Below, one piece after another: positions 1 to 64,000 of a stretch of DNA of 64,000 nucleotides. The stretch is from the IMG/VR virus record IMGVR_UViG_3300010413_000013, positions 1 through 64,000 of that record; one strand, 5' to 3'. The notes beneath the pieces were generated by a model. It made no database searches. It was given only the letters and a program-made list of their open reading frames with translations, and was not told the DNA's origin. This DNA is from a virus. Made by a program: the position numbers and the translations under genes. Every line of letters starts with the position of its first letter. Position 1 is the stretch's first letter.

Positions 1-541
1 GATCTGAAAGTTTTACATAAATAGAAGTATTTCCAGATGCCCCATAGCCATTACTATAACAATTTAATATCTCGAAGTAATTAGCCCCATCTTCTACTCT
101 AACATTATGATATACACCATTAAGCAAATAAAAACCATCAACAGTAATATAATCTTTTCCATCTATATGAATAAGTCCTTCCCAAAGACCTTCTGTAATA
201 TAAGCACTGTCCAACCTTGGCATATATGAATCACCGGAGTATGCTTGAAAAGTGATTCTATTAACATCAGATGTACCACTATTCGCTGGTTTTAATTCAG
301 TAGAATAGTGATAAGAAGGACTATGTTCCTGCTCCATTCTAAAATTCACAACATCACCAGCAGAAGCATTTGCATTTGCTGCGGATACAGAACAACAAGA
401 AGTACCGGAAAGAGGAGAAGCACTTTGACAATTACTCCAACTTGCAGTACCAGTAGGAGAAATCCAATAGGTCCCTGCAAATGCAGTACCAGTAAGCAGT
501 AGGAGAGAAGAGATTAAGCCTAATATTAATTTTTTTACCAT
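1..541 (-). CDS. Secreted right-handed parallel beta-helix (pectate lyase family 9-like) protein, truncated at window edge
   Basis: Not in the ORF track; translated by hand from the ATG at 541: MVKKLILGLISSLLLLTGTAFA/GTYWISPTG...ANANASAGDVVNF...KPANSGTSDVNRITFQAY...IHIDGKDYITVDGFYL. The frame stays open to position 1. It has a Sec signal peptide (AFA site) and the YxSPxG...AGDxV...SG...ITxxAY start typical of Pel9-like beta-helices. Confidence 0.7.
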   Translation of the reverse strand, partial: MVKKLILGLISSLLLLTGTAFAGTYWISPTGTASWSNCQSASPLSGTSCCSVSAANANASAGDVVNFRMEQEHSPSYHYSTELKPANSGTSDVNRITFQAYSGDSYMPRLDSAYITEGLWEGLIHIDGKDYITVDGFYLLNGVYHNVRVEDGANYFEILNCYSNGYGASGNTSIYVKLSD

Positions 542-1230
542 GATGGAGGAGCCTCCGTCCCCTCATAAATTTTAAAGGAGTCATAATAAAGTACATCACT
601 TCCGGGGGAATACCATGTTCCAATATTCAAATTACTTGCATTTGTAGGAACAATAGTTGCAGATGTTGTACTATAATCCCAAGCATCAAAGGTAGAAGTA
701 GTAATACAAATTTGCACTGTCTCCGAGCCACCAGTAGTATAAATAAGATGCACGAAAACGTGATACCAAGTATCATCAACTATTTCTACTCCAGAACTCC
801 AAGTAGTAGTTCCATCTATAAGTTCATATATATCTGTGGGATCATTTATTTTACCGTCTATATAATTAGTACCACCACTATCTTTAATTCTGAAAACATC
901 AGTATCCCCAGTGAGAGTATCAGTGTAAATCCAATAATCAAACCATACTTCGGTGTAATCGGAGATATCCTTTACCATAAACCTAGCAGTAGCACTACAC
1001 TCCATAGAAACAGAACCAACTGCAACAATAGATCCTTCACTTACAGGAGATCCATAAAAAGAATCCCAATTACCAGCATTCGATGTTGGACTCCAAGGAG
1101 ATTCAAAACCATCTCCATCACTGAAAATAACAGAAGAATCTACTACTTCCCCCCTCCTTATCATAATAGTAGAAAAAGCCGTAGATACAGTAAGGAAAAG
1201 TATAAATAATGCGAAGAGTAATCTTTTCAT
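535..1230 (-). CDS. Secreted beta-sandwich (LamG/concanavalin A-like) protein
   Basis: Probable start MKRLLFALFILFLTVSTAFS at 1230 (TAATG overlap with the upstream stop). Motifs DGFES, VWFDYWIY, DDTWYHVFVHL and LYYDSFKI are lectin/glucanase-like. Confidence 0.6.
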   Translation of the reverse strand: MKRLLFALFILFLTVSTAFSTIMIRRGEVVDSSVIFSDGDGFESPWSPTSNAGNWDSFYGSPVSEGSIVAVGSVSMECSATARFMVKDISDYTEVWFDYWIYTDTLTGDTDVFRIKDSGGTNYIDGKINDPTDIYELIDGTTTWSSGVEIVDDTWYHVFVHLIYTTGGSETVQICITTSTFDAWDYSTTSATIVPTNASNLNIGTWYSPGSDVLYYDSFKIYEGTEAPPSW

Positions 1231-2462
1231 TATTGTACCTCTAATGTCCAGCAAATGCTTACCCATGTAGGAGTACCGGAACACGTTCCTATATTTAAAT
1301 CCAATTCCTCTCCAGCAGCTAAAGTATCATCCCCACCCATAGATGTATCAAGTACTTCACTTGAAGTAGCAGTAATTTCCGAACCATTAACCGGAGACCC
1401 ATTTATAGAAAAATCAAAAGGAACAGTTTGATCTGTTTCTGCCCAAATTGCAGTAATAGTTTGTGTAACACTCCCCATATTTCTCCAGACAGAAAGAAAA
1501 TCTTCATCTGATACTGGATCTTCTATATAGATGCATTGGGAGAGGTTCGCAGCAGCAGCAGTATCAACATCTCCACCAGTAATGGTTAAAACACCAGCAG
1601 CACTGATCGTCCCATCTCCACTCATTGCCTTGGATTCATACCTATCATCAGTAGTATTATCATAAATAAGAATCATTCCATCTGTAGCAGGGGTATCATT
1701 ATCTTCTATAGCTACAGAATCCATAACCTTTTGTGCAGGAAGTGCCGCAAGCCATTTTGCTCCATTATAGATAAATAAAATTATATCACCAACAGTAGCA
1801 GTATAGTCTATTCCATACTGACCATAAATATCACTACCATCAAAATTTATAGTAACGGCATGATCGCATTCTAATTCAAACCAATCACCATTGGAAAATT
1901 CTGATTGGTCATCCCCAACACCATCATCAAAATCTGTAATAGTTACTACTCCTCCTGTTGCCCAATAATGGTGTATTTCACTCCCACCATCAGAAACATC
2001 TGGAGTAGCATCAGCAGCACTAAATGTACTTTGTGATATATCAGAAGTAAATCTTTCTGTCTCTGTTCCACCTCCACCAGCTTCAACCTCAGACCAAGAA
2101 GGATTTGCTCCTGCTCCATTTGTTTCCAAGTAGTATCCATTAGTACCGGGAGCAAGTTCTGCCCAATCTGTACCATCAAAATATAAAACTGTACCTTGTG
2201 CTACAGAAGACATATCTGCAATATCTTGTAAGTATGGATCTTGCGCTTGTACATTTGTTCCTATTGCTAAACCTAAATTACTTCTTGCATTGGAAGCAGT
2301 AGTAGCATTTGTTCCTCCCAAATCCACATCTATAGCACCATTACTATCATCATCTAATTCTACTGCTGTAGTTCCAGCAGCAGTGTCCATTAGACTATGA
2401 GTAGCACAACCACTGAATACCATAAGAAGTAGAACTAGAAGTATAGATAAATATTTATACAT
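1230..2462 (-). CDS. Lipoprotein with tail-fibre-like motifs
   Basis: MYKYLSILLVLLLMVFSG-C lipobox. GGTNATTASNARSNLGL and GTVLYFDGTDWAELAPGTNGYYLETNGAGANPSW are motifs common in phage fibre proteins. Confidence 0.65.
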   Translation of the reverse strand: MYKYLSILLVLLLMVFSGCATHSLMDTAAGTTAVELDDDSNGAIDVDLGGTNATTASNARSNLGLAIGTNVQAQDPYLQDIADMSSVAQGTVLYFDGTDWAELAPGTNGYYLETNGAGANPSWSEVEAGGGGTETERFTSDISQSTFSAADATPDVSDGGSEIHHYWATGGVVTITDFDDGVGDDQSEFSNGDWFELECDHAVTINFDGSDIYGQYGIDYTATVGDIILFIYNGAKWLAALPAQKVMDSVAIEDNDTPATDGMILIYDNTTDDRYESKAMSGDGTISAAGVLTITGGDVDTAAAANLSQCIYIEDPVSDEDFLSVWRNMGSVTQTITAIWAETDQTVPFDFSINGSPVNGSEITATSSEVLDTSMGGDDTLAAGEELDLNIGTCSGTPTWVSICWTLEVQ

Positions 2463-2479
2463 AAATTATAAAGTCTCCT

Positions 2480-2950
2480 CTACATCATAGTAAAATAGAC
2501 AAAATCACCATCTTTCGCTTTTTTAGAATAGGAGGGAATAATTATCTTATCCGATTGTGGATCTATCAAAATTATTCCCTCCTTCGTTCTACATATATTT
2601 AAAGCATGTGAACCATTATTAAATAGTAGATGTTTAAAGTTCAATCCCATAGCAAAGCCCAATGCCCAAGTATATTTGTACTTATCAGGAACAGTAATAG
2701 ACATATTGTAATAAAGTTCTGCTTCTATTACTAATGCCTTTTTAATATTTGCCCACAGAAACAATGCATAGTTTTCACATTCATTAGTAGTATTTCTATA
2801 ATGCATATCAGCTACAGAATGCTGCTGTACCATATGTGCTACTTCTACTGTTAAAGGAATATAATACTCCTTCTGCCCAAACCACGTTGACTTCAATCTA
2901 GGCCATTTCTTCTTCAAATCTTTACTAAGGTTCGTATAGCTTAAAATCAC
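2480..2950 (-). CDS. Papain/transglutaminase-like cysteine enzyme (agglutinin C-terminal-like domain)
   Basis: ECENYA (Cys) ... HALN (His) ... LIDPQ (Asp) in the triad order of papain-like folds; no signal peptide. Confidence 0.5.
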   Translation of the reverse strand: MILSYTNLSKDLKKKWPRLKSTWFGQKEYYIPLTVEVAHMVQQHSVADMHYRNTTNECENYALFLWANIKKALVIEAELYYNMSITVPDKYKYTWALGFAMGLNFKHLLFNNGSHALNICRTKEGIILIDPQSDKIIIPSYSKKAKDGDFVYFTMM

Positions 2951-3016
2951 GATATAACCTCTGTAAATAATCGTCTAAATATTTTCTATACCATCCCTTT
3001 TCTTTCCCTGCTGGAT

Positions 3017-3436
3017 TTATTGGCTCAGTGTGAAATTCATAGGTGCAGTCGGAGGGTTTTCATTAAAGCATACTGCTACCTCCGTACTATAACCACTTTC
3101 TAGCCCACAATCATCAAAAGCAGTGAGGACAAAATAAGTTTTTTCGTTTTCTACTCCATTATAGGCAGTAAATACATATAGTGGATTTACTGGATCTGCT
3201 AACTTATCTAATGTAATATCCATATCAGAAGCATTATTGCCCACCTGTACATACGGACCCCCTGCCGTAGTAGAAGAGTAAAGCCGATAACCCATAAGAT
3301 TTGCTTCTGTATTAGCATCCCAAGCAAATGTCAACTCTCCTGCATCTGCTCTCTGAATACCAGCACCTACTGTTAGGGAAAGACTAAACACTACTGCCAG
3401 TACTAAAATTAATGCTATACCTATTTTTTTAATCAT
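3017..3436 (-). CDS. Secreted fibronectin type III domain protein
   Basis: Start MIKKIGIALILVLAVVFSLSL...ADA follows an AAGGAG RBS. LTFAWDANTEANLMGYRLY...TYFVLTAFD..GLESGYSTE is an FN3 pattern. Confidence 0.75.
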   Translation of the reverse strand: MIKKIGIALILVLAVVFSLSLTVGAGIQRADAGELTFAWDANTEANLMGYRLYSSTTAGGPYVQVGNNASDMDITLDKLADPVNPLYVFTAYNGVENEKTYFVLTAFDDCGLESGYSTEVAVCFNENPPTAPMNFTLSQ

Positions 3437-4970
3437 TGTCTTTTTCTCCTTTGTTATTATTACTATTATCATTGTTATTACCACCATCACTGATTTTCTT
3501 CTTCATTAGTTCCCTTTGTAATTCTTTATCTTCCTCTATCTCTTCGTTTTCCTCCTCTACCTTCTCATAATATTCCTTACTCATTTCCTCTGCTTCTTTC
3601 TTAGTATATCCAAAAAATCTCATTAAAAACTCTACCAATGGCATTACTAGTTCTATGCCCGGTGTCATAGCATACTGTGCTATTGCCTTAGTAGCTAATT
3701 CAGCATTCTTTACTATAGATTCTTCTCCGGGGGTTTCAAACTCGGGCCATTCTAATATATATTCTTCTTCTTTAGGTGAAGGAAGTATTTCTAATTCAAT
3801 GAGTCTATCGAAGAAGGGTCTTATAATTATTGGTTCTATGTGGTCTTCCCTTCTACTTTCCATTCGTTCATTCCAGTTATTTTTATCTTGACTACTTGCC
3901 AATTCCCCCCTTTCACTACCCATCAAAATTCTCTTTGGTATATTCTTAGCTGCTGCTATCAAGTCTATTTGTGCTTCTAGGAACTTAGTAGGATCTAGTG
4001 CCTGTACTTTCAAATCCTTTACCTCTAATCCTTGTAGCTTTATAAATCTTCTTAGTTCATGTTCATATTCATCTAGTTCATCTGCTAATGCTGCTTTAGC
4101 AGCATCATCAAAAGTATAGTCTTCTTGTGCTGATAGAACATATCCCGGTCTAGCTCCTTTCCAAAACATTTCAGCAGATCCAGCAGAAATAGTTTCTAGA
4201 TCTTGAAGTCTATTATAGACTACTTCTAAAGAAGGAATACCGTAAACATCTGATTCTAATGCTTCTGGTACTATATGAATTACTCTTGAATAATGAACAG
4301 GGATTCCTCTTTGGGAAGAAACACCATCCCCCATAGAGGTAGTAAGCTTGTAGATAACAGGAAGGGAATATCTTTCATTCTTGGGATCTGTTTCCCATTT
4401 TGTTATTTCGGTAGATCCTTCAGAGAAGACAGATAAGTAGACTAACTTTAAGTTGCTGTTTTTCTTAACAGGCTTTGATAAATCTCCTCCATCATTGAAT
4501 CCAAGTAGAACTATTGAGAATCTACCTAAACAGGATAATGTATCTGCTCGTTTAAGATAAGAGTAGACTTTTTGCTCTTTTACTATTGTTTCTACTTCAT
4601 CTTCAAATACAGATTCTTCATCTTCTTCTGAATCCTGTATTTTAGGCTTTTTACGCCAACTAGAATTTATTGGCCTGTCTACTATAGCTTTTGATAGATC
4701 ATGCCTATCATATCTAGCTTTGTAGTCTTTGAAATCTAAGTAGAGGGGATAACCGCAAATAGTATATAAATTACGATCACCAGAGAAAGATTTACCTAGG
4801 TAGGAGAAGAGTTTAGACCTAGAAGTAATAGCAGAACTTAGTCTATTTACTAAGTCCTTTATAACACCTTTGTTTTTATTGATTGCTTCTAAGTGCTGTT
4901 TTTCTGGTACTGCTCTATCACCATTCGATAGCATATATAGTTTATCGGGTTTTTGACTACTACTTGGCAT
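3429..4970 (-). CDS. Portal protein (DUF1073-like)
   Basis: 513 aa. AIVDRP, VHYSRVIH, YGIPSLE and IPKRILMGSERGELASSQD match the DUF1073 portal pattern; it lies downstream of terL. Confidence 0.85.
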   Translation of the reverse strand: MPSSSQKPDKLYMLSNGDRAVPEKQHLEAINKNKGVIKDLVNRLSSAITSRSKLFSYLGKSFSGDRNLYTICGYPLYLDFKDYKARYDRHDLSKAIVDRPINSSWRKKPKIQDSEEDEESVFEDEVETIVKEQKVYSYLKRADTLSCLGRFSIVLLGFNDGGDLSKPVKKNSNLKLVYLSVFSEGSTEITKWETDPKNERYSLPVIYKLTTSMGDGVSSQRGIPVHYSRVIHIVPEALESDVYGIPSLEVVYNRLQDLETISAGSAEMFWKGARPGYVLSAQEDYTFDDAAKAALADELDEYEHELRRFIKLQGLEVKDLKVQALDPTKFLEAQIDLIAAAKNIPKRILMGSERGELASSQDKNNWNERMESRREDHIEPIIIRPFFDRLIELEILPSPKEEEYILEWPEFETPGEESIVKNAELATKAIAQYAMTPGIELVMPLVEFLMRFFGYTKKEAEEMSKEYYEKVEEENEEIEEDKELQRELMKKKISDGGNNNDNSNNNKGEKDND

Positions 4971-4987
4971 TCATATCCCGCCTCCCA

Positions 4988-5048
4988 TTTATAAATTGGT
5001 TGAAAACAAATTCAACCAATTTATAAACTAATTTGGGAAAAATGTCAA
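4988..5048 (-). promoter_or_regulatory. Sigma70-type promoter for the portal operon, overlapped by a 17-bp perfect inverted repeat (operator candidate)
   Basis: Minus strand TTGACA (5043-5048), 17-nt spacer, TATAAA (5020-5025). Inverted repeat TTTATAAATTGGTTGAA-aacaaa-TTCAACCAATTTATAAA at 4988-5027. Confidence 0.7.
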
Positions 5049-5086
5049 GTACTTTTTCTTTTAATTATAAAACCTTGTTATTATTA

Positions 5087-5311
5087 TTAAAGCTGTTCAT
5101 GTAACTTCATGAACCAATCAAATGCTTTATCTTCCGGAACCTTGCAAGCACCACATGAAGTACCATCTATATCTATTACTATAGGATGATGGTAGTAGTA
5201 GTCAGTAAACTTGTCCCTTAACTGTAGTCTATATACATGCTTCTTAGCTGCTTCTTCTGTTTCAAATTCACTATTACCTACCTTGTAGACATTTTTTATT
5301 TCATATGCCAT
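5087..5311 (-). CDS. Hypothetical protein
   Basis: 74 aa, AGGAG RBS, co-oriented with neighbours. Confidence 0.6.
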   Translation of the reverse strand: MAYEIKNVYKVGNSEFETEEAAKKHVYRLQLRDKFTDYYYHHPIVIDIDGTSCGACKVPEDKAFDWFMKLHEQL

Positions 5312-5312
5312 T

Positions 5313-6014
5313 TTATACTCCTTTTCTATCTGTTACACACACTCCCACTCTACTAGTATCTAACACATCTACTAAAAAATCTTCTTCTTGCGCTCTATAC
5401 ACCTGTATCTGTTTTTCCAAACAACTCCAAGTAAACACACCACTTCCCAAGTAGAGAAGCATTTTAGTAGATCCTATTGATCTTTCATTAGTACTTCTAC
5501 AAAACCCCTTACACTCTAGGTTTCTATGCTTTAAAAAGCGTGTATTGTGAAAGGTAGTACCCCTATCTACTTTTACTTTCAATAATGCTGGATCTAATAA
5601 ATCTTCCTCTGTTACCAACTCTGCGGAGCATGTAATAGCAGCATCTAATTCAGTAGTAGCATTTAACAAATAGAAGATCGTTTCATCTATAGAATGTCTA
5701 CCAAACACATCGTTATCTATTACTGCTATTACATCCGATGGTCTTAGTCTTCTATGTACCATTACCTTTGCTGCTCTGTTAAAAGGAGACAACCATAAAT
5801 CTTCTATTGCAATAGCTTCTAAGTTTTCTGGATGCATTGTTAATTGTAATGAGCAGCAAATATCTACTACTTCTTTTGTTATTGCTGCTGTTAGTGGTTT
5901 AGGATAGGCTACTGTAATATCCTGCACTAGAGAAGATTGCTGCATCTCCTGTATAGTATCCTTTAAACCCAATAACTCATTTGATACTGATACTACTGCT
6001 AAAATCTTTTTCAT
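5313..6014 (-). CDS. Divergent KdsB/CMP-sugar cytidylyltransferase-like protein
   Basis: DVIAVIDND...IDETI...AITCSAELVTEEDLLDPALLKVKVD...GFCRS...LYLGSGVFTWSCL mirrors the KdsB C-terminal consensus. The N-terminal ARxxSxRxxxK motif is not recognisable. Confidence 0.45.
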   Translation of the reverse strand: MKKILAVVSVSNELLGLKDTIQEMQQSSLVQDITVAYPKPLTAAITKEVVDICCSLQLTMHPENLEAIAIEDLWLSPFNRAAKVMVHRRLRPSDVIAVIDNDVFGRHSIDETIFYLLNATTELDAAITCSAELVTEEDLLDPALLKVKVDRGTTFHNTRFLKHRNLECKGFCRSTNERSIGSTKMLLYLGSGVFTWSCLEKQIQVYRAQEEDFLVDVLDTSRVGVCVTDRKGV

Positions 6015-6016
6015 GA

Positions 6017-6664
6017 TTATACTCCTTTTTTTGATAGAAGCTTTTGCAAAATACCACCACGTTTTAATGTTTGTGCAACATTATGATTATTACAATCATA
6101 GTAATATACATTTACTTCTTCTATATCTACTAAGTGAGAAGCATGAATTACATCTATTTCATTTTTATCACAAGCATAGATATTATAAGTTGTCGTTCCA
6201 TTGGAGCGCACTAGTAGATTTTTCAAATCGTAGAACCAACTACTTCTTCGCTCTTTGGAATACAATTTTTCCTGCTCTACTTTAAACCTATTATCTCCTA
6301 CTCGTTCCATATTAGGTTTATCAACAAATGTCTGTGGAGAGAAAGCATGTACTACATCTACTCCAACAGTGTACCCAAACATAATAGCAGCATATCCACC
6401 GGCAGATACACCTACTGCACAAGTTGTTTTTGGTGCTAGTTCTTTTATTCTACTCCAAAGCACTACACTTCTATCATACACATCACCATGATACCAAATT
6501 CTTTCATCATCCCTAAGTAATATTCTACTATAATCTGTTGCAGCAGTAGACTTAAAGAAGTTAAATGGTTTACCTTTAGGACCAAACATACCAGTAAAAG
6601 CCATTATTAAATGAGAAGGATCTGCTCCCTTCTGTACAATCATTTCTTTCATCAATCCTCCCAA
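6017..6664 (-). CDS. Alpha/beta hydrolase (esterase)
   Basis: GVSAGGYAA nucleophile elbow, AFSPQT, candidate Asp (DVIHA) and His (NHNVA). Confidence 0.75.
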   Translation of the reverse strand: MGGLMKEMIVQKGADPSHLIMAFTGMFGPKGKPFNFFKSTAATDYSRILLRDDERIWYHGDVYDRSVVLWSRIKELAPKTTCAVGVSAGGYAAIMFGYTVGVDVVHAFSPQTFVDKPNMERVGDNRFKVEQEKLYSKERRSSWFYDLKNLLVRSNGTTTYNIYACDKNEIDVIHASHLVDIEEVNVYYYDCNNHNVAQTLKRGGILQKLLSKKGV

Positions 6665-6903
6665 TCTTCTAAACTTACTCCTCTATCATTACATAGAGAA
6701 CGAATTGATTGCCGAACTTCCCATAATGCTTCTTCTACTTCCTTTGGTAGTTCTGGATAAGAGTGTTTCATCTTGTTTCTTATTTCCATATCTAATTCAT
6801 ATAGAACACCAAGATATTTCTCTCCATTAGCTGTTATCTTCCACTCTCTCCAAACACCCAATGTCCATATATGTACAGCTTTTACTATTGCTTTTAATTT
6901 CAT
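6652..6903 (-). CDS. Hypothetical protein
   Basis: 83 aa, strong AAGGAGG RBS. Confidence 0.65.
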   Translation of the reverse strand: MKLKAIVKAVHIWTLGVWREWKITANGEKYLGVLYELDMEIRNKMKHSYPELPKEVEEALWEVRQSIRSLCNDRGVSLEDWED

Positions 6904-6917
6904 AGTATTCCTCCTTT

Positions 6918-6978
6918 AAAAAGAAAAAGAGGAGGATAATAGAACGGTATATCATTCCAAGGCTACTATCCTCCTCTT
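6918..6978 (-). terminator. Intrinsic terminator-like hairpin
   Basis: AAGAGGAGGATA/TATCCTCCTCTT stem followed by a T-rich run on the minus strand. Confidence 0.55.
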
Positions 6979-7055
6979 CCGAGACAGGTGGCAGTAAATA
7001 ACCCACTCATGACCCCCGACACGAATGGACATAACCTATCTCTACTCCGGTGCTA

Positions 7056-8862
7056 CTATTGAGTAGTAAACCACTCTAGGAGAGTTTTCTTTACTTCTGC
7101 TTTATTCCTACACTCTACTTCTTTTTCACAAAAGAAACACATTCTGAAAGTAGGTACATTACAACAAGGATACTGGTGTGCTATCTCTGCATACCTAGCT
7201 TCATTCGTTTGCCACATTTCTACTGCTTCATCTTTTCGATAAAACATCCTTAATCCTTTCTTTTACTACTTCATCCAAAATGTTATCACCAAACACCAAC
7301 ATAGGATCTAGTAATTCTCTTCTTTGCCTTACAAGATATCTAGGTAATTCATATATAACCCAAGGATGTAGACCACAAAATTGATGTACCTGTTGAAACA
7401 TCTTCTGTCTTATAGATCTCTCATAGGATCTATCATATACTTCTTTCTCTACCGTTTTGTTTCCCATTAGCTATAATCCTCCAACATACTATCTTTACAC
7501 TTATCACAAATTAATAATACTATTGATTGAGTACTACCTACTATGTATGCTGAATCTGCTGGATCTGCTGCTACAGTAATTCTATTGATGTTTTTAGGTA
7601 AATGCTTCTTCTTACATATATCACATTTCTTCTTTTCCATCTCTACCCCTAGTTCAAAAACTGTGAAGTTAATTCTACTCCACAAACACCATGAAACACT
7701 ACTGTAGATTGCCCTAGGTTAAACTGCATTACTACATCTTCCCCATAAACATTCATAGCAGTAAGCTGCTGTCCTTTTATTATTTCCCTAATAGCAAAAA
7801 AACCTTCTAGATCGGGATCTTCTTTAGTCTTCTTCGTTTGTTTTCCCATTTTTCTTTAAGACTCCTCCTACTATATTATTCAGTTCTTCTGCCGTTTGCA
7901 TTTGTTGTTTAAGAACAACTAACTTTGCTTTCATAATAGTAGCAAACTCAGATCTCTTTCCACATTCTTCTAACACCGCAGGAAATGTCCTTGCTGCTTT
8001 CAACATGAATTTATCCTGCTCTTCTCTGTCTTCTATCCGTGTTGCTTTTCTAGCTATTTCCAAATGATGATCTAGAATAGGAGACAACGCCCAAGCATTC
8101 ATTGCATCTAATAAAGTAGCAATATCTTTTGCTGTTAGTTGTAGAAAGTCTTCCATGTCTACTCTCCTTTAATTAGGGGTTTTTTATTTCTTCTTTCTAA
8201 TTTTATTATAACACATTTTTATCCGATCTAGCATAGATTTTTTTGGCATTAGCTTTTTTGTGTCTAATATCGGGCGTATATTGATTAACATTTTTTTAAT
8301 CTCTCCCCACCAAGGACCACCTAGCCACTGTTGGTCCCTCTGGTCTACTTCCTTGCAAGCTACTGCTAGTAGTCTACTACAACATCCAGATATTATAAAA
8401 CCATGTCTATTAACAATCTTTTCTGCTTCTATTCTAGTAGTTGCTACTACTATTACTGTTTTATGCTTACTACCATGCAGATCTATTTGCCTTGCTGTTA
8501 TCCTAAATAATTTTCTCTTCTTTGGCTTTTCCATTATCTCTGTCCTTATTCATTTCTATTACTTTATCTCTAAAAGCTTTTTCTATCTTCCTTTTACTAT
8601 CTTTTAATTTCTTCTCCTTCAATGGTCCCTTTCCCTCTACATCCTCTTCCACTAATTCATACCACTTCCCCGGTTCCTGTAAAGCTTCTAATGGAGACAT
8701 TTCTACTACTTTATGTATTATAAATTTTCTATCAGATTTAGTATAGAGTCTCACCAAATCAGCAGCCTCTTTTTCTTCCTCTGCTATTATCTTACAGCTT
8801 TTGACAAAAGGAAAACCGTCATCTACAAACTTCACTGTTACCTTAAATATTTTTTTCTTCAT
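7056..8862 (-). CDS. Run of about 7 small hypothetical genes (7056-7247, 7228-7467, 7467-7640, 7649-7849, 7824-8156, 8184-8534, 8503-8862)
   Basis: Tightly packed, overlapping, co-oriented ORFs. Two carry CxxC pairs (possible Zn ribbons). Confidence 0.55.
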
Positions 8863-8864
8863 AA

Positions 8865-9926
8865 TTACTTCCTTAGTAAAAAGTCTACTGTATTAAACTC
8901 TCCATGAACAGGATGTACCAACCAACCACATTGAATAGGTTTAGCTCTTCTTCCCTTCTGGTGATCGTATGCATCTGTACCACAAGCTGCCCCACCTATC
9001 CAGTAGTAGGGATGCTTCAATGGAGAATGCCAATGCCCCATTACTACTTTGTGAAATCTATTATAATCTGGCTCATTCAATCTTATTAATGCTTGTGAAG
9101 CAGTTAATCGTTCAATACCATAATAGGGGAATCCTGCCCATCCCATTACTCCATGTCCATGTGTAATCAAATATCTTCTTGTAGATACTTCTACACTCTT
9201 AGTATGTGAATAGTAAATATTAAAAAGCACATTATCAAGATCGGATACCATTGTCTTTGCTATATGCCCTACTGTATAATTATGAGTATTCAATCCTGCT
9301 TCTCTAGCTGGTGGTTTCTTTGTAAGTCTACCATGATTATCAGGAGTAATATAATTTACTATAATATTCTTAAAATAAGGAGACAGAGCAGCAATAGTTC
9401 TAGCTTTCAATATACCACATCTCAAAGCTTGCACTGGTGCAGGAAAGGCATTAGTTACTGATAGTTCTTTATGAATATCTCCACTGATATTATCTCCAGT
9501 ATCCAATATGTACAAATCCTGTATGGTATATCCAGTTCTTTGTACTTCTATCCATTTGATAAAGTCTACTAATAAATTATCTATGTACACCTCTAGTATC
9601 TCTGGAGAGTATTCATCAAAGCCTTCTATTTCATCTGCCGGTTGTACCTTACCTAAATGCCAATCTGTCAAATGGAGTACTGCTACACATTTACTTCTAC
9701 CTCTTTTGGCTCGTTCAGTAAATATTCTTCTAATAGGTGGGAACTTGTAATCATTCAATTGCAGTGATAATTCTCTAAAGTAGCCTTTTAAATCTCCATA
9801 ATCCTTCTCCAGTGTTTTAATCTCATTCTTTAATCCATCCACTCTTCGACGTAATGCAAGAATTTCTACTTCTTCCCTTGAACATTCTTTTACTTCATCT
9901 AGTGTTTTTATAATTCCATCCATCAT
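8865..9926 (-). CDS. Calcineurin-like metallophosphoesterase with N-terminal coiled coil
   Basis: LTDWH, TGDNISG, DNHGR, THGH and GHWH motifs. Confidence 0.85.
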   Translation of the reverse strand: MMDGIIKTLDEVKECSREEVEILALRRRVDGLKNEIKTLEKDYGDLKGYFRELSLQLNDYKFPPIRRIFTERAKRGRSKCVAVLHLTDWHLGKVQPADEIEGFDEYSPEILEVYIDNLLVDFIKWIEVQRTGYTIQDLYILDTGDNISGDIHKELSVTNAFPAPVQALRCGILKARTIAALSPYFKNIIVNYITPDNHGRLTKKPPAREAGLNTHNYTVGHIAKTMVSDLDNVLFNIYYSHTKSVEVSTRRYLITHGHGVMGWAGFPYYGIERLTASQALIRLNEPDYNRFHKVVMGHWHSPLKHPYYWIGGAACGTDAYDHQKGRRAKPIQCGWLVHPVHGEFNTVDFLLRK

Positions 9927-10381
9927 AACACCTCATATCTTGAAAGTGATATATGCTTCTTCAGAGTTTTAATACCTTCTAAGCTACTCCAAAGAATAAC
10001 TCTTCTTCCTTTTTGTTCCACCGATATTCTTCTCTCCCTAAATACAGGTAGCATCTTTACCTTATCCCATTTGTTATTACTGATACCTAGGTTTCTTTTT
10101 AATACAACTTCTTCTATGTAATTATCTCCTACCTCTTTCCTCAAATAATCTTCTACCTGAGTTACATAGTCTACTCTCTTCAACATTTCTTCAGCAGGGA
10201 TAACACCATTAGTAGCAGTAGGTAAAGCATCTTTATCCGGTGGATAGATTTTATGGTAGTTCATTTTGTTATAGACTGTTGGCCTAGATACGTTTAATTC
10301 CTGTACACAAGCATCTACTAGTTCTGCTTTAGTAGAATACTTCTCTATATTTGCCATTAACCATTCTTTTATAGTAGTCAT
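9923..10381 (-). CDS. Hypothetical protein with N-terminal HTH-like motif
   Basis: CVQELNVSRPTVYNKM; overlaps the phosphoesterase start. Confidence 0.55.
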   Translation of the reverse strand: MTTIKEWLMANIEKYSTKAELVDACVQELNVSRPTVYNKMNYHKIYPPDKDALPTATNGVIPAEEMLKRVDYVTQVEDYLRKEVGDNYIEEVVLKRNLGISNNKWDKVKMLPVFRERRISVEQKGRRVILWSSLEGIKTLKKHISLSRYEVL

Positions 10382-10418
10382 AGGTTTTTCTCCTTTCTAA
10401 CTACATTATACCATATAT

Positions 10419-11768
10419 TTAACGAATTGCCCCGGCAATCTTTTTTGTTCCTGCAATTTCTGGAAACAAATCAGTTATCGCCCACACCATAGCATCTGCC
10501 CTATTTGGTGATCCTTCCCCCATAAAACCCCGATCCGTAAAGGAACATTGTTCTTCTTCCAGTTCTGGAAAGTAACCAATATGATGTATCAGACCATTCT
10601 CGTATAATGCTGAAACTGGTTCTGCTCGTACCGCTTTACCCCTAGAGGCTGTTACTCCTACATACTTGACATTCTTCTTCTGTGTCTTCACTACATACTC
10701 TACCATAGCACCACCATAATTCTTCTCTCCTACTATTCTATCAGCAAAATGTCTATCGTATGCATTAGTAGCTACTCTTCCCCAAGTTGCAGGACCAGCT
10801 TTAATAGTAACATCTTCTATTATGTATCCATGATTATTGTCTCCTAGACCAGCTACTACAATTCCTATTTCATCATTATGTGCATTCTCTTCATCATCTG
10901 CACCACTTGGATCTATTGCTACTACTACTTTCTTGAATGCTGGTACATGCCCTCCCGGTTTAATTCTATACTTATCTATTATATCATCTGTCCACAATGC
11001 ATTATCTAGTTCTTCAGTAAATTTACCTTCTAGGAAACGTAGACGTTTAGGACCACTAAGAGTAGACAAAATATCTTCTATGTAATCAGGTGGGAGGTTT
11101 GCTTCATTGTCTTTGGGATTCATGTAGAGAAATTCGTAATCTCTCCCCTTCTTTGGTAGTGGGGATCTACTGATAGGATCTTCTTTCTTGACAAACATCT
11201 TATAGCACCAGTGCGCTTTTGATGGGGGATTACAATCAAAGTAAAATCTATTAATTAAAGCTTCTGCTACTGTTTGTCCATCATCATTTACTACTTCTTG
11301 TACTGCTACTTGTGCAAGCCTTGTCTTCACTATTTCAAATCCAGAAAAAGGTATTTGTGATATCTCGTTCAAGTAGATAGTACAATACTCTAAACCCAAT
11401 ATCTTCTCTGTACGTTCTTTATTATCAAGTCCTCCAAACCATATTTCACTACCATTAGGAAAACGTACTACCCAATCCTGTTTGCTTACTCTCCAATCTC
11501 TACCTTCTTTTAATTCGGGGAAGCATAAGCGCATCATCTTTGGAAAGGTATCAAAAGCTATTGCTTTCTTAACATCGTTGAAAACAGATCGCAGGATACA
11601 ATGTCTACTATTGGGTGCTTTTAGTGCTCGTAGTGCTACACACCTACATAAAAGAAAAGTCTTCCCTGACCTACTCCCTCCTACAAACATTATATATTTA
11701 CTTCTGGAGGAAAGTAGCTGAAGACCTACTAGCTGTTTGGGTGTCCAGATAAAATTAGCTTCTGTCAT
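10419..11768 (-). CDS. terL: Terminase large subunit
   Basis: Walker A GGSRSGKT, Walker B-like YLNE, CNPP motif, and RNase H-like nuclease (AIDPS, VGEKNYGG, SPNRADA). Confidence 0.95.
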   Translation of the reverse strand: MTEANFIWTPKQLVGLQLLSSRSKYIMFVGGSRSGKTFLLCRCVALRALKAPNSRHCILRSVFNDVKKAIAFDTFPKMMRLCFPELKEGRDWRVSKQDWVVRFPNGSEIWFGGLDNKERTEKILGLEYCTIYLNEISQIPFSGFEIVKTRLAQVAVQEVVNDDGQTVAEALINRFYFDCNPPSKAHWCYKMFVKKEDPISRSPLPKKGRDYEFLYMNPKDNEANLPPDYIEDILSTLSGPKRLRFLEGKFTEELDNALWTDDIIDKYRIKPGGHVPAFKKVVVAIDPSGADDEENAHNDEIGIVVAGLGDNNHGYIIEDVTIKAGPATWGRVATNAYDRHFADRIVGEKNYGGAMVEYVVKTQKKNVKYVGVTASRGKAVRAEPVSALYENGLIHHIGYFPELEEEQCSFTDRGFMGEGSPNRADAMVWAITDLFPEIAGTKKIAGAIR

Positions 11769-11955
11769 CTATTGGAACTTGCCTCCCTCTTATGTTAGTC
11801 CAATCCTTAGTAGGATAGAAGTAGGGACAATCATCCCCATCTACTGGATCAAAGCATGGTCTTTGCTTCTTACACTCTCCAGCAAATTCACAATAGAAAG
11901 TCTTCTTGTATTTTCTCCTTTTGTTCTTCTTCTCTAATTCATCATCATTCTTCAT
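11755..11955 (-). CDS. Small Cys-rich hypothetical protein
   Basis: 66 aa with 4 Cys; overlaps the terL start. Confidence 0.45.
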   Translation of the reverse strand: MKNDDELEKKNKRRKYKKTFYCEFAGECKKQRPCFDPVDGDDCPYFYPTKDWTNIRGRQVPIDDRS

Positions 11956-12083
11956 CTTCTTCCTCTGAATCCTTATCAGTAGTGGGTTTAGGAGTAGTAA
12001 TATTATGACAACTACTACTATCCTTATTTCTACATTGGTTTGTCCCTCTATTCGGGCAATTATTGTTTTTATTCTTACAGTCT

Positions 12084-12884
12084 TTATCCATAATTTCCTC
12101 CTAATAATTTATCACCTCTTTTTAATACAGTCCACTGATAGTAGTCCTGTTTAGTTTCACATAATCTATATCCCATCTTACCAAGTAAGTAGTGTTTTAA
12201 CTCTTTATTGATTGCTGCTACTCTTTCCCAAGAAAAAAGCTTTTTGTATTCTACTCCTACTTGCTGATATCTTTTTCTATCACAATTGGTAAACGGTGCT
12301 GATTGTTTTACTTCTTCCGGTATTATGATATCTCCCCACCTAGATTTTTCTACTTCTAAATCATGTTGAATCTGTTGCAGAAACATCTTGGTATAAGCAG
12401 GATTTCTTATTAGTTCTTCATAAGGCACTTGGTAATCACATAGAGGCAACCACCAGTAGTAGAATCTTTGGTAGAGATTGGCAAGCTTTGCTGGATCTAT
12501 TCTTTTATCAATCCTCACTTCTGGATAGACTTTACAGATATTTACTTTCTTTCTATAAATAGAATCAATCCAAGAGTAGGGATGTTTATAGATCAGGAGT
12601 ATGTATATTTTCTTCTCTACTATTGCTCGTAATACTTCTCTACCGTAAATGTGTTTGTGAAAGCCTGTCTTTGGTGTGTTTACAATTACTACTTCTTCAG
12701 TATTCTGCAATAGTAGCTGTTCTAAGAAGGTAGTGCCGCTTCTCTGTAAACCTACTACTACTACATTTTTCTTTTTCATTCCAAGTAGTCTTTCTCTTCT
12801 AGTTTTAACTTCATAGGTATCATAGAATCTAAGGCACATAATGTTCACACTCCCTGCAAAGATCACTGCCCGGTGTATTATCAC
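12084..12884 (-). CDS. PAPS-dependent sulfotransferase-like protein (true start possibly 12779)
   Basis: 5'-PSB loop VVVVGLQRSGTTFL, 3'-PB-like YKHPYSWIDS, and VPYEELIRNP. Confidence 0.8.
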   Translation of the reverse strand: MIIHRAVIFAGSVNIMCLRFYDTYEVKTRRERLLGMKKKNVVVVGLQRSGTTFLEQLLLQNTEEVVIVNTPKTGFHKHIYGREVLRAIVEKKIYILLIYKHPYSWIDSIYRKKVNICKVYPEVRIDKRIDPAKLANLYQRFYYWWLPLCDYQVPYEELIRNPAYTKMFLQQIQHDLEVEKSRWGDIIIPEEVKQSAPFTNCDRKRYQQVGVEYKKLFSWERVAAINKELKHYLLGKMGYRLCETKQDYYQWTVLKRGDKLLGGNYG

Positions 12885-14658
12885 ATTCAGTATTTCTGCA
12901 TAAACATCGAGTAGAAATTAATCTTTCTCTTCTACTAAACATACTATAAACTACCAAATATCTTCTTAGTGCTCTTAGCATATGCCACTTAGTAGATCTC
13001 CCTGTGCTTCTTGCCAGTTCATACATCTTTGCTTTTAATATTTCACTCTCTATAGTAAAATCGTTATTATTCGGCATAGTCTTCACACCTTTCTTACCAT
13101 GCTACCCCCCATGACCAAGCAAGCAATAAAGCATTAATAAATATACAAGCATTATTAGTAATATTATCAAAATCAGAATCATGCCCATGCACCATTCCCT
13201 TTATTACTAATACCACCACTACTACTATGTACATCCAAAAATGGAACTTAACAAATAATTCCATATTACTACTCCTTAAAAGATTAATAGACGTTTTTTA
13301 TTCTCTATATTTATTATATCACGTTTTTCTTGAAGTTCGCTGGTTTTTTTATAAGTCTTTGTTTTCTTTCGTTGATTTACTGTGCCATCCCATCCTTTTA
13401 TGTATCTATCTGCTCTAGCACTTGCTTCTACTCTTCTTGGCAGTGTATCCTCCCTAGACATATCAGGCATTGCAAACTGCTTACTCCAGTTATTATAAAA
13501 AGCGTCTAATATAAGATCTTCTTCATTTGTTTGATTTATTTTATCATCCCAAATAGTCATTTACCACTCCAAATACTCACAAACTAATATTATGATTAAT
13601 ACTCCTATAATAATTAATGCTTCCATTATTCTTCTTCCTCTCCTTCATATGTGTCATTAAATAATTCATCATCGGGAATAAGTTTAAGTCTCTTTATAAA
13701 CTTGTATCTTGCAGTATGAGTAGCACTAGTTTTATCGTCTACTGAATTTCTCCATAATCCAAACGGTAGTTGAAACGACTCACTCCCAAATATCTCTACT
13801 AAGTCTTTTCTTCTTCTACTAGGCATTAGAACACCAAATCCCTTTTAGTTTTTATACCTAGCTCTTCTTCTACTTGCTCTGTTATCTTTTCTACTGCTTC
13901 TTCTGCATTAGCATACGTTGGAATAAATCTTCTATAAGGATCAGCAATACTAGTTACTTCTATAAAATCAGGAGCAGATACATAAGGGAAACTTACTGCA
14001 CTACAACTACTACTAACTATATTACTTCTACCTATATTCCTTTGTGCTGCTTGCTGTATAGGTACTATTTCTACTGGTCTATTTTCCGTTTTCTTCTTGG
14101 TTTCACCTCTTGTCTTTATTATCTCCAATGGTGGAACATATGGAGCATCTATTAAACCCATTTTCAATAGTAGCTTTTTAATCATGCTTACCTCTCATTA
14201 ACTCCTTTTACTACTCCTGCTAGCATCTCAATAATATTGCCTGTAACCATTGCAACAGACTTTTGTCCATTATATGTATTTACAAAAAGTAAATCTACAG
14301 TAGCTTTCTTTCCGACTGTTCCTCTAGGCACTACTATACATTCATCTAATTCTGCTGCTAAAAATTCAGGTGCTTCATATTTAGGAGCATCTTCTATACT
14401 TTCTGCTATTTTTATTTTTATACTATTTGTAGACATTTTACTACTCCTTATCTCTTCTTTCACTTCAAAAGCATAATTTACTACTATCCAATCTTCTATA
14501 CAATTTTCTCTACTAATAAGATGGTTTTTGTTCGCTGCTTTCATTTTCATTTTCCAATATGGATAGTAATCCTTAATAATGTCTCCTTCTGTTACTGTAT
14601 GCTCTCCTGCTAGATCTATATACTTAAACCTTCTAATCATTTTACTTCTCCATATCAT
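12829..14658 (-). CDS. Several small hypothetical genes (12829-13086, 13276-13560, 13626-13826, 13826-14185, 14188-14658)
   Basis: Co-oriented packed ORFs; no recognisable motifs. Confidence 0.5.
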
Positions 14659-14865
14659 AGAGTAATAGTAGAACTAAAAAGATTATAATCATTACTATTA
14701 AACTACTCATTCTATAAATCCTCTCTGATCTTCATATATACAATCTAGTAATGCCTTCTGTACTTCTTCCGGTAGACTACAAAACCAAGCAAAAAGAACA
14801 GCCTTTGTGTAGTCATTTAATAATATATCATTTGGCTCCGTTGTTACATGCAGTAGAAACATAAT

Positions 14866-15468
14866 TTATATCCTTTCATCAGTTTTATCTACTCTAATGC
14901 TTATAGGAACAGATTCAGTACTACCACCTAGTTCTGTTATCTGCTTTTGATGCCACCGTTCATAATTATTACATAGATTAAAAATAGGACCAGCAGCATG
15001 ACCTTGAAATAGACGTTCTTCTCCATATATTTGACAAACTGCTTTCAGCCTTTTTACTGTGCTACAGAAAGTAGACGGTCTACTAAGTTCACCAGTAGAG
15101 TAGACATATTCTCCTACTTCCCTTTTTTCAAGTAGTTGATCCTCTGTTAAATGTTTTGTGTTTCTTAAATTCTTTTCATAGTCAAGTAGTGTTACTCTAT
15201 CCATTCCTAATGCAAAAGCTAATCCACTTATAGTATATGGTGTAACTTGTTTCCAATAGCTTTCTACTACTTTCTTTTTATCTCCTTTCCCTTTTGTTAT
15301 TTTTACTTTTCTCCAACAGCTTCTAAAGTAGGCTACTCCTGCTTCTTCCATTTGTTCTGGAGTAGAAAACCTTGGTGGTCTACCAAGTCTAGGTAATCCG
15401 GTAATAGGATCTGTCCAAGAAAAACGGTGCAGCCTTTCTACTATTATCCTTTCTCTCTTCTTCCTCAT
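14866..15468 (-). CDS. terS: Terminase small subunit (P22 gp3-like DNA packaging protein)
   Basis: GRPPRFSTPEQM...YF...PYTISGLAFALGMDRVTLLDYE...AGPIFNLCNNY..W..KQ pattern. Confidence 0.85.
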   Translation of the reverse strand: MRKKRERIIVERLHRFSWTDPITGLPRLGRPPRFSTPEQMEEAGVAYFRSCWRKVKITKGKGDKKKVVESYWKQVTPYTISGLAFALGMDRVTLLDYEKNLRNTKHLTEDQLLEKREVGEYVYSTGELSRPSTFCSTVKRLKAVCQIYGEERLFQGHAAGPIFNLCNNYERWHQKQITELGGSTESVPISIRVDKTDERI

Positions 15469-15651
15469 TATTATTTATTTAGTCTCCTTCATCTCTTATT
15501 TCTTTTAATTCTTCTGTTAATACCTCTGCAATTTTATCTCCTAATATACTACTATCCATTTCTACTACTACTTCACTTTTATTCATTAACTCTCGAATGC
15601 CTTGCAATTCAGCAAGGATGTCTTCTAACAATCTTGTTATTTTCCACATTA

Positions 15652-15999
15652 TTATTTCTCCTTTATTTCTACTCCCTCTTTTAGTTCAATGATTATATTT
15701 TCCAGACATAGATAATCCTTATAAGCAGTAATCATCAAACCCGGTTCTTCTCTTTCCATTATGGTAGATAACACCTTCTTATTCTCTTTATGTAGTTCTA
15801 TAGTAAATGGATATTCAAAGAAGCCTAGCTTTAGTGGACGTAACTGTACGGTTATTACTACTCGATTATTTTTTTCATCCAAAAATAAATCATCTGGAAT
15901 TAAAGTCTTCTCTGCTATTAAATTATTCTCTGCTGTTCTCAATTGCATAACACTATCGTTTAACATAATAGCAATATGTAATAATTTTTCCAGTGACAT
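15652..15999 (-). CDS. Hypothetical protein
   Basis: 115 aa, AGGAG RBS. Confidence 0.6.
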   Translation of the reverse strand: MSLEKLLHIAIMLNDSVMQLRTAENNLIAEKTLIPDDLFLDEKNNRVVITVQLRPLKLGFFEYPFTIELHKENKKVLSTIMEREEPGLMITAYKDYLCLENIIIELKEGVEIKEK

Positions 16000-16010
16000 A
16001 ATTTTCTCCT

Positions 16011-16283
16011 TTAAAGCGTAATCTCTACTATTACTCTACCTACTTCTCTCCTAGTCATACCTGTTGAGGTATGTTCCTCCATGCCTATCTGTATCCAAGT
16101 AGGAAAAACGCCTGTTTCTTTTTTAAACTGCTCTACTAAAGTATTTACAGAAGAACGAATATCTATTTCTAGTTGTCTCTTCCTTGTTTTCACACTCCTG
16201 ATAGTAGGTTCTTGATAAAGTTCCTGCTTTACTCCTCCTTCTCCTTGTTGCTTTCGTGGTCTACCTCTAGTAGGTGCTACCAT
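16011..16283 (-). CDS. Hypothetical protein with AT-hook-like RGRPRK
   Basis: First gene of the leftward arm; AGGAG RBS. Confidence 0.6.
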   Translation of the reverse strand: MVAPTRGRPRKQQGEGGVKQELYQEPTIRSVKTRKRQLEIDIRSSVNTLVEQFKKETGVFPTWIQIGMEEHTSTGMTRREVGRVIVEITL

Positions 16284-16331
16284 AGTACTACTCCTTTTTA
16301 TTGGTTAAAAAAATCCTCATCTTTCAATTTC

Positions 16332-16353
16332 ATTATACCACATTTTTCAACAA
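16332..16353 (-). promoter_or_regulatory. Extended -10 promoter (leftward)
   Basis: TTGTTGAAAAATGTGGTATAAT on the minus strand. Confidence 0.7.
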
Positions 16354-16395
16354 TCACGCAGGTTTGATAAAAAAATAAAAAAAATTTCGGTAAGA

Positions 16396-16423
16396 TTGAA
16401 CAAAAATGTGGTATAATACAAAC
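16396..16423 (+). promoter_or_regulatory. Extended -10 promoter (rightward)
   Basis: TTGAACAAAAATGTGGTATAATACAAAC; 27/28 identical to 28752-28779. Confidence 0.75.
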
Positions 16424-16454
16424 GTATGATTAGAAATTCTTTCAAGGAGGAAAT

Positions 16455-16721
16455 TTGACAAATATGCAGATCGGCAGGAAGAAAATCAGATTCCAGAAAA
16501 TTTATCCCGAAAGGGACCGTTCTACTGATTGGAGTAGATGGTTTCTAGACATTGGTAGAGGCTTCTTTATTTGGGATGAACCAGAACGAAAAGGAAAATT
16601 TATTTGTGGTGCAGGAAGTTTCTCATTTGGAGAAGAAAGAGTAAAACTTATTGAAAGGATCAAGAAAGATGGTAGTACTGTCTTCGGAAATAAGATCAGA
16701 GAGAAAATACTACTTCAGTAA
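16455..16721 (+). CDS. Hypothetical protein
   Basis: AAGGAGG RBS before the TTG/ATG start. Confidence 0.6.
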   Translation: MTNMQIGRKKIRFQKIYPERDRSTDWSRWFLDIGRGFFIWDEPERKGKFICGAGSFSFGEERVKLIERIKKDGSTVFGNKIREKILLQ

Positions 16722-16794
16722 AATGAGTAGAAATGTGGTTGTAGACTATGGATACTTGTCTACTTTGTGTAAAATCAAACACTTAAAAAGCCGC

Positions 16795-16890
16795 TTTATA
16801 TATAATATATTAAATAGAGTAATTACTCGTAAGAGTAATTATCGTAAGTACTTCGTACTTACTCAAATTATCTTACTCGTAATTACCGTG
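16795..16890. repeat. Cluster of overlapping palindromes and direct repeats; candidate replication origin
   Basis: GAGTAATTACTC (16817-28), AATTACTC-gtaa-GAGTAATT (16821-40), GTAAGTAC-ttc-GTACTTAC (16844-62) and TTACTCGTAA twice, next to an AT-rich run and upstream of the helicase. Confidence 0.45.
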
Positions 16891-16924
16891 TTTCTGCGAA
16901 ACACGTTCTACTTCTTCTTACTGC

Positions 16925-17698
16925 TTGGAGCAAACGGTGAGAAGAAAAATTAGAAAAAAGATTCTTGTAGAGAGTTTTGAATATGGTAGAAGTCTATCTT
17001 CTGAAAACGAAACAGAGATAGAAATGTCTACTGCTACAAAAACAATAATAGATCATTGGTACAATATGCCAAACTTAATCAAATCAAAATTTAATACTAA
17101 AGCTTTTGAGAGAGCAATTATGTTTCTCAATAATAGGAAAATACTATCAGATGTAAAATCTACACATTTCTACTCTATAGAAAAATATCTATCAGCAATA
17201 CAAACCTACAATAATATTCTGCCAAGTGGAAATGTGAAGAAAGTAAATATAGCAGATTTTTTCATCCCACCAGATAGAAGATATTCAAAACAACCCACCT
17301 ACTATCAATTAATTACTTCTGGAAAAATGGAAGAACATATCAAAATAGATGGAACTATAAAACAAAGAAAATATGTTGCTAGTAGAATCCAATGGCATTA
17401 CTGCAAGCATGTACTAGGTGCAGATCCTAATAAACATAGTATCTCACAGAAGCAGGGAAGAGATTTTGCAATAGCAGCTAGAAAATTACTTCGCTATATG
17501 TACAAAAATAATAAATTGGATATAATAGACTATGAAGAAGGAGCAAAGCTGGATGATTTTATTAGAACATTAATAGCAGCAATTCGCTGGAACTACAGAA
17601 TGAAGTTCTTCCATATAGGATGCCTTTGTAGTGAACACACATTTACAGAAGTTTTACCAAAGTATGTACATTTACAAATTAGAAAGGGAAAAAAATGA
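16925..17698 (+). CDS. Hypothetical basic protein, possible replication initiator/helicase loader
   Basis: 257 aa. The function is inferred only from its position between the putative ori and the DnaB-like helicase. Confidence 0.5.
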   Translation: MEQTVRRKIRKKILVESFEYGRSLSSENETEIEMSTATKTIIDHWYNMPNLIKSKFNTKAFERAIMFLNNRKILSDVKSTHFYSIEKYLSAIQTYNNILPSGNVKKVNIADFFIPPDRRYSKQPTYYQLITSGKMEEHIKIDGTIKQRKYVASRIQWHYCKHVLGADPNKHSISQKQGRDFAIAARKLLRYMYKNNKLDIIDYEEGAKLDDFIRTLIAAIRWNYRMKFFHIGCLCSEHTFTEVLPKYVHLQIRKGKK

Positions 17699-17874
17699 AA
17701 TTTAGTGGAAAGAGATTTACAGTTGCAATAGTATTAGCTACTATGCTTCTAATGGTTTTTTTATTTTCGGCAAGTGTTATTGCATATATAGTAGCTAATC
17801 CTTGTTTAAGGGTAATAGCATTAGGAGTAGCATTTATGTGTATGGTAGTAATTCTCTACAATGGATTGGAATAG
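17695..17874 (+). CDS. Small 2-TM membrane protein
   Basis: Hand translation MKFSGKRFTVAIVLATMLLMVFLFSASVIAYIVANPCLRVIALGVAFMCMVVILYNGLE; ATGA overlap with the upstream gene. Confidence 0.55.
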   Translation: MKFSGKRFTVAIVLATMLLMVFLFSASVIAYIVANPCLRVIALGVAFMCMVVILYNGLE

Positions 17875-17877
17875 TGT

Positions 17878-19290
17878 ATGAAAAAAGTAAAATTAAAAGC
17901 TGGTATAGAAAGACAAATTCTGATAGGACTTATTACTTCTGATTCATTCACCAGAAAAGTTCTACCAATAATGGAGATTAATTTACTAGAAATGCCAGCA
18001 GCTAGAATAGTAGCTGCTTGGGCATTCGAGTATTTTGGGAAGTATAAAAGCAGCCCAAAAAAGCATATTAAGGATATTTTTACTGATAAGAGCAGGAAGA
18101 TAAAAAAAGAAGAAACAAAAGAATGGATAGATGACTTTCTACAATCTATTAATAAAGAATATGAAAGCAGTGATTTTAATGAAGAATTATTATTTGATAG
18201 GACATTACGTTATTTAAAAAGACAAAAACTTAGAAGTAATATAAATCAAATAGAAGATCTTCTAGATTTAGATAAAGTAGAAGAGGCCGATCAACTTTGG
18301 ATAGAAAGTAGAAAAATAGCTAGTTCATTAGATCTTGGTTTTGATCCACTCTCTATTACTACTACCAAAGAACTACTGAAAAAAGAGAAAGATCGAATTA
18401 CTGTCTATACTGGTATCCCAAAATTAGACAAACTAACAGGACCATTAAAATCAGGATGGTTAGCAGTATTTATGGGACCACAAAAAAGAGGGAAAACATG
18501 GACACTTCTTTGCCTTGCTGTCAATGCTTGCTTGCAAGGTTTTAATGTAGTATTTATTTCTCTCGAAAGTTTGGATGTAGATTTAGCTTTACGCCTTTGG
18601 TCTATGATAGGTAGTTTGGTAGTAAAGATGGATGATAGAGACACAAGAAAAACAGTAATGCTGGATTTTCCTTATTATACTGACAATGATGAAGTTCTGT
18701 ATAAAAAAAGAAAAAAGAAAATAATGACTGATAAGAATGTACTTGATGCTGTAAGAAGGTTTAATATGCATTCTACCGGCAAGCTTATTATGAAAGTCTT
18801 CCCAATGCATACAGCAGGACCAACAGAAATAGATGCTTATTTGGATAGCTTAGAAGCATTTGAAGATTTTACTCCAGATGTTGCAGTAATAGACTACTTA
18901 GGGATTATGAAAGGTGTAGCAGAACCAAGAGAAAGATACAATCTAAATGCTGCTTACCTTAAAAGTATGGCACAAGAAAGAAAAATGTTAGTAGCAGCAG
19001 GACATCAAGGTAGAAGAGAAACAATAGAAGCATTCAATATTAATTCAGAAGATATGCCAGAAGACATTCGGATACTAGGACATTTAGATCTTCTGTATGG
19101 TTTGAACCAAACACATGAAGAGAGAGTAAGTGGGATATTTAGGATCAGTAATTTAATTCATAGACATGCTAGATACGTTCCTACCAAACAGGTACAATTA
19201 CTACAACAATTAGAAGCAGGACAATTTGCACTAGATGGTAAACTAATAGATGCAAAGGAAATAGAAGAAGAAATTCTTGAAAGGGAGTAA
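17878..19290 (+). CDS. dnaB: DnaB-like replicative helicase
   Basis: TGIPKLDKLTG, Walker A GPQKRGKT, FISLE, VIDYL. Confidence 0.9.
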   Translation: MKKVKLKAGIERQILIGLITSDSFTRKVLPIMEINLLEMPAARIVAAWAFEYFGKYKSSPKKHIKDIFTDKSRKIKKEETKEWIDDFLQSINKEYESSDFNEELLFDRTLRYLKRQKLRSNINQIEDLLDLDKVEEADQLWIESRKIASSLDLGFDPLSITTTKELLKKEKDRITVYTGIPKLDKLTGPLKSGWLAVFMGPQKRGKTWTLLCLAVNACLQGFNVVFISLESLDVDLALRLWSMIGSLVVKMDDRDTRKTVMLDFPYYTDNDEVLYKKRKKKIMTDKNVLDAVRRFNMHSTGKLIMKVFPMHTAGPTEIDAYLDSLEAFEDFTPDVAVIDYLGIMKGVAEPRERYNLNAAYLKSMAQERKMLVAAGHQGRRETIEAFNINSEDMPEDIRILGHLDLLYGLNQTHEERVSGIFRISNLIHRHARYVPTKQVQLLQQLEAGQFALDGKLIDAKEIEEEILERE

Positions 19291-19292
19291 AA

Positions 19293-19859
19293 ATGAAAAA
19301 ATATTCATCTTATATTACTACATACTCCGGTATAAAATTTGGATTTGTAGATATTGACAAATCATTAATATACATAGGAGACATAGCACATGCATTAAGT
19401 AATATTTGCAGATTTGGTGGACATACAAAAGAGTTTTATTCAGTAGCAGAACATTCAGTGCTAGTAAGTAGGAATGTATCTAAAGAAGCTGCTATCTATG
19501 GATTGATGCATGATGCTGGAGAAGCATATTTAATGGATATTCCTAGACCTATAAAACAATTTGCACCAAAATTAGAAAGACTTGAACAAAAATTACTTAA
19601 TGCTATAGTAGAGAAATACAATATTCCCATTAATAAAAAGATAATAGAAGAAGTAAAAGATGCAGATAATAGAATACTAGAAGCAGAAGGAGCAGTAGTA
19701 TTTCAACAAACACCGACATGGTGGAATAGTGAAGGAATAGATCCTAGGAATGCAAACGGAGAATTAGTACTTTCTGTAAAATGCTTACCACCAAAGGATG
19801 CTAAAGAACTTTTCTTAATAAGATTTTTTGGGATTGTACCAAGATGGCAAACAAAATAA
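19293..19859 (+). CDS. HD-domain 5'-deoxynucleotidase (YfdR-like)
   Basis: DIAHALSNICRFGGHT..FYSVAEHS...LMHDAGEAY..DIPRPIK. Confidence 0.85.
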   Translation: MKKYSSYITTYSGIKFGFVDIDKSLIYIGDIAHALSNICRFGGHTKEFYSVAEHSVLVSRNVSKEAAIYGLMHDAGEAYLMDIPRPIKQFAPKLERLEQKLLNAIVEKYNIPINKKIIEEVKDADNRILEAEGAVVFQQTPTWWNSEGIDPRNANGELVLSVKCLPPKDAKELFLIRFFGIVPRWQTK

Positions 19860-21181
19860 TAGAATTAAATCCGATCTACTCTAGGTACACAGGGAAGAAA
19901 TCTGATATTTCTGCTTTACTTTCTTATGAAGAAGAAGCGTGGTATCAGGGACCGTTTAGTAAAGAAAGATATACTAAAAAAACATCTTTGCTAGATTCAA
20001 CTCATACTTTTCTTTCTGGTTATACAAAAAGGATTACAGATGTATATCCAAAAGTAGAAGTACAACCAATAGATTACAAAATAAAAACCAACAAACATCC
20101 TAAAGTAGCAAAATTTAAATTTAGACAATACCAGAAAAATGCTATAGCAGAACTACTCCAATATAATAGAGGTGTACTAACAGCAAAAACTGGAGCAGGG
20201 AAGACATTGATAATGGGTGGAATTATCAGTATGGTACAAACGAAAGTTTTGGTAATAGTTCCTACTAAAGATCTACTCCATCAAACAGCAGAAAAACTAT
20301 CAGATTATTTTCCTGATTATGCAATTGGTAAAGTGGGAGATAAAGAAGAAGTAATTACAGATATTACTGTTGGATTGATTAATAGTATCTACAAAAATAA
20401 AAAAGTATTAGAAGAAGGATGGGGGATGTTATTGATAGATGAAGCACATAGGGTATCTACATTCGATGGAATGTATGCTAAATTTTTACTATCTTGTAAT
20501 GCTCCTATCCGATATGGTTTTACAGCTACTATAGATCCAAAGGAACACAAAGCAGTAGTAATGGAAGGACTCATAGGACCACACGTTGTAGAAGCAAAAA
20601 AAGAAGAAGTAGATAAATATTTAGCCAAACCAAAAGTAGTATTAATAATGGACAGAACAGGTAGACAATATAAAACACTGAGAGGGAAGTATGTAGATAT
20701 CTATTTTGTTGGTATTGTACATAATAGATACAGAAATTCTTTAATAATAAAAGAAGCAAAGAGGTGGATAGATAAAGGATTGACAGTATTGATACTAGTA
20801 GATAAAATAGAACATGGAGAGAATCTACTAAAAATGGCAAATATCTTGATGCCTAATAAGTTTGTCTTCTTGCAAGGTACTACAAAATCTGAGATTAGGA
20901 GAGAAGAAAAAGAATATTTCTTAAAAAAGAAACGCAAGGGTGTAATAGCTACTAGAATTTGGGGGGAAGGTACTGATATCAAGACAATAGGAGTAGTAAT
21001 TAATGGAGTAGGTGGAGAGAGTGAGAAAGCAGCTATACAAAAATTTGGTAGAGGTATGAGAAAAGCTAAAGGAAAGGAAGAAGTAATATTAGTAGATATC
21101 ATAGATGCAGAGAGTCATAAATATTTTATGGAACACTCACTAAAAAGAGTATGCTACTACTCGGACCAAGGATGGATATAA
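19844..21181 (+). CDS. Superfamily 2 DEAH helicase (UvsW-like)
   Basis: TGAGKT, IDEAH, GFTAT, QKFGRGMR. Confidence 0.9.
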   Translation: MANKIIELNPIYSRYTGKKSDISALLSYEEEAWYQGPFSKERYTKKTSLLDSTHTFLSGYTKRITDVYPKVEVQPIDYKIKTNKHPKVAKFKFRQYQKNAIAELLQYNRGVLTAKTGAGKTLIMGGIISMVQTKVLVIVPTKDLLHQTAEKLSDYFPDYAIGKVGDKEEVITDITVGLINSIYKNKKVLEEGWGMLLIDEAHRVSTFDGMYAKFLLSCNAPIRYGFTATIDPKEHKAVVMEGLIGPHVVEAKKEEVDKYLAKPKVVLIMDRTGRQYKTLRGKYVDIYFVGIVHNRYRNSLIIKEAKRWIDKGLTVLILVDKIEHGENLLKMANILMPNKFVFLQGTTKSEIRREEKEYFLKKKRKGVIATRIWGEGTDIKTIGVVINGVGGESEKAAIQKFGRGMRKAKGKEEVILVDIIDAESHKYFMEHSLKRVCYYSDQGWI

Positions 21182-21212
21182 TGGCTAAAGAAGTAATTAT
21201 GGATGATGAAGA

Positions 21213-22142
21213 ATGAGTAATTTTGATATTAAAGAATATCTAGAGAATACTGGCATAGAATATTCTTCTGGAGGTAAAAATGTTTCTACTGGATGGATTG
21301 GTATTACTTGCCCATTTTGTGGTGATGTTAGCAATCACTGTGGTATTAATCTCTCCAATAATATTTTTAGTTGTTGGATTTGTGGAGAGTCAGGAGATGA
21401 AGTAAAACTTATAGCAGAGATAGAACAAATAACAGAATACGAAGTTAAGAAGAAAATTATACCACTGTACATAGATCCTTTTAAAACACCACCAAAGAAG
21501 AAGAGAAAAAGAATTGCTTTTGATGTTAAATTACCAGAGTACACTATTAAAGTAGATATAGATAATTTACCTAAAGCAATTATAGCTTGGTTGAAAAGAA
21601 GAAAATTTAGTAAGGATATACTAAAGAAGTATAATGCCTACTACTGTTTGCCCTATTCAAAACATCCTATGTGTCTTTTATTTCCTATTTATGAACATAA
21701 AGTAGTAGTTTCATACATTTTAGTAAACGTAGTTAAAAAGCAATATACTTTATGTCCTGATAGTAATTCTCTAATAAGCAGAAATAGTATCTTATATGGA
21801 ATAGATAAAGCAAAGAAATATACAAAAATTTATATAGTAGAAGGATTGACAGATAAATGGAGAATAGGAGATAAAGCAATCGCTATTTTAGGAAAACGTC
21901 TGTATAACAACCAAGCAAAAAAAATAGCTAAATTTGCAGTAGATAATAAAATAGAAGAAATAGTAATTTTCCTAGATAAAGATGCAAAAAGAGAAGCAGT
22001 AAGATCTTTGAAGAGAAATGCTGGAGCAGTATTACTACAATACCTACCACAACAAATAGAAGTATCTGCTATTTTGCTAGAAAATCAAGACTTAGAAGAC
22101 GATCCAGACCAAGTAGATCCAAAACTACTAACAAAACTATAA
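21213..22142 (+). CDS. DNA primase (Zn-binding + TOPRIM)
   Basis: CPFC...H...CWIC Zn motif; IVEGLTD; FLDKD. Confidence 0.85.
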   Translation: MSNFDIKEYLENTGIEYSSGGKNVSTGWIGITCPFCGDVSNHCGINLSNNIFSCWICGESGDEVKLIAEIEQITEYEVKKKIIPLYIDPFKTPPKKKRKRIAFDVKLPEYTIKVDIDNLPKAIIAWLKRRKFSKDILKKYNAYYCLPYSKHPMCLLFPIYEHKVVVSYILVNVVKKQYTLCPDSNSLISRNSILYGIDKAKKYTKIYIVEGLTDKWRIGDKAIAILGKRLYNNQAKKIAKFAVDNKIEEIVIFLDKDAKREAVRSLKRNAGAVLLQYLPQQIEVSAILLENQDLEDDPDQVDPKLLTKL

Positions 22143-22389
22143 TTTATATTTATTAGTAGACGTTAGTTTTAGGCCGTTTAATAGACATATAATTACATAT
22201 AATAGACACAAAATAAAACTATTAAATAAATCTACTAATAATTTCAGCTACTTAAAAAACCACTTTAAAGCGGTATTCCAACAAAAAAAATACAAAAAAA
22301 GATCATAAAAAATTTAACTATTATCTATAATAATATCAGCTATTTAGACAAGAAGGTGTTTGACAAGCAGATCTACCTATATTACATAA

Positions 22390-22832
22390 CAGTTGCCCGG
22401 TAAGGGTATAGGTTCTCTACATAAGCTTTCCGGAAAGCTAAAACACTTTCGCAGGTTTAATGGTAAATCCGGTATTACCCTCCTGCTGATATCTTTAAAA
22501 ATTTGGAATGATCTTGAAACAAGCAAGCTCCCTTTGCTGATAAAAGCTTGCCTGTTTTTCCTCTGGTAGACTTCTCCTAGTCTGCTATGTAAGTCTTCCT
22601 AAGTGGGGAAGCAATTCCGACTATATAACTCCAGAAGGTAGAAATATAGTAATTATTCTTTTCTGATAAATTGTACAAGGTGGAGACATAAGCGTGAACT
22701 TCATTCTTTGAGGTAGACAGTAAATTGATGGTAGAAGAAAAGAATAATGGTAAATGGTCCCACTTCCTATCATCAGTATGGGAAGTAAAGAAATGCTATG
22801 ATGTAATAATAGGTAGTAGTATTTCGGGACCA
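22390..22832 (+). ncRNA. Highly structured non-coding region (candidate ncRNA or early-transcript leader)
   Basis: At least 7 hairpins or long-range helices in about 440 nt with no plus-strand ORF; TTGACA at 22360 upstream. Confidence 0.45.
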
Positions 22833-22841
22833 AATAAGAGA

Positions 22842-23322
22842 TATTTTATCTTCTTATTTAAGGATAGTAGAGAAAGGTTAGGTTTATTATGAGAATCACT
22901 AATACTACATACGATCAATTGCAAGAAGCATTAGCAACAGTAAATGAAATGTTTGATAATAACATTACATTTAAAAACTGTACTGCTGCTAATACAAAAG
23001 AAACAATTTGGAATGTTTCACTTAGGGCTGTTGATAGTAGAAAAGCTGGTGCTAGAAGAAGTCCGGGTAGACTTGGTAGAAATGATAGAAGAAGTATTGC
23101 TGCTTGCTGGCATGTTCATGGATACTTCCATGATGCATTGCCAAAAAATGCTACTATTACTACTGGATACTATAATCACAGAACAAAGAAGCATCCCGGT
23201 GATCCTTGGGTAGAACAAAATATGCAAATAGGCTGGGGAACAATACGCCCAATGAGTGATTTGTGTGATTGTGAATAATTTTTATTTTTACTTCTACTAT
23301 CCTTAAACAAGAAGATAAGATA
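22842..23322. repeat. 30-bp inverted repeat pair (22842-22871 / 23293-23322) enclosing ORF 22889-23278
   Basis: TATTTTATCTTCTTATTTAAGGATAGTAGA vs TCTACTATCCTTAAACAAGAAGATAAGATA; 28/30 complementary, with one of the two differences a G-U wobble. Confidence 0.9.
22889..23278 (+). CDS. Hypothetical early protein
   Basis: 129 aa; AACWHVHGYF motif and C-terminal LCDC. Confidence 0.75.
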   Translation: MRITNTTYDQLQEALATVNEMFDNNITFKNCTAANTKETIWNVSLRAVDSRKAGARRSPGRLGRNDRRSIAACWHVHGYFHDALPKNATITTGYYNHRTKKHPGDPWVEQNMQIGWGTIRPMSDLCDCE

Positions 23323-23324
23323 GA

Positions 23325-23610
23325 TTTATTCTCTTATTAGTGGGGAAGAGAAAGAGTAGGTGTATTATGACAAACTTTGAAAAATATCCTTTCAAGGTAG
23401 GACAAGCAGTAATCTACAATTCTTCTTCCGATAATGAAGACCATTGTGCTTTAATCAAGAAGGTTATAGAAGAGAATCTTCTTGTAGAGGATTGTAAGCC
23501 AAGAGCATATTGGGAAAAAGAAGAAGATCTTCTTTTTTGGATTCATGTTTCTTCTGTTACCGCAGTAGCATGATAAACATTTTTTGCTTCCCCACTAATA
23601 AGAGAATAAA
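23325..23610. repeat. 24-bp perfect inverted repeat pair (23325-23348 / 23587-23610) enclosing ORF ~23367-23573
   Basis: TTTATTCTCTTATTAGTGGGGAAG / CTTCCCCACTAATAAGAGAATAAA. Confidence 0.9.
23367..23573 (+). CDS. Small SH3-like hypothetical protein
   Basis: MTNFEKYPFKVGQAV... beta-barrel-like pattern; AGGTG RBS. Confidence 0.6.
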   Translation: MTNFEKYPFKVGQAVIYNSSSDNEDHCALIKKVIEENLLVEDCKPRAYWEKEEDLLFWIHVSSVTAVA

Positions 23611-23631
23611 ATATAACCAAAGGAGGTATGT

Positions 23632-24037
23632 TATGAAACGTATTACAGTAGTATTTTTTAATAATGATAGAAAGTATGTGGGTTGGAAGTATATGCATAA
23701 TACTACCTATAGAGAAGTTAGAAATTGGTGCTTATCAGGAAACTTTGTAACTGTAGAAAAGAGAGTTTTTAATTTCGCTAACCATACAAAACTTCTAACA
23801 GGTATCTATAGAAGAATACTACAATAAAGGGAGGTAAAAATGCTTTGCAGTGATTATGATAAGAAAGAAGTAAATGAGGTTAGAAGAGAAGATAGCTATC
23901 ATCCTATGTATCATGCTCCACTAGCAAGGAAAATGCCTAGATTTTCAAGTAGAAAAGAAAGAAATGGTAGAGTACATATCTTCTCAAAAACAGAGATTAA
24001 ACAATATATAAAGGAGAAAAACAATGCCGAATTTTAA
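23632..24037 (+). CDS. Two small early hypothetical genes (about 23632-23827 and 23840-24037)
   Basis: AGGAGG/GGAGG RBSs before each ATG. Confidence 0.55.
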
Positions 24038-24198
24038 AATTGATTTTGATGTAACGATGGTAGTAAAAGCTGCTACCAAATTTGATGCTTATCAAAAAGC
24101 ATTTAAGATTCATTTAGGAGAATTAGAAAAAGAACTACATAAGGGAAATATAGAAGAGTGGGAAGCAACATTAGTTAAAACAATAAAGGAGGTATAAA

Positions 24199-24495
24199 AT
24201 GCCATGCTACCAAGTAAATTTAGTATCAGTAGAATTTAAGGTAGGTAATAGTCAAATTCTACTTGATATGCTGGAAAGAAAGCAAATGTCATATGTGAAA
24301 GATGGTAATACTATTTATATTACTGGTGGAATTAGAGTAAATCTGGAAAAACAAACAATAGTAGCAGGAAGTAATTACCAAGCTAATACTATTAAGAGAG
24401 GTTATGCAGAACAGGTATTGATGACAGTAGCAAAAAAGAAGAGGTGGGCATTTAAGAAAAAGAATGATGGTAAATACCAGATTAGGAGGTTTTAA
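24199..24495 (+). CDS. DUF1257/Ycf35-like protein
   Basis: ...LLDMLERK...IKRGYAEQVLMTVAKKKRW resembles the DUF1257 'YA...A...G' pattern; adjacent to a DUF2997-like gene and near an AAA gene. Confidence 0.5.
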   Translation: MPCYQVNLVSVEFKVGNSQILLDMLERKQMSYVKDGNTIYITGGIRVNLEKQTIVAGSNYQANTIKRGYAEQVLMTVAKKKRWAFKKKNDGKYQIRRF

Positions 24496-24496
24496 A

Positions 24497-24712
24497 ATGG
24501 CTAATACATTTGAAGTAGAAATATTAGAAGATGGAATGTTAAAAATAGATTCAGAAGCATTTTCAGAAAGTATGCATAAAAATGCTGACGATCTGCTAGA
24601 AGCAATAATAGAAGCAATGGGAGGTAGTGTTACCACTACAAAAAAAGAACACAATTTCTGGAAAAATAAAAATGTATTGAAGGGTGGAAAGATAGTAGAG
24701 GTGAAAAAATGA
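24497..24712 (+). CDS. DUF2997-like protein
   Basis: FEVEILEDGMLKIDSEAF...LEAIIEAMGG..TTTKKE resembles the DUF2997 pattern; AGGAGG RBS. Confidence 0.55.
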   Translation: MANTFEVEILEDGMLKIDSEAFSESMHKNADDLLEAIIEAMGGSVTTTKKEHNFWKNKNVLKGGKIVEVKK

Positions 24713-25169
24713 GAAAAATGCAACAGAAAAAGTATTTTAATAGAGGCTACAAGCCTACAGAAAACCGTGAAAGACACGAAGCAAAGCTGTTAGCTAATGA
24801 ATTGTATATGGCTCCATTTTATAGATACCTAAAAGCAGAGAAGAAAAACAATACTTTTAAAAGCAAGTTTCATAGAAAAGCCTATAACCATTTAACGAAG
24901 TCTATCCAAAGGTTGAATGAAATAGCAATGGAAGACTTTAGGTAGGAAGGTGTGTTATGTGTACTATTTTAAATGCTACCAATTGGGTATTGAGAGCAGA
25001 TCTCGAAAAGAGAAATGCCAGAAGAAATGGTACTTTTCAATTTTATTCAAAGAGATTTGTAGATAGAGAAATTTGGCAAGGTTCGGAAGGTGTCTTCCTT
25101 GCTAATAAGGTTATGACTTTCTCTAGGGTAATTATGCAAATGAAGAAATCATGTATTTATAGCAATTAA
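24709..25169 (+). CDS. Two small hypothetical genes (24709-24945, 24957-25169)
   Basis: Packed co-oriented ORFs. Confidence 0.5.
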
Positions 25170-25184
25170 AGGAGGGTAGAGAAA

Positions 25185-26645
25185 ATGAAAGAACTTGTAC
25201 TAGGTATAAAAGCAGGATTTAGTTTATTCTATTTAAATACCTATGAACCAAATGCTGCTATAGATGATGTAAAGAAAGAATTAGAAGAGTTAAAAGAAAA
25301 TGGCACAATATCAAATATCAAAGAGTGGGATTTTACAGAAAGTGGTGATCCTTCAGAAGTAATAGAAATGCTTTCTGGTGAAAATGCAGAAAATAGAATG
25401 GTGGTAATAGCAAAGAATCTGAATTGGTTTATGCAGGAAGAGGTGGAAGGTAGTAGAACTATTAATCAGTTTCTATTAAATAATATTGAGAAGTTTTCCA
25501 CTGCTGGTAATAGGAGATCATTAGTAGTAGTATCGGCAGATCCTATAGAGAAAGCTATTCCAGCTTGTCTAGTCCAGCATTTCAGATATATAGAATTTAA
25601 GCTACCTGATAGAGAAGAAATAAAAGAGTTATGGGAAGCATTTAAAGAAGATTATAAAGAAAATCCAAATTGGAAATTACCGGATGATGAAAAACTGGTA
25701 ATAGAGTATGCTAGAGGGTTGACTAGAACTGGAGTAGTAAATGCTTTCTCCCTTGCTACTATTAAAGGGAAGGGAAAGATAGATCCTTTAGAGATAGCTT
25801 ATTTAAGAGCAGAAGAAATTGAAAAAACACCGGGTGTGAAATTGGGGAAATTCGGAAAAAACTTCTCTTCTCTAAAAGGTTATGATGTAATCAAGAGATT
25901 TGTTAAAACTACTGGTAAATCTAAACTAGCTAAAGGTGTATTACTTCTTGGACCTCCGGGGGTAGGAAAGACACACTTTGCAGAATGTGTAGCTAATGAA
26001 CTTGGTTTACTTTGTATTATTGGTGAACTTGCGGAACTAATGGGAGAAGGTTTAGTAGGACAAGCAGAAGCAGCATATAAGAAATTTATTCAAGTAGTAG
26101 TTGCTAATGCTCCTTGTGTTCTGGTATTGGATGAAGTAGAAAAAGGACTTTCTGGAGTTAATAATAAAGGTACTAGTGGAGATTCTACTACTAAGAAATC
26201 TGCTTCTCAATTGTTGAAACTTATGTCTAATGAGGTGGAAAGAGAAGGTTTATACATTATGGGAACTTGCAATGAAAAAGATTCTCTACCTCCAGAATGG
26301 TTAAGAGCAGAAAGGTGGGATGGAGTATTTTATATTCCATTACCAAATAGTGCAGAACAGAAAGCTATTCTAGATCACTATATGAAAGAATATGATGTAA
26401 AAGGGAAAGCACCAAATATGAAAGGTTGGAGTGGAGCAGAAATCAAAACCTGTTGTAGACTTGCCAAAATGATGAATACTACTCTAGATGATGCTTCAAA
26501 GTTTGTTATTCCTATTAGTAAAACAAAGAAAGAAGAAATAGAAGCATTAGAAAAGTGGGCATTTGCTGGTAATTGTTTAATAGCAAGTACGCCAGAAGAT
26601 AAGAAAGAAATAAAAACAAGCAATAAAAGAGCAGTAGACTTTTAA
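25185..26645 (+). CDS. Ycf46-like AAA+ ATPase
   Basis: Degenerate N-terminal domain, then KGVLLLGPPGVGKT, LVLDEVEKGLSG, TCN...LPPEWLRAERWD, GWSGAEI and VIPISKT..EEIEAL..WA. Confidence 0.85.
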   Translation: MKELVLGIKAGFSLFYLNTYEPNAAIDDVKKELEELKENGTISNIKEWDFTESGDPSEVIEMLSGENAENRMVVIAKNLNWFMQEEVEGSRTINQFLLNNIEKFSTAGNRRSLVVVSADPIEKAIPACLVQHFRYIEFKLPDREEIKELWEAFKEDYKENPNWKLPDDEKLVIEYARGLTRTGVVNAFSLATIKGKGKIDPLEIAYLRAEEIEKTPGVKLGKFGKNFSSLKGYDVIKRFVKTTGKSKLAKGVLLLGPPGVGKTHFAECVANELGLLCIIGELAELMGEGLVGQAEAAYKKFIQVVVANAPCVLVLDEVEKGLSGVNNKGTSGDSTTKKSASQLLKLMSNEVEREGLYIMGTCNEKDSLPPEWLRAERWDGVFYIPLPNSAEQKAILDHYMKEYDVKGKAPNMKGWSGAEIKTCCRLAKMMNTTLDDASKFVIPISKTKKEEIEALEKWAFAGNCLIASTPEDKKEIKTSNKRAVDF

Positions 26646-26660
26646 TCAAAGGAGAAAAAA

Positions 26661-27038
26661 ATGAATGAACAGGAATTTAAAGAAAATTACAAATGTATGC
26701 AAATGAAAATATCGTATCCTAAACTTCAAGGTGATATTGATATTGAATTGCCTCTGTTTAGAAGAAGAGTAGAAAACACATTAGAAAAAGCTAATAAGAT
26801 GTTTGGAGAATTACAGCATGTTCTATTGATAGATATAACAGAGAATAATACTAATGTAGCAGTTGTGGTAATGAAACACATTGAAGATGAAAATGTAGAA
26901 CATTTTATGAAAATATTAGGTGGAGAAGTAATGGTTGAAGCTGCTAGATCTAATGGTAGAGATGAACTATCAACAACAGAACTAATACAAATTATGTCAG
27001 CAATGCAAAATGCTGAAGAAGAAAAGGAGCAAAAATGA
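26661..27038 (+). CDS. Hypothetical protein
   Basis: 125 aa, AAGGAG RBS. Confidence 0.65.
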   Translation: MNEQEFKENYKCMQMKISYPKLQGDIDIELPLFRRRVENTLEKANKMFGELQHVLLIDITENNTNVAVVVMKHIEDENVEHFMKILGGEVMVEAARSNGRDELSTTELIQIMSAMQNAEEEKEQK

Positions 27039-27907
27039 AAGTACAAAAAGTAAATACAGAAGGAATTTTTCTAAATGTCAAGATAAGAATGTGGGGAGCG
27101 AGTAGTAAAGTAGAGAAAGACAAGCTTGGCTCCCTTCCTTCCGATATCGTAAAAGCTACACAAGCACTAATTTTGGAAGAAGATAAAGAAAAGCTTGAAC
27201 AATTGGGAAAGATTAAAACAAAAGTCACTGTTACCTACCTTAATAGTGTTTCTTTTCCATTTCCTGTACTTGGATTTGTAATGGTTCCTAGAGAAAGAGT
27301 AATGGAAATTGATAGGTACTTGGAAGAAGTAAAAAAGGAATTTTTTGAAGTAGTAGATGGAATGGATATTGAAAAATACAAAGAAAACTTTAAAGCTAAA
27401 CACCCTAAGTATTATAAACCAAACAAGTATCCATCGCAAAAATATTTTAGATCCCATTTCGCTTTCGAGTGGAGTTTTAAAGATTTATCTCCTAGTGATT
27501 CTCTGAAGTCAATAGATCCAAAGCTGTACAAAGAAGAGCAGGATAAATTCAAAGAAGATATTAAACAAATGGAAGAAGATACAATAAATCTTATTTCTAA
27601 TGACATTCTAATGAGAGTAAACAATCTAAAAGATATGTGTTCTGGAAAGAAGAGAATAAGCCAACGAACCATTAATGGTCTGGAAAGTCTTCTTGAAAAG
27701 TGGGATATGTTATGGAAAGGTTTTATTAGTAATGATGCTTTAAAAGAAGCAATTGCAAAAATTAAAGAAAACATAGTAGACCTAAATGCAGATGATTTGA
27801 GGTTCGATAGAGCAGCAAAAAGACAAGTTAAAAAAGCAGTAACAGAAATTATTGATACTGTACAAACTGAAGTAGAGAATATTGGAAAACGTGATCTGGT
27901 ATTCTAA
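27035..27907 (+). CDS. DUF3150-like protein
   Basis: VKIRMWGAS...SFPF...MVP...KYPS...HFAFEW resembles the DUF3150 pattern. Confidence 0.55.
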   Translation: MKVQKVNTEGIFLNVKIRMWGASSKVEKDKLGSLPSDIVKATQALILEEDKEKLEQLGKIKTKVTVTYLNSVSFPFPVLGFVMVPRERVMEIDRYLEEVKKEFFEVVDGMDIEKYKENFKAKHPKYYKPNKYPSQKYFRSHFAFEWSFKDLSPSDSLKSIDPKLYKEEQDKFKEDIKQMEEDTINLISNDILMRVNNLKDMCSGKKRISQRTINGLESLLEKWDMLWKGFISNDALKEAIAKIKENIVDLNADDLRFDRAAKRQVKKAVTEIIDTVQTEVENIGKRDLVF

Positions 27908-27911
27908 ACAA

Positions 27912-27949
27912 AATACTCCCCATAGTGAGAAATTGCTATGGGGAGTATT
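27912..27949 (+). terminator. Strong hairpin after the AAA operon
   Basis: AATACTCCCCATAG...CTATGGGGAGTATT, 14-bp perfect stem. Confidence 0.7.
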
Positions 27950-28233
27950 GTTGTATGGAGAGAAGCATTTTTAATTATTAGTACGTTTAGCAAATCCGTC
28001 GTAGTAATTTCCCAAAATTTTTTAAATAGGAGATAGAAAAATGAAACCAAGAAATTTTCCAGCTAGAATCTATCAGAGAAGAGTAGAAGCAATAGAAAGA
28101 TTAGAGAAAGAGGATTATAAACAAGGAAATGAAAAAGCTATTACCAATACAAAAGCAAAGATTAAACACCAAACACTTTCAGAACAAAGATCTGTAAGAA
28201 CAAAAAAAGACAGAAGCTAGGAGGTAATTAAAT

Positions 28234-28755
28234 ATGGAAGCACCAATAACAAAAATGCGGTTATTACTGTTTGAAGACTGTAATAGAGGCTGTCCCGGTT
28301 GCTGTAACAAAGATTGGAATTTAAACACATTGCCAAAAGTAGAAGATGAAGACTTTAAACACTTTAAAGAATTTCTACTAACAGGAGGTGAACCATTATT
28401 AAAACCAGAAGTAGTAGTAGACACAATTTACAGAATAAGAAGAAATAATAAAGATGCAAAAATCTATGTCTACACTGCACAACTAGACATGCTTACTCCC
28501 TTCTACTATATTTGTAGAGTAGGAGTAGAAGGGTACACAGTGACCTTACACAACCAAAAAGATGTTGAACATTTCAATAATTTTCAACTTTGGTTTAATT
28601 TATGGTACAATGCAGAACGATACAGCATGAGAGTAAATGTGTTTAAAGGCATAGAATTACCGGAAATTATCTTCCCTTGGTGGAAAATAAAAAGAAATAT
28701 GGTATGGAGAAAAAACTGTCCATTACCAAATGGTGAAATTTTTATGCGACTTTGA
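28234..28755 (+). CDS. Short radical SAM-type Fe-S protein
   Basis: CNRGCPGC (CxxxCxxC) and LTGGEPLL motifs; 173 aa. Confidence 0.8.
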   Translation: MEAPITKMRLLLFEDCNRGCPGCCNKDWNLNTLPKVEDEDFKHFKEFLLTGGEPLLKPEVVVDTIYRIRRNNKDAKIYVYTAQLDMLTPFYYICRVGVEGYTVTLHNQKDVEHFNNFQLWFNLWYNAERYSMRVNVFKGIELPEIIFPWWKIKRNMVWRKNCPLPNGEIFMRL

Positions 28756-28779
28756 ACAAAAATGTGGTATAATATAAAC
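28752..28779 (+). promoter_or_regulatory. Second copy of the conserved extended -10 promoter
   Basis: TTGAACAAAAATGTGGTATAATATAAAC. Confidence 0.75.
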
Positions 28780-28837
28780 ATAGGGTTAGAAAGGATAGAT
28801 AGTAGAAGTCTACTATCCATTTATTAAAGGAGGCAAA

Positions 28838-30275
28838 ATGGCAAAAAAACGAACAGAGAAGATACCAATAGAAATTGGTACTACTACTAAAGAAGAAATA
28901 TTTAAATATATCTACAACCAATACAAAACTGCACCAGATCAAGAAGCATTTATAGTAGCTTTAAAAGATGATAACTATTCTATGGAAAGACATATGATAG
29001 TAGCTACTATGAAATACCTCTATCCAAATCAGAAAAACATAGAAGAAACAATAGAAGAATGGATAGTTAATATTGAAAAACATCTTAGTAAGAAAGTTTA
29101 TTCGGATGCTATTAATAGAAAAGTAGAAACCTGTCAAGAAGAACTTGGGGAACTGTTGAAATGTTCTACTGGAGATGATATAAGAAATCGTTTAAAAGAT
29201 ATTGTAGTAGAGATAATGAGTATAGACAGAGCAGTAATAGAAATTGATAAAGGACCAATGATAGAAAGAATACCAGAAAAAATATACTATCCAACTACAT
29301 TTCTCAATGTTAGAGTAATACTAGCAAGTCCCTCAAAATTTTCTACTGTAATGCTTTTTAATGGAGAACAATGGTTAGCTACTCTTGAATTTAATGAAGA
29401 GTATAACAAACCTTGGCATTTAAAAATGGTAGATGCTCTCCATAATACTGAAGAACGGTTTTATTCTACTAAAGAAAGTGGTATCAAAACAATGGTAGCT
29501 GAAGTAGTATTAAATAGATTTATGAATGCTGTACCTTTCAACTTCATAGAAGACATACAGGAAAAGGTGTCTAATGAAAAAAAGAAGACAGAGAATACCA
29601 CTCCCACCAAAGAGAAAGAAACTAAGATTAAAGAAAATTAAGTATAGAATAGTAGGTAGATTATACTTCCCTGATTTTTACATACCATGTAAGATAAGAA
29701 GAGGTAGAAAGCTTTATGAAAGTAGACAGAGTATTAAATCCTGTATTAGTAAATACTTTCTACCGAATGATGAAACAACAAAGCTTTTTCCTGATTGTGC
29801 AGGATGTGAAAGATGGATAGAATACCTACCAGAAACTTATTATGGTGAAGTATTTGGGAAAGATTCTACCTATTCAGATGAACCAATTATACTTAAAACA
29901 AACAAAAGAAAAAGGAAGTGAACTATGGAAACACTTCCAGCAAGAAATGAAAGAATTGGATATGACAAATGTGTAGAAGATAATGTTTTAAAAGATGCTT
30001 TAATGGATCTAGCTTTGTTTAGCATAAATACTAAGAAAGGAGAAAGCATATTACAAAGATGGTTGAAAGAGTACAATAGTAGTCGATTATTTAGAGGTTA
30101 TATTAATGAAGTTTCAAGAGAAAAAAGAAGCAAAAGGAAACAAAAGGCTTTATCAATGGTAATTAAAGAAAATAGAAAAGGAGGTGATAAAAGACTAGAT
30201 AGTGATATCTATTGTCTATCAGTATTTAATAAGAAACGAAGGACTAAAAAAATAAGAAGGAGGATTATATTATAG
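28838..30275 (+). CDS. Three hypothetical genes (28838-29641, 29574-29921, 29925-30275)
   Basis: Co-oriented ORFs; the first has an AAGGAGG RBS. Confidence 0.6.
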
Positions 30276-30286
30276 GGGAGTAGTAA

Positions 30287-31693
30287 ATGTCTTCTGAAGA
30301 AAAAAACTATAGTCCAGAAGAAAGAATAGAGGGTTTGGATAGTGTATCAGACTCCGGTGTAGAAGAAGAAGTAAAAGGGATGCTAAAAAACAGTTTTGTA
30401 GATCACAATGCAGAGAGGTCTACCATTCTATCAAACATCCTAAACAAATTATCTTCTTCCTCAAAACAAATTATTAATCTTGTATTAGATCCCCCAAAAG
30501 ACTTAGAAGAAATCACTCTAAGTAAGGAGAAAGAGAAGTATATTACACTCATAGAGTTAGAAAGATATTTAGCATCATATGGTTGGAGTAGATATAAGAT
30601 AGTAAAAGGAATTAAAGAAGTTCGTAAAGCATTAAACTATGTTTTTTATGATGTACAGAAAAAGGAGAAATTAAAAATGGCAAAAAAGACTACCACCAAA
30701 AAAACCAACAAGAAAAGCACTGCACCAAAAGATGGACGGTTAGCAAAATTAAAGAAATTTGCAAAGTTGTTGGAGATTCCAAAATATACAAAAATGAATA
30801 AAGATACACTTGAAGAAAAAGTTTTAGATGTAATAGAAGAGAAAGCAAGAGGTAGCAGGAAGTTCAGAAACTCAAAGGAAAATGAAGAAATGCTGCTTTT
30901 CTATAATTCTGTTGTAGATGAACAAATGGAAGATGATGAAGATGAAGTAGAGGAAGAAGAAACTGAAGATGAAGAAACCGAAACTGAAGACGAAGATGAA
31001 GACGAAGATGAAGAAGAAACCGAAACTGAAGACGAGGACGAAGAAGAAACCGAAACCGAAACTGAAGACGAAGAGGAAGATGAAGAGGAAGAGGAAGAGG
31101 AGGAAGAGGAAGATGAAGAGGAGGAAGAGGAAGACGAAGAGGAAGATGAAGAGGAAGAGGAGGAAGAGGAAGAGGAAGATGATGGTCTGGATGAAATGGA
31201 TCGAAAGGAATTGAAAGCACACATTAAGGAAAATGATCTTGAAGTAAAAGTATTCAAGAAAATGTCAGACGATGATATTAGAGAAGCTATTAGAGCATTG
31301 GATGAAGAGGATGAAGAGGAAGAAGAGGAAGAAGAGGAAGAAGAAGAGGAAGTAGTAGAAACCAAAAAGAAACGTACTAAACTTGATGCAAAAAAAGGGA
31401 AAACAACCACTACTAAAAAAGACAAAGGAAAGAAAGCACCACCTAAGAGAGTACAAAATGGGCCGGGAGTAATTGATTCTATGGTGGAATTTTTGGAGAA
31501 AAAACCACTTACCAAGAAAGCATTGGTAGACAAACTTGCAAAGAGATTCGCTGATAGAAGCGCAGAAGGTATGGCAAAATCTGTTTCTGTCTATCTTGGT
31601 GGGAAGGCTCCAAAGATCATGGGAAGAGGATACACTGTTAAAGTAGTAGATGGTAAGTATATCCTCAAAAAAGGCAAAGGCAAAAAGAAGTAG
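30287..31693 (+). CDS. Protein with a very long D/E tract between Lys-rich regions; strong internal in-frame start at 30677
   Basis: About 90-residue D/E/T tract plus a second poly-E tract; AAGGAG upstream of the internal ATG (MAKKTT...). Confidence 0.75.
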   Translation: MSSEEKNYSPEERIEGLDSVSDSGVEEEVKGMLKNSFVDHNAERSTILSNILNKLSSSSKQIINLVLDPPKDLEEITLSKEKEKYITLIELERYLASYGWSRYKIVKGIKEVRKALNYVFYDVQKKEKLKMAKKTTTKKTNKKSTAPKDGRLAKLKKFAKLLEIPKYTKMNKDTLEEKVLDVIEEKARGSRKFRNSKENEEMLLFYNSVVDEQMEDDEDEVEEEETEDEETETEDEDEDEDEEETETEDEDEEETETETEDEEEDEEEEEEEEEEDEEEEEEDEEEDEEEEEEEEEEDDGLDEMDRKELKAHIKENDLEVKVFKKMSDDDIREAIRALDEEDEEEEEEEEEEEEEVVETKKKRTKLDAKKGKTTTTKKDKGKKAPPKRVQNGPGVIDSMVEFLEKKPLTKKALVDKLAKRFADRSAEGMAKSVSVYLGGKAPKIMGRGYTVKVVDGKYILKKGKGKKK

Positions 31694-31722
31694 TAGAATT
31701 GGTTTAAGGAAGTAATATGAAT

Positions 31723-31779
31723 AAAAAGCCTCAATAGATTGTGCCTCTAGTATAGGTGCGTCTATTGAGGCTTTTTTTT
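31723..31779 (+). terminator. Intrinsic terminator
   Basis: AAAAAGCCTCAATAGA...TCTATTGAGGCTTTTTTTT. Confidence 0.85.
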
Positions 31780-31804
31780 ATGCCTAAAAATTGAGGATAC
31801 TACT

Positions 31805-34435
31805 ATGGCAAAGGAAGGTTTTTATACAGAAGAGAAAATGGCAAAAAAGAAAAAACCTATTAAGAGATCAGTACTACTACCAAACGAAAAAGATGGTTGT
31901 GAAAAGTGTGGATTATACAAACAAACAATGTTGCATAATCCAAAATTAAAACCTTATGGTAGTTTCAGAAAAGAAGTACTTGTTATAGGAGAAGCAGTAA
32001 CAGCAAAAGATGATTATAATGGAAAACCTTTTAGTATTAAGGATGATGCATGGAAAGTATTACATAAAGCCTTTCAAAATTGTGGATGGAGTTTATATAG
32101 AGATTGTAAAATAGTAAATTGCATAGACTGTAGATCAGTAAAAATAGTAGGAGAAGGACATGATTCTTTCATTACTGATAAAACACCTACTAAAACAGAA
32201 ATACGATGTTGTTGGAATAGAAAGCTATCAGCTATTGAGAAGTATAAACCAAAAGCTGTTTTACTAGTAGGTGAAAAAGCTATATCTTCTTGGTATAGCT
32301 TTGATGAAGACAGAAACGCCTTTTCAGAAGTATCCTTGTCTAGTTGGAGAGGAAAAATAATAAAAGATAGAAAACTGAATATATGGGTAGGACATATATA
32401 CGATCCTTCATACATAATTAGAGGAAAGGATAAATATTTTAATATTTATTGCAAAGAACTTAGGAACTTTCTAAAGAAAGTAGATGAACCACTTGAATTA
32501 GAACCAATGCCCAAAATCCACAACTTGAAAAAATTTGAAGAAGTAAAGAAGTTATTAAGCAGGATACTAAGAGAGAAAGGAGAGATCTGCTTTGACTATG
32601 AAACCAGTTCTTTTAGATACTTTGAAAATCAGCATGAATTATATTTAGTATCCATATGCTATAAAGGGAAGACATTTGTTTTTCCCTACGACTTTCCACA
32701 TAAGTATAAGAATAATAGTAGAGTAGCATGGTGGAGTAGGTGGGAAAGAAGAGAAATAAAAAATCTACTAAAACGAATCCTTGAAGATCCTACAATTACT
32801 AAAGTAGCACAAAACATAAAGCATGAAATAATTGCTTCTGAATATTTGGTAGAAGATGCAAAAGTTAGAGGTGCAGCATTCGACACAATGATTGCACACC
32901 ACGTATTAGATGAAACTGCTAAGACTACAGGATTAAAATTTCAAACCTTCTACCATTTTGGAGTATATGATTATAGTAGAGAAATGAAAAGATATATGGT
33001 AGCTGAAAGAGGAGAGAAAAATAATTTTATACTTGCTCCTACTAAAGAAGCTTTTAATTATTGTGGTTATGATAGTGCATTTACTAATAGAATAAAAAAG
33101 ATCCAAAGGAGACAATTAAAAGAACAGAAACTAACCAAAGCATATGATTTATTGCATACAGGAGTAATAGCCTATGCCGACATAGAACAAAATGGAATTA
33201 AAATAGATGTAACATTAGCAAAGAAACTAAAGAACCAGTGGGATAATAGAATAGTAGAACTCAAAGACAGTATATTGAATAGTAAAGAAGCAAGGAGGTT
33301 TGAAAAGCTGAAGGGTAGACCTATGGCTTATAATAAAGAATTATCAGCAGCAGATTTGAGAGTACTACTATTTGATATACTGAAGATCAAACCAATAAAA
33401 CACACCAAAACAACTTGGTCTGTTGATAAAGAAGTATTAACTAAAATTGCTGCTAGGAATAAACTAGAGATACTAGACCACGAATTGGAAATAAGAATAC
33501 TACAAAAACTTTCTGGTACATACCTATCACAAATATTAGATAATGAAGTAAATGGGTTTATCTACCCAAATTTCAATCTACATATACCAGCAAGCTACAG
33601 ATCTAGTTCTAATGATCCTAATTTACAGAATCAACCAAAGAGATATGAAGCAGGGAAGGAGATAAGAAGACTTTTTACTACTAGGTTTGGGCAGTTCGGA
33701 CAGTTAGCAAATCCAGACTATAAAGCAATGGAAGTTAGAATTATAGCTTGTGTAACAAAAGATCCTGTACTAATAGACTTCATTGTTAGTGGTAACGATC
33801 CTCATGCCTATTGGTCAGAAAAGATATTTAGTAGAATCTTTAGTAGTAAAGAAAGAACAAAAGAATTAAGACAGGAAACAAAAAATAAACTTGTTTTTCC
33901 TTGCTTCTATGGATCTTTCTATAAGAAAACCGCACCCGATTTATGGGAAGTATTGACAGATGAAGAAAGAAGAGAATGGAAAAACTATAACAAATTCGAG
34001 CAACACATAGAAGATGTAGAAGACGACTTTTGGACTATGTTTAAAGTTACTAGAGAATGGCAGAATAATTATGTTAATAGTTATTATAAAAAAGGCTATA
34101 TAAGAGATTACGCTTGGGGATTTATTAGAAGAGGTTATTTAGATAGAACGAAAATATTTAACTTCCCAATTCAAGGACCAGCCTTTCATTGTTTACAATG
34201 GAGTATTAATGAGATCTGGAAACAAAACTTCTTTAACATGAAGAGTCTACTATGTGGAGAGATCCATGATGAACTTTTTTGGGATAACTGGAGAAGAGAA
34301 TTTCCAGTATTGAAAAAGAAAGTAGACTATATCATGACAGAAAAAATCAGAGAAGATAATCCTTGGATTATAGTACCACTAGAGACAGAATGGGAAATAG
34401 GTCCAAATTGGGCAGAGATGAAAGAAGTAAAATGA
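31805..34435 (+). CDS. polA: Family A DNA polymerase with N-terminal uracil-DNA-glycosylase-like domain and 3'-5' exonuclease
   Basis: UDG-like CEKCGL..VIGEA..NCIDCR; exonuclease FDYET, AQNIKHE, YCGYD; polymerase motifs DYKAMEVR, RQETKNKLVFPCFYG, IHDEL. Confidence 0.92.
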   Translation: MAKEGFYTEEKMAKKKKPIKRSVLLPNEKDGCEKCGLYKQTMLHNPKLKPYGSFRKEVLVIGEAVTAKDDYNGKPFSIKDDAWKVLHKAFQNCGWSLYRDCKIVNCIDCRSVKIVGEGHDSFITDKTPTKTEIRCCWNRKLSAIEKYKPKAVLLVGEKAISSWYSFDEDRNAFSEVSLSSWRGKIIKDRKLNIWVGHIYDPSYIIRGKDKYFNIYCKELRNFLKKVDEPLELEPMPKIHNLKKFEEVKKLLSRILREKGEICFDYETSSFRYFENQHELYLVSICYKGKTFVFPYDFPHKYKNNSRVAWWSRWERREIKNLLKRILEDPTITKVAQNIKHEIIASEYLVEDAKVRGAAFDTMIAHHVLDETAKTTGLKFQTFYHFGVYDYSREMKRYMVAERGEKNNFILAPTKEAFNYCGYDSAFTNRIKKIQRRQLKEQKLTKAYDLLHTGVIAYADIEQNGIKIDVTLAKKLKNQWDNRIVELKDSILNSKEARRFEKLKGRPMAYNKELSAADLRVLLFDILKIKPIKHTKTTWSVDKEVLTKIAARNKLEILDHELEIRILQKLSGTYLSQILDNEVNGFIYPNFNLHIPASYRSSSNDPNLQNQPKRYEAGKEIRRLFTTRFGQFGQLANPDYKAMEVRIIACVTKDPVLIDFIVSGNDPHAYWSEKIFSRIFSSKERTKELRQETKNKLVFPCFYGSFYKKTAPDLWEVLTDEERREWKNYNKFEQHIEDVEDDFWTMFKVTREWQNNYVNSYYKKGYIRDYAWGFIRRGYLDRTKIFNFPIQGPAFHCLQWSINEIWKQNFFNMKSLLCGEIHDELFWDNWRREFPVLKKKVDYIMTEKIREDNPWIIVPLETEWEIGPNWAEMKEVK

Positions 34436-34695
34436 AAAAGAGAGAGAAGATAGTAATAGAAAGACTCCATTATAATCCAGTAGACCACATACCGAAAAAA
34501 TGGTTAAGTGTAAGAAACAAAATACTATGGAAGATAAAACATAAGAAAGAATATGATGGAGCAGTGCGGTGTCCTATTTGTGGAAATGCTGTTGTCTATT
34601 CTATGGAAACTTTTAACTACTCCTTTCATGTTATGTGTAAAACCAAAGGATGTATAAATTTCTTTGAACACGGCACTGAATTTATGGGGAGATAA
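34432..34695 (+). CDS. Small Zn-ribbon-like protein
   Basis: CPICG...CKTKGC. Confidence 0.55.
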   Translation: MKKREKIVIERLHYNPVDHIPKKWLSVRNKILWKIKHKKEYDGAVRCPICGNAVVYSMETFNYSFHVMCKTKGCINFFEHGTEFMGR

Positions 34696-34698
34696 ATT

Positions 34699-34896
34699 AT
34701 GGTTTGGAAAAATGAAACAGGAAGTAAAATGCCTTTTGGTAAATACAAAGGGACATATATAGAAGATCTACCGTATTCTTATTTAACTTGGTTACTTGAA
34801 CAAAGTTGGTTTGAAAAGCAATATAAGTTTTTAATGATAGAATGCAATGAAGAATGGTTAGAAAGAAGAGAAAACCAAGAAAGAATGGATGAATAA
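34699..34896 (+). CDS. DUF3820-like small protein
   Basis: MPFGKYKG..IEDLP.SYL.WL signature. Confidence 0.75.
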   Translation: MVWKNETGSKMPFGKYKGTYIEDLPYSYLTWLLEQSWFEKQYKFLMIECNEEWLERRENQERMDE

Positions 34897-35371
34897 AATG
34901 AAACGAAAAGAATTAGTAAGACTTAGTAGAAATAATCTAGACGATGCAGCAGAAGAACAAGCGGAAAGATATTTAGATGCAGCAGATACACAAGCTGAAG
35001 TAGGAAGAAGAAAAGAAAAATTAGAGAAAAGAATAAAAGATTTTGAAGCAGATCTAGCAGGGAAATACAGAAAACAACCTATGAAATATTTAGGTACTGA
35101 TAAGATAAGTGTACAAGATAAAGCAATACAAGAAAGAATTAGTAGACATAAAACTATTAGAAGACTTAGAGATGAGCTAATAGACATTCGACATGAATTT
35201 AATATGGCAGCTAATTTAGTAAATGCTTTAGACCAAAGAAGATCGGGTATAAAGTATTTACAAGAACTATGGAAAGGAGAATATTGGGGATTAGAACACA
35301 ATGCAGATCCATTAGAAGAAGCAGATTTACGACTTAGAAAACAAAAAAGGAGAAATAAAAACAATGAGTAA
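34889..35371 (+). CDS. UvsY-like recombination mediator
   Basis: Helical protein with ALDQRR..IKYL.EL....YW; sits upstream of the SSB and recombinase. Confidence 0.55.
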   Translation: MNKMKRKELVRLSRNNLDDAAEEQAERYLDAADTQAEVGRRKEKLEKRIKDFEADLAGKYRKQPMKYLGTDKISVQDKAIQERISRHKTIRRLRDELIDIRHEFNMAANLVNALDQRRSGIKYLQELWKGEYWGLEHNADPLEEADLRLRKQKRRNKNNE

Positions 35372-36512
35372 AAAGAAAAAAACTACTAAAAGAAGCACTC
35401 CCGATTACAGTGGTATGAGAGAAGATGTAGACCATGTTGTAAAAAACAGAGGTAATACAGGGAAGTTTGGTAATTATTTTGTTGGAGATGTAGAATTATG
35501 GAAAGTTTCAGAAGATGAACACGAAATTGCTATTATGCCTTCTAAAATAGAAGATCCAGAAAACAGTATTTTCAGAAGTAATAATGCTTTAAACAAACCA
35601 TTTAGAGAAGAAGACATTGAAAATGATAATTGTAGAATCTGGAGATTAACATTACTAATACATAGTAACGTCGGACCAAACCGTGATAGGATCGTTTGTC
35701 CGGGTACTGTTAAAAAACCATGTCCCATTTGTAATTTCATAGATACACTAGATCCAGAAGAAGATGAAAAACTTATTAATGATCTTAGAGCAACAAAGAA
35801 AGGGATTATGGCTATTTACTGTTTCGATTCAAAAAAGGATAGAAAAAAAGGTATCCAAATTTGGGAAGCACCACATAAAAAGATAATAGATGTTGTAGGT
35901 AGTATTGCTTCTAAAAATAAAAAGAAAGGTGGGTATAAAGATTTTTTTATTCCAGAAGAAAATTGGAATATCCTTTTTGAAAGAACCGGCAGCCGATTGA
36001 ATACGGATTATCTAGATGTGAGAATAGAAGAAAGAGATGAGGAAGACCGATTTTCACCAAAAGAACTTAAAAAACTTTTAGCACAAGTACCAGATCTGGA
36101 ACAAATAGTAGAAATTAAAAGTGAAGAAGAAATAGAAGAAATGTTTCCTATAGATGAACTAATGGAAAAACCAACAAAGAAAAACAAAAAGAAAAAACGA
36201 CAGCGTTTTGACGAAGATGAAGAAACCGAAACTGAAGACGAAGATGAAGACGAAGATGAAGAGGAAGACGAAGATGAAGAAGAAACCGAAACTGAAGACG
36301 AAGATGAAGACGAAGATGAAGAGGAAGACGAAGATGAAGAGGAAGACGAAGATGAAGACGAAGATGAAGATGAAGAAAAACCTGATTGCTTTGGTTTAAA
36401 ATGTAATAAGATAAGCAAATGTAAGAAGTGTGATGAAGATATTTGGGATGAGTGTTTTGAACTTACTGAAAAGAGGGATAGAAAGAAAAAAGGTAAGAAA
36501 GGCAAAAAATAA
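35364..36512 (+). CDS. gp32-like single-stranded DNA binding protein with acidic tract and C-terminal Cys cluster
   Basis: H..VGP....VCP....KPCPIC Zn motif, IQIWE, RTG....TDY; D/E tract containing a perfect 60-bp tandem duplication (36221-36340). Confidence 0.7.
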   Translation: MSKKKKTTKRSTPDYSGMREDVDHVVKNRGNTGKFGNYFVGDVELWKVSEDEHEIAIMPSKIEDPENSIFRSNNALNKPFREEDIENDNCRIWRLTLLIHSNVGPNRDRIVCPGTVKKPCPICNFIDTLDPEEDEKLINDLRATKKGIMAIYCFDSKKDRKKGIQIWEAPHKKIIDVVGSIASKNKKKGGYKDFFIPEENWNILFERTGSRLNTDYLDVRIEERDEEDRFSPKELKKLLAQVPDLEQIVEIKSEEEIEEMFPIDELMEKPTKKNKKKKRQRFDEDEETETEDEDEDEDEEEDEDEEETETEDEDEDEDEEEDEDEEEDEDEDEDEDEEKPDCFGLKCNKISKCKKCDEDIWDECFELTEKRDRKKKGKKGKK

Positions 36513-37534
36513 TGAAGAAAAGAAAAAGAATAAAACTTGAAGATTCTCTTCCTAGAGTAGATCCAAGCATGTTTATTGGCAGTGGTTCTACTCTACACAA
36601 CCTAAGACTAACAGGACATCCCGATTGTGCATATAAAAAAGGAACCTTTGTAAATATAATAGGAGATTCTTTTGCAGGGAAAACAGTACTAGCATGGACA
36701 ATACTAGCACTTGCTTGTAGTGATAAGAGAGTAAAAGATTACGATAAATTTTATAATGAATCTGAAAACGGAGTAGGTTTTGATATAGAAGATCTATTTG
36801 GTAAAGTTGCAGCTAAGAAGGTTATAAGAGAAGTAGAAGGAGGTAGTTTTAAAAATTCTATTTATATAGAGAATTGGGCAAAAGACCTACCTAAGAGAAT
36901 GTCAAAAAGACCAATTATAGAAGTACAGGATAGCTTTGATAATTTAAAATGCAAAGAAGAAGAAAAAAAGAAGGTGGAAGATAGAAACTATCCATCAAAA
37001 CCAAGGATACTAACAGAAATCCTTAGAAGAAATGAAGGTACAGTAAAGAAAACAGGTAGTATTATTTTTATTGTTTCCCAAGTTAGGGATAATCTGGATG
37101 CTGTTATGTTTGGATCAAAAAAGCGTAGAACTGGTGGTAGAGCATTAAAGCATTACTGTGAAGTAGAAGAGTGGTTAGCAGCAGGAAAACCAATAACTAA
37201 AACATTTAGGGAAAGGAAAGAAGAAATAGGAAACTTTGTAGCTGTAAAGGTAACAAAGAATAGATCCACTGGTAGGAAAGGTAGAATAGAGTTTCCACTG
37301 ATAGTAGATTATGGGATTGATGATATTCTATCACAAATATTATTTCTAATACAATATAAAGAATGGAAGAAAACTGATAGTAAAATAAAATCTCCTTGGG
37401 GTAATTATACACAACAAGCATTAATAAAATTGATAGAAGATGAAGGACTAGAAGAAGAGCTAAAAGCAGAAACCACTAAACTTTGGAGTGAGATGCTTAA
37501 AGCTATCAAAGTAGAAAGGAAAAGGAAGTTTTAA
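36512..37534 (+). CDS. RecA/UvsX-like recombinase
   Basis: GDSFAGKT, QDSF, SQVRD, TGGRALKHY, KVTKNR, YGID. Confidence 0.9.
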   Translation: MKKRKRIKLEDSLPRVDPSMFIGSGSTLHNLRLTGHPDCAYKKGTFVNIIGDSFAGKTVLAWTILALACSDKRVKDYDKFYNESENGVGFDIEDLFGKVAAKKVIREVEGGSFKNSIYIENWAKDLPKRMSKRPIIEVQDSFDNLKCKEEEKKKVEDRNYPSKPRILTEILRRNEGTVKKTGSIIFIVSQVRDNLDAVMFGSKKRRTGGRALKHYCEVEEWLAAGKPITKTFRERKEEIGNFVAVKVTKNRSTGRKGRIEFPLIVDYGIDDILSQILFLIQYKEWKKTDSKIKSPWGNYTQQALIKLIEDEGLEEELKAETTKLWSEMLKAIKVERKRKF

Positions 37535-38373
37535 TGATTATAGTAGACTGTAACTCATTATGTTACAAAGCTTTCTTCTCCTATGGTGCTCTAACTACTG
37601 CCGATGAAAAGACAGGAATTGTCTATGGATTTTTTAGAGATATTTATAATCTTAAAAAGAAGTATAATAATTTATCTCCATTTCTTTTTACTTGGGATAG
37701 CAAGGAAAGTAAGAGAAGAGAAATCTATCCTTTGTATAAAGCAAACAGGACCAAAACCAAGTCTATGCTTTCTGAAGAAGACTTTGCACAATTTGATTTA
37801 TTAAGAACACAAGTACTACAAGAACTTGGATTTACAAATATCTACTATAGAAATGGATATGAAGCAGACGATTTAATAGCTTTAATTTGTCATAAATTTA
37901 AAAACAGTAGAAAGGTAATAGTATCATCAGATCAGGATCTATATCAATTATTATCTTCTACTACTATGATGTACAAACCAAAGAAGGATCAGGAATATAC
38001 TCTAAAAGATTTTAAACGGCAGTATAAGATAACTCCTGTACAGTGGGCAGAAGTAAAAGCTATTGCTGGTTGTTCTACTGATAATGTAAAAGGAATTAGA
38101 GGAGTGGGAGAAGCTACTGCTATAAAGATTATCAAAGGTACACATAGCCAGAAAGGAATGGTGAAAATAAAACAACAACAAAGCATAATAGATAGAAATA
38201 GAGAATTAGTGAAACTCCCATTTGAAGATTTTCCTATTAGAATACCAATAGAAGATAGTTTCAATTGGAAAGCATTTAAAATTTACTGCTATAGATTTGG
38301 TTTTAATTCTATAATAACAGAACTACCAAAATGGAAACAATTATTTTTAGATGGTACTGTAGAGTACTTTTAA
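37534..38373 (+). CDS. 5'-3' exonuclease/flap endonuclease
   Basis: IVDCN, YKANR, YEADD, SSDQD, DNVKGIRGVGEATA (H3TH). Confidence 0.92.
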   Translation: MIIVDCNSLCYKAFFSYGALTTADEKTGIVYGFFRDIYNLKKKYNNLSPFLFTWDSKESKRREIYPLYKANRTKTKSMLSEEDFAQFDLLRTQVLQELGFTNIYYRNGYEADDLIALICHKFKNSRKVIVSSDQDLYQLLSSTTMMYKPKKDQEYTLKDFKRQYKITPVQWAEVKAIAGCSTDNVKGIRGVGEATAIKIIKGTHSQKGMVKIKQQQSIIDRNRELVKLPFEDFPIRIPIEDSFNWKAFKIYCYRFGFNSIITELPKWKQLFLDGTVEYF

Positions 38374-38391
38374 ACAGAAAGGAGAATAACA

Positions 38392-38625
38392 TTGAAAGAT
38401 AAGAAAAAAAAGAAGGTAGATCCTATTAGTAGAAACTTTAAAGAAATGATAGCAGCATTAGAAAAAGGATATGAAGAATATAAAAGATTTAAAGTAGACA
38501 AGGTTATGGTAGCTGCTAAAAATTCCAGAGATTGTTTAATGGTAGTACACAAAAGGACAAAAGAAAGTAGACAGCTTATACAGGACAAAAAAAATAAACG
38601 AATGGCAATGAAGAAGAGTGGTTAA
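38392..38625 (+). CDS. Hc1-like small basic DNA-binding protein
   Basis: KRFKVDKVMVAAKNSR..LM...KRTKESR..IQ resembles the Hc1-family pattern. Confidence 0.5.
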   Translation: MKDKKKKKVDPISRNFKEMIAALEKGYEEYKRFKVDKVMVAAKNSRDCLMVVHKRTKESRQLIQDKKNKRMAMKKSG

Positions 38626-38635
38626 ATAATATTAA

Positions 38636-38740
38636 TACTGCTTGCCGGGGGAAGAGTGGCTTGTTTCACTTGCCGTTCCGTTCGATTCGGAACTTTAAAA
38701 AGTCGGGTTGACGAGTTGGTTCGAGTCCAACTAAGCAGTA
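38636..38740 (+). ncRNA. tRNA-like RNA with two T-arms
   Basis: CTGCTTG/TAAGCAG acceptor-like stem stacked on a GTTGG-TTCGAGT-CCAAC T-arm, plus an extra GTTCCG-TTCGATT-CGGAAC arm. No canonical D or anticodon arm. Confidence 0.6.
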
Positions 38741-38894
38741 AATAAAAAGGAGTAAACAATGTTTAATAAACTTGCTTTCTGTTTTTATGTTTTATTTGCA
38801 GCACCTCTTTCTGCTCTTATGTATTATTTAATAGGAGAGCATAAAGTATTTTCACTAGTGAAAGCAGATATAAAAGCAGGATGGGGGAGACTTA

Positions 38895-39263
38895 ATGAAG
38901 AAGAGAAAAAAAATAAACGTAGAAAGGATAGTAGCAAACAAAAACAAAAGAAGAGGTAGAAGTGTAGAAAAGAGAGTAGCCGACTATCTAGGCTTTGATG
39001 CTAAAGGTTTGTATGGTGGAGAAGACGCAAAATTAGGAATTTTCAGTGCAGAAGTAAAAGACAGGAAGAAGTATGCAGGTGCTACTATGTTCAAACAAGC
39101 CGAAACAAATTGCAAAAAGGCGAAAAGGAAAATACCAATATTAGTAGTGCATACAACCAATGGTAGAATAGAAGATTCACTAGTACATATGAAAGCAAAG
39201 GATTGGATGGATCTATTTACCTTTGCTATGGAAAAGGGATATGTTAAAAAGAATAGAAGCTAA
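38895..39263 (+). CDS. PD-(D/E)XK Holliday junction resolvase-like nuclease
   Basis: RGRSVEKRVA...D...SAEVKDR...QAE...PILV. Confidence 0.75.
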   Translation: MKKRKKINVERIVANKNKRRGRSVEKRVADYLGFDAKGLYGGEDAKLGIFSAEVKDRKKYAGATMFKQAETNCKKAKRKIPILVVHTTNGRIEDSLVHMKAKDWMDLFTFAMEKGYVKKNRS

Positions 39264-40158
39264 AAACTTTCAATGCCATAAATCTACTAATATTGAATTA
39301 GCTGAAGGAGTAAACTACATAATAGGAGACTCAGGAACCGGAAAGACTTCTATATTTCAACGTCTACCCAAGTGGTTGTTTTTTAATATTTCTCCTAAAA
39401 ATCTAATTAGACATGGACAGAAAGAAGTACAAGGAAAAGCTGTTTTCAGTAATGGAACTATAGTAGAGAAGACAAAAGGAACCAAAGGAATACAGATGAA
39501 GCTGAATGGTGAAAAGTTTGAAGCAGTGGGTAGATATGTTCCAGATGAAATAAAAGAAGTAATAAATCTAACAGAAAATAATTTTAATAATAATGGTAGA
39601 CTCCTATTGAATATTAGACCGGGAGATAGAGCAAAGTTTATTAACAAACTTATTAATTTAGAAATAATAGATAAAGCAAGCAAAGAAGCGAATAAAGATA
39701 TTATTAAAATCAAAACACGACTCAAACACAAAGAAGAAGAAATAAAGAAAACAAAAGAAGAATTAAAAAAAATAGCATGGATACATTATGCAGAAGGAAC
39801 TTTAGCTGTTCTGACAGAGATAGTGAATAAGACCAGAGAGGTAGACAGGAAGATAAGAAAAACAGAGGAGATCCTAAAAGAAAGAGAAGAAATACTATCT
39901 GATATTAGAACACTTGAAAAAAATTATCCACCTATAGAGCAGATAGAAAACATGGTTGGTTTGGCTGAAAAGATAGAAGATATAGAACAGGCTATAAATG
40001 CAATAGAAAATCTATTAGCTGAAGAAGTATCTATAACAGAAGAGATGAAAAATATTGAACGAATGTACAAAATGTATAAAAAGCAATTGATAGAAGAGTT
40101 TCCAGATATTTGTCCTTTATGTAATCAAGAAGTAAAGAATAAAAAAGGTGTACTATGA
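39223..40158 (+). CDS. Rad50/SbcC N-terminal half
   Basis: IEAKNFQCH, Walker A GDSGTGKT, coiled coil, terminal Zn-hook CPLC. Confidence 0.85.
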   Translation: MLWKRDMLKRIEAKNFQCHKSTNIELAEGVNYIIGDSGTGKTSIFQRLPKWLFFNISPKNLIRHGQKEVQGKAVFSNGTIVEKTKGTKGIQMKLNGEKFEAVGRYVPDEIKEVINLTENNFNNNGRLLLNIRPGDRAKFINKLINLEIIDKASKEANKDIIKIKTRLKHKEEEIKKTKEELKKIAWIHYAEGTLAVLTEIVNKTREVDRKIRKTEEILKEREEILSDIRTLEKNYPPIEQIENMVGLAEKIEDIEQAINAIENLLAEEVSITEEMKNIERMYKMYKKQLIEEFPDICPLCNQEVKNKKGVL

Positions 40159-41069
40159 AACCCACTGCTTTGTTTTGTGCTGATTTACATATTAGACTAC
40201 TTGCTCCAAAATGTAGAGAACAAGAAGAATTTGAAGAATCTATGTTTTCTAAACTAGGCCAATTAAATATATGGCAACATAGGTATAAAGTTCCTTTGGT
40301 AGTAGTAGGAGATGTGGGGAATATTCCTGAGTGGCCTAATATTCTTCTTACCAAAATGCTTCCTTACTGGTATCAAAGTGGTTGTAGAAGAATAGTAATA
40401 CCGGGGCAGCATGATCTACCAGAACATAGATTAAATCAGTGGATGTTTGGAGCATTAGGATTATTACATGGAATAGGTGCTATAGAAGTAGTAATAGATA
40501 GAGAAGAGCATGTAGTAAAATGGGGAGGAATCACTTTAACTTTCTCTGCTTGTCCTTATGGGGAAGATCCATTACACATTATGAAAGAGGGAATGCCAAA
40601 TATTCTACTGATACACAAATTAATAATAGACGATCTGGAAGAGAAATATTTAGGTAGTACTACTACTACTGCTAGATCCATGCTAAATAAATTTACTGAA
40701 TATGATTTAATAGTATCTGGTGATAACCACAAACCTTTTGTAATGAAGAAGGGAAGAAGATTATTAGTAAATTGTGGTAGTATGATGCGAACTAGAATAG
40801 ATCAAGTAGATCACAAACCTAGAGCATACCTATGGTATGCAGAAACAAACACAATAGAGCCTCTATTCTTCAAAATAAAAAGAGATGTAATAAAAAAGGT
40901 ATCAATCAGTGGAGGTAATTCAAAAGAAAGGATGAATACCTATGTCAAATATTTATCAAAGAAAGTAGACCTAAGTCTATCATATGAACACAACTTAAAA
41001 CAAATACTACTAAAAAACAAAACAGACAGAAAAGTAGAAAAAAAGATTTGGAGGTATGTAAATGGATAG
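40155..41069 (+). CDS. Mre11/SbcD-like nuclease
   Basis: ADLH, VGD, PGQHD, LIH, SGDNH, NCGS. Confidence 0.88.
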   Translation: MKPTALFCADLHIRLLAPKCREQEEFEESMFSKLGQLNIWQHRYKVPLVVVGDVGNIPEWPNILLTKMLPYWYQSGCRRIVIPGQHDLPEHRLNQWMFGALGLLHGIGAIEVVIDREEHVVKWGGITLTFSACPYGEDPLHIMKEGMPNILLIHKLIIDDLEEKYLGSTTTTARSMLNKFTEYDLIVSGDNHKPFVMKKGRRLLVNCGSMMRTRIDQVDHKPRAYLWYAETNTIEPLFFKIKRDVIKKVSISGGNSKERMNTYVKYLSKKVDLSLSYEHNLKQILLKNKTDRKVEKKIWRYVNG

Positions 41070-41298
41070 GACTGAAAAGCTACTACATCTTAAAGAAAAA
41101 ATTACTTCTATTGAAAAAAGAAAAGATAGACTAAAAGGTAGACTAGATTCCAATAACAAAGAACTATCAAAGATAGGATATAGAAATAACAAACATGCTA
41201 GAAAAGAACTGAAGAAGCTAAAAGTATTGAGGGATGAATATATGAGGCTACTAAGAAAAGAAGAAGAAAAGATAGAAGAATATGACGATATCAATTGA
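41062..41298 (+). CDS. Small coiled-coil protein (Rad50 complex accessory?)
   Basis: 78 aa heptad-like; overlaps both neighbours. Confidence 0.6.
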   Translation: MDRTEKLLHLKEKITSIEKRKDRLKGRLDSNNKELSKIGYRNNKHARKELKKLKVLRDEYMRLLRKEEEKIEEYDDIN

Positions 41299-41917
41299 AC
41301 ACTACAAAGAGAGAATACAATTTCTAAAAGGAAAAGCAGCACAACTGCAAGAAGATTTGTTTTTACAAAATATAGAAAAAAGAAAGCTGAAGAAAGAATT
41401 AGACACGGCAAAAAAAGCACAAGCTATTATACAATATGCAGCACAAGCTACTCAAAAGAAAATAGAATATTCTATTAGTGAAATTACTTCTCTTTCTCTT
41501 TCTGCTGTATTTGATAGACCATATAAATTCATCTGTAGGTTTAAAAAATTTGGAAGTAAAAGTACCCATTGTGATTTTCTATTTAGTGTAGATGGAGAAG
41601 AAATAGATCCTACATCTTCTGATTCTGGAGGTGCTTGCAACATTGCTGCTTTAGGTCTACTATGTACTATATACACTTTAACACAACCAAAGACTAGACC
41701 TATTTTATTTATAGAAGAACCATTCTTAGAATTAAAAGGAAGGAGGGCAAATATTAGAGGACTGAAATTGATAAACTTATTGAGTAGAAAACTCGGTATT
41801 CAATTCATTATTATCAGTGATGAAAGAGTAGATATAAAATATATAAAGAAGTATTCAGATAAAGTGTTTAAAGCAACAATGGAAAAAGGAATATCTATCA
41901 TAAAGGAAATAAAATGA
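41282..41917 (+). CDS. Rad50/SbcC C-terminal half
   Basis: Coiled coil, then signature-like DSGG, Walker B ILFIEEPF, QFIIIS. Confidence 0.8.
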   Translation: MTISIEHYKERIQFLKGKAAQLQEDLFLQNIEKRKLKKELDTAKKAQAIIQYAAQATQKKIEYSISEITSLSLSAVFDRPYKFICRFKKFGSKSTHCDFLFSVDGEEIDPTSSDSGGACNIAALGLLCTIYTLTQPKTRPILFIEEPFLELKGRRANIRGLKLINLLSRKLGIQFIIISDERVDIKYIKKYSDKVFKATMEKGISIIKEIK

Positions 41918-42378
41918 ACGATAAGTTTAAATATTCTGGATTTGTAGGAATGGAGTTTTCTACTATTAATAGAGTAGAAAAAGAACATTTGGAAAACTAC
42001 ATAAAAATGAGTACAGATAATAATCCAATACATTATAGTGATAGTGTAGCACAAAGAACAATCTTCAAAACGTGTATAGTACCGGGAGTAGTACTACTAG
42101 GATTTGTTGCTGGTTGTATCGAAAATAGTGCAAGATTGTTATTGAAAAACCACATTCCTATTATAAAAAACTTTGAAGCAAAGTTTATTAATCCTGCCCA
42201 TTTTGGAGATGTAATAAAAACAGATTTGCTTATTTCAAGCACAAAATATAATACGATAGGAGCATATATTTATTGTGGTTTATTAAAAACAAACAGGACA
42301 ATATTAACAGTAGAAACTAATTTTAAACTAATAGAAGTAAAGGAGGAAAAAACAGAATGCCAATGCCAGATTTTATAG
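41914..42378 (+). CDS. MaoC-like (hotdog-fold) dehydratase
   Basis: STDNNPIHY...IVPG....GFVAG...KFINPAHFGD. Confidence 0.8.
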   Translation: MNDKFKYSGFVGMEFSTINRVEKEHLENYIKMSTDNNPIHYSDSVAQRTIFKTCIVPGVVLLGFVAGCIENSARLLLKNHIPIIKNFEAKFINPAHFGDVIKTDLLISSTKYNTIGAYIYCGLLKTNRTILTVETNFKLIEVKEEKTECQCQIL

Positions 42379-42836
42379 AATGTTCTTGTGCAGTATGTGC
42401 TAAACAATGTAATTTTAGACCGGGATATTTTAAACCAGAAGAGATAGATAAGGTAGCAAAATATCTTAACATGGATGTAGAAACGGTTTTCTACTCCTTC
42501 CTTGCTGTAGATTGGGATGACAGAGAGGAACACAATGGAGAAGTAATATTTATTATTGCTCCAGCATTAAAAGATTCTCATACTGGAGTAGAGTATCCAG
42601 AGTATCCTTCTGGTGAATGTTCCTTCTATATGAATAAGACATGCACCATTTATCCTGTTAGACCTTTTGAATGTAGACTTTTCGATCACAGACTTTCACA
42701 AGATTACTATAGAGAGAAGAGATTGGAAGTAGTTCAAAGCTGGAAGGGTAAAACAGAGATGATAGAAAAACTTCTTGGTAGACCTCCACAAGCAAAGACA
42801 TTACATCTCCAAGATATAGTTAATCACTGGTGGTAG
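42357..42836 (+). CDS. YkgJ-like cysteine-cluster (Fe/Zn) protein
   Basis: CSCAVCAKQC...CSFY...CTIYPVRPFECRLF. Confidence 0.8.
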   Translation: MPMPDFIECSCAVCAKQCNFRPGYFKPEEIDKVAKYLNMDVETVFYSFLAVDWDDREEHNGEVIFIIAPALKDSHTGVEYPEYPSGECSFYMNKTCTIYPVRPFECRLFDHRLSQDYYREKRLEVVQSWKGKTEMIEKLLGRPPQAKTLHLQDIVNHWW

Positions 42837-42845
42837 TCAACATAA

Positions 42846-42879
42846 ATCCCCTATGGTAAAAACATCTACCATAGGGGAT
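42846..42879. terminator. Hairpin at the convergence of the replication and lysis arms
   Basis: ATCCCCTATGGTA...TACCATAGGGGAT, 13-bp stem. Confidence 0.7.
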
Positions 42880-43069
42880 AGACCAGTAGAGAAAACGGCA
42901 AAAAACTCCACTGGATTATTTAAGCTTGTTTAGTAATGTATCCGTTTTATCACTTTCTGCTTTAATTGCTTCTATTACTTCTGCTTCTGATTTACCACTA
43001 ATCTGCTGGAGAAGTAAAATACCTAACAGCACTAGATCGGATGCTGTATTAATCATTTTTAATTTTTCA

Positions 43070-43405
43070 TTATCCATCGTTCACCTCCATCAGTATTTCT
43101 ATAATAGCATTTTTAATCTTGATCCAAGTCATAAGATCATTACCAAAATCATAATCTTCTCCTAACATTACTTCCCAACCATCCAACAAAGCATCTGCAC
43201 TAGTGAATAGTTCCTTTGCTTTTATGTGTGTTTCCATTGGTATCTGATCTTGTACTATTAAATACTGCTCAATGAGTAGATTAAGTTCTGTTCTAGCTGC
43301 TAGATATTTCTTATCAGAAGTATTTAAAGCTGTTGTAGCACAACCTATCCCAAATAGTAGGAGGGCTGCTATAATAGCACTCTTATAAATCCAATTTCTT
43401 TTCAT
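43070..43405 (-). CDS. Lipoprotein, possible spanin component
   Basis: AIIAALLLFGIG-C lipobox; in the lysis cassette. Confidence 0.6.
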   Translation of the reverse strand: MKRNWIYKSAIIAALLLFGIGCATTALNTSDKKYLAARTELNLLIEQYLIVQDQIPMETHIKAKELFTSADALLDGWEVMLGEDYDFGNDLMTWIKIKNAIIEILMEVNDG

Positions 43406-43415
43406 AGTTTCCCTC

Positions 43416-43622
43416 CTACATAGTAATTTTCTTACTAGCTGTTACTCTTCCAATAATGGTTAAAACTACTCCAACAGCACCACCGATAGCAGTAGCAATA
43501 TCTGCTAGGGTAATCTGGTCGTCTGCATTTAGAGTATATCCAAAACCAGAAAGAATAAGAGCTACCAACATAAAAATAGATCCCCAAATAGTTTTACTTG
43601 CATACCATTTTTTTGTATCCAT
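43416..43622 (-). CDS. Holin-like 2-TM protein
   Basis: KKWYASKTIWG start, two hydrophobic helices, GR.TA terminus. Confidence 0.65.
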   Translation of the reverse strand: MDTKKWYASKTIWGSIFMLVALILSGFGYTLNADDQITLADIATAIGGAVGVVLTIIGRVTASKKITM

Positions 43623-43625
43623 GAT

Positions 43626-43964
43626 TTAATCTCCTTTTTCTTTTTTGTCTTTGATAAGTACTTTAAGCATTCCTTCTATGTTTGCTGTTTTTTCTCTCAT
43701 ATCAGCTACATCGTCTTTAATATCTTTTATATCGCCTTTCATTTCTTCTACACAATTATCTACATCTTGTTTTCTTTGGTGTATTGTTTCTTCGTTTTTT
43801 TGTACATCCTTCTTTAGTAGTTTTACTTGTTCATCAGCATCTACTGCTTTATTAAATACAAAAGCTGCCATAAATCCTAAAACAGTAAGCAAAGATCCCA
43901 AAGCTAGCTTTCTTATGAGAGGACCATAACCATTTACTACTTGTTTTATTCTGTTTTTTACCAC
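43626..43964 (-). CDS. TM + coiled-coil lysis-associated protein
   Basis: One TM segment then a coiled coil; next to the endolysin. Confidence 0.55.
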   Translation of the reverse strand: MVKNRIKQVVNGYGPLIRKLALGSLLTVLGFMAAFVFNKAVDADEQVKLLKKDVQKNEETIHQRKQDVDNCVEEMKGDIKDIKDDVADMREKTANIEGMLKVLIKDKKEKGD

Positions 43965-43984
43965 TTTACATTTTAGCCTCCTTT

Positions 43985-44425
43985 CTACTCTCTTAATTCA
44001 AAATGTGGTAGGTCATCAAAAGTTTGGTCATTTACTCTTCTATTCATGTTCCAATCAGCACCGTGTCTAATTTTTATTCCCATCTGTGCAGCTACTCCTA
44101 AGACAAAACCACTGAAGTAATACCATTCTGCTAAATCTTTACTATATGTCTTCGTTCTATAATCAGGCCAAACTACATTTGGTCTATCTAGTCCCCAACA
44201 TCTCCAAGGTACTACATCTACTGCTATAGAAGGTAGTTTGTTATGTGCGCTATTAGGCCAACGTACTTTACTTACTTCTCTTGGTAAAGCATTTTGCTCC
44301 TCCATAGTTCTATGTCCACATAAGACAGCACAATCCCAATGTTGTACTACTGTTTCAAATAGTAGTATCAGTGGTTGTCTACAAGTATAAAGTCTTTGTT
44401 TGCTTATTTTCCCAAAGTATGGCAT
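43985..44425 (-). CDS. Endolysin, peptidase M15 (L-Ala-D-Glu peptidase-like)
   Basis: CGHRT..EQ, SAHN, AVD, GADW, DLPHFEL. Confidence 0.88.
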   Translation of the reverse strand: MPYFGKISKQRLYTCRQPLILLFETVVQHWDCAVLCGHRTMEEQNALPREVSKVRWPNSAHNKLPSIAVDVVPWRCWGLDRPNVVWPDYRTKTYSKDLAEWYYFSGFVLGVAAQMGIKIRHGADWNMNRRVNDQTFDDLPHFELRE

Positions 44426-44853
44426 TAGTCATCATCTTTTAATATAAGTATAGGTTTTATAAAATTTAATTCTATACCACTAATAGCAATTGGTAAGTCA
44501 TCTAACGTTGCTTCTATTCTATTCACTGGTATTTCTACTTCTTCTTTAAGAAAAGAATCTAAATCTTCTGTATAAGCTCTTAAATCTTCTATACTGTACT
44601 GGTTCCCATTTCTCAAAACTATTTCACCTTTATCATCCTTCTTGGCATGTCTTTTACTTAATTCATCTTTCAAAGTAGCAAACTTTTTATACTCCTCTTT
44701 CAAATATTCACAAACTCTAAGTACTCTATTCAGTACTTTGGTATTTCTAAACTCTCTCTTTAGTAGAGATTGATAGACACCATGATTAATTAATTCTAAA
44801 TGCTCATATGTAACTTTTACTCTTTCTTCTTTAGCCGTTTGTTTTTTTGCCAT
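44425..44853 (-). CDS. DUF1617-like tail-associated protein
   Basis: HAKKDDKGE...LKEEVEI pattern; lies after the tail tip gene. Confidence 0.5.
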   Translation of the reverse strand: MAKKQTAKEERVKVTYEHLELINHGVYQSLLKREFRNTKVLNRVLRVCEYLKEEYKKFATLKDELSKRHAKKDDKGEIVLRNGNQYSIEDLRAYTEDLDSFLKEEVEIPVNRIEATLDDLPIAISGIELNFIKPILILKDDD

Positions 44854-44865
44854 TTTAAAATCTCC

Positions 44866-47800
44866 TTATGCTGCTTTTAATAATTCTATCTCCTCTCTTA
44901 GTTCTTTTATTTCATCGTGTAATTCCTGTACATATTTCACTGTATAGGCTATCTCTACTCCACTGTTTGTACAATATTCTGATTTTCCGTTTGGGTGTAT
45001 TACTTCTCTTACTGCTTTATCTAATCCAACCTTCAACCATTCTTGTGCTGTTATACTTGCTATCACTTTATCAGGTAGTAGATCCATTGTATGATATTTA
45101 GGAGTTATACTTCTCATTTTGTCTTTAATAGAATCTTGCATAGGTATAATATTTGCTTTTCTTCTTTCATCAGAGGTATCCCAATCTTGATAGACATAAG
45201 TATAACCATCTCCTCTTACATACATTAATCCCGATTCACTTGAATTTTCTACTATAAGTGGATAATATGAAGAAGTAGCTCCTCTTGCTGTCGCTCTAAG
45301 AGTAACATAATCATTATCACTACCTCCCCCGAAAACACAATTAAGAGCATAAACTCTATCCCAAGGATAACTACTAGTTCCTAAATATACAGCATCATCA
45401 CTGTCTGGATAAATACCACCATAACTACCACTTGGAGTATAGAAAAAATAAATATCCAAATCATTATCATGTAGAGCAACTAAAAACTGCGAAGTACTAC
45501 CGGTCCAAGGATGTAAATATAAAAGAGAAGAGGTAGTAATTTCATCACTATAAAATGCCTGTATATAAAACTCTGCATTTAAATATGAAAACATATTTAA
45601 AGCACTATCAGTATTTGGATCATTCCAAACTATAACTGCTGGATCTGAAGCATCAGCAAGCATGGTAATGTCGCTTCCTGCTGTTAATGCCAAAGAAGAA
45701 ACACCGTTTGATCCAATAGAAAGATATTCACTATTACCAATTTTAAAATATAAATTACCATCACCATCTATTAAACAATGTGCATAACTTTCATTTCCTA
45801 TTGTTACTTCTTCTGTGGTTAAATCCAGATTGAAGTATAAAATTGCAGCAGTAGTATATCCTTGAATACCATTATTATTAATAATCATTCCACCGGGATC
45901 TGTATCAGAATCTTGTCCAGAAGGATCTGCACTTGTTTTAATTACTCCACTAGTATAAACTTGTATCTCACACTCTTTAACATATCCATGAAAAATAGTA
46001 GCAGTACTTCCATCAATGGGAATATCCAGTGTAATACCATACAAATGATGTATCATTCTGATACCCATTGTTGGATCTAGTAAAATGTAATCCTGCCCAC
46101 TACCCACTCTAAGGATACCGGGAAGTACTGCTGGAATACTACCAGAAGAAACGGTAGATTGACTACCAACTATCAAAGGTTGCCAAACTACCATTGTTCC
46201 ATTTTGAGAAAGAGTAAGTCCTTGTGGTGCTAGATCTTCAAAATTATCTAAAGTCCATTTATAAATAGTAGCTTCTATCTTTAAAGAACAATCTTTATTT
46301 ACTTCTATACTATCTATTAATGCTTCGTATAAACCACCATACTTGGTATCATTGATAGTAACAAGTTCACCGGGTAGTAATCCTGTTCTATGTGGACCTA
46401 ATACAAAGGTTATTTCTGCTTTTCTACCATACTTCCACTGATAGTAGAGCATCCCTAGCTTTTGAGCATTTACTGAATCATTAACAAAAGGAACTTCAAA
46501 CAGATCACCAGAATATTCATTTGTATTTATTTTAGCAGGAACAGTAAATCTAGTTAGCTGATCTATTGGTTCATCTGTTTGTTGATAGGCAATGTCTCCA
46601 CAATCATAAAAAACATCCTTGGTAAATAAAGAGTAGTCAAAAGTAGTATGCTTTTGTTCATTGCATTTTATATCTGCATCTGTTAAAGTAGCTTGTGAAG
46701 TAGTATCTAATACTCTTAGTGTTATGTGTCCTTGGCAATAATCAAAAGCACAATGACATTGTGAAAGAAGATTTGCTATTAATTCTTTTCTATCTATTCT
46801 CTTCCAGAAACCGTGATTCCATTCTAGATTCCATGCAGAACTATCAAATGTAGTAGCAGCATCAGAGAAATCTAATAGATGTCTAGGAATACCCATATCT
46901 ACTAAGATATACTCTAATACATCAGCAGGATTTGTTATAGATACAGTATCACTTCGACTAAACTTTACTAGTGCATCTTCTAACCAAGCACCATCACCTT
47001 TCCATAAACCATTAGTAACAGGAGAAGCAGGAGGACTACTACTATCGCCAGTGGTAGGAACAAATTGGAAACATCTATAAGTTCCACCAGTATTCCCTGT
47101 TTCCGTAGTTTGATTAAATTCATATGTACCATTTTCCCATACTGAGTTTCCATACTTCCTAGGTGCTCTTACTTTGGTAACAGTATAGGTGGGACCAGAA
47201 GGACCGAGTAGATATCTTCTATCATTGCTGACAAAAACAGCACGAAGTGGAATATAAGCAGTACCAAATACTACTGGTACTATAGCACCATCATCTCTAT
47301 TACCGTAGTCATTATCTTCTTCTGGAAATTCATTGGAAGTCAAAGGACTATTAGGCCACGTTCCTTTTAAGAACTTGTAAATATAATCTACACAATCAAA
47401 TTTTAAAGTTTCTTCTACTGTCTGTGGAGTTACTTTTGCAGTAAGTAGAAATTCATAGAAGACATCTTCATTTGTTCCATCACTTAGGACTTGCCGAATC
47501 ATTACTTTACAAGCATCAAAGTCTTCTGGAGTTAGAGCATTATTTGGATTTACTACTGTAAAAGTACATCTAGAAGGTGCTTGTAAATCAAACTCACTCT
47601 TTGCTCTAGTCATTTTTGAGAAGTTAAAATCTTTAATCTTGGCAGTATAATTATGCCCATCATAAGCACAATTAGTAGTACTCCATCTATAAGTAGGTGT
47701 AGCAGGATATCCAGAGGAGTCATCTGTCATAATCGCACCACCACCCACACCAAAGGTAACATCTGAATCACCTTGAAAAGCTACAGCTTGCCCACCAGCA

Positions 47801-47886
47801 TATAAAGTAAATTCAAAAAGCCACTTTACTTCTAGATTTGGTTCAGTTAAAATAACTTCCTGTATGGAATCTAAATCAATAGTCAT
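44866..47886 (-). CDS. Tail tip/hub protein with C-terminal S74 intramolecular chaperone
   Basis: VPVVFG, TNPADVL and LLPGELVTI hub-like motifs; SDERRKANI...VQEL..EI.EL at the C-terminus. Confidence 0.8.
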   Translation of the reverse strand: MTIDLDSIQEVILTEPNLEVKWLFEFTLYAGGQAVAFQGDSDVTFGVGGGAIMTDDSSGYPATPTYRWSTTNCAYDGHNYTAKIKDFNFSKMTRAKSEFDLQAPSRCTFTVVNPNNALTPEDFDACKVMIRQVLSDGTNEDVFYEFLLTAKVTPQTVEETLKFDCVDYIYKFLKGTWPNSPLTSNEFPEEDNDYGNRDDGAIVPVVFGTAYIPLRAVFVSNDRRYLLGPSGPTYTVTKVRAPRKYGNSVWENGTYEFNQTTETGNTGGTYRCFQFVPTTGDSSSPPASPVTNGLWKGDGAWLEDALVKFSRSDTVSITNPADVLEYILVDMGIPRHLLDFSDAATTFDSSAWNLEWNHGFWKRIDRKELIANLLSQCHCAFDYCQGHITLRVLDTTSQATLTDADIKCNEQKHTTFDYSLFTKDVFYDCGDIAYQQTDEPIDQLTRFTVPAKINTNEYSGDLFEVPFVNDSVNAQKLGMLYYQWKYGRKAEITFVLGPHRTGLLPGELVTINDTKYGGLYEALIDSIEVNKDCSLKIEATIYKWTLDNFEDLAPQGLTLSQNGTMVVWQPLIVGSQSTVSSGSIPAVLPGILRVGSGQDYILLDPTMGIRMIHHLYGITLDIPIDGSTATIFHGYVKECEIQVYTSGVIKTSADPSGQDSDTDPGGMIINNNGIQGYTTAAILYFNLDLTTEEVTIGNESYAHCLIDGDGNLYFKIGNSEYLSIGSNGVSSLALTAGSDITMLADASDPAVIVWNDPNTDSALNMFSYLNAEFYIQAFYSDEITTSSLLYLHPWTGSTSQFLVALHDNDLDIYFFYTPSGSYGGIYPDSDDAVYLGTSSYPWDRVYALNCVFGGGSDNDYVTLRATARGATSSYYPLIVENSSESGLMYVRGDGYTYVYQDWDTSDERRKANIIPMQDSIKDKMRSITPKYHTMDLLPDKVIASITAQEWLKVGLDKAVREVIHPNGKSEYCTNSGVEIAYTVKYVQELHDEIKELREEIELLKAA

Positions 47887-48287
47887 TATGATACATAGCC
47901 TAACACTTTAAATTTGATAGAAACAGAATGGGCATATCTACCAAAACTCCTTGGGAGTCTTCCAACAAACTTTACTACATATGTATTTCCATCATAATGT
48001 GTCCACTGAATACTTCTTGCTGTCCCATTAGCTTTACTGCTATTATGATAGAACTCCATTATAGTACCAGCATCAGCAGCCGACATATGATCCCACCGCA
48101 AAGTAGCAAAAAATATAGAAGCATTAGACAAGGCTATACTACTTTCAGATCCATCATCATATTCATGGGTAATTATATTTTTATAACCTTCTTCTTCTAT
48201 TACTTCTTGTGGTTGTAGAGTTAGAGTATCACCAGTATAATCTGCCGTATCAGCAGATAAATAATCTTTCATAGTCTTTGCTGCCAT
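47886..48287 (-). CDS. Distal tail protein-like
   Basis: Lies after the tape measure gene; LRWD.MS..DA..I.EFY....NG...S..W. Confidence 0.6.
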   Translation of the reverse strand: MAAKTMKDYLSADTADYTGDTLTLQPQEVIEEEGYKNIITHEYDDGSESSIALSNASIFFATLRWDHMSAADAGTIMEFYHNSSKANGTARSIQWTHYDGNTYVVKFVGRLPRSFGRYAHSVSIKFKVLGYVS

Positions 48288-48298
48288 ACTTTCGCCTC

Positions 48299-51200
48299 TT
48301 ATAGATTAGGGTTTGTTTCTTTTTGACTTGCTATTGCATCAGCAATTACTTTACTATCAAGTTGGACTATTACTCTATACTCTCCGTCTACCATTTGTAC
48401 AGGTATTCCATCTCTTCTCATTTCTGCTACAATTCTTTCTGCTAAATCCTGATTATCATCAATGGAGCCTACTTCTACTTGTACTTGTTTAATAGCATCC
48501 AAACCAGCTTGATAGATATCCTTATATTGTGCTTCATCAGCAGCAAATTGTTTCATAAAAGGTAGATAACTATTTTCAAAGTAGGAGTAGAGTTTATCCA
48601 ATCCTTCAGCATTCTGAGTAGTAGACAACATCCTTTCAAAAATACCTCTAATGTTTTGGGTAGTCTGTACTGGTGCTAAATCAGAAGTACTAAGTCTATC
48701 TTTAAAATCTTGGAAACCTTTTCCAATATCTGCCATAGTATCAAGGAAACCTTCAGACAGTGTATCAGAATATGCTTCTATTACTCTCCTAATTGCTTCC
48801 GGTTCTCTTGCTCTAATGTTATTTAGTTCTTGTGTGCTTCCTCCTAGTTCTTTCATTGTTTCTATAAAACTATCAAACTGATTTTCTACACCTTCTATAG
48901 CAGATTCTAAAGCAGTAGAATCTCCAAGTAGGGACTTCATGTAATAAACAACATCAGTAAACACATTTCTTCTCTTTTGTGCATACAATGCTGTTAATTT
49001 GTTAGCTGCTGTAGTTCTTTGTAAGTCTACAGTTGCTATCAAAGAAGAAGCAGCACCAAGTTCTTTCAATCTCTCTATTGCATTATCAAAAGTATCTGTC
49101 ATACTTGAAAAAGCTGCTTCTTCTTCATTTTGTACTCTTCCTAAATTTCTAGTGTATTTAGTAATATCTTCGTAAGTACTTTGAATATTTTTAAAATTTA
49201 TTCTAGCTGCTTCTGCTGCTCTGGCTGCTTCTGCTTGTGCTAGTTCTGCTGCTCTCCTTGCTTGTTCTGCTCTAAGTTGTGCTTCTCTTGCTCTAGCTTC
49301 TGCTTCTGCTTTCCTTGCTGCTTCTTGCTGTTCTATATATCCATAGTAAGAATCTAACGAAGATATCATTCCCAATAAAGAAGTATAAGTTTGTCTACCA
49401 GCATTACTTGTAAGATCCAACGTCTTTATAAGTTTAACAAACTCTTCTCTAGTTCTTGGCAATGCTAGACCAAGATCGTTAAAAGCATGATGTATTTCTG
49501 TAGACTGTAAGCTAAATCTTTGTGTATCAGTTAAAAAGACATTTACAAAGTTATCTACTGAAGCAGCTAATTCATCAAAACCTCCAGCAGCAGCAATTAG
49601 GTTAGAAGCATCTACATAGCCTAGACTTCTTCCCTTTATTCCTGTACTTCTTACCATCTCATTTACATTAGTAGTAACAAATACTCTTCTTACTTGTTCA
49701 TAGGCACTATTAAATACTGCTATCATATCCTTCTGCACCATCTCTGCCCATTGGGTAGCTTGTGCATCCAGATCACCTTGTAGATCTAGCTTCATCCCCT
49801 TAGTACTAAATTCTATATTACTACCAGCTAACTTATCTTTTAACATATCTCCAAATTCATCTGGCAATGCAGCTATAGTTTGATCTGCAAGCTGGTAGAC
49901 TTCCTCTGCTGCTGCATTTACTATATCATGTAATGCTTCTGCTCCCTGTACTTGCCAAGAATCTTCTGCCCACCTATCCTTATGCCACTGTACAGTACCG
50001 GATAGTAAATCACTACCCCACTTCTCTGTTCTGTTCTCTGTAAATGGACCTATAGTAGTATTTGGTTTTCCTCCACCACCAAACAAAGAACCAAGAAGAC
50101 CACCTCCTAAAGATCCTAAAAAGCTACCAATGCCGGGAAGTATTGCTGATCCTATAGCACCACCGATAGAAGCACCAAGATCAGCAAAGCTGTCTTCTTT
50201 GAAGATTCCTAATGCTTGTCCTATTTTTCCTACTCCAAAACCCATTCCCAAACCAGTAAAACCGTCTAGTATTTTTCCACTCAAACCTAGTAGATCACCT
50301 AGACCATTCAACATATTCTTTCCAGTACTCCACAGATTCCCACCAAAAGAAATTATATCAGTCCAAAGTCCTTTAAGTCCACCTCCTATTGCTCCTAATA
50401 ATCCACCACTAGCCCATCCACCAGTGATACCACCAGTAAGACCACCAAGCAAACCTTGGAAGATATTCATTTGACTACTAGCTGCTGCCATTTCTGCAAG
50501 TGTTCTAATGAAGTAATCCAACATCCTATCAGCAAAATCTTCAAATGTGTTTAACTGCCCTCTAAAAATATCATAGTAGACATCTGCTGTAGCATTCTGC
50601 ACTCTTTCTAAAAATATTTTATTCGCTATATCACAGTTTTCTAGAGTTTCCTCATACTTCATTCCTACATTTACTTCTATATCTTCACTCATTGCCTCTG
50701 TAGTTCTTTCAAAAGATGCTTCTACATCTTTAAATCCTGCTTCTGGAAAGAATGCTTCTTGAACACTCTTCTGTAAATCTGTACTAAATTTAATATCACT
50801 AAGAGTAGGAATTTTTAATTCAAAACTATCAAGATCTTTAATGATGTTACTAATCTCCTTACCTGCAACTTCTGCTTCTTCTCCTACACCTTTTAAAGAG
50901 TCTTCCAAATCATCTAAGGAAGAAGAAAAACGATCTGTTTGTAGAGATGCTTCTTTAAAGAAACCACCAAGTAATATTCCCTTTGCTTCATCACCAAACT
51001 TGATATCGGCTAGTGTTTGCGTTTGTACTGCAACATTTTCTAAACCATCTGCAACAGCATTAAAAGTATTTGCTACTTCTTCTGCACTTTCAGCCATAGT
51101 CTTTACTGGCTTTGCTTCTTTTAGTTGTTCTCTCAATACTGATAATTTCTTTTGTAATTCCCCTATTCTTTTTTCATCTTCTTCAATAGGAACACCAAAT

Positions 51201-52498
51201 ACCCACCTCCAAAAACCACTATCAGTTCTAGCTTTCAGTTTGTCTAATTCAGTTACTACTTTTGATATTTCTTTTTCAATAGTAATTTTTCGTATGTTTT
51301 TTTCATAGTCTTCCATTGCTTTAGCTAACTCTTCAGTAGACATAGTAGCAGCTTCAAGCATGGTTAATTGTCCTTCATCTATTAGAAAGAGCACATCCCT
51401 ATCAGTAATTTTATACAAAGTTTCTATTGCTTTTAGAAATTGGTTTACATATCCCATTCTATCTAATACAGACTGTATAAAAGTTTCGCCTTTTTCTTCT
51501 GCATCTTCTTCAGCTTTACTTAAACCAAAAAGTCTAGTAATTATATTATCAAAAGCACCTACTACTCTTGCTGATATGGATACTATTCTAGTTAAGCCTA
51601 CATATAATTCTCCAAAGGATTCTGCTATATTTGAAATCATACTTCTTAATGCAGTTCCTTTTACCATATCAGTAAGATCTTTTAATGCTTCTGTTGTACC
51701 CATAACAGCTTTAGAAAATCCTGCTAAAAAAGCTTTTCCAAATTCAGTTTTAAGATTTTCTATATACCTACGCATGGAAAGTAATTGCTTCCCTGCTTTA
51801 GTCATTGCTGCTTCATATGATCCTTGTATAGCTACTGCTTGTTCATATACAGCATTTAATTTTGCTTGCATCCTTTCATTATCATTTAATTCATCAGTAG
51901 TTTTATTCATACTATCTGCTAGCTTTTGATATGACTGCTCAAAGCTAACATTTAAACCCATTGTCCGTAGTACTCTAATCTGTCCAGTTTGTAGACCATA
52001 AATTAATTGTTCATAAGCAGCAGAAGAATCCATGTTAGCAATTACTGCTGCATCTTGTGCTATCCTTGCAAGCTTGGTAGCATCAGTAAAATCTATTTGC
52101 GCTTGCATTGCTCTAATAGTATTTTGCCTTGCTTGCGTAGAAGTAATACCTAGCTTTTCTAGAGATTCTACTACTTCATACAATTCCTTTGAAGTGTGTC
52201 CTGCTGTTTGCCCCATTCGTTCCAGAACTACATCTAGCACCTCCTCCCTAGCAGCTAATAGAGTAGACTCCTTTATAAGATCAATTGCTTTTCTAAATGT
52301 GTGTATAGCAGTAGTAACCGCTGCTAATGCCAGTAGCCAATGTGACTTTAGCTTTGTAACCCATCCCATAGAAGACTTTGCGGTAGCACCAGTAGTAGCT
52401 TCTAGTTGATTAACTGATCCTACAGCTTGTTTCATCCCTTTGACAAATTGGGTATTATCTACTCCTAATTTAGCTATCAGGTTTCCTATAGTAGCCAC
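48299..52498 (-). CDS. Tail tape measure protein
   Basis: 1399 aa; MATIGNLIAKLGVD start, helical, Gly-rich hydrophobic segment. Confidence 0.92.
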   Translation of the reverse strand: MATIGNLIAKLGVDNTQFVKGMKQAVGSVNQLEATTGATAKSSMGWVTKLKSHWLLALAAVTTAIHTFRKAIDLIKESTLLAAREEVLDVVLERMGQTAGHTSKELYEVVESLEKLGITSTQARQNTIRAMQAQIDFTDATKLARIAQDAAVIANMDSSAAYEQLIYGLQTGQIRVLRTMGLNVSFEQSYQKLADSMNKTTDELNDNERMQAKLNAVYEQAVAIQGSYEAAMTKAGKQLLSMRRYIENLKTEFGKAFLAGFSKAVMGTTEALKDLTDMVKGTALRSMISNIAESFGELYVGLTRIVSISARVVGAFDNIITRLFGLSKAEEDAEEKGETFIQSVLDRMGYVNQFLKAIETLYKITDRDVLFLIDEGQLTMLEAATMSTEELAKAMEDYEKNIRKITIEKEISKVVTELDKLKARTDSGFWRWVFGVPIEEDEKRIGELQKKLSVLREQLKEAKPVKTMAESAEEVANTFNAVADGLENVAVQTQTLADIKFGDEAKGILLGGFFKEASLQTDRFSSSLDDLEDSLKGVGEEAEVAGKEISNIIKDLDSFELKIPTLSDIKFSTDLQKSVQEAFFPEAGFKDVEASFERTTEAMSEDIEVNVGMKYEETLENCDIANKIFLERVQNATADVYYDIFRGQLNTFEDFADRMLDYFIRTLAEMAAASSQMNIFQGLLGGLTGGITGGWASGGLLGAIGGGLKGLWTDIISFGGNLWSTGKNMLNGLGDLLGLSGKILDGFTGLGMGFGVGKIGQALGIFKEDSFADLGASIGGAIGSAILPGIGSFLGSLGGGLLGSLFGGGGKPNTTIGPFTENRTEKWGSDLLSGTVQWHKDRWAEDSWQVQGAEALHDIVNAAAEEVYQLADQTIAALPDEFGDMLKDKLAGSNIEFSTKGMKLDLQGDLDAQATQWAEMVQKDMIAVFNSAYEQVRRVFVTTNVNEMVRSTGIKGRSLGYVDASNLIAAAGGFDELAASVDNFVNVFLTDTQRFSLQSTEIHHAFNDLGLALPRTREEFVKLIKTLDLTSNAGRQTYTSLLGMISSLDSYYGYIEQQEAARKAEAEARAREAQLRAEQARRAAELAQAEAARAAEAARINFKNIQSTYEDITKYTRNLGRVQNEEEAAFSSMTDTFDNAIERLKELGAASSLIATVDLQRTTAANKLTALYAQKRRNVFTDVVYYMKSLLGDSTALESAIEGVENQFDSFIETMKELGGSTQELNNIRAREPEAIRRVIEAYSDTLSEGFLDTMADIGKGFQDFKDRLSTSDLAPVQTTQNIRGIFERMLSTTQNAEGLDKLYSYFENSYLPFMKQFAADEAQYKDIYQAGLDAIKQVQVEVGSIDDNQDLAERIVAEMRRDGIPVQMVDGEYRVIVQLDSKVIADAIASQKETNPNL

Positions 52499-52500
52499 TG

Positions 52501-52839
52501 CTATTTACGCCTCACTCTTTTTATTCTCTTCTGTTTATTCTTATGGCTTTCATTTACATCCTTGGCAAATGCTTTAAGTGCTTCTCTAGCTTTTGCCATG
52601 CTCTCTTCCGGTACTTCAAAAAATTGTTTTTCTAATTCTTCTAAGTCCGGTAAATAATCTTCTACCTTATATACTTTGTTTGATCCTTTCTTTTGTGGAG
52701 TAGTATTAAGAATTGTACACACTATCATAATTGTTCTTCTTAATTCTTCTCTAGGACCAAAAGGTTCGAGTAGATGAAATGCTTTCCAATACTTTAATTC
52801 TTTAGCAGACATTCTAGAAAGCATTTCATCTACTGTCAT
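52501..52839 (-). CDS. Tail assembly chaperone, frameshifted (GT) part
   Basis: The -1 frame is open from the slippery site (KLILRPERIFYHRLAGHLGMTVDEM...). Confidence 0.8.
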   Translation of the reverse strand: MTVDEMLSRMSAKELKYWKAFHLLEPFGPREELRRTIMIVCTILNTTPQKKGSNKVYKVEDYLPDLEELEKQFFEVPEESMAKAREALKAFAKDVNESHKNKQKRIKRVRRK

Positions 52840-52889
52840 CCCTAAATGCCCGGCCAGTCGATGGTAGAATATTCGTTCTGGTCGGAGTA

Positions 52890-53300
52890 TCAGTTTCCCA
52901 CTAGTTCTTCTACATCATCATCAGTCATACCAGAAAGTCTTTGTGCTACCTCAAATACTCTATTGATAGCTTTACCAGACTTCTCTCCTAGTTTCTCTAT
53001 ATCTTCTCCTTTAAAAATCCTTTTCCCATTTTCATTTCTAATACACCTTGCACAAAGCCTAGCTCTTAGATTTGCGAGATTCCTTTTAGTATTTCTACCT
53101 TTACCAGTAGTAATCATAGTTTCCTCAAAGGCATCACGTTCCTTTGCTGTTAAACCATATACCCAAACACTTCCTCCCCACTCTGGAACTTCTACTAATT
53201 CACTCACTACATCTTGTACATTAAATATTTCATCTTTGGTTAAAATCTTAACCTTTGCTTCTACTATTTCTACTTCTTCCGTTTTTTTCTCGTCTTCCAT
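52890..53300 (-). CDS. Tail assembly chaperone (gpG-like)
   Basis: VEVPEWGGSV.V.GLTAKERD; ends with the G GGA AAC TGA slippery heptamer. Confidence 0.85.
   Translation of the reverse strand: MEDEKKTEEVEIVEAKVKILTKDEIFNVQDVVSELVEVPEWGGSVWVYGLTAKERDAFEETMITTGKGRNTKRNLANLRARLCARCIRNENGKRIFKGEDIEKLGEKSGKAINRVFEVAQRLSGMTDDDVEELVGN
52893..52899 (-). other. -1 programmed ribosomal frameshift site GGGAAAC
   Basis: X XXY YYZ heptamer just before the TGA stop; joins the two chaperone ORFs. Confidence 0.85.
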
Positions 53301-53347
53301 GTTTTTCTCCTTTTTAAGAAATGCCGTTTGTTTTCATTAAATTGTTA

Positions 53348-53770
53348 TTATGAACTTACACTGATTGCACCGGAAACTTTTAACGTAACATTAATAGTAA
53401 TCTTATCATCCAAAGGAACATCCAACGGTAGATCAGTAACATAAGCAGCAAATTCCAAAGTAGTAGCAGCAGAATCAGGTAAGACAATTTGATAATTTAC
53501 AGAAGTATCTGTATCAAAATCATCCTTCATGTCTTCATAACCTTGGTGTGTAAAGTTCATTACTAGTGATACTTCACCGGGATCTCTGAAAGCACTGATA
53601 AATTCCCGATAACCTCCAGCAGAATCTAGGGAAGTAACATCAATGAAAGCTCTTGACATACTAGGACCAGAAATACTATTTACTTCTGCTACTGCCGTAA
53701 AGCTTTCATTACTTGTTCCATCACCTCTTTTAAATGATGCACCGACACCACTAATTGCATTTGTAGTCAT
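53348..53770 (-). CDS. Major tail tube protein
   Basis: ISGP...IDVTSLDS.GGYREFI...RDPGEV...TLKVSG. Confidence 0.88.
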   Translation of the reverse strand: MTTNAISGVGASFKRGDGTSNESFTAVAEVNSISGPSMSRAFIDVTSLDSAGGYREFISAFRDPGEVSLVMNFTHQGYEDMKDDFDTDTSVNYQIVLPDSAATTLEFAAYVTDLPLDVPLDDKITINVTLKVSGAISVSS

Positions 53771-53792
53771 AACTTAAAAACAAGCCTCCTTT

Positions 53793-54185
53793 TTACTCTG
53801 TTCTATTTATCTCAAAATTAATACTCCACTTATATCTACCTCTATCATCCTGACCTAGATTGATAGGTTCAGAAACTTGAAAAACAGATATATATCTAGT
53901 ACCTCCTATAGTTACATTATGCTTTCCATGTAGAGCAGTAGTAATACTTCTACATAGTGCATAAGATTCTTCATATTGGTTAATCTTCCCTCTAACTTCT
54001 ATCATCACTCTAGGAAATTCATCTACTCTACTTGCATCTGGAAATGGTCTACCTCCACCAGAATCATATATGCATATACATTCATCCGGCACATCTGGCA
54101 TAGATCCTATAAATAGATCTGTACCAAAAGTAAATAAACCAGAAGTATCTAACCAATTCAATAAATCTTTTGATGCTGGATTCAT
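53793..54185 (-). CDS. Tail terminator/completion protein
   Basis: LFIGSMPD.PD...IYDSGG...LGQDD.GR..WSINF. Confidence 0.75.
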   Translation of the reverse strand: MNPASKDLLNWLDTSGLFTFGTDLFIGSMPDVPDECICIYDSGGGRPFPDASRVDEFPRVMIEVRGKINQYEESYALCRSITTALHGKHNVTIGGTRYISVFQVSEPINLGQDDRGRYKWSINFEINRTE

Positions 54186-54766
54186 TTTATTTCAGCTTTC
54201 TTTTTTATAGTGTCTAGTATCTTTTTCTTATGCTTCACTAAAGGTTCTTCTAAAAACTTCCACCTACCGGCTTTTCTTGTACTATAAACCTTTCTTTTAC
54301 TTCCCTTCTCGGGTTTATATATCTTTCCTGTAGGACTTTGCCCTCCTGTCTTACCAGCTCTAGGATTCTCATGTACAAAAGCAGCATAAGAAGCAGAAAA
54401 ACCTATTACAGACATTAGTATAGAAGAATTTCCAACAATTTGTTTTGACTCTTGTACAGCAGCATTATGATCTACTCTAGCTTTTTCTGCTTGTTGGCTT
54501 GTACCATGAAAATTATTTGGTATTCCTCCTTCTGCTACTATTGCTTTTTCCATCCAACCACTAGGAGCAGGACCAATAACATATGCACTATTCTGCAAAT
54601 TACCAGTTACTACTGGACAAATCTGCACTGCTTCTCCTTTAATATAAAGAGCAGCACTAATTAAACCAGAAGCCGTTCTATTATTGATCTTCTTAATCTC
54701 ACTATTAATATTCTTAATAGTTTCTTCTATTCCCTTCCACTCTATTATTTTTGTTTGCTGTACCAT
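54182..54766 (-). CDS. HK97 gp10-like neck protein
   Basis: CPVVTGNLQNS, YAAFVHE, WKFLE. Confidence 0.8.
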   Translation of the reverse strand: MVQQTKIIEWKGIEETIKNINSEIKKINNRTASGLISAALYIKGEAVQICPVVTGNLQNSAYVIGPAPSGWMEKAIVAEGGIPNNFHGTSQQAEKARVDHNAAVQESKQIVGNSSILMSVIGFSASYAAFVHENPRAGKTGGQSPTGKIYKPEKGSKRKVYSTRKAGRWKFLEEPLVKHKKKILDTIKKKAEIK

Positions 54767-54770
54767 TCTA

Positions 54771-55130
54771 CTACTCCAAATAATAGAACTTTATAAAATC
54801 AGATCCTAATAGATCTGGTATCTTTCCTGTTCCTATTATCTTTCTAGATGCTGCTACATCTCTAGGACCAGCAGTAGAAGATGATAAATCATCTAAATCT
54901 CCTAAGAACAGGAAACCATCTATTGCCAAGGTAGAGTTAGTAAAAACTTTAGCAGTAGACATTTTCTCTTCTCCATCTAAACCTATCAACAACTTTTCTT
55001 TATCTTCCCATCTACAATCAATCTCTACTGGTGCATCATATGTTTCACCATACCCACTATTAGTAGAAGTCGCCCAATAGACCGCTGTCTGTTTATACTT
55101 CCTCTTCATCCTATTAATTAAAGCACTCAA
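54771..55130 (-). CDS. Head closure protein
   Basis: QTAVYW...PVEIDCRWED; position in the neck module. Confidence 0.7.
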   Translation of the reverse strand: MSALINRMKRKYKQTAVYWATSTNSGYGETYDAPVEIDCRWEDKEKLLIGLDGEEKMSTAKVFTNSTLAIDGFLFLGDLDDLSSSTAGPRDVAASRKIIGTGKIPDLLGSDFIKFYYLE

Positions 55131-55489
55131 TTTATCACCTCAAAGGAACAAGTCTTCTTTCCTGTTTGTGCTAATATACCAGAAGTATCTAGTAGTAATA
55201 CTTGCTGCCCATACATAGTACCCTCCAAACCTTTCCACGTTTGCCCACTATAGGTAGCTTGTGCATCTCCTATCTTCTCTGATACTGCTTCCCTTGCCAA
55301 TGGAGTACATGATACTAGATGTGCTGCATACCATCTAGCAATATTCTTCAATCTTTCGGCAGCATGTATTCCAGTTAGTTTCTCTGTTACTATTGAATTT
55401 GCTACTTCACAAAATGGATCTAATTGTGCAGAAGTCAAATCTGTATCCATTATCTCCAATACATCAGCACCAGTTACATAATTTGTCAT
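55127..55489 (-). CDS. Head-tail adaptor
   Basis: WYAAHL, SEKIGD, L.GT.YGQ..LLLD.SG. Confidence 0.75.
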   Translation of the reverse strand: MTNYVTGADVLEIMDTDLTSAQLDPFCEVANSIVTEKLTGIHAAERLKNIARWYAAHLVSCTPLAREAVSEKIGDAQATYSGQTWKGLEGTMYGQQVLLLDTSGILAQTGKKTCSFEVIN

Positions 55490-56190
55490 TTTACTCCTCC
55501 TTCTTCTTTATAATGCCAGAGTTTAGGAGATACAAAATCTTCTATTTCTTCTTTGTGGTATTCCAAGTCTAAATGTTTTATCATTTCTTCTGTTCCAGTA
55601 AAGTCACCATTGATAGCTTTAAATGGCCAATACTCTATTAGATCTATACTTAACATCTTCATTTCTGCAAATCTCTTCTTGTGTTCATTTATCCAAACCA
55701 TCCAACCATTTCTTTTATTGAATGCTCTCATAAAAGAAGTCTTTAAACAAGAAGAACAAATATCATAGTCATCTCTTCTAACCAAAACCCATTTTGCTTC
55801 TGGAAACATTCTAACCCATATAGGATAGATCAAACAAAGCTTTGCTCCTTTAAAGAACCACACCGATTTACCATCATACCCTTGTCTATATAAAATATCC
55901 ATTACTTCTTTCTTGTGTCTATTACATATCTCCATACTACCATTTGCATCCCAAGTAACTCTATCAATAGGAGGTAATGGATTCTGCCCCATTGGATCTA
56001 CTGCTATACTTTTTAAATATGGTTTAATTACTTTATTTCGGATAGCAGTATTTTCATATTGTCCTTTCTGATTATTGGGAGTGCTACCAACTACTTCTCC
56101 TCCCCATGCTCCGCATCTACTTATTATCCCTGCGGTAAGAGAAGTTCCACTTCTAGCACATCCAGTTATTAGTATAGGTTTATCTTTCAT
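55486..56190 (-). CDS. Sulfotransferase-like protein
   Basis: PILITGCARSGTS (5'-PSB loop), KGQYEN, WFFK, FPEAKWVLVRR...ICSS. Confidence 0.85.
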   Translation of the reverse strand: MKDKPILITGCARSGTSLTAGIISRCGAWGGEVVGSTPNNQKGQYENTAIRNKVIKPYLKSIAVDPMGQNPLPPIDRVTWDANGSMEICNRHKKEVMDILYRQGYDGKSVWFFKGAKLCLIYPIWVRMFPEAKWVLVRRDDYDICSSCLKTSFMRAFNKRNGWMVWINEHKKRFAEMKMLSIDLIEYWPFKAINGDFTGTEEMIKHLDLEYHKEEIEDFVSPKLWHYKEEGGVK

Positions 56191-56921
56191 TAGAAGTCAC
56201 CATTCCATTCTTTTCTAAATACTGCTGGATTCCCTGCATAAACGCCCGGTTCATCTATATTCTTAACTACTACAGATCCCATACCTATAAATACTTTACT
56301 ACAGATATGAATACCATTTCTAATAGTAGAATTTAATCCTATAAAACAATCATTTCCTATTAATGCAGATCCACCTATTACTGTTCCATCAGTAATAATA
56401 TTTCTGTTTCCTATTCTTACATTATGTCCTATATGCACACCACAACCTATTTTAGTTTGACTTCCTATTACTGTATAATCCAAAGTAGCCCTAGCAATAG
56501 TAGAGTTTGCTCCTACTACTACTCCCTTTTTCAAAACAACACTTCCCATGTGTTTTAAACCCACTAATTCATTTTTACTGCTCTTTGGTTTATACACTGC
56601 ATATCGCATTCCTTCATTACCAATAGATGCTGTAGGATGGATATATTCTGCATCAATCATATCTGCTCTATGATCCTTGTCTCTATTTACTTCATTGTGA
56701 TAACGAATAAAATCTGCTATATAGTTTTCTCTAGGAAGTAGTAGACAAGCTTCTTCCTGTACCTCCTCCTTCCTAAGAGTTAATGGAATAAGAATTGCTA
56801 CTTCACAACAGTAGGCTTTTGCAATATTGATTTGTGCTTCAGTTTTAGCATAAGTCATAGCATAGTCTACTAACAAATTAACAGAACAGGTTCTATAGTA
56901 TTTCTTCATCAGATCTAACAT
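56190..56921 (-). CDS. Left-handed beta-helix acyltransferase (LpxD/NeuD-like)
   Basis: Hexapeptide repeats; GANSTIARA.L..TVIG..TKI...VHIGHNV; YAGNPA. Confidence 0.85.
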   Translation of the reverse strand: MLDLMKKYYRTCSVNLLVDYAMTYAKTEAQINIAKAYCCEVAILIPLTLRKEEVQEEACLLLPRENYIADFIRYHNEVNRDKDHRADMIDAEYIHPTASIGNEGMRYAVYKPKSSKNELVGLKHMGSVVLKKGVVVGANSTIARATLDYTVIGSQTKIGCGVHIGHNVRIGNRNIITDGTVIGGSALIGNDCFIGLNSTIRNGIHICSKVFIGMGSVVVKNIDEPGVYAGNPAVFRKEWNGDF

Positions 56922-57630
56922 CTTCCTGCTCCTTTGCCATTATCTCAAAAGGATGTGGTGGTTCTTCTGTTTCTCTGTAGATCTTCTGTACCCAACCTAC
57001 TCCACATTCTTTAATTCTAGGTTTACCATGAAACAGTATTACTCTAGCATCTTTTGGTTTTCTTCCAAACTTGCAATGATGTTTAAAACTATAGTACCCA
57101 TCAAAAACACTTTGTACTGTTTTTATTTTAAATCGTCTTTCTTCTAGTTTATTATAAGTATATCTCTGCTCCATCTTATATTTAAAATCTTCTTCTTTAA
57201 ACATCTTGAATAACCAAGTCCAATTACCATTCCAAATCTGTAAACCAGAACAAAACTTCTCTCCTCTATTCTTTGCTAGTGCTTGTGGTTCAGCCATATA
57301 GAAAACATCTTCTGGACAAGTTAAAGCAATCTCTCCCAATCTATCTATATTATCTACTACCAACATATCAAGACCAGAAGCAATTGTTGGTCCCTTTGTT
57401 CGGAACATTTCTATCATGCTCCACCAGCCGGGAAGATTTTTCTGTAATTTAATTGTTTCCATGTATGGGTAGTCAATTTCTAAATCAGTATAACAAATAA
57501 ATCTATGTGGTATTAATAAATGCTTCTTCACTTGTCTACAAAGTGTAATAGCATCAAACTCTTCAAAATCTCCACCAGATTTAAGTGTTACTACAAAGTT
57601 TACTATTTGTTTTTCAGCTAGATTTGCCAT
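56893..57630 (-). CDS. Glycosyltransferase (GT-A, GT8-like)
   Basis: LKSGG, FICYTD, LPGWWSMIEMF, GLDMLVVDNID, SGL..W, EQ, ILFHGKPR. Confidence 0.8.
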   Translation of the reverse strand: MANLAEKQIVNFVVTLKSGGDFEEFDAITLCRQVKKHLLIPHRFICYTDLEIDYPYMETIKLQKNLPGWWSMIEMFRTKGPTIASGLDMLVVDNIDRLGEIALTCPEDVFYMAEPQALAKNRGEKFCSGLQIWNGNWTWLFKMFKEEDFKYKMEQRYTYNKLEERRFKIKTVQSVFDGYYSFKHHCKFGRKPKDARVILFHGKPRIKECGVGWVQKIYRETEEPPHPFEIMAKEQEDVRSDEEIL

Positions 57631-58153
57631 TTTTGTCTAACCTTTCGTTTGATGGAATTTCTTCCATAAATTTAGCTGGATTACCAACATATACTCCATA
57701 GTCATTACACTTGCCTACTACTACTGCTCCTGCTCCTATAAATGTTTCTCTGCCAACAACACATCCCGGTAGTAGTAAAGCACCCATTCCAATTCTTGCT
57801 CCATACATTACTGTAGGAGGAGTAGGATTAAATGGTGCGGTTTCTCTTCTCAAATGTACCATTCGTTTATCATTACCAGAAACTACCATCTGTCCTATAA
57901 ATACTTTATCTCCTATATTCATTCCCTTTGTTATGTTGCATTGTGCTTGAATGAAACAATCTTCTCCTATTGTCAACCATCCTTCTATTACTGTATTATG
58001 CCCTATCTTCGTTCTCTTCCCTACTATTGTTTCTGGTCTAAGTACACAATTATGACCTATAAAAACACCATCCCCAATAATACAACCATCCTCTATTACT
58101 GTATTATGTCCTATTACTACATTCATTCCTATCTTTACATTTTTACCTATCAT
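57614..58153 (-). CDS. Left-handed beta-helix acetyltransferase (WbpD/FdtC-like)
   Basis: Hexapeptide repeats; VFIG..V...ND; GAGAVV; VGNPA. Confidence 0.85.
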   Translation of the reverse strand: MIGKNVKIGMNVVIGHNTVIEDGCIIGDGVFIGHNCVLRPETIVGKRTKIGHNTVIEGWLTIGEDCFIQAQCNITKGMNIGDKVFIGQMVVSGNDKRMVHLRRETAPFNPTPPTVMYGARIGMGALLLPGCVVGRETFIGAGAVVVGKCNDYGVYVGNPAKFMEEIPSNERLDKNGKSS

Positions 58154-58788
58154 AACGTATCTTCCAATCTAACCCTAGGAACTATTAATGGATCTATTGC
58201 TGTTTCTTCTGAAGCATTTACAATCTCTACTTTCAATGCTTTCAAATCTTCTACTATTGTATGCATACATGGTAAATATCTACTTTTATATGCGTGTGGA
58301 ACAGGAGGACTTTTATGATAGTTATGCCAGTTAAAAGTTACTACTCCTTTATGATCTTTCTTCCCCTGCATATCAAAACCTAGTAGTACTATCTTCTTTG
58401 CTCCAAAGTGGTAGGCAACATTTATTGCTGACATTCCACTATTCCCATTCCATGATATAAAACCCGGTTTTGTTTCTACTCCTTTTGGTTTCCCCCTCTT
58501 CCATATCTTTACTACATATAAATGATATAGACGTTGGCAAGAAGTCATCCGTAATCCGGGATATTTTAAAAACTCTTCTCTATTCCATCCCCACCATTTA
58601 CAATCTCCAAAGTAACAAGCATCTACCCAAGTACCAAGTTTAAATGCATCATTTACACCTAATACTCTTCTATCATGTATTAGGTGTAGTGGAGATTGTT
58701 TTAAGCTAGGTCCACCACCTATTACATAGACTGTTTCTCCCTCCCATATTTTAGGAGGGAGAAATCTCCTTTTCTTATCGACATTCAT
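58150..58788 (-). CDS. Maf/DUF115 (MptE-like) sialyltransferase-fold protein
   Basis: YVIGGGPSL, GVNDA, NSGMSAINVAYHFGAKKIVLLGFDM, IVNAS. Confidence 0.75.
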   Translation of the reverse strand: MNVDKKRRFLPPKIWEGETVYVIGGGPSLKQSPLHLIHDRRVLGVNDAFKLGTWVDACYFGDCKWWGWNREEFLKYPGLRMTSCQRLYHLYVVKIWKRGKPKGVETKPGFISWNGNSGMSAINVAYHFGAKKIVLLGFDMQGKKDHKGVVTFNWHNYHKSPPVPHAYKSRYLPCMHTIVEDLKALKVEIVNASEETAIDPLIVPRVRLEDTL

Positions 58789-59276
58789 TATTCTATCTTT
58801 TGCCTACGTTTTTTACTCTCAGCACCGCTTGCAATTTTTTCTTCTTGTTCTTCCTCTTCTTTTTCTTCTTCATCCTTGCCCCCTACTTCTACTGTTGGTT
58901 TTTCTGGTGCTCCCATATTTATAAGTTCATCAGCTTCTTTACTACTAAGAAGCCGATTATTTAATTTTTCTCCTGTATCCTCATTAACTACATCAAATCT
59001 ATTAGAACCCCTACTTATCTTCCTTAATGCAGCAGCATCTTTTGTTTCTTCTACTTCTACTTCTTGTCTTACTATCTCATGGTCAACCAACACACCACCA
59101 GAAATTACTTCTAATTTAAACTCCCAACCCTGTACATTCCTACTATCTGGAAAATCATTGAATGTTTCACCGGGGTAGATCTTTGCTCTTACTGCTTTTG
59201 ATGTACCTTCACCAGCTATTATAATCTGGTGTGGTCCATATCCCTTCTTTACTCTATAAGTTCTTTTGTTAGCCAT
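58788..59276 (-). CDS. Hypothetical head-associated protein
   Basis: Directly after the capsid gene; probable start MANKRTY after AAGGAG. Confidence 0.6.
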   Translation of the reverse strand: MANKRTYRVKKGYGPHQIIIAGEGTSKAVRAKIYPGETFNDFPDSRNVQGWEFKLEVISGGVLVDHEIVRQEVEVEETKDAAALRKISRGSNRFDVVNEDTGEKLNNRLLSSKEADELINMGAPEKPTVEVGGKDEEEKEEEEQEEKIASGAESKKRRQKIE

Positions 59277-59292
59277 TTTTTTCTCCTTTTTA

Positions 59293-59320
59293 AAGTACTC
59301 CCCCAATTGGGGGAGTACTT
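59293..59320 (-). terminator. Perfect palindromic hairpin after the major capsid gene
   Basis: AAGTACTCCCCCAATTGGGGGAGTACTT. Confidence 0.7.
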
Positions 59321-59330
59321 AGTTTAAACA

Positions 59331-60365
59331 TTAGTGATATACAACAATACCACATCTAGCATTCTGATCTGCTCTCGGCTGCGGAAGCATAATAGTCATT
59401 ACCATAAAATGCTGGCTCAAACCACCTCTGCTCTCCCACTGAAGAGTAGTCATAGGAAGACCAACTACCATTCTCATAACATCCTGCGTCAACTGCAACA
59501 TAACAACATAATCGGCAGTAAGTTTATCTGCTACCGTAATAAACTGAATACCATCTACTTCCATAAGTCTCTGCCGAATAGTCTTATCAGAAGCAGCTTT
59601 AAAATCAGCATCAATAGCAGTTTCATAGTTAGTAGGAATGAAGATACCATACGGTCCATAATGGTAGGCATCTATCAAAGCCTGTTTCATAGCCAGTACA
59701 TCAGCAAGCATTGTTTCACCAGTAGCAGCAGAATCATCCCAATCAGCAGTAAGAGATCCAGTATTGGCATTCGTAAAATCCTTAATACCATAAAGTACTC
59801 CACCACCAAAAGTAAAGTTAGAAGAACCATTACAAGTAAGTTCTTCCACCATCTCTGCTACTTTTCTTCCTGCCATTTCAGCACTGGTAGTATCCAACGG
59901 TTCACCCAATGTTCTAGACGCTTCCAACTGCCGAATATTTACTCTAAACTCCTTGTAAATAATCGGGAGAGGCATATACTTCGTGCTCCAGACCGGACGA
60001 TCTTCTACCGCAGTGGGCAGTGGGTCCATTCCAAGAGAAGCATCATTAAATTCATTGAGATCTTCATACTGCAATACGGTCTTTCCTAGGCCATTGGGAA
60101 TACTGTACACCAGACCTTTAGAAATAAAAGTATTTGCACACACTAGCCTATTCCTAGCAGCTTTCAAAACGGCATCGTCAAACTGCTTCCATTCATCTCT
60201 ACGAAGAGTAGCATTTGCTACAGGAACAACTACTCCATTCTGATTCATCATGTAGCATCTACCATCATTTTCTCTCCATGTACGCAATGCACCAATATTG
60301 AAATTAGTAGCCATAAGCCGTTCTGCTACTGATCCTGTGGCTTGTCCATTAAGAATATAATCCAT
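59331..60365 (-). CDS. Major capsid protein (HK97 fold, encapsulin/Linocin-like clade)
   Basis: ATLRRDEW..FD.AV, PLPIIYKEF....RQLEASR..G.PLDT...E.A.RKVAE..E, YG; follows the protease and decoration genes. Confidence 0.88.
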   Translation of the reverse strand: MDYILNGQATGSVAERLMATNFNIGALRTWRENDGRCYMMNQNGVVVPVANATLRRDEWKQFDDAVLKAARNRLVCANTFISKGLVYSIPNGLGKTVLQYEDLNEFNDASLGMDPLPTAVEDRPVWSTKYMPLPIIYKEFRVNIRQLEASRTLGEPLDTTSAEMAGRKVAEMVEELTCNGSSNFTFGGGVLYGIKDFTNANTGSLTADWDDSAATGETMLADVLAMKQALIDAYHYGPYGIFIPTNYETAIDADFKAASDKTIRQRLMEVDGIQFITVADKLTADYVVMLQLTQDVMRMVVGLPMTTLQWESRGGLSQHFMVMTIMLPQPRADQNARCGIVVYH

Positions 60366-60397
60366 TATCCAAATTGCCTCCTTTAATTTTTATTTAA

Positions 60398-60862
60398 TTA
60401 TTTAAACATGCACAGACAAAACCCATAGGGATGTGCAGCAGCACCAGCAGAAGAAGAAGAAAGATCAATTGCTTCTAGAGCAATAGCAACAACGTCTTCT
60501 TCCATAACAACAGCAGAAGAATCACCGTGTGCTTCTCTCACTTCTCCATTACCAGCAGATACCAACTTATCTCCAATGGCAATATTTTCTCCGATCTTAA
60601 CCTTCAAGTAGCATTTCGCACCGGGAGCAGGAATTACTGCTCTTGCCCTATCAGTAGTAGCATAAGCATCAGTCACTCCTTCACCTTCCAGATCATTCTC
60701 AATTGCTACCATAACAGGAATACATGATCCACCATCAGTAGAATGTTTCTGGAGTGTATTTGAAGAAGTAAGTTCAAGCAAATGCCCCGGATAGAAAGCT
60801 GCTGCCGGAACTCTTTCAATATACTCTACGTTTCCACCAGCAATAATAGTAGTAACTGTCAT
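60398..60862 (-). CDS. Capsid decoration/cement protein
   Basis: PGHLLE...ENIAIGDKLVSAGNG...VAIALEA; immediately upstream of the capsid gene. Confidence 0.7.
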   Translation of the reverse strand: MTVTTIIAGGNVEYIERVPAAAFYPGHLLELTSSNTLQKHSTDGGSCIPVMVAIENDLEGEGVTDAYATTDRARAVIPAPGAKCYLKVKIGENIAIGDKLVSAGNGEVREAHGDSSAVVMEEDVVAIALEAIDLSSSSAGAAAHPYGFCLCMFK

Positions 60863-60892
60863 AATATAATTATGCCTCCTTTAAATCTTAAA

Positions 60893-62470
60893 TTATTCTT
60901 TGTTCATATCTGCAAGAGTAGGTACAGCCATTGGTTCTACTCCTTCAGTATTAAAGACACCACCAGACCTACCACTATAGTCTGCTTCTCCACCTTCCGG
61001 TACAGGAGCTTCTACCAAAGCAGCAATTGCTTCCAGTTCTTCAATGTCTTTTGCTTTAAGCTGATCCTCTGTAAATTTGTTCTTCTCACTTCCGGTAATA
61101 AGAGTAATCAGCTTTGTCTTCTTTGCATCATACTCTTTCAAACCAATCCTAACAGTTTTCTGAACATCTTCTGGAAGATCTTCCATTGTCACTTTTTTCT
61201 CTTCATTATTCACCTGTTTCCCTCCTTCTTCTCCACCTTCTGCCGGGGGAGTTTCCGGTACATCTGGTTGTTTATAAGCGGTTTCCTCAATCTTGGCAAA
61301 TGCTTCTTCATTCAAGCCAAGAAGCCATTCCTTGTCAGTTTCCCCATAGGGAGTATCCTCGTTTGCGATTAATGCATTCACTCTGTCTTCACAACACATA
61401 TTATTAATTGCCTCCTTCTTCATTTTGTTTTTTACTTCTACATATTCTTTTTTAACTTTCACCTCAATAGGTGCTTCGTTAAATTCTACTTCACCGTTTT
61501 GAGTAGTAGAGTATTTTACTTTATATAGTTTACTCTCTTCACCTTCCTTATATCTCTCATAAACTATATAATCCTTATATGCATCTACAAGCCAAAAGCT
61601 CGTTCCTAGTGGTGCTTGTGACCTTACTGCATTAGCTAACTTCTCCAACTTCTCGAACATTCCATCTTCGGTCTTTGCATAGTCTAGCAAACCACTTAAA
61701 AAATGTTTTATCATTCCTTTTATTATATTATCATCTTCTTTTGCTGCTTGATTCCTTAGTAGTCCACACCCATCTGAAGTAGAACATGCTCCTTTATCAT
61801 TTGGCAGCAAAGCTAGATGGTCCCCTCTAATTTCTGTAACAGTTCCTTCATAATCTTCTCCATTCCATGTACCACCTTCCATATCTACAACTGCTACTAC
61901 TCCTGTACTTATTTCGCCTTTGTTTTTATAGCTTAGTACATCATTGATAAAGTTTGGTGCTTGTTCTTCTATCTTAGCAGTATTTATATATAGATCTGCT
62001 TTAATCTTATTATCAGCATATCTACTATTAAATACATTTCCTACCGTACATCTTTCATAAACTTCTGGAGTATCACAAGGTACATACTGTCCATCATCGT
62101 CTTTAGGATGCCCTACTGTTATTGGTGCTTTGTTCCAAACATTGGCATATTTCTCCAGTACATCACTAGAGTAGTAAAGCGGTCCTGCTCCTACTCCACT
62201 ATGCACACCCTCTACTAGTAGTACAGCAGGAATTACTGTAGTAGGAGCATTATTAAATGTTATGTTCTTAGTTTCATTTACCAACAAAGTCACTTTGACT
62301 TGCAAATTATTATTCATTTGGTTGTTTGTCCTTTTCTTTTTAAATTGACTGTAACAAATAGCTGCTCTCTGTTTAGAATCTGAATATTCTTTTTTCATTA
62401 CTTCACTTCCCATACATCTAGAAACGAAGTCTGATTGTTTCTCTCCCTTGCTTGGAGTAGGTATTGGCAT
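60893..62470 (-). CDS. Prohead protease (DUF2213-like) fused to scaffold
   Basis: WN.APIT.GHP, EISTG, DHLALLP..KGACS..DGCG; acidic C-terminal scaffold region. Confidence 0.85.
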   Translation of the reverse strand: MPIPTPSKGEKQSDFVSRCMGSEVMKKEYSDSKQRAAICYSQFKKKRTNNQMNNNLQVKVTLLVNETKNITFNNAPTTVIPAVLLVEGVHSGVGAGPLYYSSDVLEKYANVWNKAPITVGHPKDDDGQYVPCDTPEVYERCTVGNVFNSRYADNKIKADLYINTAKIEEQAPNFINDVLSYKNKGEISTGVVAVVDMEGGTWNGEDYEGTVTEIRGDHLALLPNDKGACSTSDGCGLLRNQAAKEDDNIIKGMIKHFLSGLLDYAKTEDGMFEKLEKLANAVRSQAPLGTSFWLVDAYKDYIVYERYKEGEESKLYKVKYSTTQNGEVEFNEAPIEVKVKKEYVEVKNKMKKEAINNMCCEDRVNALIANEDTPYGETDKEWLLGLNEEAFAKIEETAYKQPDVPETPPAEGGEEGGKQVNNEEKKVTMEDLPEDVQKTVRIGLKEYDAKKTKLITLITGSEKNKFTEDQLKAKDIEELEAIAALVEAPVPEGGEADYSGRSGGVFNTEGVEPMAVPTLADMNKE

Positions 62471-62472
62471 TA

Positions 62473-62643
62473 TTAGTCTGTCTCCATCTCTATCATTTTT
62501 GTATTCTCTTTTAAATCTAATAATTCTTGTGCTACCTTATCACCTTTCTTTGCTTTTTTCTTCAACCTAGCAGAATTAAACCAATCGTCGTTCAAAGACT
62601 CTTCTACTAAGTCTACTACAAATGGTGCTACCTTCTTTCCCAT
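62473..62643 (-). CDS. Small protein downstream of MuF-ART (immunity candidate)
   Basis: About 56 aa from MGKKVAP..., translationally coupled to the upstream gene. Confidence 0.5.
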   Translation of the reverse strand: MGKKVAPFVVDLVEESLNDDWFNSARLKKKAKKGDKVAQELLDLKENTKMIEMETD

Positions 62644-62644
62644 T

Positions 62645-64000
62645 TTACATCCCCTTCCAAAATAAGTCATTTATAGGTACTTGTTTATTTCCACCTAATA
62701 CTATAAACTCTCTTTCAGACATAAACTTATTCTTCCACCAAAGCTCATGTGGTAGTACTACATCTTTGGTACTCATTTCTATCCTAGCTGTAACCCCACC
62801 AGCGTTTTTTCCAAACCCATCTGCTATTGACACTTCATCTGTATATCCAGACAAAGCATTTTCTCTAATTGGAACCAAACCATAGCCTTCTTTTTGTGCT
62901 TCTAAACACCTTGCTTTAAAGGCTGGTCCTGTTTTACTTCCGTCAGTTCCACGATATAGAGTAATTTTCTTTTGTCCTACTGCTCTATAATATTCTTGGG
63001 TAGCTGCTCTCACTCTTATATACTCGTCTATTACTCTGTCTTCCATACCACTTGCCAAATATTTCTTTACTTCTTTCTCTATAGACTCACTGGATACAAA
63101 AGCTTTTATTTCTCTGTTCTCTACTTTTGCTGCTACAAACTTTAAAGAAGCAGGATACGAACCTTGTGTAGACCCTTGCCAAATAGAAAGGAGGTTCATC
63201 ACATTGGGGCATTCTTCGCTTATCTTCTTTCTGATAACACTCTGCATTGATCCTTCTGTCTTATCTTCTAATCCTTCAATAAACTTTCTGTACTCCTTCC
63301 TGTAAAGCTTGTATACATTCTCGTATTCCCCTCTCAGTGTTCCTACTTCTTCCGCTTCATACTTTTTACCTATCGGATACCTTTTAATCTTTACTGGTTC
63401 TTTCTTCTTTTTAGCATAGTCTAATTTTGCTTTAGCTTTTTCTATAGCCTTTTTCTTTATAGCTATCTGCTTCTCCAGTGCTGCTAATGCTTGTTGTTTA
63501 GCAAGCAGTTCTTGTTTAACCTTTACTGCTTTTATGGCTTTTACTCCTAATGCTTTTTCCCTCTTAGCAGCAGCTTTAGTATTGCTGCCATGAATACTTT
63601 TCATATAAGGTAGTAAAGCACATCTGCAATTTGGTTCACCTATTAACTCTTCTGCTTCTTGCCTAGTATATATTCTACCATGCCTTTCTATATGTGTATC
63701 TCTAACCCTTTCATCTAGTGCTGTCCACCACTGTACTAATATTTCTTCATTTACTATAGGTTCAAAATTCTCGTATTCGGTTAATGCTCCTAAATTATGT
63801 GTTCTTACTATTTCAGTTCGAGTAATCAATCTTGCTCTATTGATTGCTCTCATATTCTTTCCACCTACTGTTACCATACCAGTTTTATCTTTGTCAATAG
63901 TATCCAACATATTCCTAGCAATTTGATATGGTCCCTTACCTTCTGCTAGTCCTAATGATAGTACTCTACTTATCTGCCGATCCATTACTTCTGTAATGCC
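62645..64000 (-). CDS. Mu gpF-like head morphogenesis protein with C-terminal ADP-ribosyltransferase-like domain (5' truncated)
   Basis: RARLITRTE, WWTALDERVR..H...HG, EPNCRC (MuF); C-terminal TLYRG, ALSGYT, SEREFIVLG (R-S-E). Confidence 0.85.
   Translation of the reverse strand, partial: GITEVMDRQISRVLSLGLAEGKGPYQIARNMLDTIDKDKTGMVTVGGKNMRAINRARLITRTEIVRTHNLGALTEYENFEPIVNEEILVQWWTALDERVRDTHIERHGRIYTRQEAEELIGEPNCRCALLPYMKSIHGSNTKAAAKREKALGVKAIKAVKVKQELLAKQQALAALEKQIAIKKKAIEKAKAKLDYAKKKKEPVKIKRYPIGKKYEAEEVGTLRGEYENVYKLYRKEYRKFIEGLEDKTEGSMQSVIRKKISEECPNVMNLLSIWQGSTQGSYPASLKFVAAKVENREIKAFVSSESIEKEVKKYLASGMEDRVIDEYIRVRAATQEYYRAVGQKKITLYRGTDGSKTGPAFKARCLEAQKEGYGLVPIRENALSGYTDEVSIADGFGKNAGGVTARIEMSTKDVVLPHELWWKNKFMSEREFIVLGGNKQVPINDLFWKGM

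Follow-up and report, generated by a model that had tools for sequence, protein, structure and literature searches.

The question raised by this locus is why a tailed phage should equip a set of fibre-like proteins with export leaders. Tailed-phage fibres and depolymerases are held to be cytoplasmic parts of the virion, and in canonical fibres the N-terminus is a virion-attachment domain, with no signal peptide ahead of it. The envelope proteins known from phages are small and specialised (spanins, holins, Llp/Cor, Lom/Bor). The module in question belongs to an uncultivated marine-sediment phage without lysogeny genes (IMGVR_UViG_3300010413_000013; the whole stretch analysed, positions 1–64 000 of this record, is referred to as the window). 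The analysis finds that a multi-gene module combining a leader-bearing predicted trimeric fibre with lectin/lyase-like and beta-helix proteins recurs in virulent uncultivated phages. In the best reading, this module is not a set of tail fibres assembled in the cytoplasm but would be directed to the envelope of the host.

The five-gene module and its genomic setting

The record is circular, with a terminal repeat of 144 bp, and the phage is a lytic (virulent) siphophage. A search of its genome for an integrase or resolvase found none, so that the module proteins must act in lytic growth. The upstream neighbour of the module is the gene for the portal protein (513 aa, positions 3429–4970; PF06381, 4.9e-34; phrog_146, 6.4e-70), which lies on the minus strand, as do all five module genes, and whose stop codon overlaps the start of the first of these. 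This junction is spanned, with >99% identity, by a contig from an independent study. The module proper consists of the genes for an FN3-like protein of 139 aa (3017–3436), a leaderless 156-aa protein that is possibly a papain-like cysteine peptidase (2480–2950), a fibre-like lipoprotein of 410 aa (1230–2462), a ConA/LamG-like jelly-roll protein of 231 aa (535–1230) and a beta-helix protein of 643 aa, the N-terminal 180 aa of which are encoded at 2–541. As a correction to the sequence-only reading, window position 1 falls within the beta-helix gene; the remainder of the gene is located outside the window (G000 74475–75865, the same as L004 12475–13865), and a Logan contig extends 4.4 kb beyond window position 1.

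The genes of the module overlap or are separated by 17–66 nt, and a search for terminator-like sites between them yielded none. The ATG of the FN3-like gene overlaps the portal stop by 8 nt, a TAATG overlap couples the lipoprotein gene with the ConA/LamG-like gene, and the beta-helix gene overlaps the latter by 7 nt. The GC content of the module is that of the remaining structural operon.

The tail module is found elsewhere in the genome and consists of the TMP, a 133-aa protein and a protein of 1006 aa whose C-terminus is fibre-like, followed by the lysis genes. The claim that the tail module has no separate fibre gene thus holds. The implication that the tail requires the fibres of the portal-proximal module is weakened because the 1006-aa tip protein itself ends in a fibre-like region. 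The lysis cassette is complete (43070–44425) and lies ~35 kb from the module by the shorter arc of the circle; spanin-like genes are present in the phage.

Export leaders and translation starts

The presence of export leaders on four of the five consecutive, packed genes is confirmed from the sequence. Export was predicted by manual sequence rules combined with conservation among homologues, where a Sec signal was recognised by a positive n-region, a hydrophobic core of 7–15 residues and small residues at −3 and −1. The leaders of the beta-helix protein (residues 1–22, nt 476–541; MVKK, hydrophobic core, AFA/G) and of the ConA/LamG-like protein (residues 1–20, nt 1171–1230; MKR, core, AFS/T) both conform to this rule. 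The leader of the FN3-like protein (residues 1–34, nt 3335–3436; MIKK, 19-residue core, ADA/G) could be either a cleaved signal peptide or a signal anchor. Hence, of the three Sec signals and one lipobox initially proposed, the lipobox and two textbook Sec signals stand, and the third is ambiguous.

The lipobox (Cys19; leader at nt 2406–2462) was assessed against PS51257, i.e. the pattern [LIVMFWSTAG](2)-[LIVMFYSTAGCQ]-[AGS]-C with the cysteine at position 15–35, K or R within the first 7 residues and no charge in the 6 positions ahead of the box. The lipoprotein agrees with it at every position (K3; residues 9–14 uncharged; V15-F16-S17-G18-C19). Its leader also gives a weak match to NF033216 (YgdI/YgdR; E = 0.0026, below the cut-off), and P0008, its closest N-terminal analogue, likewise has a lipobox (LLTS/C).

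Shine-Dalgarno sites precede all of the leader-containing starts: AAGGAG 8 nt ahead of the ATG of the FN3-like gene, GAGGAG ahead of M1 of the lipoprotein, AGAGG ahead of the ATG of the ConA/LamG-like gene and GGAGG ahead of that of the beta-helix gene; the leaderless 156-aa gene has AGAGG ahead of its GTG start. On the question of whether the real starts lie downstream of the hydrophobic segments, these sites favour the leader-containing starts and not the alternative lipoprotein start at M25, which has no Shine-Dalgarno site ahead of it. The public gene call for the lipoprotein (P0001, 386 aa) begins at M25 and therefore loses the leader, a case that illustrates how gene callers may conceal export leaders.

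In the entire genome, other signal-like or membrane-like N-termini are confined to the lysis cassette and two tiny ORFs. With leaders otherwise so rare, their occurrence on four of five adjacent genes is far from chance. A 1025-aa ConA-like protein and two repeat proteins of 833 and 799 aa, encoded between the portal and the next head gene, are without leaders.

A fibre-like lipoprotein with a predicted trimeric knob

From its lipid anchor, the lipoprotein continues into a tail-fibre shaft repeat and a middle domain and ends in a jelly-roll knob (residues 303–410, positions 1233–1556). Its fibre-like character, noted originally from motifs, is substantiated by the shaft and by the predicted trimerisation of the knob. 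The shaft motif (residues 35–99, 2166–2360) matches phrog_24210 with 6.7e-7 and is 62% identical over 56 aa to the tail fibre of Rhizobium phage RHph_N3_19. Because the repeat starts ~15 residues past the lipidated cysteine, a virion-adaptor domain would not fit between them, and none is recognisable.

Structurally, the knob is closest to the N-terminal domain of XepA (Z 9.7, rmsd 2.8 over 101 residues); the fibre tip of phage 7-7-1 scores Z 9.5 and YomS Z 7.7, although the background in this search is Z 7–8, so that values of 9–10 are only slightly higher. The knob is predicted to form a trimer, with a score of 0.93 compared with 0.18 for the best control, a mark attained by 20 of 30 proteins whose solved structures are pairs of one chain, and by 1 of 23 whose solved structures are single chains. 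The trimer runs share at least 78% of the contacts, with a partner pLDDT of at least 89. Two cysteines that bracket the knob, Cys310 and Cys404, are kept in 43 of the 44 knob sequences, which fits folding in an oxidising compartment; they probably form a disulfide.

Among 185 579 species genomes, the knob family is represented by one phage-like contig and is otherwise absent, and is therefore phage-specific. Neither a Pfam, PHROG or NCBIfam family nor a published description of the knob was found. The homologues keep their signal peptides: 36 of the 42 knob-family proteins have a full leader (another 4 are 5′-truncated), and so do 13 of the 15 proteins inspected in the ConA/LamG-like family (16 homologues in total). 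The knob-family leaders have AxA-type sites and short hydrophobic cores, and the −3/−1 rule is obeyed in all 14 inspected knob proteins from viral contigs with complete N-termini. Given that these relatives in unrelated phages retain the signals, it appears that fibre-like proteins of some tailed phages go to the host envelope instead of all being built into virions in the cytoplasm.

The companion proteins

The LamG-like label of the 231-aa protein holds at the level of the fold. The AlphaFold2 model (pLDDT 89) is a curved two-sheet jelly roll as in the concanavalin A-like superfamily, and Foldseek aligns it with PL36, PL20 and PL14 lyases and with lectins (probability 1.0, TM 0.5–0.6), as well as with phage LamG/ConA-like proteins; the Pfam LamG model does not match the sequence. 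The likeness of this modelled structure to the polysaccharide lyases is one of fold. For the 643-aa protein, the beta-helix assignment survives marginally, with PF13229 scoring 26.4 bits compared with a gathering cut-off of 25.9 (E = 6.3e-6). A relative of this protein, P0067, is a secreted bacterial beta-helix protein with PF13229 and PF05048 and connects the gene to an exported 566-aa protein in L086/L087.

An FN3 fold is only a lead for the 139-aa protein, which matches the Fn3-like PDB entry 3mpc with E = 0.017 and fibronectin with E = 0.1–0.2, is placed by the Atlas next to an fn3 cluster (0.92, rank 8) and has no match in Pfam, PF00041 included. The papain-like identity of the 156-aa protein (MOA/PSL C-terminal type) is likewise only a lead: no Pfam, PDB or BLAST match and no sequence relative was found, its Atlas neighbours (0.97) are viral clusters of which a minority of the members have PF18022 (37%) or PF18021 (28% and 17%), and C58, H115 and D130 were picked by inspection as candidate catalytic residues. 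The idea that this putative Cys-His-Asp enzyme processes or cross-links the other products is pure speculation.

Placement and recurrence in other phages

The synteny with the portal that the sequence-only reading had proposed to look for is not conserved. None of the 13 genes that lie between the portal and MuF in this phage has a homologue in the flanks (up to 10 kb on either side) of 80 portal relatives with 29–43% identity, in most of which the portal adjoins MuF. Unrelated cargo, at times exported, is present at the same hot-spots in relatives; the portal–MuF site is a cargo hot-spot.

The module itself recurs. Across ~18 phage contigs with no other relationship, 1–3 more leader-bearing proteins, among them Laminin_G_3 proteins and a relative of the beta-helix protein, come after the knob fibre in nearly all cases. 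The placement varies, from the interval between the terminase and a portal-like gene to sites past the head genes or past the TMP, but the operon is invariably a late structural one. Three contigs, L097, L100 and L102, have the leader-bearing fibre after the TMP or minor tail genes and ahead of holin-like genes. The complete genomes G205 and G204 retain a separate TMP-to-tip module.

Proposed export to the envelope and its alternatives

We give an even chance to the interpretation that these genes form an accessory module that is expressed late and whose products are exported to the host envelope, where they mask or remove surface receptors or glycans. The five genes would be the 5′ half of an accessory block of ~14 kb between the portal gene and a MuF-type head-morphogenesis gene, with its transcription and translation coupled to those of the late structural operon. 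Of the products, four would cross the inner membrane: three by Sec, with a signal peptidase I site or a signal anchor, and one via the lipoprotein pathway. The putative core is the trimeric fibre-like lipoprotein with its Cys-bracketed knob, presumably accompanied by the exported ConA-like lectin/lyase-like protein and the exported beta-helix (pectate-lyase/tailspike-like) protein. We infer that, late in infection, these proteins build up in the periplasm or outer membrane, where they would bind the receptor or surface glycans, cleave them, or both; progeny and competing phages might then no longer be adsorbed by the dying cell or its debris, and, alternatively or additionally, capsule or matrix could be loosened for escape.

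Export is favoured by the leaders with their Shine-Dalgarno-backed starts, the conservation of these leaders and of the Cys pair, and the recurrent exported followers of the fibre. The same direction is indicated by the fibre-like tip of the phage's own tail, the variable placement, the lack of adaptor space and of an integrase, the absence of the block genes from the flanks of relatives, the phage-specific knob family and the trimer prediction. What counts against this interpretation are the leaderless 1025-, 833- and 799-aa proteins of the block, the fibre position in L097, L100 and L102 together with the constant setting in structural operons, and the lack of a published precedent, as literature searches found no exported fibre module in a tailed phage.

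The same observations can be read as virion fibres or tailspikes that are exported, folded and disulfide-bonded in the periplasm and docked between the action of holin and endolysin and the rupture of the outer membrane, or after release. This alternative has a fairly small chance, well short of even. In its favour, the shaft is homologous to real tail fibres, the predicted trimeric knob resembles a phage fibre tip, the Cys pair is conserved, the late structural setting is constant, with a canonical fibre position in three contigs, and the spanin-like genes imply that a periplasmic compartment lasts to the final lysis step. However, the fibre in this phage is a lipoprotein, so that its N-terminus would be fixed in the membrane, with no adaptor domain from leader to shaft; tail-tip modules are separate in this phage as well as in G204 and G205, and the module position differs among phages. 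No tailed phage is known to assemble by periplasmic maturation of its fibres, and the literature searches uncovered no such case. There is, in our estimate, a small chance that Sec-exported, disulfide-stapled trimeric fibres and beta-helix spikes are loaded after holin action, or that the infected cell is dressed in receptor-binding fibres. It is unlikely that the module is an exported lysis or egress accessory whose knob proteins have the envelope itself as their target, in the way proposed for XepA. XepA, a cytotoxic protein from a prophage lytic cassette (PMC6834076), provides the best structural match and YomS another, and in several loci small holin-like membrane proteins come after the fibre, but the XepA match barely exceeds the background and is equalled by a phage fibre tip, XepA is a pentamer and the knob a predicted trimer, and the module is remote from the complete lysis cassette of the phage.

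Capture of host surface genes as morons, either benefiting a lysogen, e.g. as adhesins, or as mere passengers, would be in line with the cargo hot-spot and the unrelated cargo in relatives, with the secreted bacterial relatives of the beta-helix protein and with the exported tailspike-like enzymes, such as WceF, that bacteria encode (PMC7949094). It is very unlikely in view of the lack of an integrase or resolvase, the virtual absence of the knob family from bacterial and archaeal genomes, the overlapping genes without terminators of their own, which are not independent moron units, the GC content shared with the structural operon and the recurrence in unrelated phages. Even less probable is the possibility that the hydrophobic N-termini are no export signals at all and instead reflect wrongly called starts or helices by which the N-terminus inserts into the virion. 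The public call at M25 and the more anchor-like 19-residue core of the FN3-like protein are compatible with it, but the Shine-Dalgarno sites are found at the leader-containing starts, P0008 also has a lipobox, the inspected knob proteins uniformly obey the −3/−1 rule with short cores, and the unrelated ConA/LamG-like family shows the same leader pattern.

Should the exported module act from inside to mask or strip receptors and glycans, it would represent a new and probably common means of receptor destruction, superinfection exclusion or egress; if the proteins reach virions, the completion of tailed virions in the cytoplasm would no longer hold as a rule. Both the knob family and the ConA-like family are, in addition, candidates for glycan-binding proteins and enzymes.

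Relation to known systems

The module resembles virion tail fibres and tailspike depolymerases in its shaft repeat, the predicted trimeric jelly-roll tip and the beta-helix and ConA-like folds, but, unlike canonical fibres, it has Sec and lipoprotein leaders, directly ahead of the shaft in the lipoprotein, and is located outside the tail module. The lambda-type morons Lom and Bor have signal peptides and are envelope-targeted proteins encoded amid structural genes; a moron is an autonomous transcription unit, with a promoter and terminator of its own, and its benefit goes to the lysogen. The module shares with Lom and Bor the location and the (predicted) targeting, but its genes overlap or are closely spaced without intergenic terminators, in a phage that lacks lysogeny genes, and so do not qualify as morons.

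T5 Llp and the Cor-type lipoproteins of T1-like and lambdoid phages are located in the outer membrane and block the phage's own receptor (PMC9586334; bioRxiv 10.64898/2026.03.26.714494). The module lipoprotein is likewise phage-encoded, predicted from sequence to be envelope-targeted and produced in lytic growth, and would be a plausible way to stop superinfection and the loss of progeny on debris. Llp, however, is small, early and not fibre-like, whereas the module lipoprotein, with its 410 aa, late operon and predicted trimeric knobbed fibre, comes with exported ConA-like and beta-helix partners and has no sequence relation to Llp; it is no Llp-type exclusion lipoprotein, and the analogy is functional only.

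Among exported tailspike-like glycan enzymes of bacteria, WceF of Pantoea stewartii is a beta-helix protein that acts on the organism's own exopolysaccharide and uses the Tat route (PMC7949094), and periplasmic capsule depolymerases belong here as well (PMC6003464). These enzymes share with the module the right-handed, tailspike-like beta-helix and the direction to the periplasm, but are host-encoded, and WceF is a Tat substrate, whereas the module is phage-encoded, Sec-type and multi-gene, with a fibre. XepA (PBSX) and YomS (SPbeta) are phage-derived proteins described as exported or envelope-acting (PMC6834076); they are pentameric dumbbells without a fibre shaft, come from Gram-positive prophages and adjoin holin and endolysin genes, and what they share with the knob is a common jelly roll.

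Gene order and co-transcription

The viral record, of which the window covers bases 1–64,000, spans 76,009 bp with a 144-bp terminal repeat; it thus represents a circular genome of 75,865 bp, with completeness rated at 100%. It comes from a marine sediment metagenome, and a second study, labelled soil, contains near-identical fragments. The portal gene (3429–4970; PF06381, 4.9e-34; phrog_146, 6.4e-70) is followed, on the same minus strand, by genes for an FN3-like protein of 139 aa (3017–3436), a leaderless protein of 156 aa (2480–2950), a lipoprotein of 410 aa (1230–2462), a ConA/LamG-like protein of 231 aa (535–1230) and a beta-helix protein of 643 aa, which starts at 541, leaves the window and is completed across the circular junction, at 74475–75865 of the full record (G000). 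Adjacent genes either overlap (by 8, 1 and 7 nt) or are spaced by 17–66 nt, and an intergenic scan revealed no terminator-like sites between them, so that co-transcription of the portal and the downstream genes is very likely. The 13-gene block between the portal and the MuF gene has the same GC content as the structural operon, and no tRNA genes were found in the window. A Logan contig, probably from the source sample, extends 4.4 kb past window position 1, and a contig of an independent study spans the portal/FN3 junction at >99% identity; where X3 and X4 leave stretches of 1–5200 uncovered, their low-depth contigs have assembly gaps.

Export leaders and their conservation

The export signals that the sequence-only reading had seen in these proteins appear to be real, given the two Sec leaders, a lipobox, starts supported by Shine–Dalgarno sites and the retention of leaders in homologues. 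As read from the sequence, the N-termini of the beta-helix protein (MVKK, core, AFA/G) and the ConA-like protein (MKR, core, AFS/T) are textbook Sec leaders, and the lipoprotein leader (K3, uncharged core, VFSG/C19) satisfies all positions of PROSITE PS51257. The N-terminus of the FN3-like protein (MIKK, 19-residue core, ADA/G) could be either a cleaved leader or a signal anchor. Shine–Dalgarno sites precede the portal, major capsid and o-spanin-like genes of this phage, and the four leader-containing starts are preceded by AAGGAG, GAGGAG, AGAGG and GGAGG; no such site lies upstream of the alternative lipoprotein start, M25. The public call of the lipoprotein (P0001, 386 aa, window 1230–2462) begins at M25 and omits the leader, so that automated annotation would miss the export signal. 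The rest of the genome has signal- or membrane-like N-termini in the lysis cassette and two tiny ORFs only. NCBIfam assigned no families, the sole match being a sub-threshold one to the lipoprotein leader.

The strongest evidence for the predicted export signals is the conservation of the leaders. The C-terminal jelly roll of the lipoprotein ('knob', the last ~100 residues) defines a family that is confined to uncultivated viral sequence, with no carrier among the cultured phages searched; the only representative in genome contigs belongs to a metagenome-assembled genome labelled Pseudobdellovibrionaceae, on a phage-like contig, and none was found in 200 further genomes sampled from the same class. 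Among 42 distinct carriers of the knob, 36 have a full Sec-type leader or lipobox, 4 a truncated leader and 2 none, with small residues at −3/−1 of the predicted cleavage site and short hydrophobic cores in all 14 inspected viral-contig members with complete N-termini. The best N-terminal analogue of the lipoprotein, P0008, is a lipoprotein as well (LLTS/C). For the ConA-like protein, a search of 1.84 billion representatives yielded 16 relatives, with a signal peptide in 13 of the 15 inspected; a narrower alignment of this family recovered no loci in IMG/VR or JGI metagenomes. Taken as an inference from such features, export of the leader-bearing proteins is well supported.

In many knob-family members (P0007, P0012, P0014, P0016, P0020, P0024–P0026 and those in loci L091 and L095), the leader ends in A-Q, and predicted cleavage would leave Q at +1, which is reminiscent of the Bacteroidota pattern. 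The phage analyzed here lacks Q at +1 and has strong Shine–Dalgarno sites, and because of the latter a Bacteroidota host is doubtful in this case. The possibility that the knob is a type IX secretion C-terminal domain was rejected, the Pfam models of this domain giving no match.

Protein folds

The fold labels originally attached to these proteins fared unevenly: LamG-like stands at the level of the fold and beta-helix on a marginal match, and FN3 and papain-like are leads only. In the model of the ConA-like protein (pLDDT 89), a linker connects a leader helix to a jelly roll, which resembles lectins, CBMs and the polysaccharide lyases of families PL36, PL20 and PL14 (TM 0.5–0.6), along with many phage LamG/ConA-like structural proteins. 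The beta-helix assignment derives from a marginal PF13229 match and from a relative, P0067, which is a secreted bacterial beta-helix protein; a pattern scan of IMG/VR found no relatives of the gene, and there was no sequence match in the PDB. Word-based search, phmmer against the PDB, Pfam at E 10 and tblastn against cultured phages all yielded no relatives of the 156-aa protein.

AlphaFold2 modeled the full-length lipoprotein poorly (mean pLDDT 49.7), with a usable result for the knob only (303–410), which is modeled as a beta-sandwich. Its top structural matches, XepA, an exported protein of PBSX (Z 9.7), and the tail-fibre tip of phage 7-7-1 (Z 9.5), followed by viral jelly rolls and TNF-like ligands, have Z scores that only modestly exceed the stated background of the search. 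Modeled in three copies, the knob is predicted to be trimeric with a score of 0.93, compared with 0.18 for the best control. In calibration, this mark was attained by 20 of the 30 proteins whose structures were solved as pairs of one chain and by 1 of the 23 solved as single chains; contact agreement between runs is at least 78%, with pLDDT of at least 89. The knob is bracketed by C310 and C404, conserved in 43 of 44 sequences. Residues 35–99 carry a shaft repeat that also occurs in annotated tail fibres (phrog_24210), with 62% identity to the fibre of a Rhizobium phage.

A recurrent, probably exported module

In related phages, the synteny of the fibre module with the portal is not kept. In 80 phages with related portals (29–43% identity), the flanks of up to 10 kb contain no homologues of the 13 block genes, and MuF mostly lies 50–800 bp after the portal. 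The portal–MuF and MuF–scaffold gaps are cargo hot-spots, with radical-SAM-like, methyltransferase-like and ThyX-like genes, and in four of the relatives they hold unrelated clusters of signal-peptide and lipoprotein genes (L066:7370–10870, L071:5099–8150, L074:7056–9227 and L064:11466–12035), so that exported cargo is a recurring theme in this lineage. The nearest cultured phages are Brevundimonas siphophages (39% capsid identity) with a compact head module. Their terminase and portal genes are adjacent, unlike those of the present phage, where ~5.4 kb (window 4971–10418) with ~14 mostly small genes of unknown function separate the large terminase (10419–11768) from the portal.

The 18 knob-fibre loci examined have nothing else in common with this phage, and in them one to three more leader-bearing proteins nearly always come after the fibre, typically a small one of ~150 aa and a large one of 350–750 aa. 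The follower is a Laminin_G_3 (ConA-like) protein in L093, L097 and L100, and in L086 and L087, P0067 is a shared relative of the large follower and of the beta-helix protein of this phage. The module lies between the terminase and a portal-like gene in L086 and directly after the tape measure and minor tail protein genes in L097. In G205 and G204, both complete genomes, it follows the head genes, and a separate module running from the tape measure to the tail tip is retained.

Possible role of the module

An accessory, envelope-acting role is favoured over a virion role on the strength of gene content and sequence features: the fibre here is lipid-anchored, no adaptor domain separates the leader from the shaft, the position of the module differs between phages, and separate tail-tip genes exist. 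In the tail module of this phage, genes for a lambda-like tube protein and a 1399-aa tape measure are followed by those for two proteins of 133 and 1006 aa; the C-terminus of the larger one has matches to tail-fibre PHROGs, so that the tail already has a fibre-like tip. Neither an integrase nor a resolvase was found; lysogeny genes being absent, the proteins must act in lytic growth, which also counts for an accessory role. Beyond the tail module lie genes for an endolysin, an Rz-like protein, a holin and a putative o-spanin of the lipoprotein type, which indicate that the host is probably a diderm.

In the alternative scenario, the fibres would mature in the periplasm and be added to particles at lysis; it draws some support from the location of the module in the structural operon, from the knob Cys pair and from the position of the module in L097, L100 and L102, which is the canonical one for a fibre. 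The literature searched offered no precedent for fibre export in tailed phages. Under the favoured accessory role, the knob and the ConA-like protein would likely bind a glycan or receptor and the beta-helix protein, possibly the ConA-like protein too, would likely cleave, the outcome being receptor masking or destruction, or help with egress. Functional analogues of such an envelope-acting module could be T5 Llp (PMC9586334) and exported bacterial tailspike-like enzymes, e.g. WceF (PMC7949094).

Other genes of the structural operon

The rest of the block, on the same strand, encodes a 1025-aa protein, four small proteins, 833- and 799-aa paralogues and a 94-aa protein, followed by MuF, a DUF2213 protein and the major capsid protein. 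The 1025-aa protein (minus strand, L004:9440–12517 in the locus extending past the window end; G000 71440–74517), directly after the beta-helix gene, is leaderless, has weak LamG and CBM5/12 matches and likely starts at M17, not at the listed TTG; a 51-residue stretch matches a 988-aa protein two genes past the knob fibre in L093. The adjacent paralogues (minus strand; L004:5183–7684 and 2784–5183; G000 67183–69684 and 64784–67183) are 41–43% identical, leaderless, with 16 cysteines each, and consist of a conserved ~170-aa N-terminal domain and many 22-residue repeats ending in Q-P-I-R; their only matches, very weak and sub-threshold, are to a PHROG of unknown function and Pfam Mucin-like. The MuF-type head-morphogenesis protein (618 aa; window 62645–64000, continuing to G000 64501; L004:645–2501; PF04233, 2.4e-10; PF07357, 1.2e-6) is fused at its C-terminus to a DRAT-like ADP-ribosyltransferase domain. 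Between the capsid and neck genes, the structural operon includes glycan-modifying genes (window 55486–58788) for an MptE/Maf-like protein, two hexapeptide acyltransferases and a sulfotransferase, and a second sulfotransferase lies near the terminase (12084–12884); these genes hint at modification of virion proteins or host glycans.

Follow-up and report, generated by a model that had tools for sequence, protein, structure and literature searches.

A fast-changing island of putative glycan-modifying and sulfotransferase genes in the head-neck operon of an uncultured phage

The analysed window, a stretch of 64,000 nucleotides from the complete 76-kb genome of an uncultured phage with terminal repeats, carries a cassette of five enzyme genes among the genes of the virion head and neck. 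The cassette is one form of an island with fast-changing gene content. Glycosylation plus sulfation of a virion protein is its best reading, to which we give about an even chance, and the coat would most likely be a variable, acidic, sulfated sugar on a particle protein. No paper describing this island type was found in the literature, and neither was a description of a sulfated phage virion glycan, in line with the original prediction, which knew of none characterised.

The cassette consists of five minus-strand ORFs at positions 55486-58788 (Table 1). The ORF list of the window matched the predicted coordinates exactly and confirmed that the genes overlap each other and the head-tail adaptor gene. 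The overlaps within the cassette were 1 nt (SULT/LbH243), 29 nt (LbH243/GT245), 17 nt (GT245/LbH179) and 4 nt (LbH179/DUF115); at its ends, DUF115 shares 1 nt with the upstream g172 gene, and SULT shares 4 nt with the DUF4054 adaptor gene. The predicted location between capsid and neck genes was correct for the flanks but not for the immediate upstream gene, which is g172 and not the capsid gene. The cassette is enclosed by the major capsid gene and g172 on one side and by the adaptor gene on the other. No minus-strand terminator-like sites were found from the capsid gene to the adaptor gene, and promoter-like matches in this interval were as frequent as in shuffled sequences. Tight, apparently translational coupling of the cassette to the head and neck genes is borne out by the gene overlaps, the terminator scan and the comparative data, in line with the co-expression originally proposed.

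Table 1. Genes of the cassette and its flanks (positions in the window)
Gene or product	Length (aa)	Positions	Strand	Basis	Remark
SULT, PAPS-type sulfotransferase	234	55486-56190	-	PF13469, Foldseek, invariant motifs	
LbH243, PglD/NeuD/LpxD-like hexapeptide N-acyltransferase	243	56190-56921	-	PF00132	
GT245, GT-A fold, GT8-like glycosyltransferase	245	56893-57630	-	phrog_1962	
LbH179, left-handed beta-helix (hexapeptide-repeat) acyltransferase	179	57614-58153	-	PF00132	
DUF115, Maf-core/DUF115-like transferase	212	58150-58788	-	phrog_4603, Foldseek, VIA	
g172, conserved small head-module protein	172	58788-59306	-	family alignment	
Major capsid protein, HK97 fold type		59331-60365	-	PF19774, Linocin_M18, phrog_771	upstream edge of head segment
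DUF4054 head-tail adaptor		55127-55489	-	PF13262, phrog_302	downstream edge of island

The major capsid protein matched PF19774 (DUF6260; 84 bits), Linocin_M18 (49 bits) and phrog_771 (3e-26) and was 40% identical to that of the cultured relative StAshley, a Brevundimonas phage. The adaptor matched PF13262 (24.9 bits, cut-off 23.9) and phrog_302 and is followed by a head-tail connector gene (phrog_3881). The family alignment of g172 revealed an N-domain, an acidic linker and a C-terminal motif of the GGGRYDV.N type. No Pfam or PHROG family was assigned to g172, and its matches in the Atlas were hypothetical viral clusters only, with scores <0.9. It is not specific to the island: in StAshley, where the site is empty of the island, a g172 homologue (E 1.3e-4) directly precedes the adaptor gene. 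This protein is a possible acceptor for the modification.

Relatives were collected in two surveys. With SULT as the seed, 333 IMG/VR loci encoding SULT were detected, 80 of which were fetched, and 45 SULT-seeded loci span the site; with the capsid protein as the seed, 46 relatives spanning the site were obtained. This gene-neighbourhood survey of IMG/VR, proposed as a check in the original prediction, revealed an island conserved at the head-neck site and about 1 to 9.5 kb in size. DUF115 is its constant first enzyme, and SULT is usually the last gene, directly upstream of the DUF4054 gene in 78/80 loci. All 46 capsid-seeded relatives encode the Maf-core domain, and 39 of them encode the sulfotransferase. 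Across the loci that span the site (45 from the SULT seed, 46 from the capsid seed), a sulfotransferase was never seen without a Maf-core gene, whereas the reverse occurs among the surveyed phage loci, and fusion proteins of both domains exist in both orders. Judging from gene content, the two enzymes are apparently functionally coupled.

The interior of the island changes rapidly, and phages with 89% identical capsid proteins had only 16-20% of island gene clusters in common. Transferases of the GT2, GT-D, GT9-like, GT7N and GT1-like types were found there, as well as radical SAM enzymes, methyltransferases, sugar-nucleotide dehydratases/epimerases, a split transketolase and extra sulfotransferases. 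Some islands have APS-kinase-like genes directly upstream of the sulfotransferase gene. These kinases are short and score below the APS-kinase equivalog cut-offs, with adenylyl-sulfate kinase as their best models (TIGR00455 76.5 bits, L023:9544-9999). Polytopic membrane proteins were absent from all 377 surveyed ORFs (358 island ORFs from the 45 SULT-seeded loci and 19 window proteins); therefore, these contain no flippase, polymerase, ligase or Gtr-type component. In an unrelated prophage of Euryhalocaulis caribicus, the Maf-core and sulfotransferase pair lies in the head module between MuF and the prohead protease. Other unrelated phages also have the Maf-core gene within or beside a virion module: in Pseudomonas phages PMG1 and PAJU2 it follows the capsid gene or lies between neck genes, and in Caulobacter phage CcrColossus a tail gene precedes it, while genes for a nucleotide-sugar transferase, a methyltransferase and a GT9 enzyme are close by.

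The five enzyme identities of the original prediction (Maf/DUF115-like, LbH, GT-A, LpxD/NeuD-like and sulfotransferase) were upheld by profile, fold and comparative tests, and the structure search it had suggested led from DUF115 to Maf and from SULT to sulfotransferases. DUF115 matched phrog_4603 (8e-33), while its score with PF01973 (MptE-like), 27.2 bits, was below the cut-off of 34.6. Its family profile detected Cst-II (7e-4) and MptE (0.01), and a weak match to the Kdo-III transferase WaaZ (E 3e-4) was also obtained. For the structure model (pLDDT 93), the best Foldseek match was Maf 5mu5 (6.8e-5). In VIA the model aligned with Maf residues 257-510 at Z 15.8 and rmsd 3.3 over 182 residues, and with Cst-I/II at Z 11-12. 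D62, S117-G118 and D139 are invariant in the phage family. As modelled, DUF115 matches the catalytic core of the Maf flagellin glycosyltransferase; its predicted reaction is the transfer of a CMP-activated ulosonic acid (Kdo or nonulosonic acid). Maf is a flagellin Ser/Thr O-glycosyltransferase able to use CMP-Kdo (bioRxiv 10.1101/2020.06.03.131540; PMC11339370). Neither NeuB, a cytidylyltransferase nor an APS kinase was found in the window. Since the phage has no CMP-sugar pathway, the donor need not be a nonulosonic acid, and CMP-Kdo of the host is at least equally probable.

LbH179 matched PF00132 (Hexapep) with 90.6 bits; its best NCBIfam matches, NeuD/PglB/VioB (79.9 bits) and WbbJ, did not reach their own cut-offs, and the sequence is of the sugar O- or N-acetyltransferase type. 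Its homologues occurred in 13/80 loci, those of GT245 in 62/80. GT245 matched phrog_1962 (glycosyltransferase, 5e-22) but no Pfam family; its family profile A3 detected Skp1 alpha-galactosyltransferase (1e-3), GT8 GlyE (9e-3) and glycogenins (0.03-0.5), and D88, at the DxD position, is invariant. LbH243 (PF00132, 55 bits) has a divergent N-terminal domain of 90 aa, carries an IGH motif as well as a GVYAGNPA tail, and scored 120 bits with TIGR01853 LpxD (cut-off 242) and 90 bits with TIGR03570 NeuD (cut-off 161).

SULT exceeded the cut-off of PF13469 (Sulfotransfer_3) slightly (27.6 vs 27 bits) and had >450 homologues at about 50% identity. The PAPS motifs ITGcARSGTS and VRR..DI..SC are invariant in the family. 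The best 13 Foldseek matches of the model (pLDDT 91) were all sulfotransferases, including human and tick tyrosylprotein sulfotransferases (E ~1e-4, TM 0.6). These were the only PDB sequences in which both PAPS-binding motif regions aligned to the SULT profile; the fold score of the mycobacterial glycolipid sulfotransferase Stf1 was equal. The cellular relatives of SULT include fusions with TPR or Sel1 protein-docking repeats and one fusion with a GT47 domain.

The comparative data strengthen the link of the island to the virion module, because the island is conserved at its site, unrelated phages carry the Maf-core and sulfotransferase pair in their head modules, the Maf-core fold is that of a protein O-glycosyltransferase, and a cellular relative of SULT lies in a putative flagellar glycosylation cluster. 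The whole island would be a hypervariable, fully cytoplasmic glycosylation unit wired into the late head-neck operon. Before or during virion assembly, the Maf-core enzyme would place a host-supplied CMP-Kdo or CMP-nonulosonic acid sugar onto Ser/Thr of a virion protein, with the capsid, a decoration protein, g172 or the tail tube as candidate acceptors. GT245 may then add a hexose, the two hexapeptide acyltransferases may add acyl groups to the sugars or to their nucleotide precursors, and SULT would sulfate the glycan last with host PAPS as the donor. The outcome would be a strongly anionic coat differing between strains.

Some observations count against modification of the virion. With 212 aa, DUF115 is nearer in size to its oligosaccharide- or LPS-directed relatives than to full Maf, the families of the GT9-like genes in related islands are known mainly for LPS synthesis, the window has no donor pathway, and the Pfam scores of DUF115 and SULT are at or below curated cut-offs. 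In addition, accessory genes of siphoviruses commonly insert at the junction of head and tail genes. Part of this evidence fits remodelling of the host envelope, with the enzymes acting on cytoplasmic-face intermediates of the LPS core, lipid A or another glycoconjugate; additional Kdo, acyl groups and sulfate, for example, would hide the receptors of infected cells and debris, or would alter the envelope before lysis. Temperate phages are well known to modify surface glycans via their own enzymes, the nearest non-Maf relatives of DUF115 (Cst-I/II and, weakly, WaaZ) use oligosaccharide/LPS acceptors, LbH243 is most LpxD-like, and the GT9 domains are heptosyltransferase-like. We nevertheless regard this role as rather unlikely: the surveyed ORFs include no polytopic membrane protein, no tyrosine integrase was found in the complete phage genome, which encodes its own replication machinery, and coupling to late head genes leaves little time for export. 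Moreover, several unrelated phage lineages keep these genes within the head-neck module, and the closest fold is that of the protein-directed Maf.

The acceptor of sulfate could also be a virion Tyr (or Ser/Thr), sulfated in parallel to glycosylation, as the folds and aligned motif regions of tyrosylprotein sulfotransferases and the docking-repeat fusions might suggest. Direct protein sulfation is improbable, since Stf1 scores equally well, one cellular relative is fused to GT47, and the confinement of the sulfotransferase gene to loci with a Maf-core gene in the surveyed phages, together with the fusions, fits action on the Maf-core product. It is distinctly improbable that SULT moves a non-sulfate group from a PAPS-like 3'-phosphorylated nucleotide (compare the O-methyl phosphoramidate pathway of Campylobacter), giving an anionic product other than sulfate. 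The low-scoring, short kinases of some islands would agree with this, but their best models are adenylyl-sulfate kinases, the top fold matches of SULT are all true PAPS enzymes, and the window encodes neither a kinase nor a cytidylyltransferase of its own, so the donor must be a common host metabolite. Some phage glycosyltransferases attach diverse glycans to DNA (Pyle et al. 2024, as cited in PMC12619734). Glycan assembly on modified bases of the phage DNA is very improbable here, as no ThyA-family hydroxymethylase gene was found in the complete genome, the cassette lies in the head-neck operon away from the replication genes, and the nearest folds are those of protein- or oligosaccharide-directed enzymes.

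The proposed glycosylation and sulfation of the virion can be compared with several known systems. Seroconverting phages (GtrABC, Oac O-acetyltransferase) also encode sugar-modifying enzymes; however, these are membrane proteins of temperate phages acting on O-antigen in the periplasm or membrane. In mycobacteriophages, capsid and tail tube proteins receive sugars from phage-encoded glycosyltransferases (Freeman et al. 2023, as cited in PMC11600133), the only demonstrated phage-encoded virion glycosylation found in the literature, as citing papers present it. In clusters O and F1, soluble glycosyltransferases and a methyltransferase are phage-encoded (PMC11600133), but the host phylum and enzyme set are different, with no Maf-core enzyme or sulfotransferase in the citing papers' descriptions. 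The island described here has two constant end genes, a fast-changing interior and a fixed site.

SULT shares its fold with TPST1/2 and mycobacterial Stf1/Stf9 (PF13469; Foldseek probability 1.0, TM ~0.6), as well as the 5'-phosphosulfate loop (RSGTS) and the 3'-phosphate motif (RR...D....S), both invariant across its family, whereas identity is just 13-18% and SULT is compact and encoded in a virion operon. In Halioxenophilus aromaticivorans (locus L100), a 34%-identical sulfotransferase is encoded between flgL and a block of DegT aminotransferase, HMW1C-like glycosyltransferase, FkbM methyltransferase and LbH acyltransferase genes. This putative flagellar glycosylation cluster resembles the phage island in enzyme repertoire, in having only soluble proteins and in the adjacent polymerising surface protein, but it is cellular and its glycosyltransferase is HMW1C-like, not Maf-core.

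The catalytic fold of DUF115 is common to Maf (e.g. Magnetospirillum magneticum, PDB 5mu5; Clostridium botulinum/Geobacillus), and the aligned region contains the Maf catalytic residues E324 and D415 (bioRxiv 10.1101/2020.06.03.131540). The spacing of the invariant DUF115 residues, compared without residue-level alignment, resembles that of D272, S334 and D357 required in CbMaf. The phage protein is much shorter than Maf (~600 aa) and has no Maf N- and C-terminal domains, which are assumed to dock flagellin; it falls below the PF01973 cut-off and is encoded in a phage head operon and not in a flagellar locus. Both are soluble cytoplasmic proteins with genes adjoining those of a self-assembling surface structure. 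By analogy, the logic of the island would match that of flagellin glycosylation, in which a self-assembling structural protein receives its sugars in the cytoplasm from soluble enzymes.

The source record (76,009 bp) has a completeness rating of 100% and ends in direct repeats; the window covers its first 64 kb. It originates from a marine sediment metagenome, and identical pieces at low depth were found in a second study labelled as a soil metagenome. The five genes of the cassette overlap one another and both neighbouring genes by 1 to 29 nt, and no terminator-like site was detected on the minus strand between the capsid gene and the adaptor. The originally predicted arrangement, five overlapping genes between capsid and neck genes, was therefore confirmed as written. 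The location in the head module holds, but the cassette is not the immediate neighbour of the capsid gene, from which it is separated by g172, a small conserved head gene. The order of the late operon and the positions of its genes are listed in the table. DNA of the region had no match among 50,697 phage records, and contigs of four DNA runs over positions 52000-63000 contained no alternative island.

Features of the late operon around the cassette
Feature	Position (nt)	Strand	Remark
MuF-like gene (446 aa), 525-aa head gene and decoration-like gene		-	Ahead of the capsid gene in the operon order
Major capsid gene	59331-60365	-	Next after the decoration-like gene
g172 (172-aa gene)	58788-59306	-	Between the capsid gene and the cassette
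Five-gene cassette	55486-58788	-	Between g172 and the DUF4054 adaptor
Maf-core protein, 212 aa	58150-58788	-	phrog_4603 at 8e-33
Sulfotransferase (SULT), 234 aa	55486-56190	-	PF13469 27.6 bits vs. cut-off 27, borderline
DUF4054 adaptor	55127-55489	-	Directly after the cassette
Head-tail connector, further neck and tail genes, 1399-aa tape measure		-	After the adaptor

The Glu-rich tail of the g172 protein corresponds to GAA-rich low-complexity DNA (window positions 58606-58972). In all four runs, many unrelated contigs with many loose ends were drawn to this stretch, with a summed depth of 27-146 vs. approximately 0-60 in the flanking bins; the spike arises because the GAA-rich, Glu-coding part of g172 attracts unrelated contigs. 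An Atlas search with g172 returned only hypothetical viral clusters, all scoring below 0.9.

Single-sequence phmmer searches against PDB were uninformative for the three unclear proteins of the cassette, and family profiles and folds were used instead. The Maf core scored 27.2 bits against Pfam PF01973, under the cut-off of 34.6, and only residues 115-141 were matched. Its AlphaFold model (pLDDT 93) had the Magnetospirillum Maf flagellin glycosyltransferase 5mu5 as the best PDB match in Foldseek (6.8e-5), and VIA gave Z 15.8 and rmsd 3.3 Å over 182 residues for the same structure, with clearly lower scores for Cst-II (11.9) and the MptE kinase (11.3). Both methods assign to the protein the fold of the central catalytic domain of Maf flagellin glycosyltransferases. 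Maf has approximately 600 aa in three domains, and the whole phage protein aligns only to its residues 257-510. Since this segment holds the catalytic residues E324 and D415 of 5mu5 (bioRxiv 10.1101/2020.06.03.131540), the phage protein represents the Maf catalytic core without the flanking domains. Among 34 family members, D62, S117-G118, and D139 were invariant or nearly so; judged by spacing, they resemble D272, S334, and D357 of CbMaf (bioRxiv 10.1101/2020.06.03.131540). When a profile of these members was compared with Campylobacter Cst-II (7e-4), the CMP-binding motifs GxGPS and SG...G.D were aligned, and VIA gave Z 11-12 against Cst-I and Cst-II (GT42), with no equivalent of the catalytic His188 established. 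The predicted activity of the Maf core is transfer of a CMP-activated ulosonic acid to Ser/Thr residues in a protein.

The 5'-phosphosulfate loop ITGcARSGTS and the 3'-phosphate motif VRR..DI..SC of the sulfotransferase were invariant in 35 sequences (R13-S14-G15-T16-S17 and R138-R139...S147), and both motif regions of the profile aligned to a tick tyrosylprotein sulfotransferase. All top 13 Foldseek matches of the model (pLDDT 91) in PDB were sulfotransferases (Stf1, TPST1/2, CurM/OLS, and Stf9). More than 450 homologues at approximately 50% identity were found, most of them with precomputed PF13469 matches, and the profile retrieved 409 clusters at E ≤ 1e-30 from 1.84 billion cluster representatives; tblastn of the protein against phages gave no match. 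The enzyme is predicted to transfer sulfate from PAPS. Fusions occurred among these clusters, with the Maf core preceding the sulfotransferase in P0228 and the reverse order in P0244 and P0256.

The 245-aa protein had no Pfam family, and its family profile matched GT8 enzymes (Skp1 alpha-galactosyltransferase at 1e-3, GlyE at 9e-3, and glycogenins). At the DxD position, where the family consensus is DLD, the window protein reads GLD; its one remaining Asp, D88, is the second of the motif and is invariant. The 243-aa and 179-aa proteins, LbH243 and LbH179, exceeded the cut-off of 27 for hexapeptide repeats (PF00132) with 55.3 and 90.6 bits, respectively. Against curated NCBIfam families, LbH243 stayed below the cut-offs for LpxD (TIGR01853; 120 vs. 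242.5) and NeuD/PglB/VioB (TIGR03570; 90 vs. 160.8), as did LbH179 for the latter (80 vs. 160.8). LbH243 carries an IGH motif and a C-terminal tail, which we take to be typical of the PglD/NeuD type.

The enzyme identities originally predicted fared well overall. The Maf/DUF115-like call holds by fold, with 5mu5 at the top of both structural searches, despite the PF01973 score. The sulfotransferase call is borne out by PF13469, both PAPS motifs, and the fold matches, and both LbH proteins are clear acyltransferases by PF00132. The GT-A glycosyltransferase assignment is probably correct in view of the GT8 profile matches and the invariant Asp. The more specific LpxD/NeuD-like label for LbH243 stands only in part: the family and the best scores agree with it, but the curated cut-offs for LpxD and NeuD/PglD were missed.

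NeuB, CMP-sugar cytidylyltransferase, and APS kinase were not found in the phage genome; therefore, the donors would be supplied by the host. Maf enzymes accept CMP-Kdo and CMP-Neu5Ac besides their native donors (bioRxiv 10.1101/2020.06.03.131540; PMC11339370), and so host CMP-Kdo is a plausible donor for the Maf core. In three related loci (L023, L042, and L075), short APS-kinase-like genes were located directly upstream of the sulfotransferase, which supports PAPS as its donor indirectly; the one in L023 scored 76.5 bits to TIGR00455.

Searching IMG/VR with a profile of the sulfotransferase yielded 333 loci, of which 80 were fetched. The sulfotransferase was located directly upstream of the DUF4054 adaptor in 78 of them. 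The 45 loci spanning capsid to sulfotransferase had a constant order of capsid, usually a g172-like gene, Maf core, variable interior, and sulfotransferase, followed by the adaptor wherever the contig extended so far. The distance from the capsid end to the sulfotransferase end ranged from 1.9 to 10.3 kb, and the smallest island (L070) had nothing besides the two constant enzymes, Maf core and sulfotransferase, and a small protein. The survey was repeated with the capsid as the seed against seeding bias. No relative was confirmed in IMG/VR when one capsid sequence served as the query; an alignment gave 583 stretches with a capsid relative, and 80 loci were fetched. Of these, 46 spanned capsid to adaptor; all 46 had the Maf-core domain (just after the adaptor in two, fused to an LbH domain in one), and 39 had the sulfotransferase. 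In the surveyed phage loci the sulfotransferase never occurred without the Maf core. The conservation of the island at this site strengthens its tie to the virion module.

The island interiors contained glycosyltransferases (GT2, a DXD sugar-binding transferase, GT-D with 153 bits, GT7N, and GT1-like), GT9-like domains fused to methyltransferases, radical SAM and B12-radical SAM enzymes, SAM methyltransferases, Zn-dehydrogenase, SDR, epimerases of the GDP-mannose-dehydratase type, a split transketolase, a second sulfotransferase (67 bits), and DUF3326. Turnover was fast: phages with 89% identical capsid proteins had only 16-20% of island gene clusters in common. The island is conserved but hypervariable, and the cassette of the window is one of its alleles. 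The lineage has no cultured member. Its closest cultured relative is Brevundimonas phage StAshley, with a 40% identical capsid protein and the same gene order as in the window, but the adaptor of StAshley follows the g172-like gene directly, and this is therefore an empty site.

Several further observations concern individual members of the group. In L164 (17917-19690), L193 (4200-5265), and L195 (3882-4902), a Maf core follows the DUF4054 adaptor instead of preceding it, in L164 as a second Maf-core and sulfotransferase pair; hence, the insertion point in the head-neck module is not absolutely fixed. In an island protein of 670 aa in L048 (5762-7774), found also in L054, a SPASM-type iron-sulfur domain is combined with a weak, sub-cut-off match to an intein-splicing domain (22 bits). 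As its cluster mates are only 313-322 aa long, it may be an intein-interrupted radical SAM enzyme. One island type (L031:4832-5629 and L035:4764-5246) combines the N- and pyrimidine-binding subunits of a split transketolase with Zn-dehydrogenase and SDR, a gene content that suggests a branched or two-carbon-extended sugar. Contigs of the phage type were present in MAG bins of Bathyarchaeia (L085) and Heimdallarchaeaceae (P0098, a 60-kb contig), and the capsid protein of Halorubrum phage Hardycor1 is 31% identical to that of the window; misbinning may be the explanation, or some members may infect archaea.

In unrelated phages, too, the Maf core is associated with virion modules. Euryhalocaulis caribicus JL2009, which is in culture, carries a prophage with a pair of Maf core and sulfotransferase (L088:7396-8612), and the order there is terminase, portal, MuF, a 96-aa gene, Maf core, sulfotransferase, prohead protease, structural protein, and capsid. 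The Maf-core gene lies between capsid and adaptor genes in Pseudomonas phage PMG1, between neck genes and beside a methyltransferase in Pseudomonas phage PAJU2, and directly after a large tail gene in Caulobacter phage CcrColossus (gp126-131), where the next genes encode a nucleotide-sugar transferase, a methyltransferase, and GT9. In cells, a 34%-identical sulfotransferase of Halioxenophilus aromaticivorans is situated between flgL and a block of DegT, HMW1C-like, FkbM, LbH, and AMP-ligase genes, which is a flagellar glycosylation cluster. By BLAST labelling, a flagellar context was recognized in only two Halioxenophilus genomes among 27 non-phage-type loci, most of the other cellular contexts being unannotated. 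Other cellular relatives of the sulfotransferase (L102:7473-9530, L105:7509-9515, and L108:6351-8663) included proteins with TPR, Sulfotransfer_3, and Sulfotransfer_1 domains, and a protein combining GT47, Sel1 repeats, and sulfotransferase.

The target of these enzymes could lie on the virion, in the host envelope, or on DNA. Remodelling of host LPS or another envelope glycan is the main rival reading: the Maf core is small, of a size like that of Cst and WaaZ-type enzymes, LbH243 has an LpxD-like score, and GT9-like genes occur in related islands. We consider it less likely than modification of the virion. Seroconversion, or another surface glycan system linked to Und-P, would call for membrane components. 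In a hydropathy screen of 377 ORFs (358 island ORFs from 45 loci and 19 window proteins), no protein had more than two borderline hydrophobic windows. With no polytopic-type protein among them, these ORFs include neither a flippase (Wzx), a polymerase (Wzy), a ligase (WaaL) or an initiating phosphoglycosyltransferase nor proteins of the Gtr type (GtrA/B) or Oac, which argues against seroconversion; assembly must therefore be cytoplasmic, on a soluble acceptor or a host intermediate. The phage also carries its own replication genes (helicases, primase, polymerase, SSB, and recombinase), and the complete genome has no tyrosine integrase, again contrary to seroconversion. Glycosylation of DNA is less likely still, as its hydroxymethyl-pyrimidine-based form is at odds with the lack of any match to PF00303, the ThyA-family pyrimidine hydroxymethylase, in the complete 76-kb genome. 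Less likely, too, are direct sulfation of a protein and the transfer of a non-sulfate group from a PAPS-like donor.

The best-supported reading, to which we give about an even chance, is a virion-protein glycosylation system working like flagellin glycosylation. The analysis shows which folds and motifs the enzymes have, that the island occupies a fixed position, that its two constant enzymes are coupled, that its interior is hypervariable, and that membrane partners are absent. For such a system we infer acceptor and donor, the sequence of the steps, and sulfate as the transferred group: an acidic keto-sugar would be attached to a structural protein by the Maf core and then extended and decorated by the GT8-like enzyme and the acyltransferases, and the sulfotransferase would perform the finishing step. 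More tentatively, and as a possibility rather than an expectation, a large lineage of tailed phages that is widespread in the environment may coat its own virions with a strain-variable sulfated ulosonic-acid O-glycan, as may, independently, some prophages of marine Alphaproteobacteria in culture; this glycan would be built by pared-down flagellin glycosylation machinery consisting of the Maf core and a dedicated sulfotransferase. Since cultured systems carry related cassettes, the target question is open to direct tests. Among the virion proteins of the window, examined for Ser/Thr- or Tyr-rich acceptors, only the 140-aa putative tail tube protein stood out (22% Ser+Thr), too weakly to be retained as a candidate.

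How stable particles are, whether they aggregate or stick to sediments or mucus, and how hosts, grazers, and antibodies recognize them are all influenced by surface charge and glycan identity. If virion glycosylation is the correct reading, the island would represent a new, fast-evolving layer of virion-surface chemistry acting on charge, adhesion, and evasion of recognition or grazing. It would then be a common trait of environmental phages, with an acidic keto-sugar and sulfate as the new chemistry, and a sulfated virion glycan would be the first on a prokaryotic virus. Phage-encoded virion glycosylation is established in mycobacteriophages according to Freeman et al. (2023), as cited in PMC11600133, and thus the system of the window is not a new category; the trait would, however, reach well beyond mycobacteriophages, the only case that we found in the literature. 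The novelty lies in an enzyme set that pairs the Maf core with a sulfotransferase, in the predicted chemistry, in how the island is built, and in how broad the lineage is. We found no description in the literature of a phage Maf or sialyltransferase in a head module, or of sulfated phage glycans, and mentions of "sulfotransferase" in phage papers referred to PAPS reductases or AMG lists. In viromics, viral sulfotransferases are given as putative auxiliary metabolic genes, i.e., genes of host metabolism (PMC8290583), a label that would be wrong for this family if the virion reading is true. The minimal Maf core could also serve as a tool for protein glycosylation. The enzyme logic common to the phage island and flagellin glycosylation suggests exchange between both systems. 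The core catalytic fold is alike in the two, whereas the domains that flank it in Maf are missing in the phage protein.
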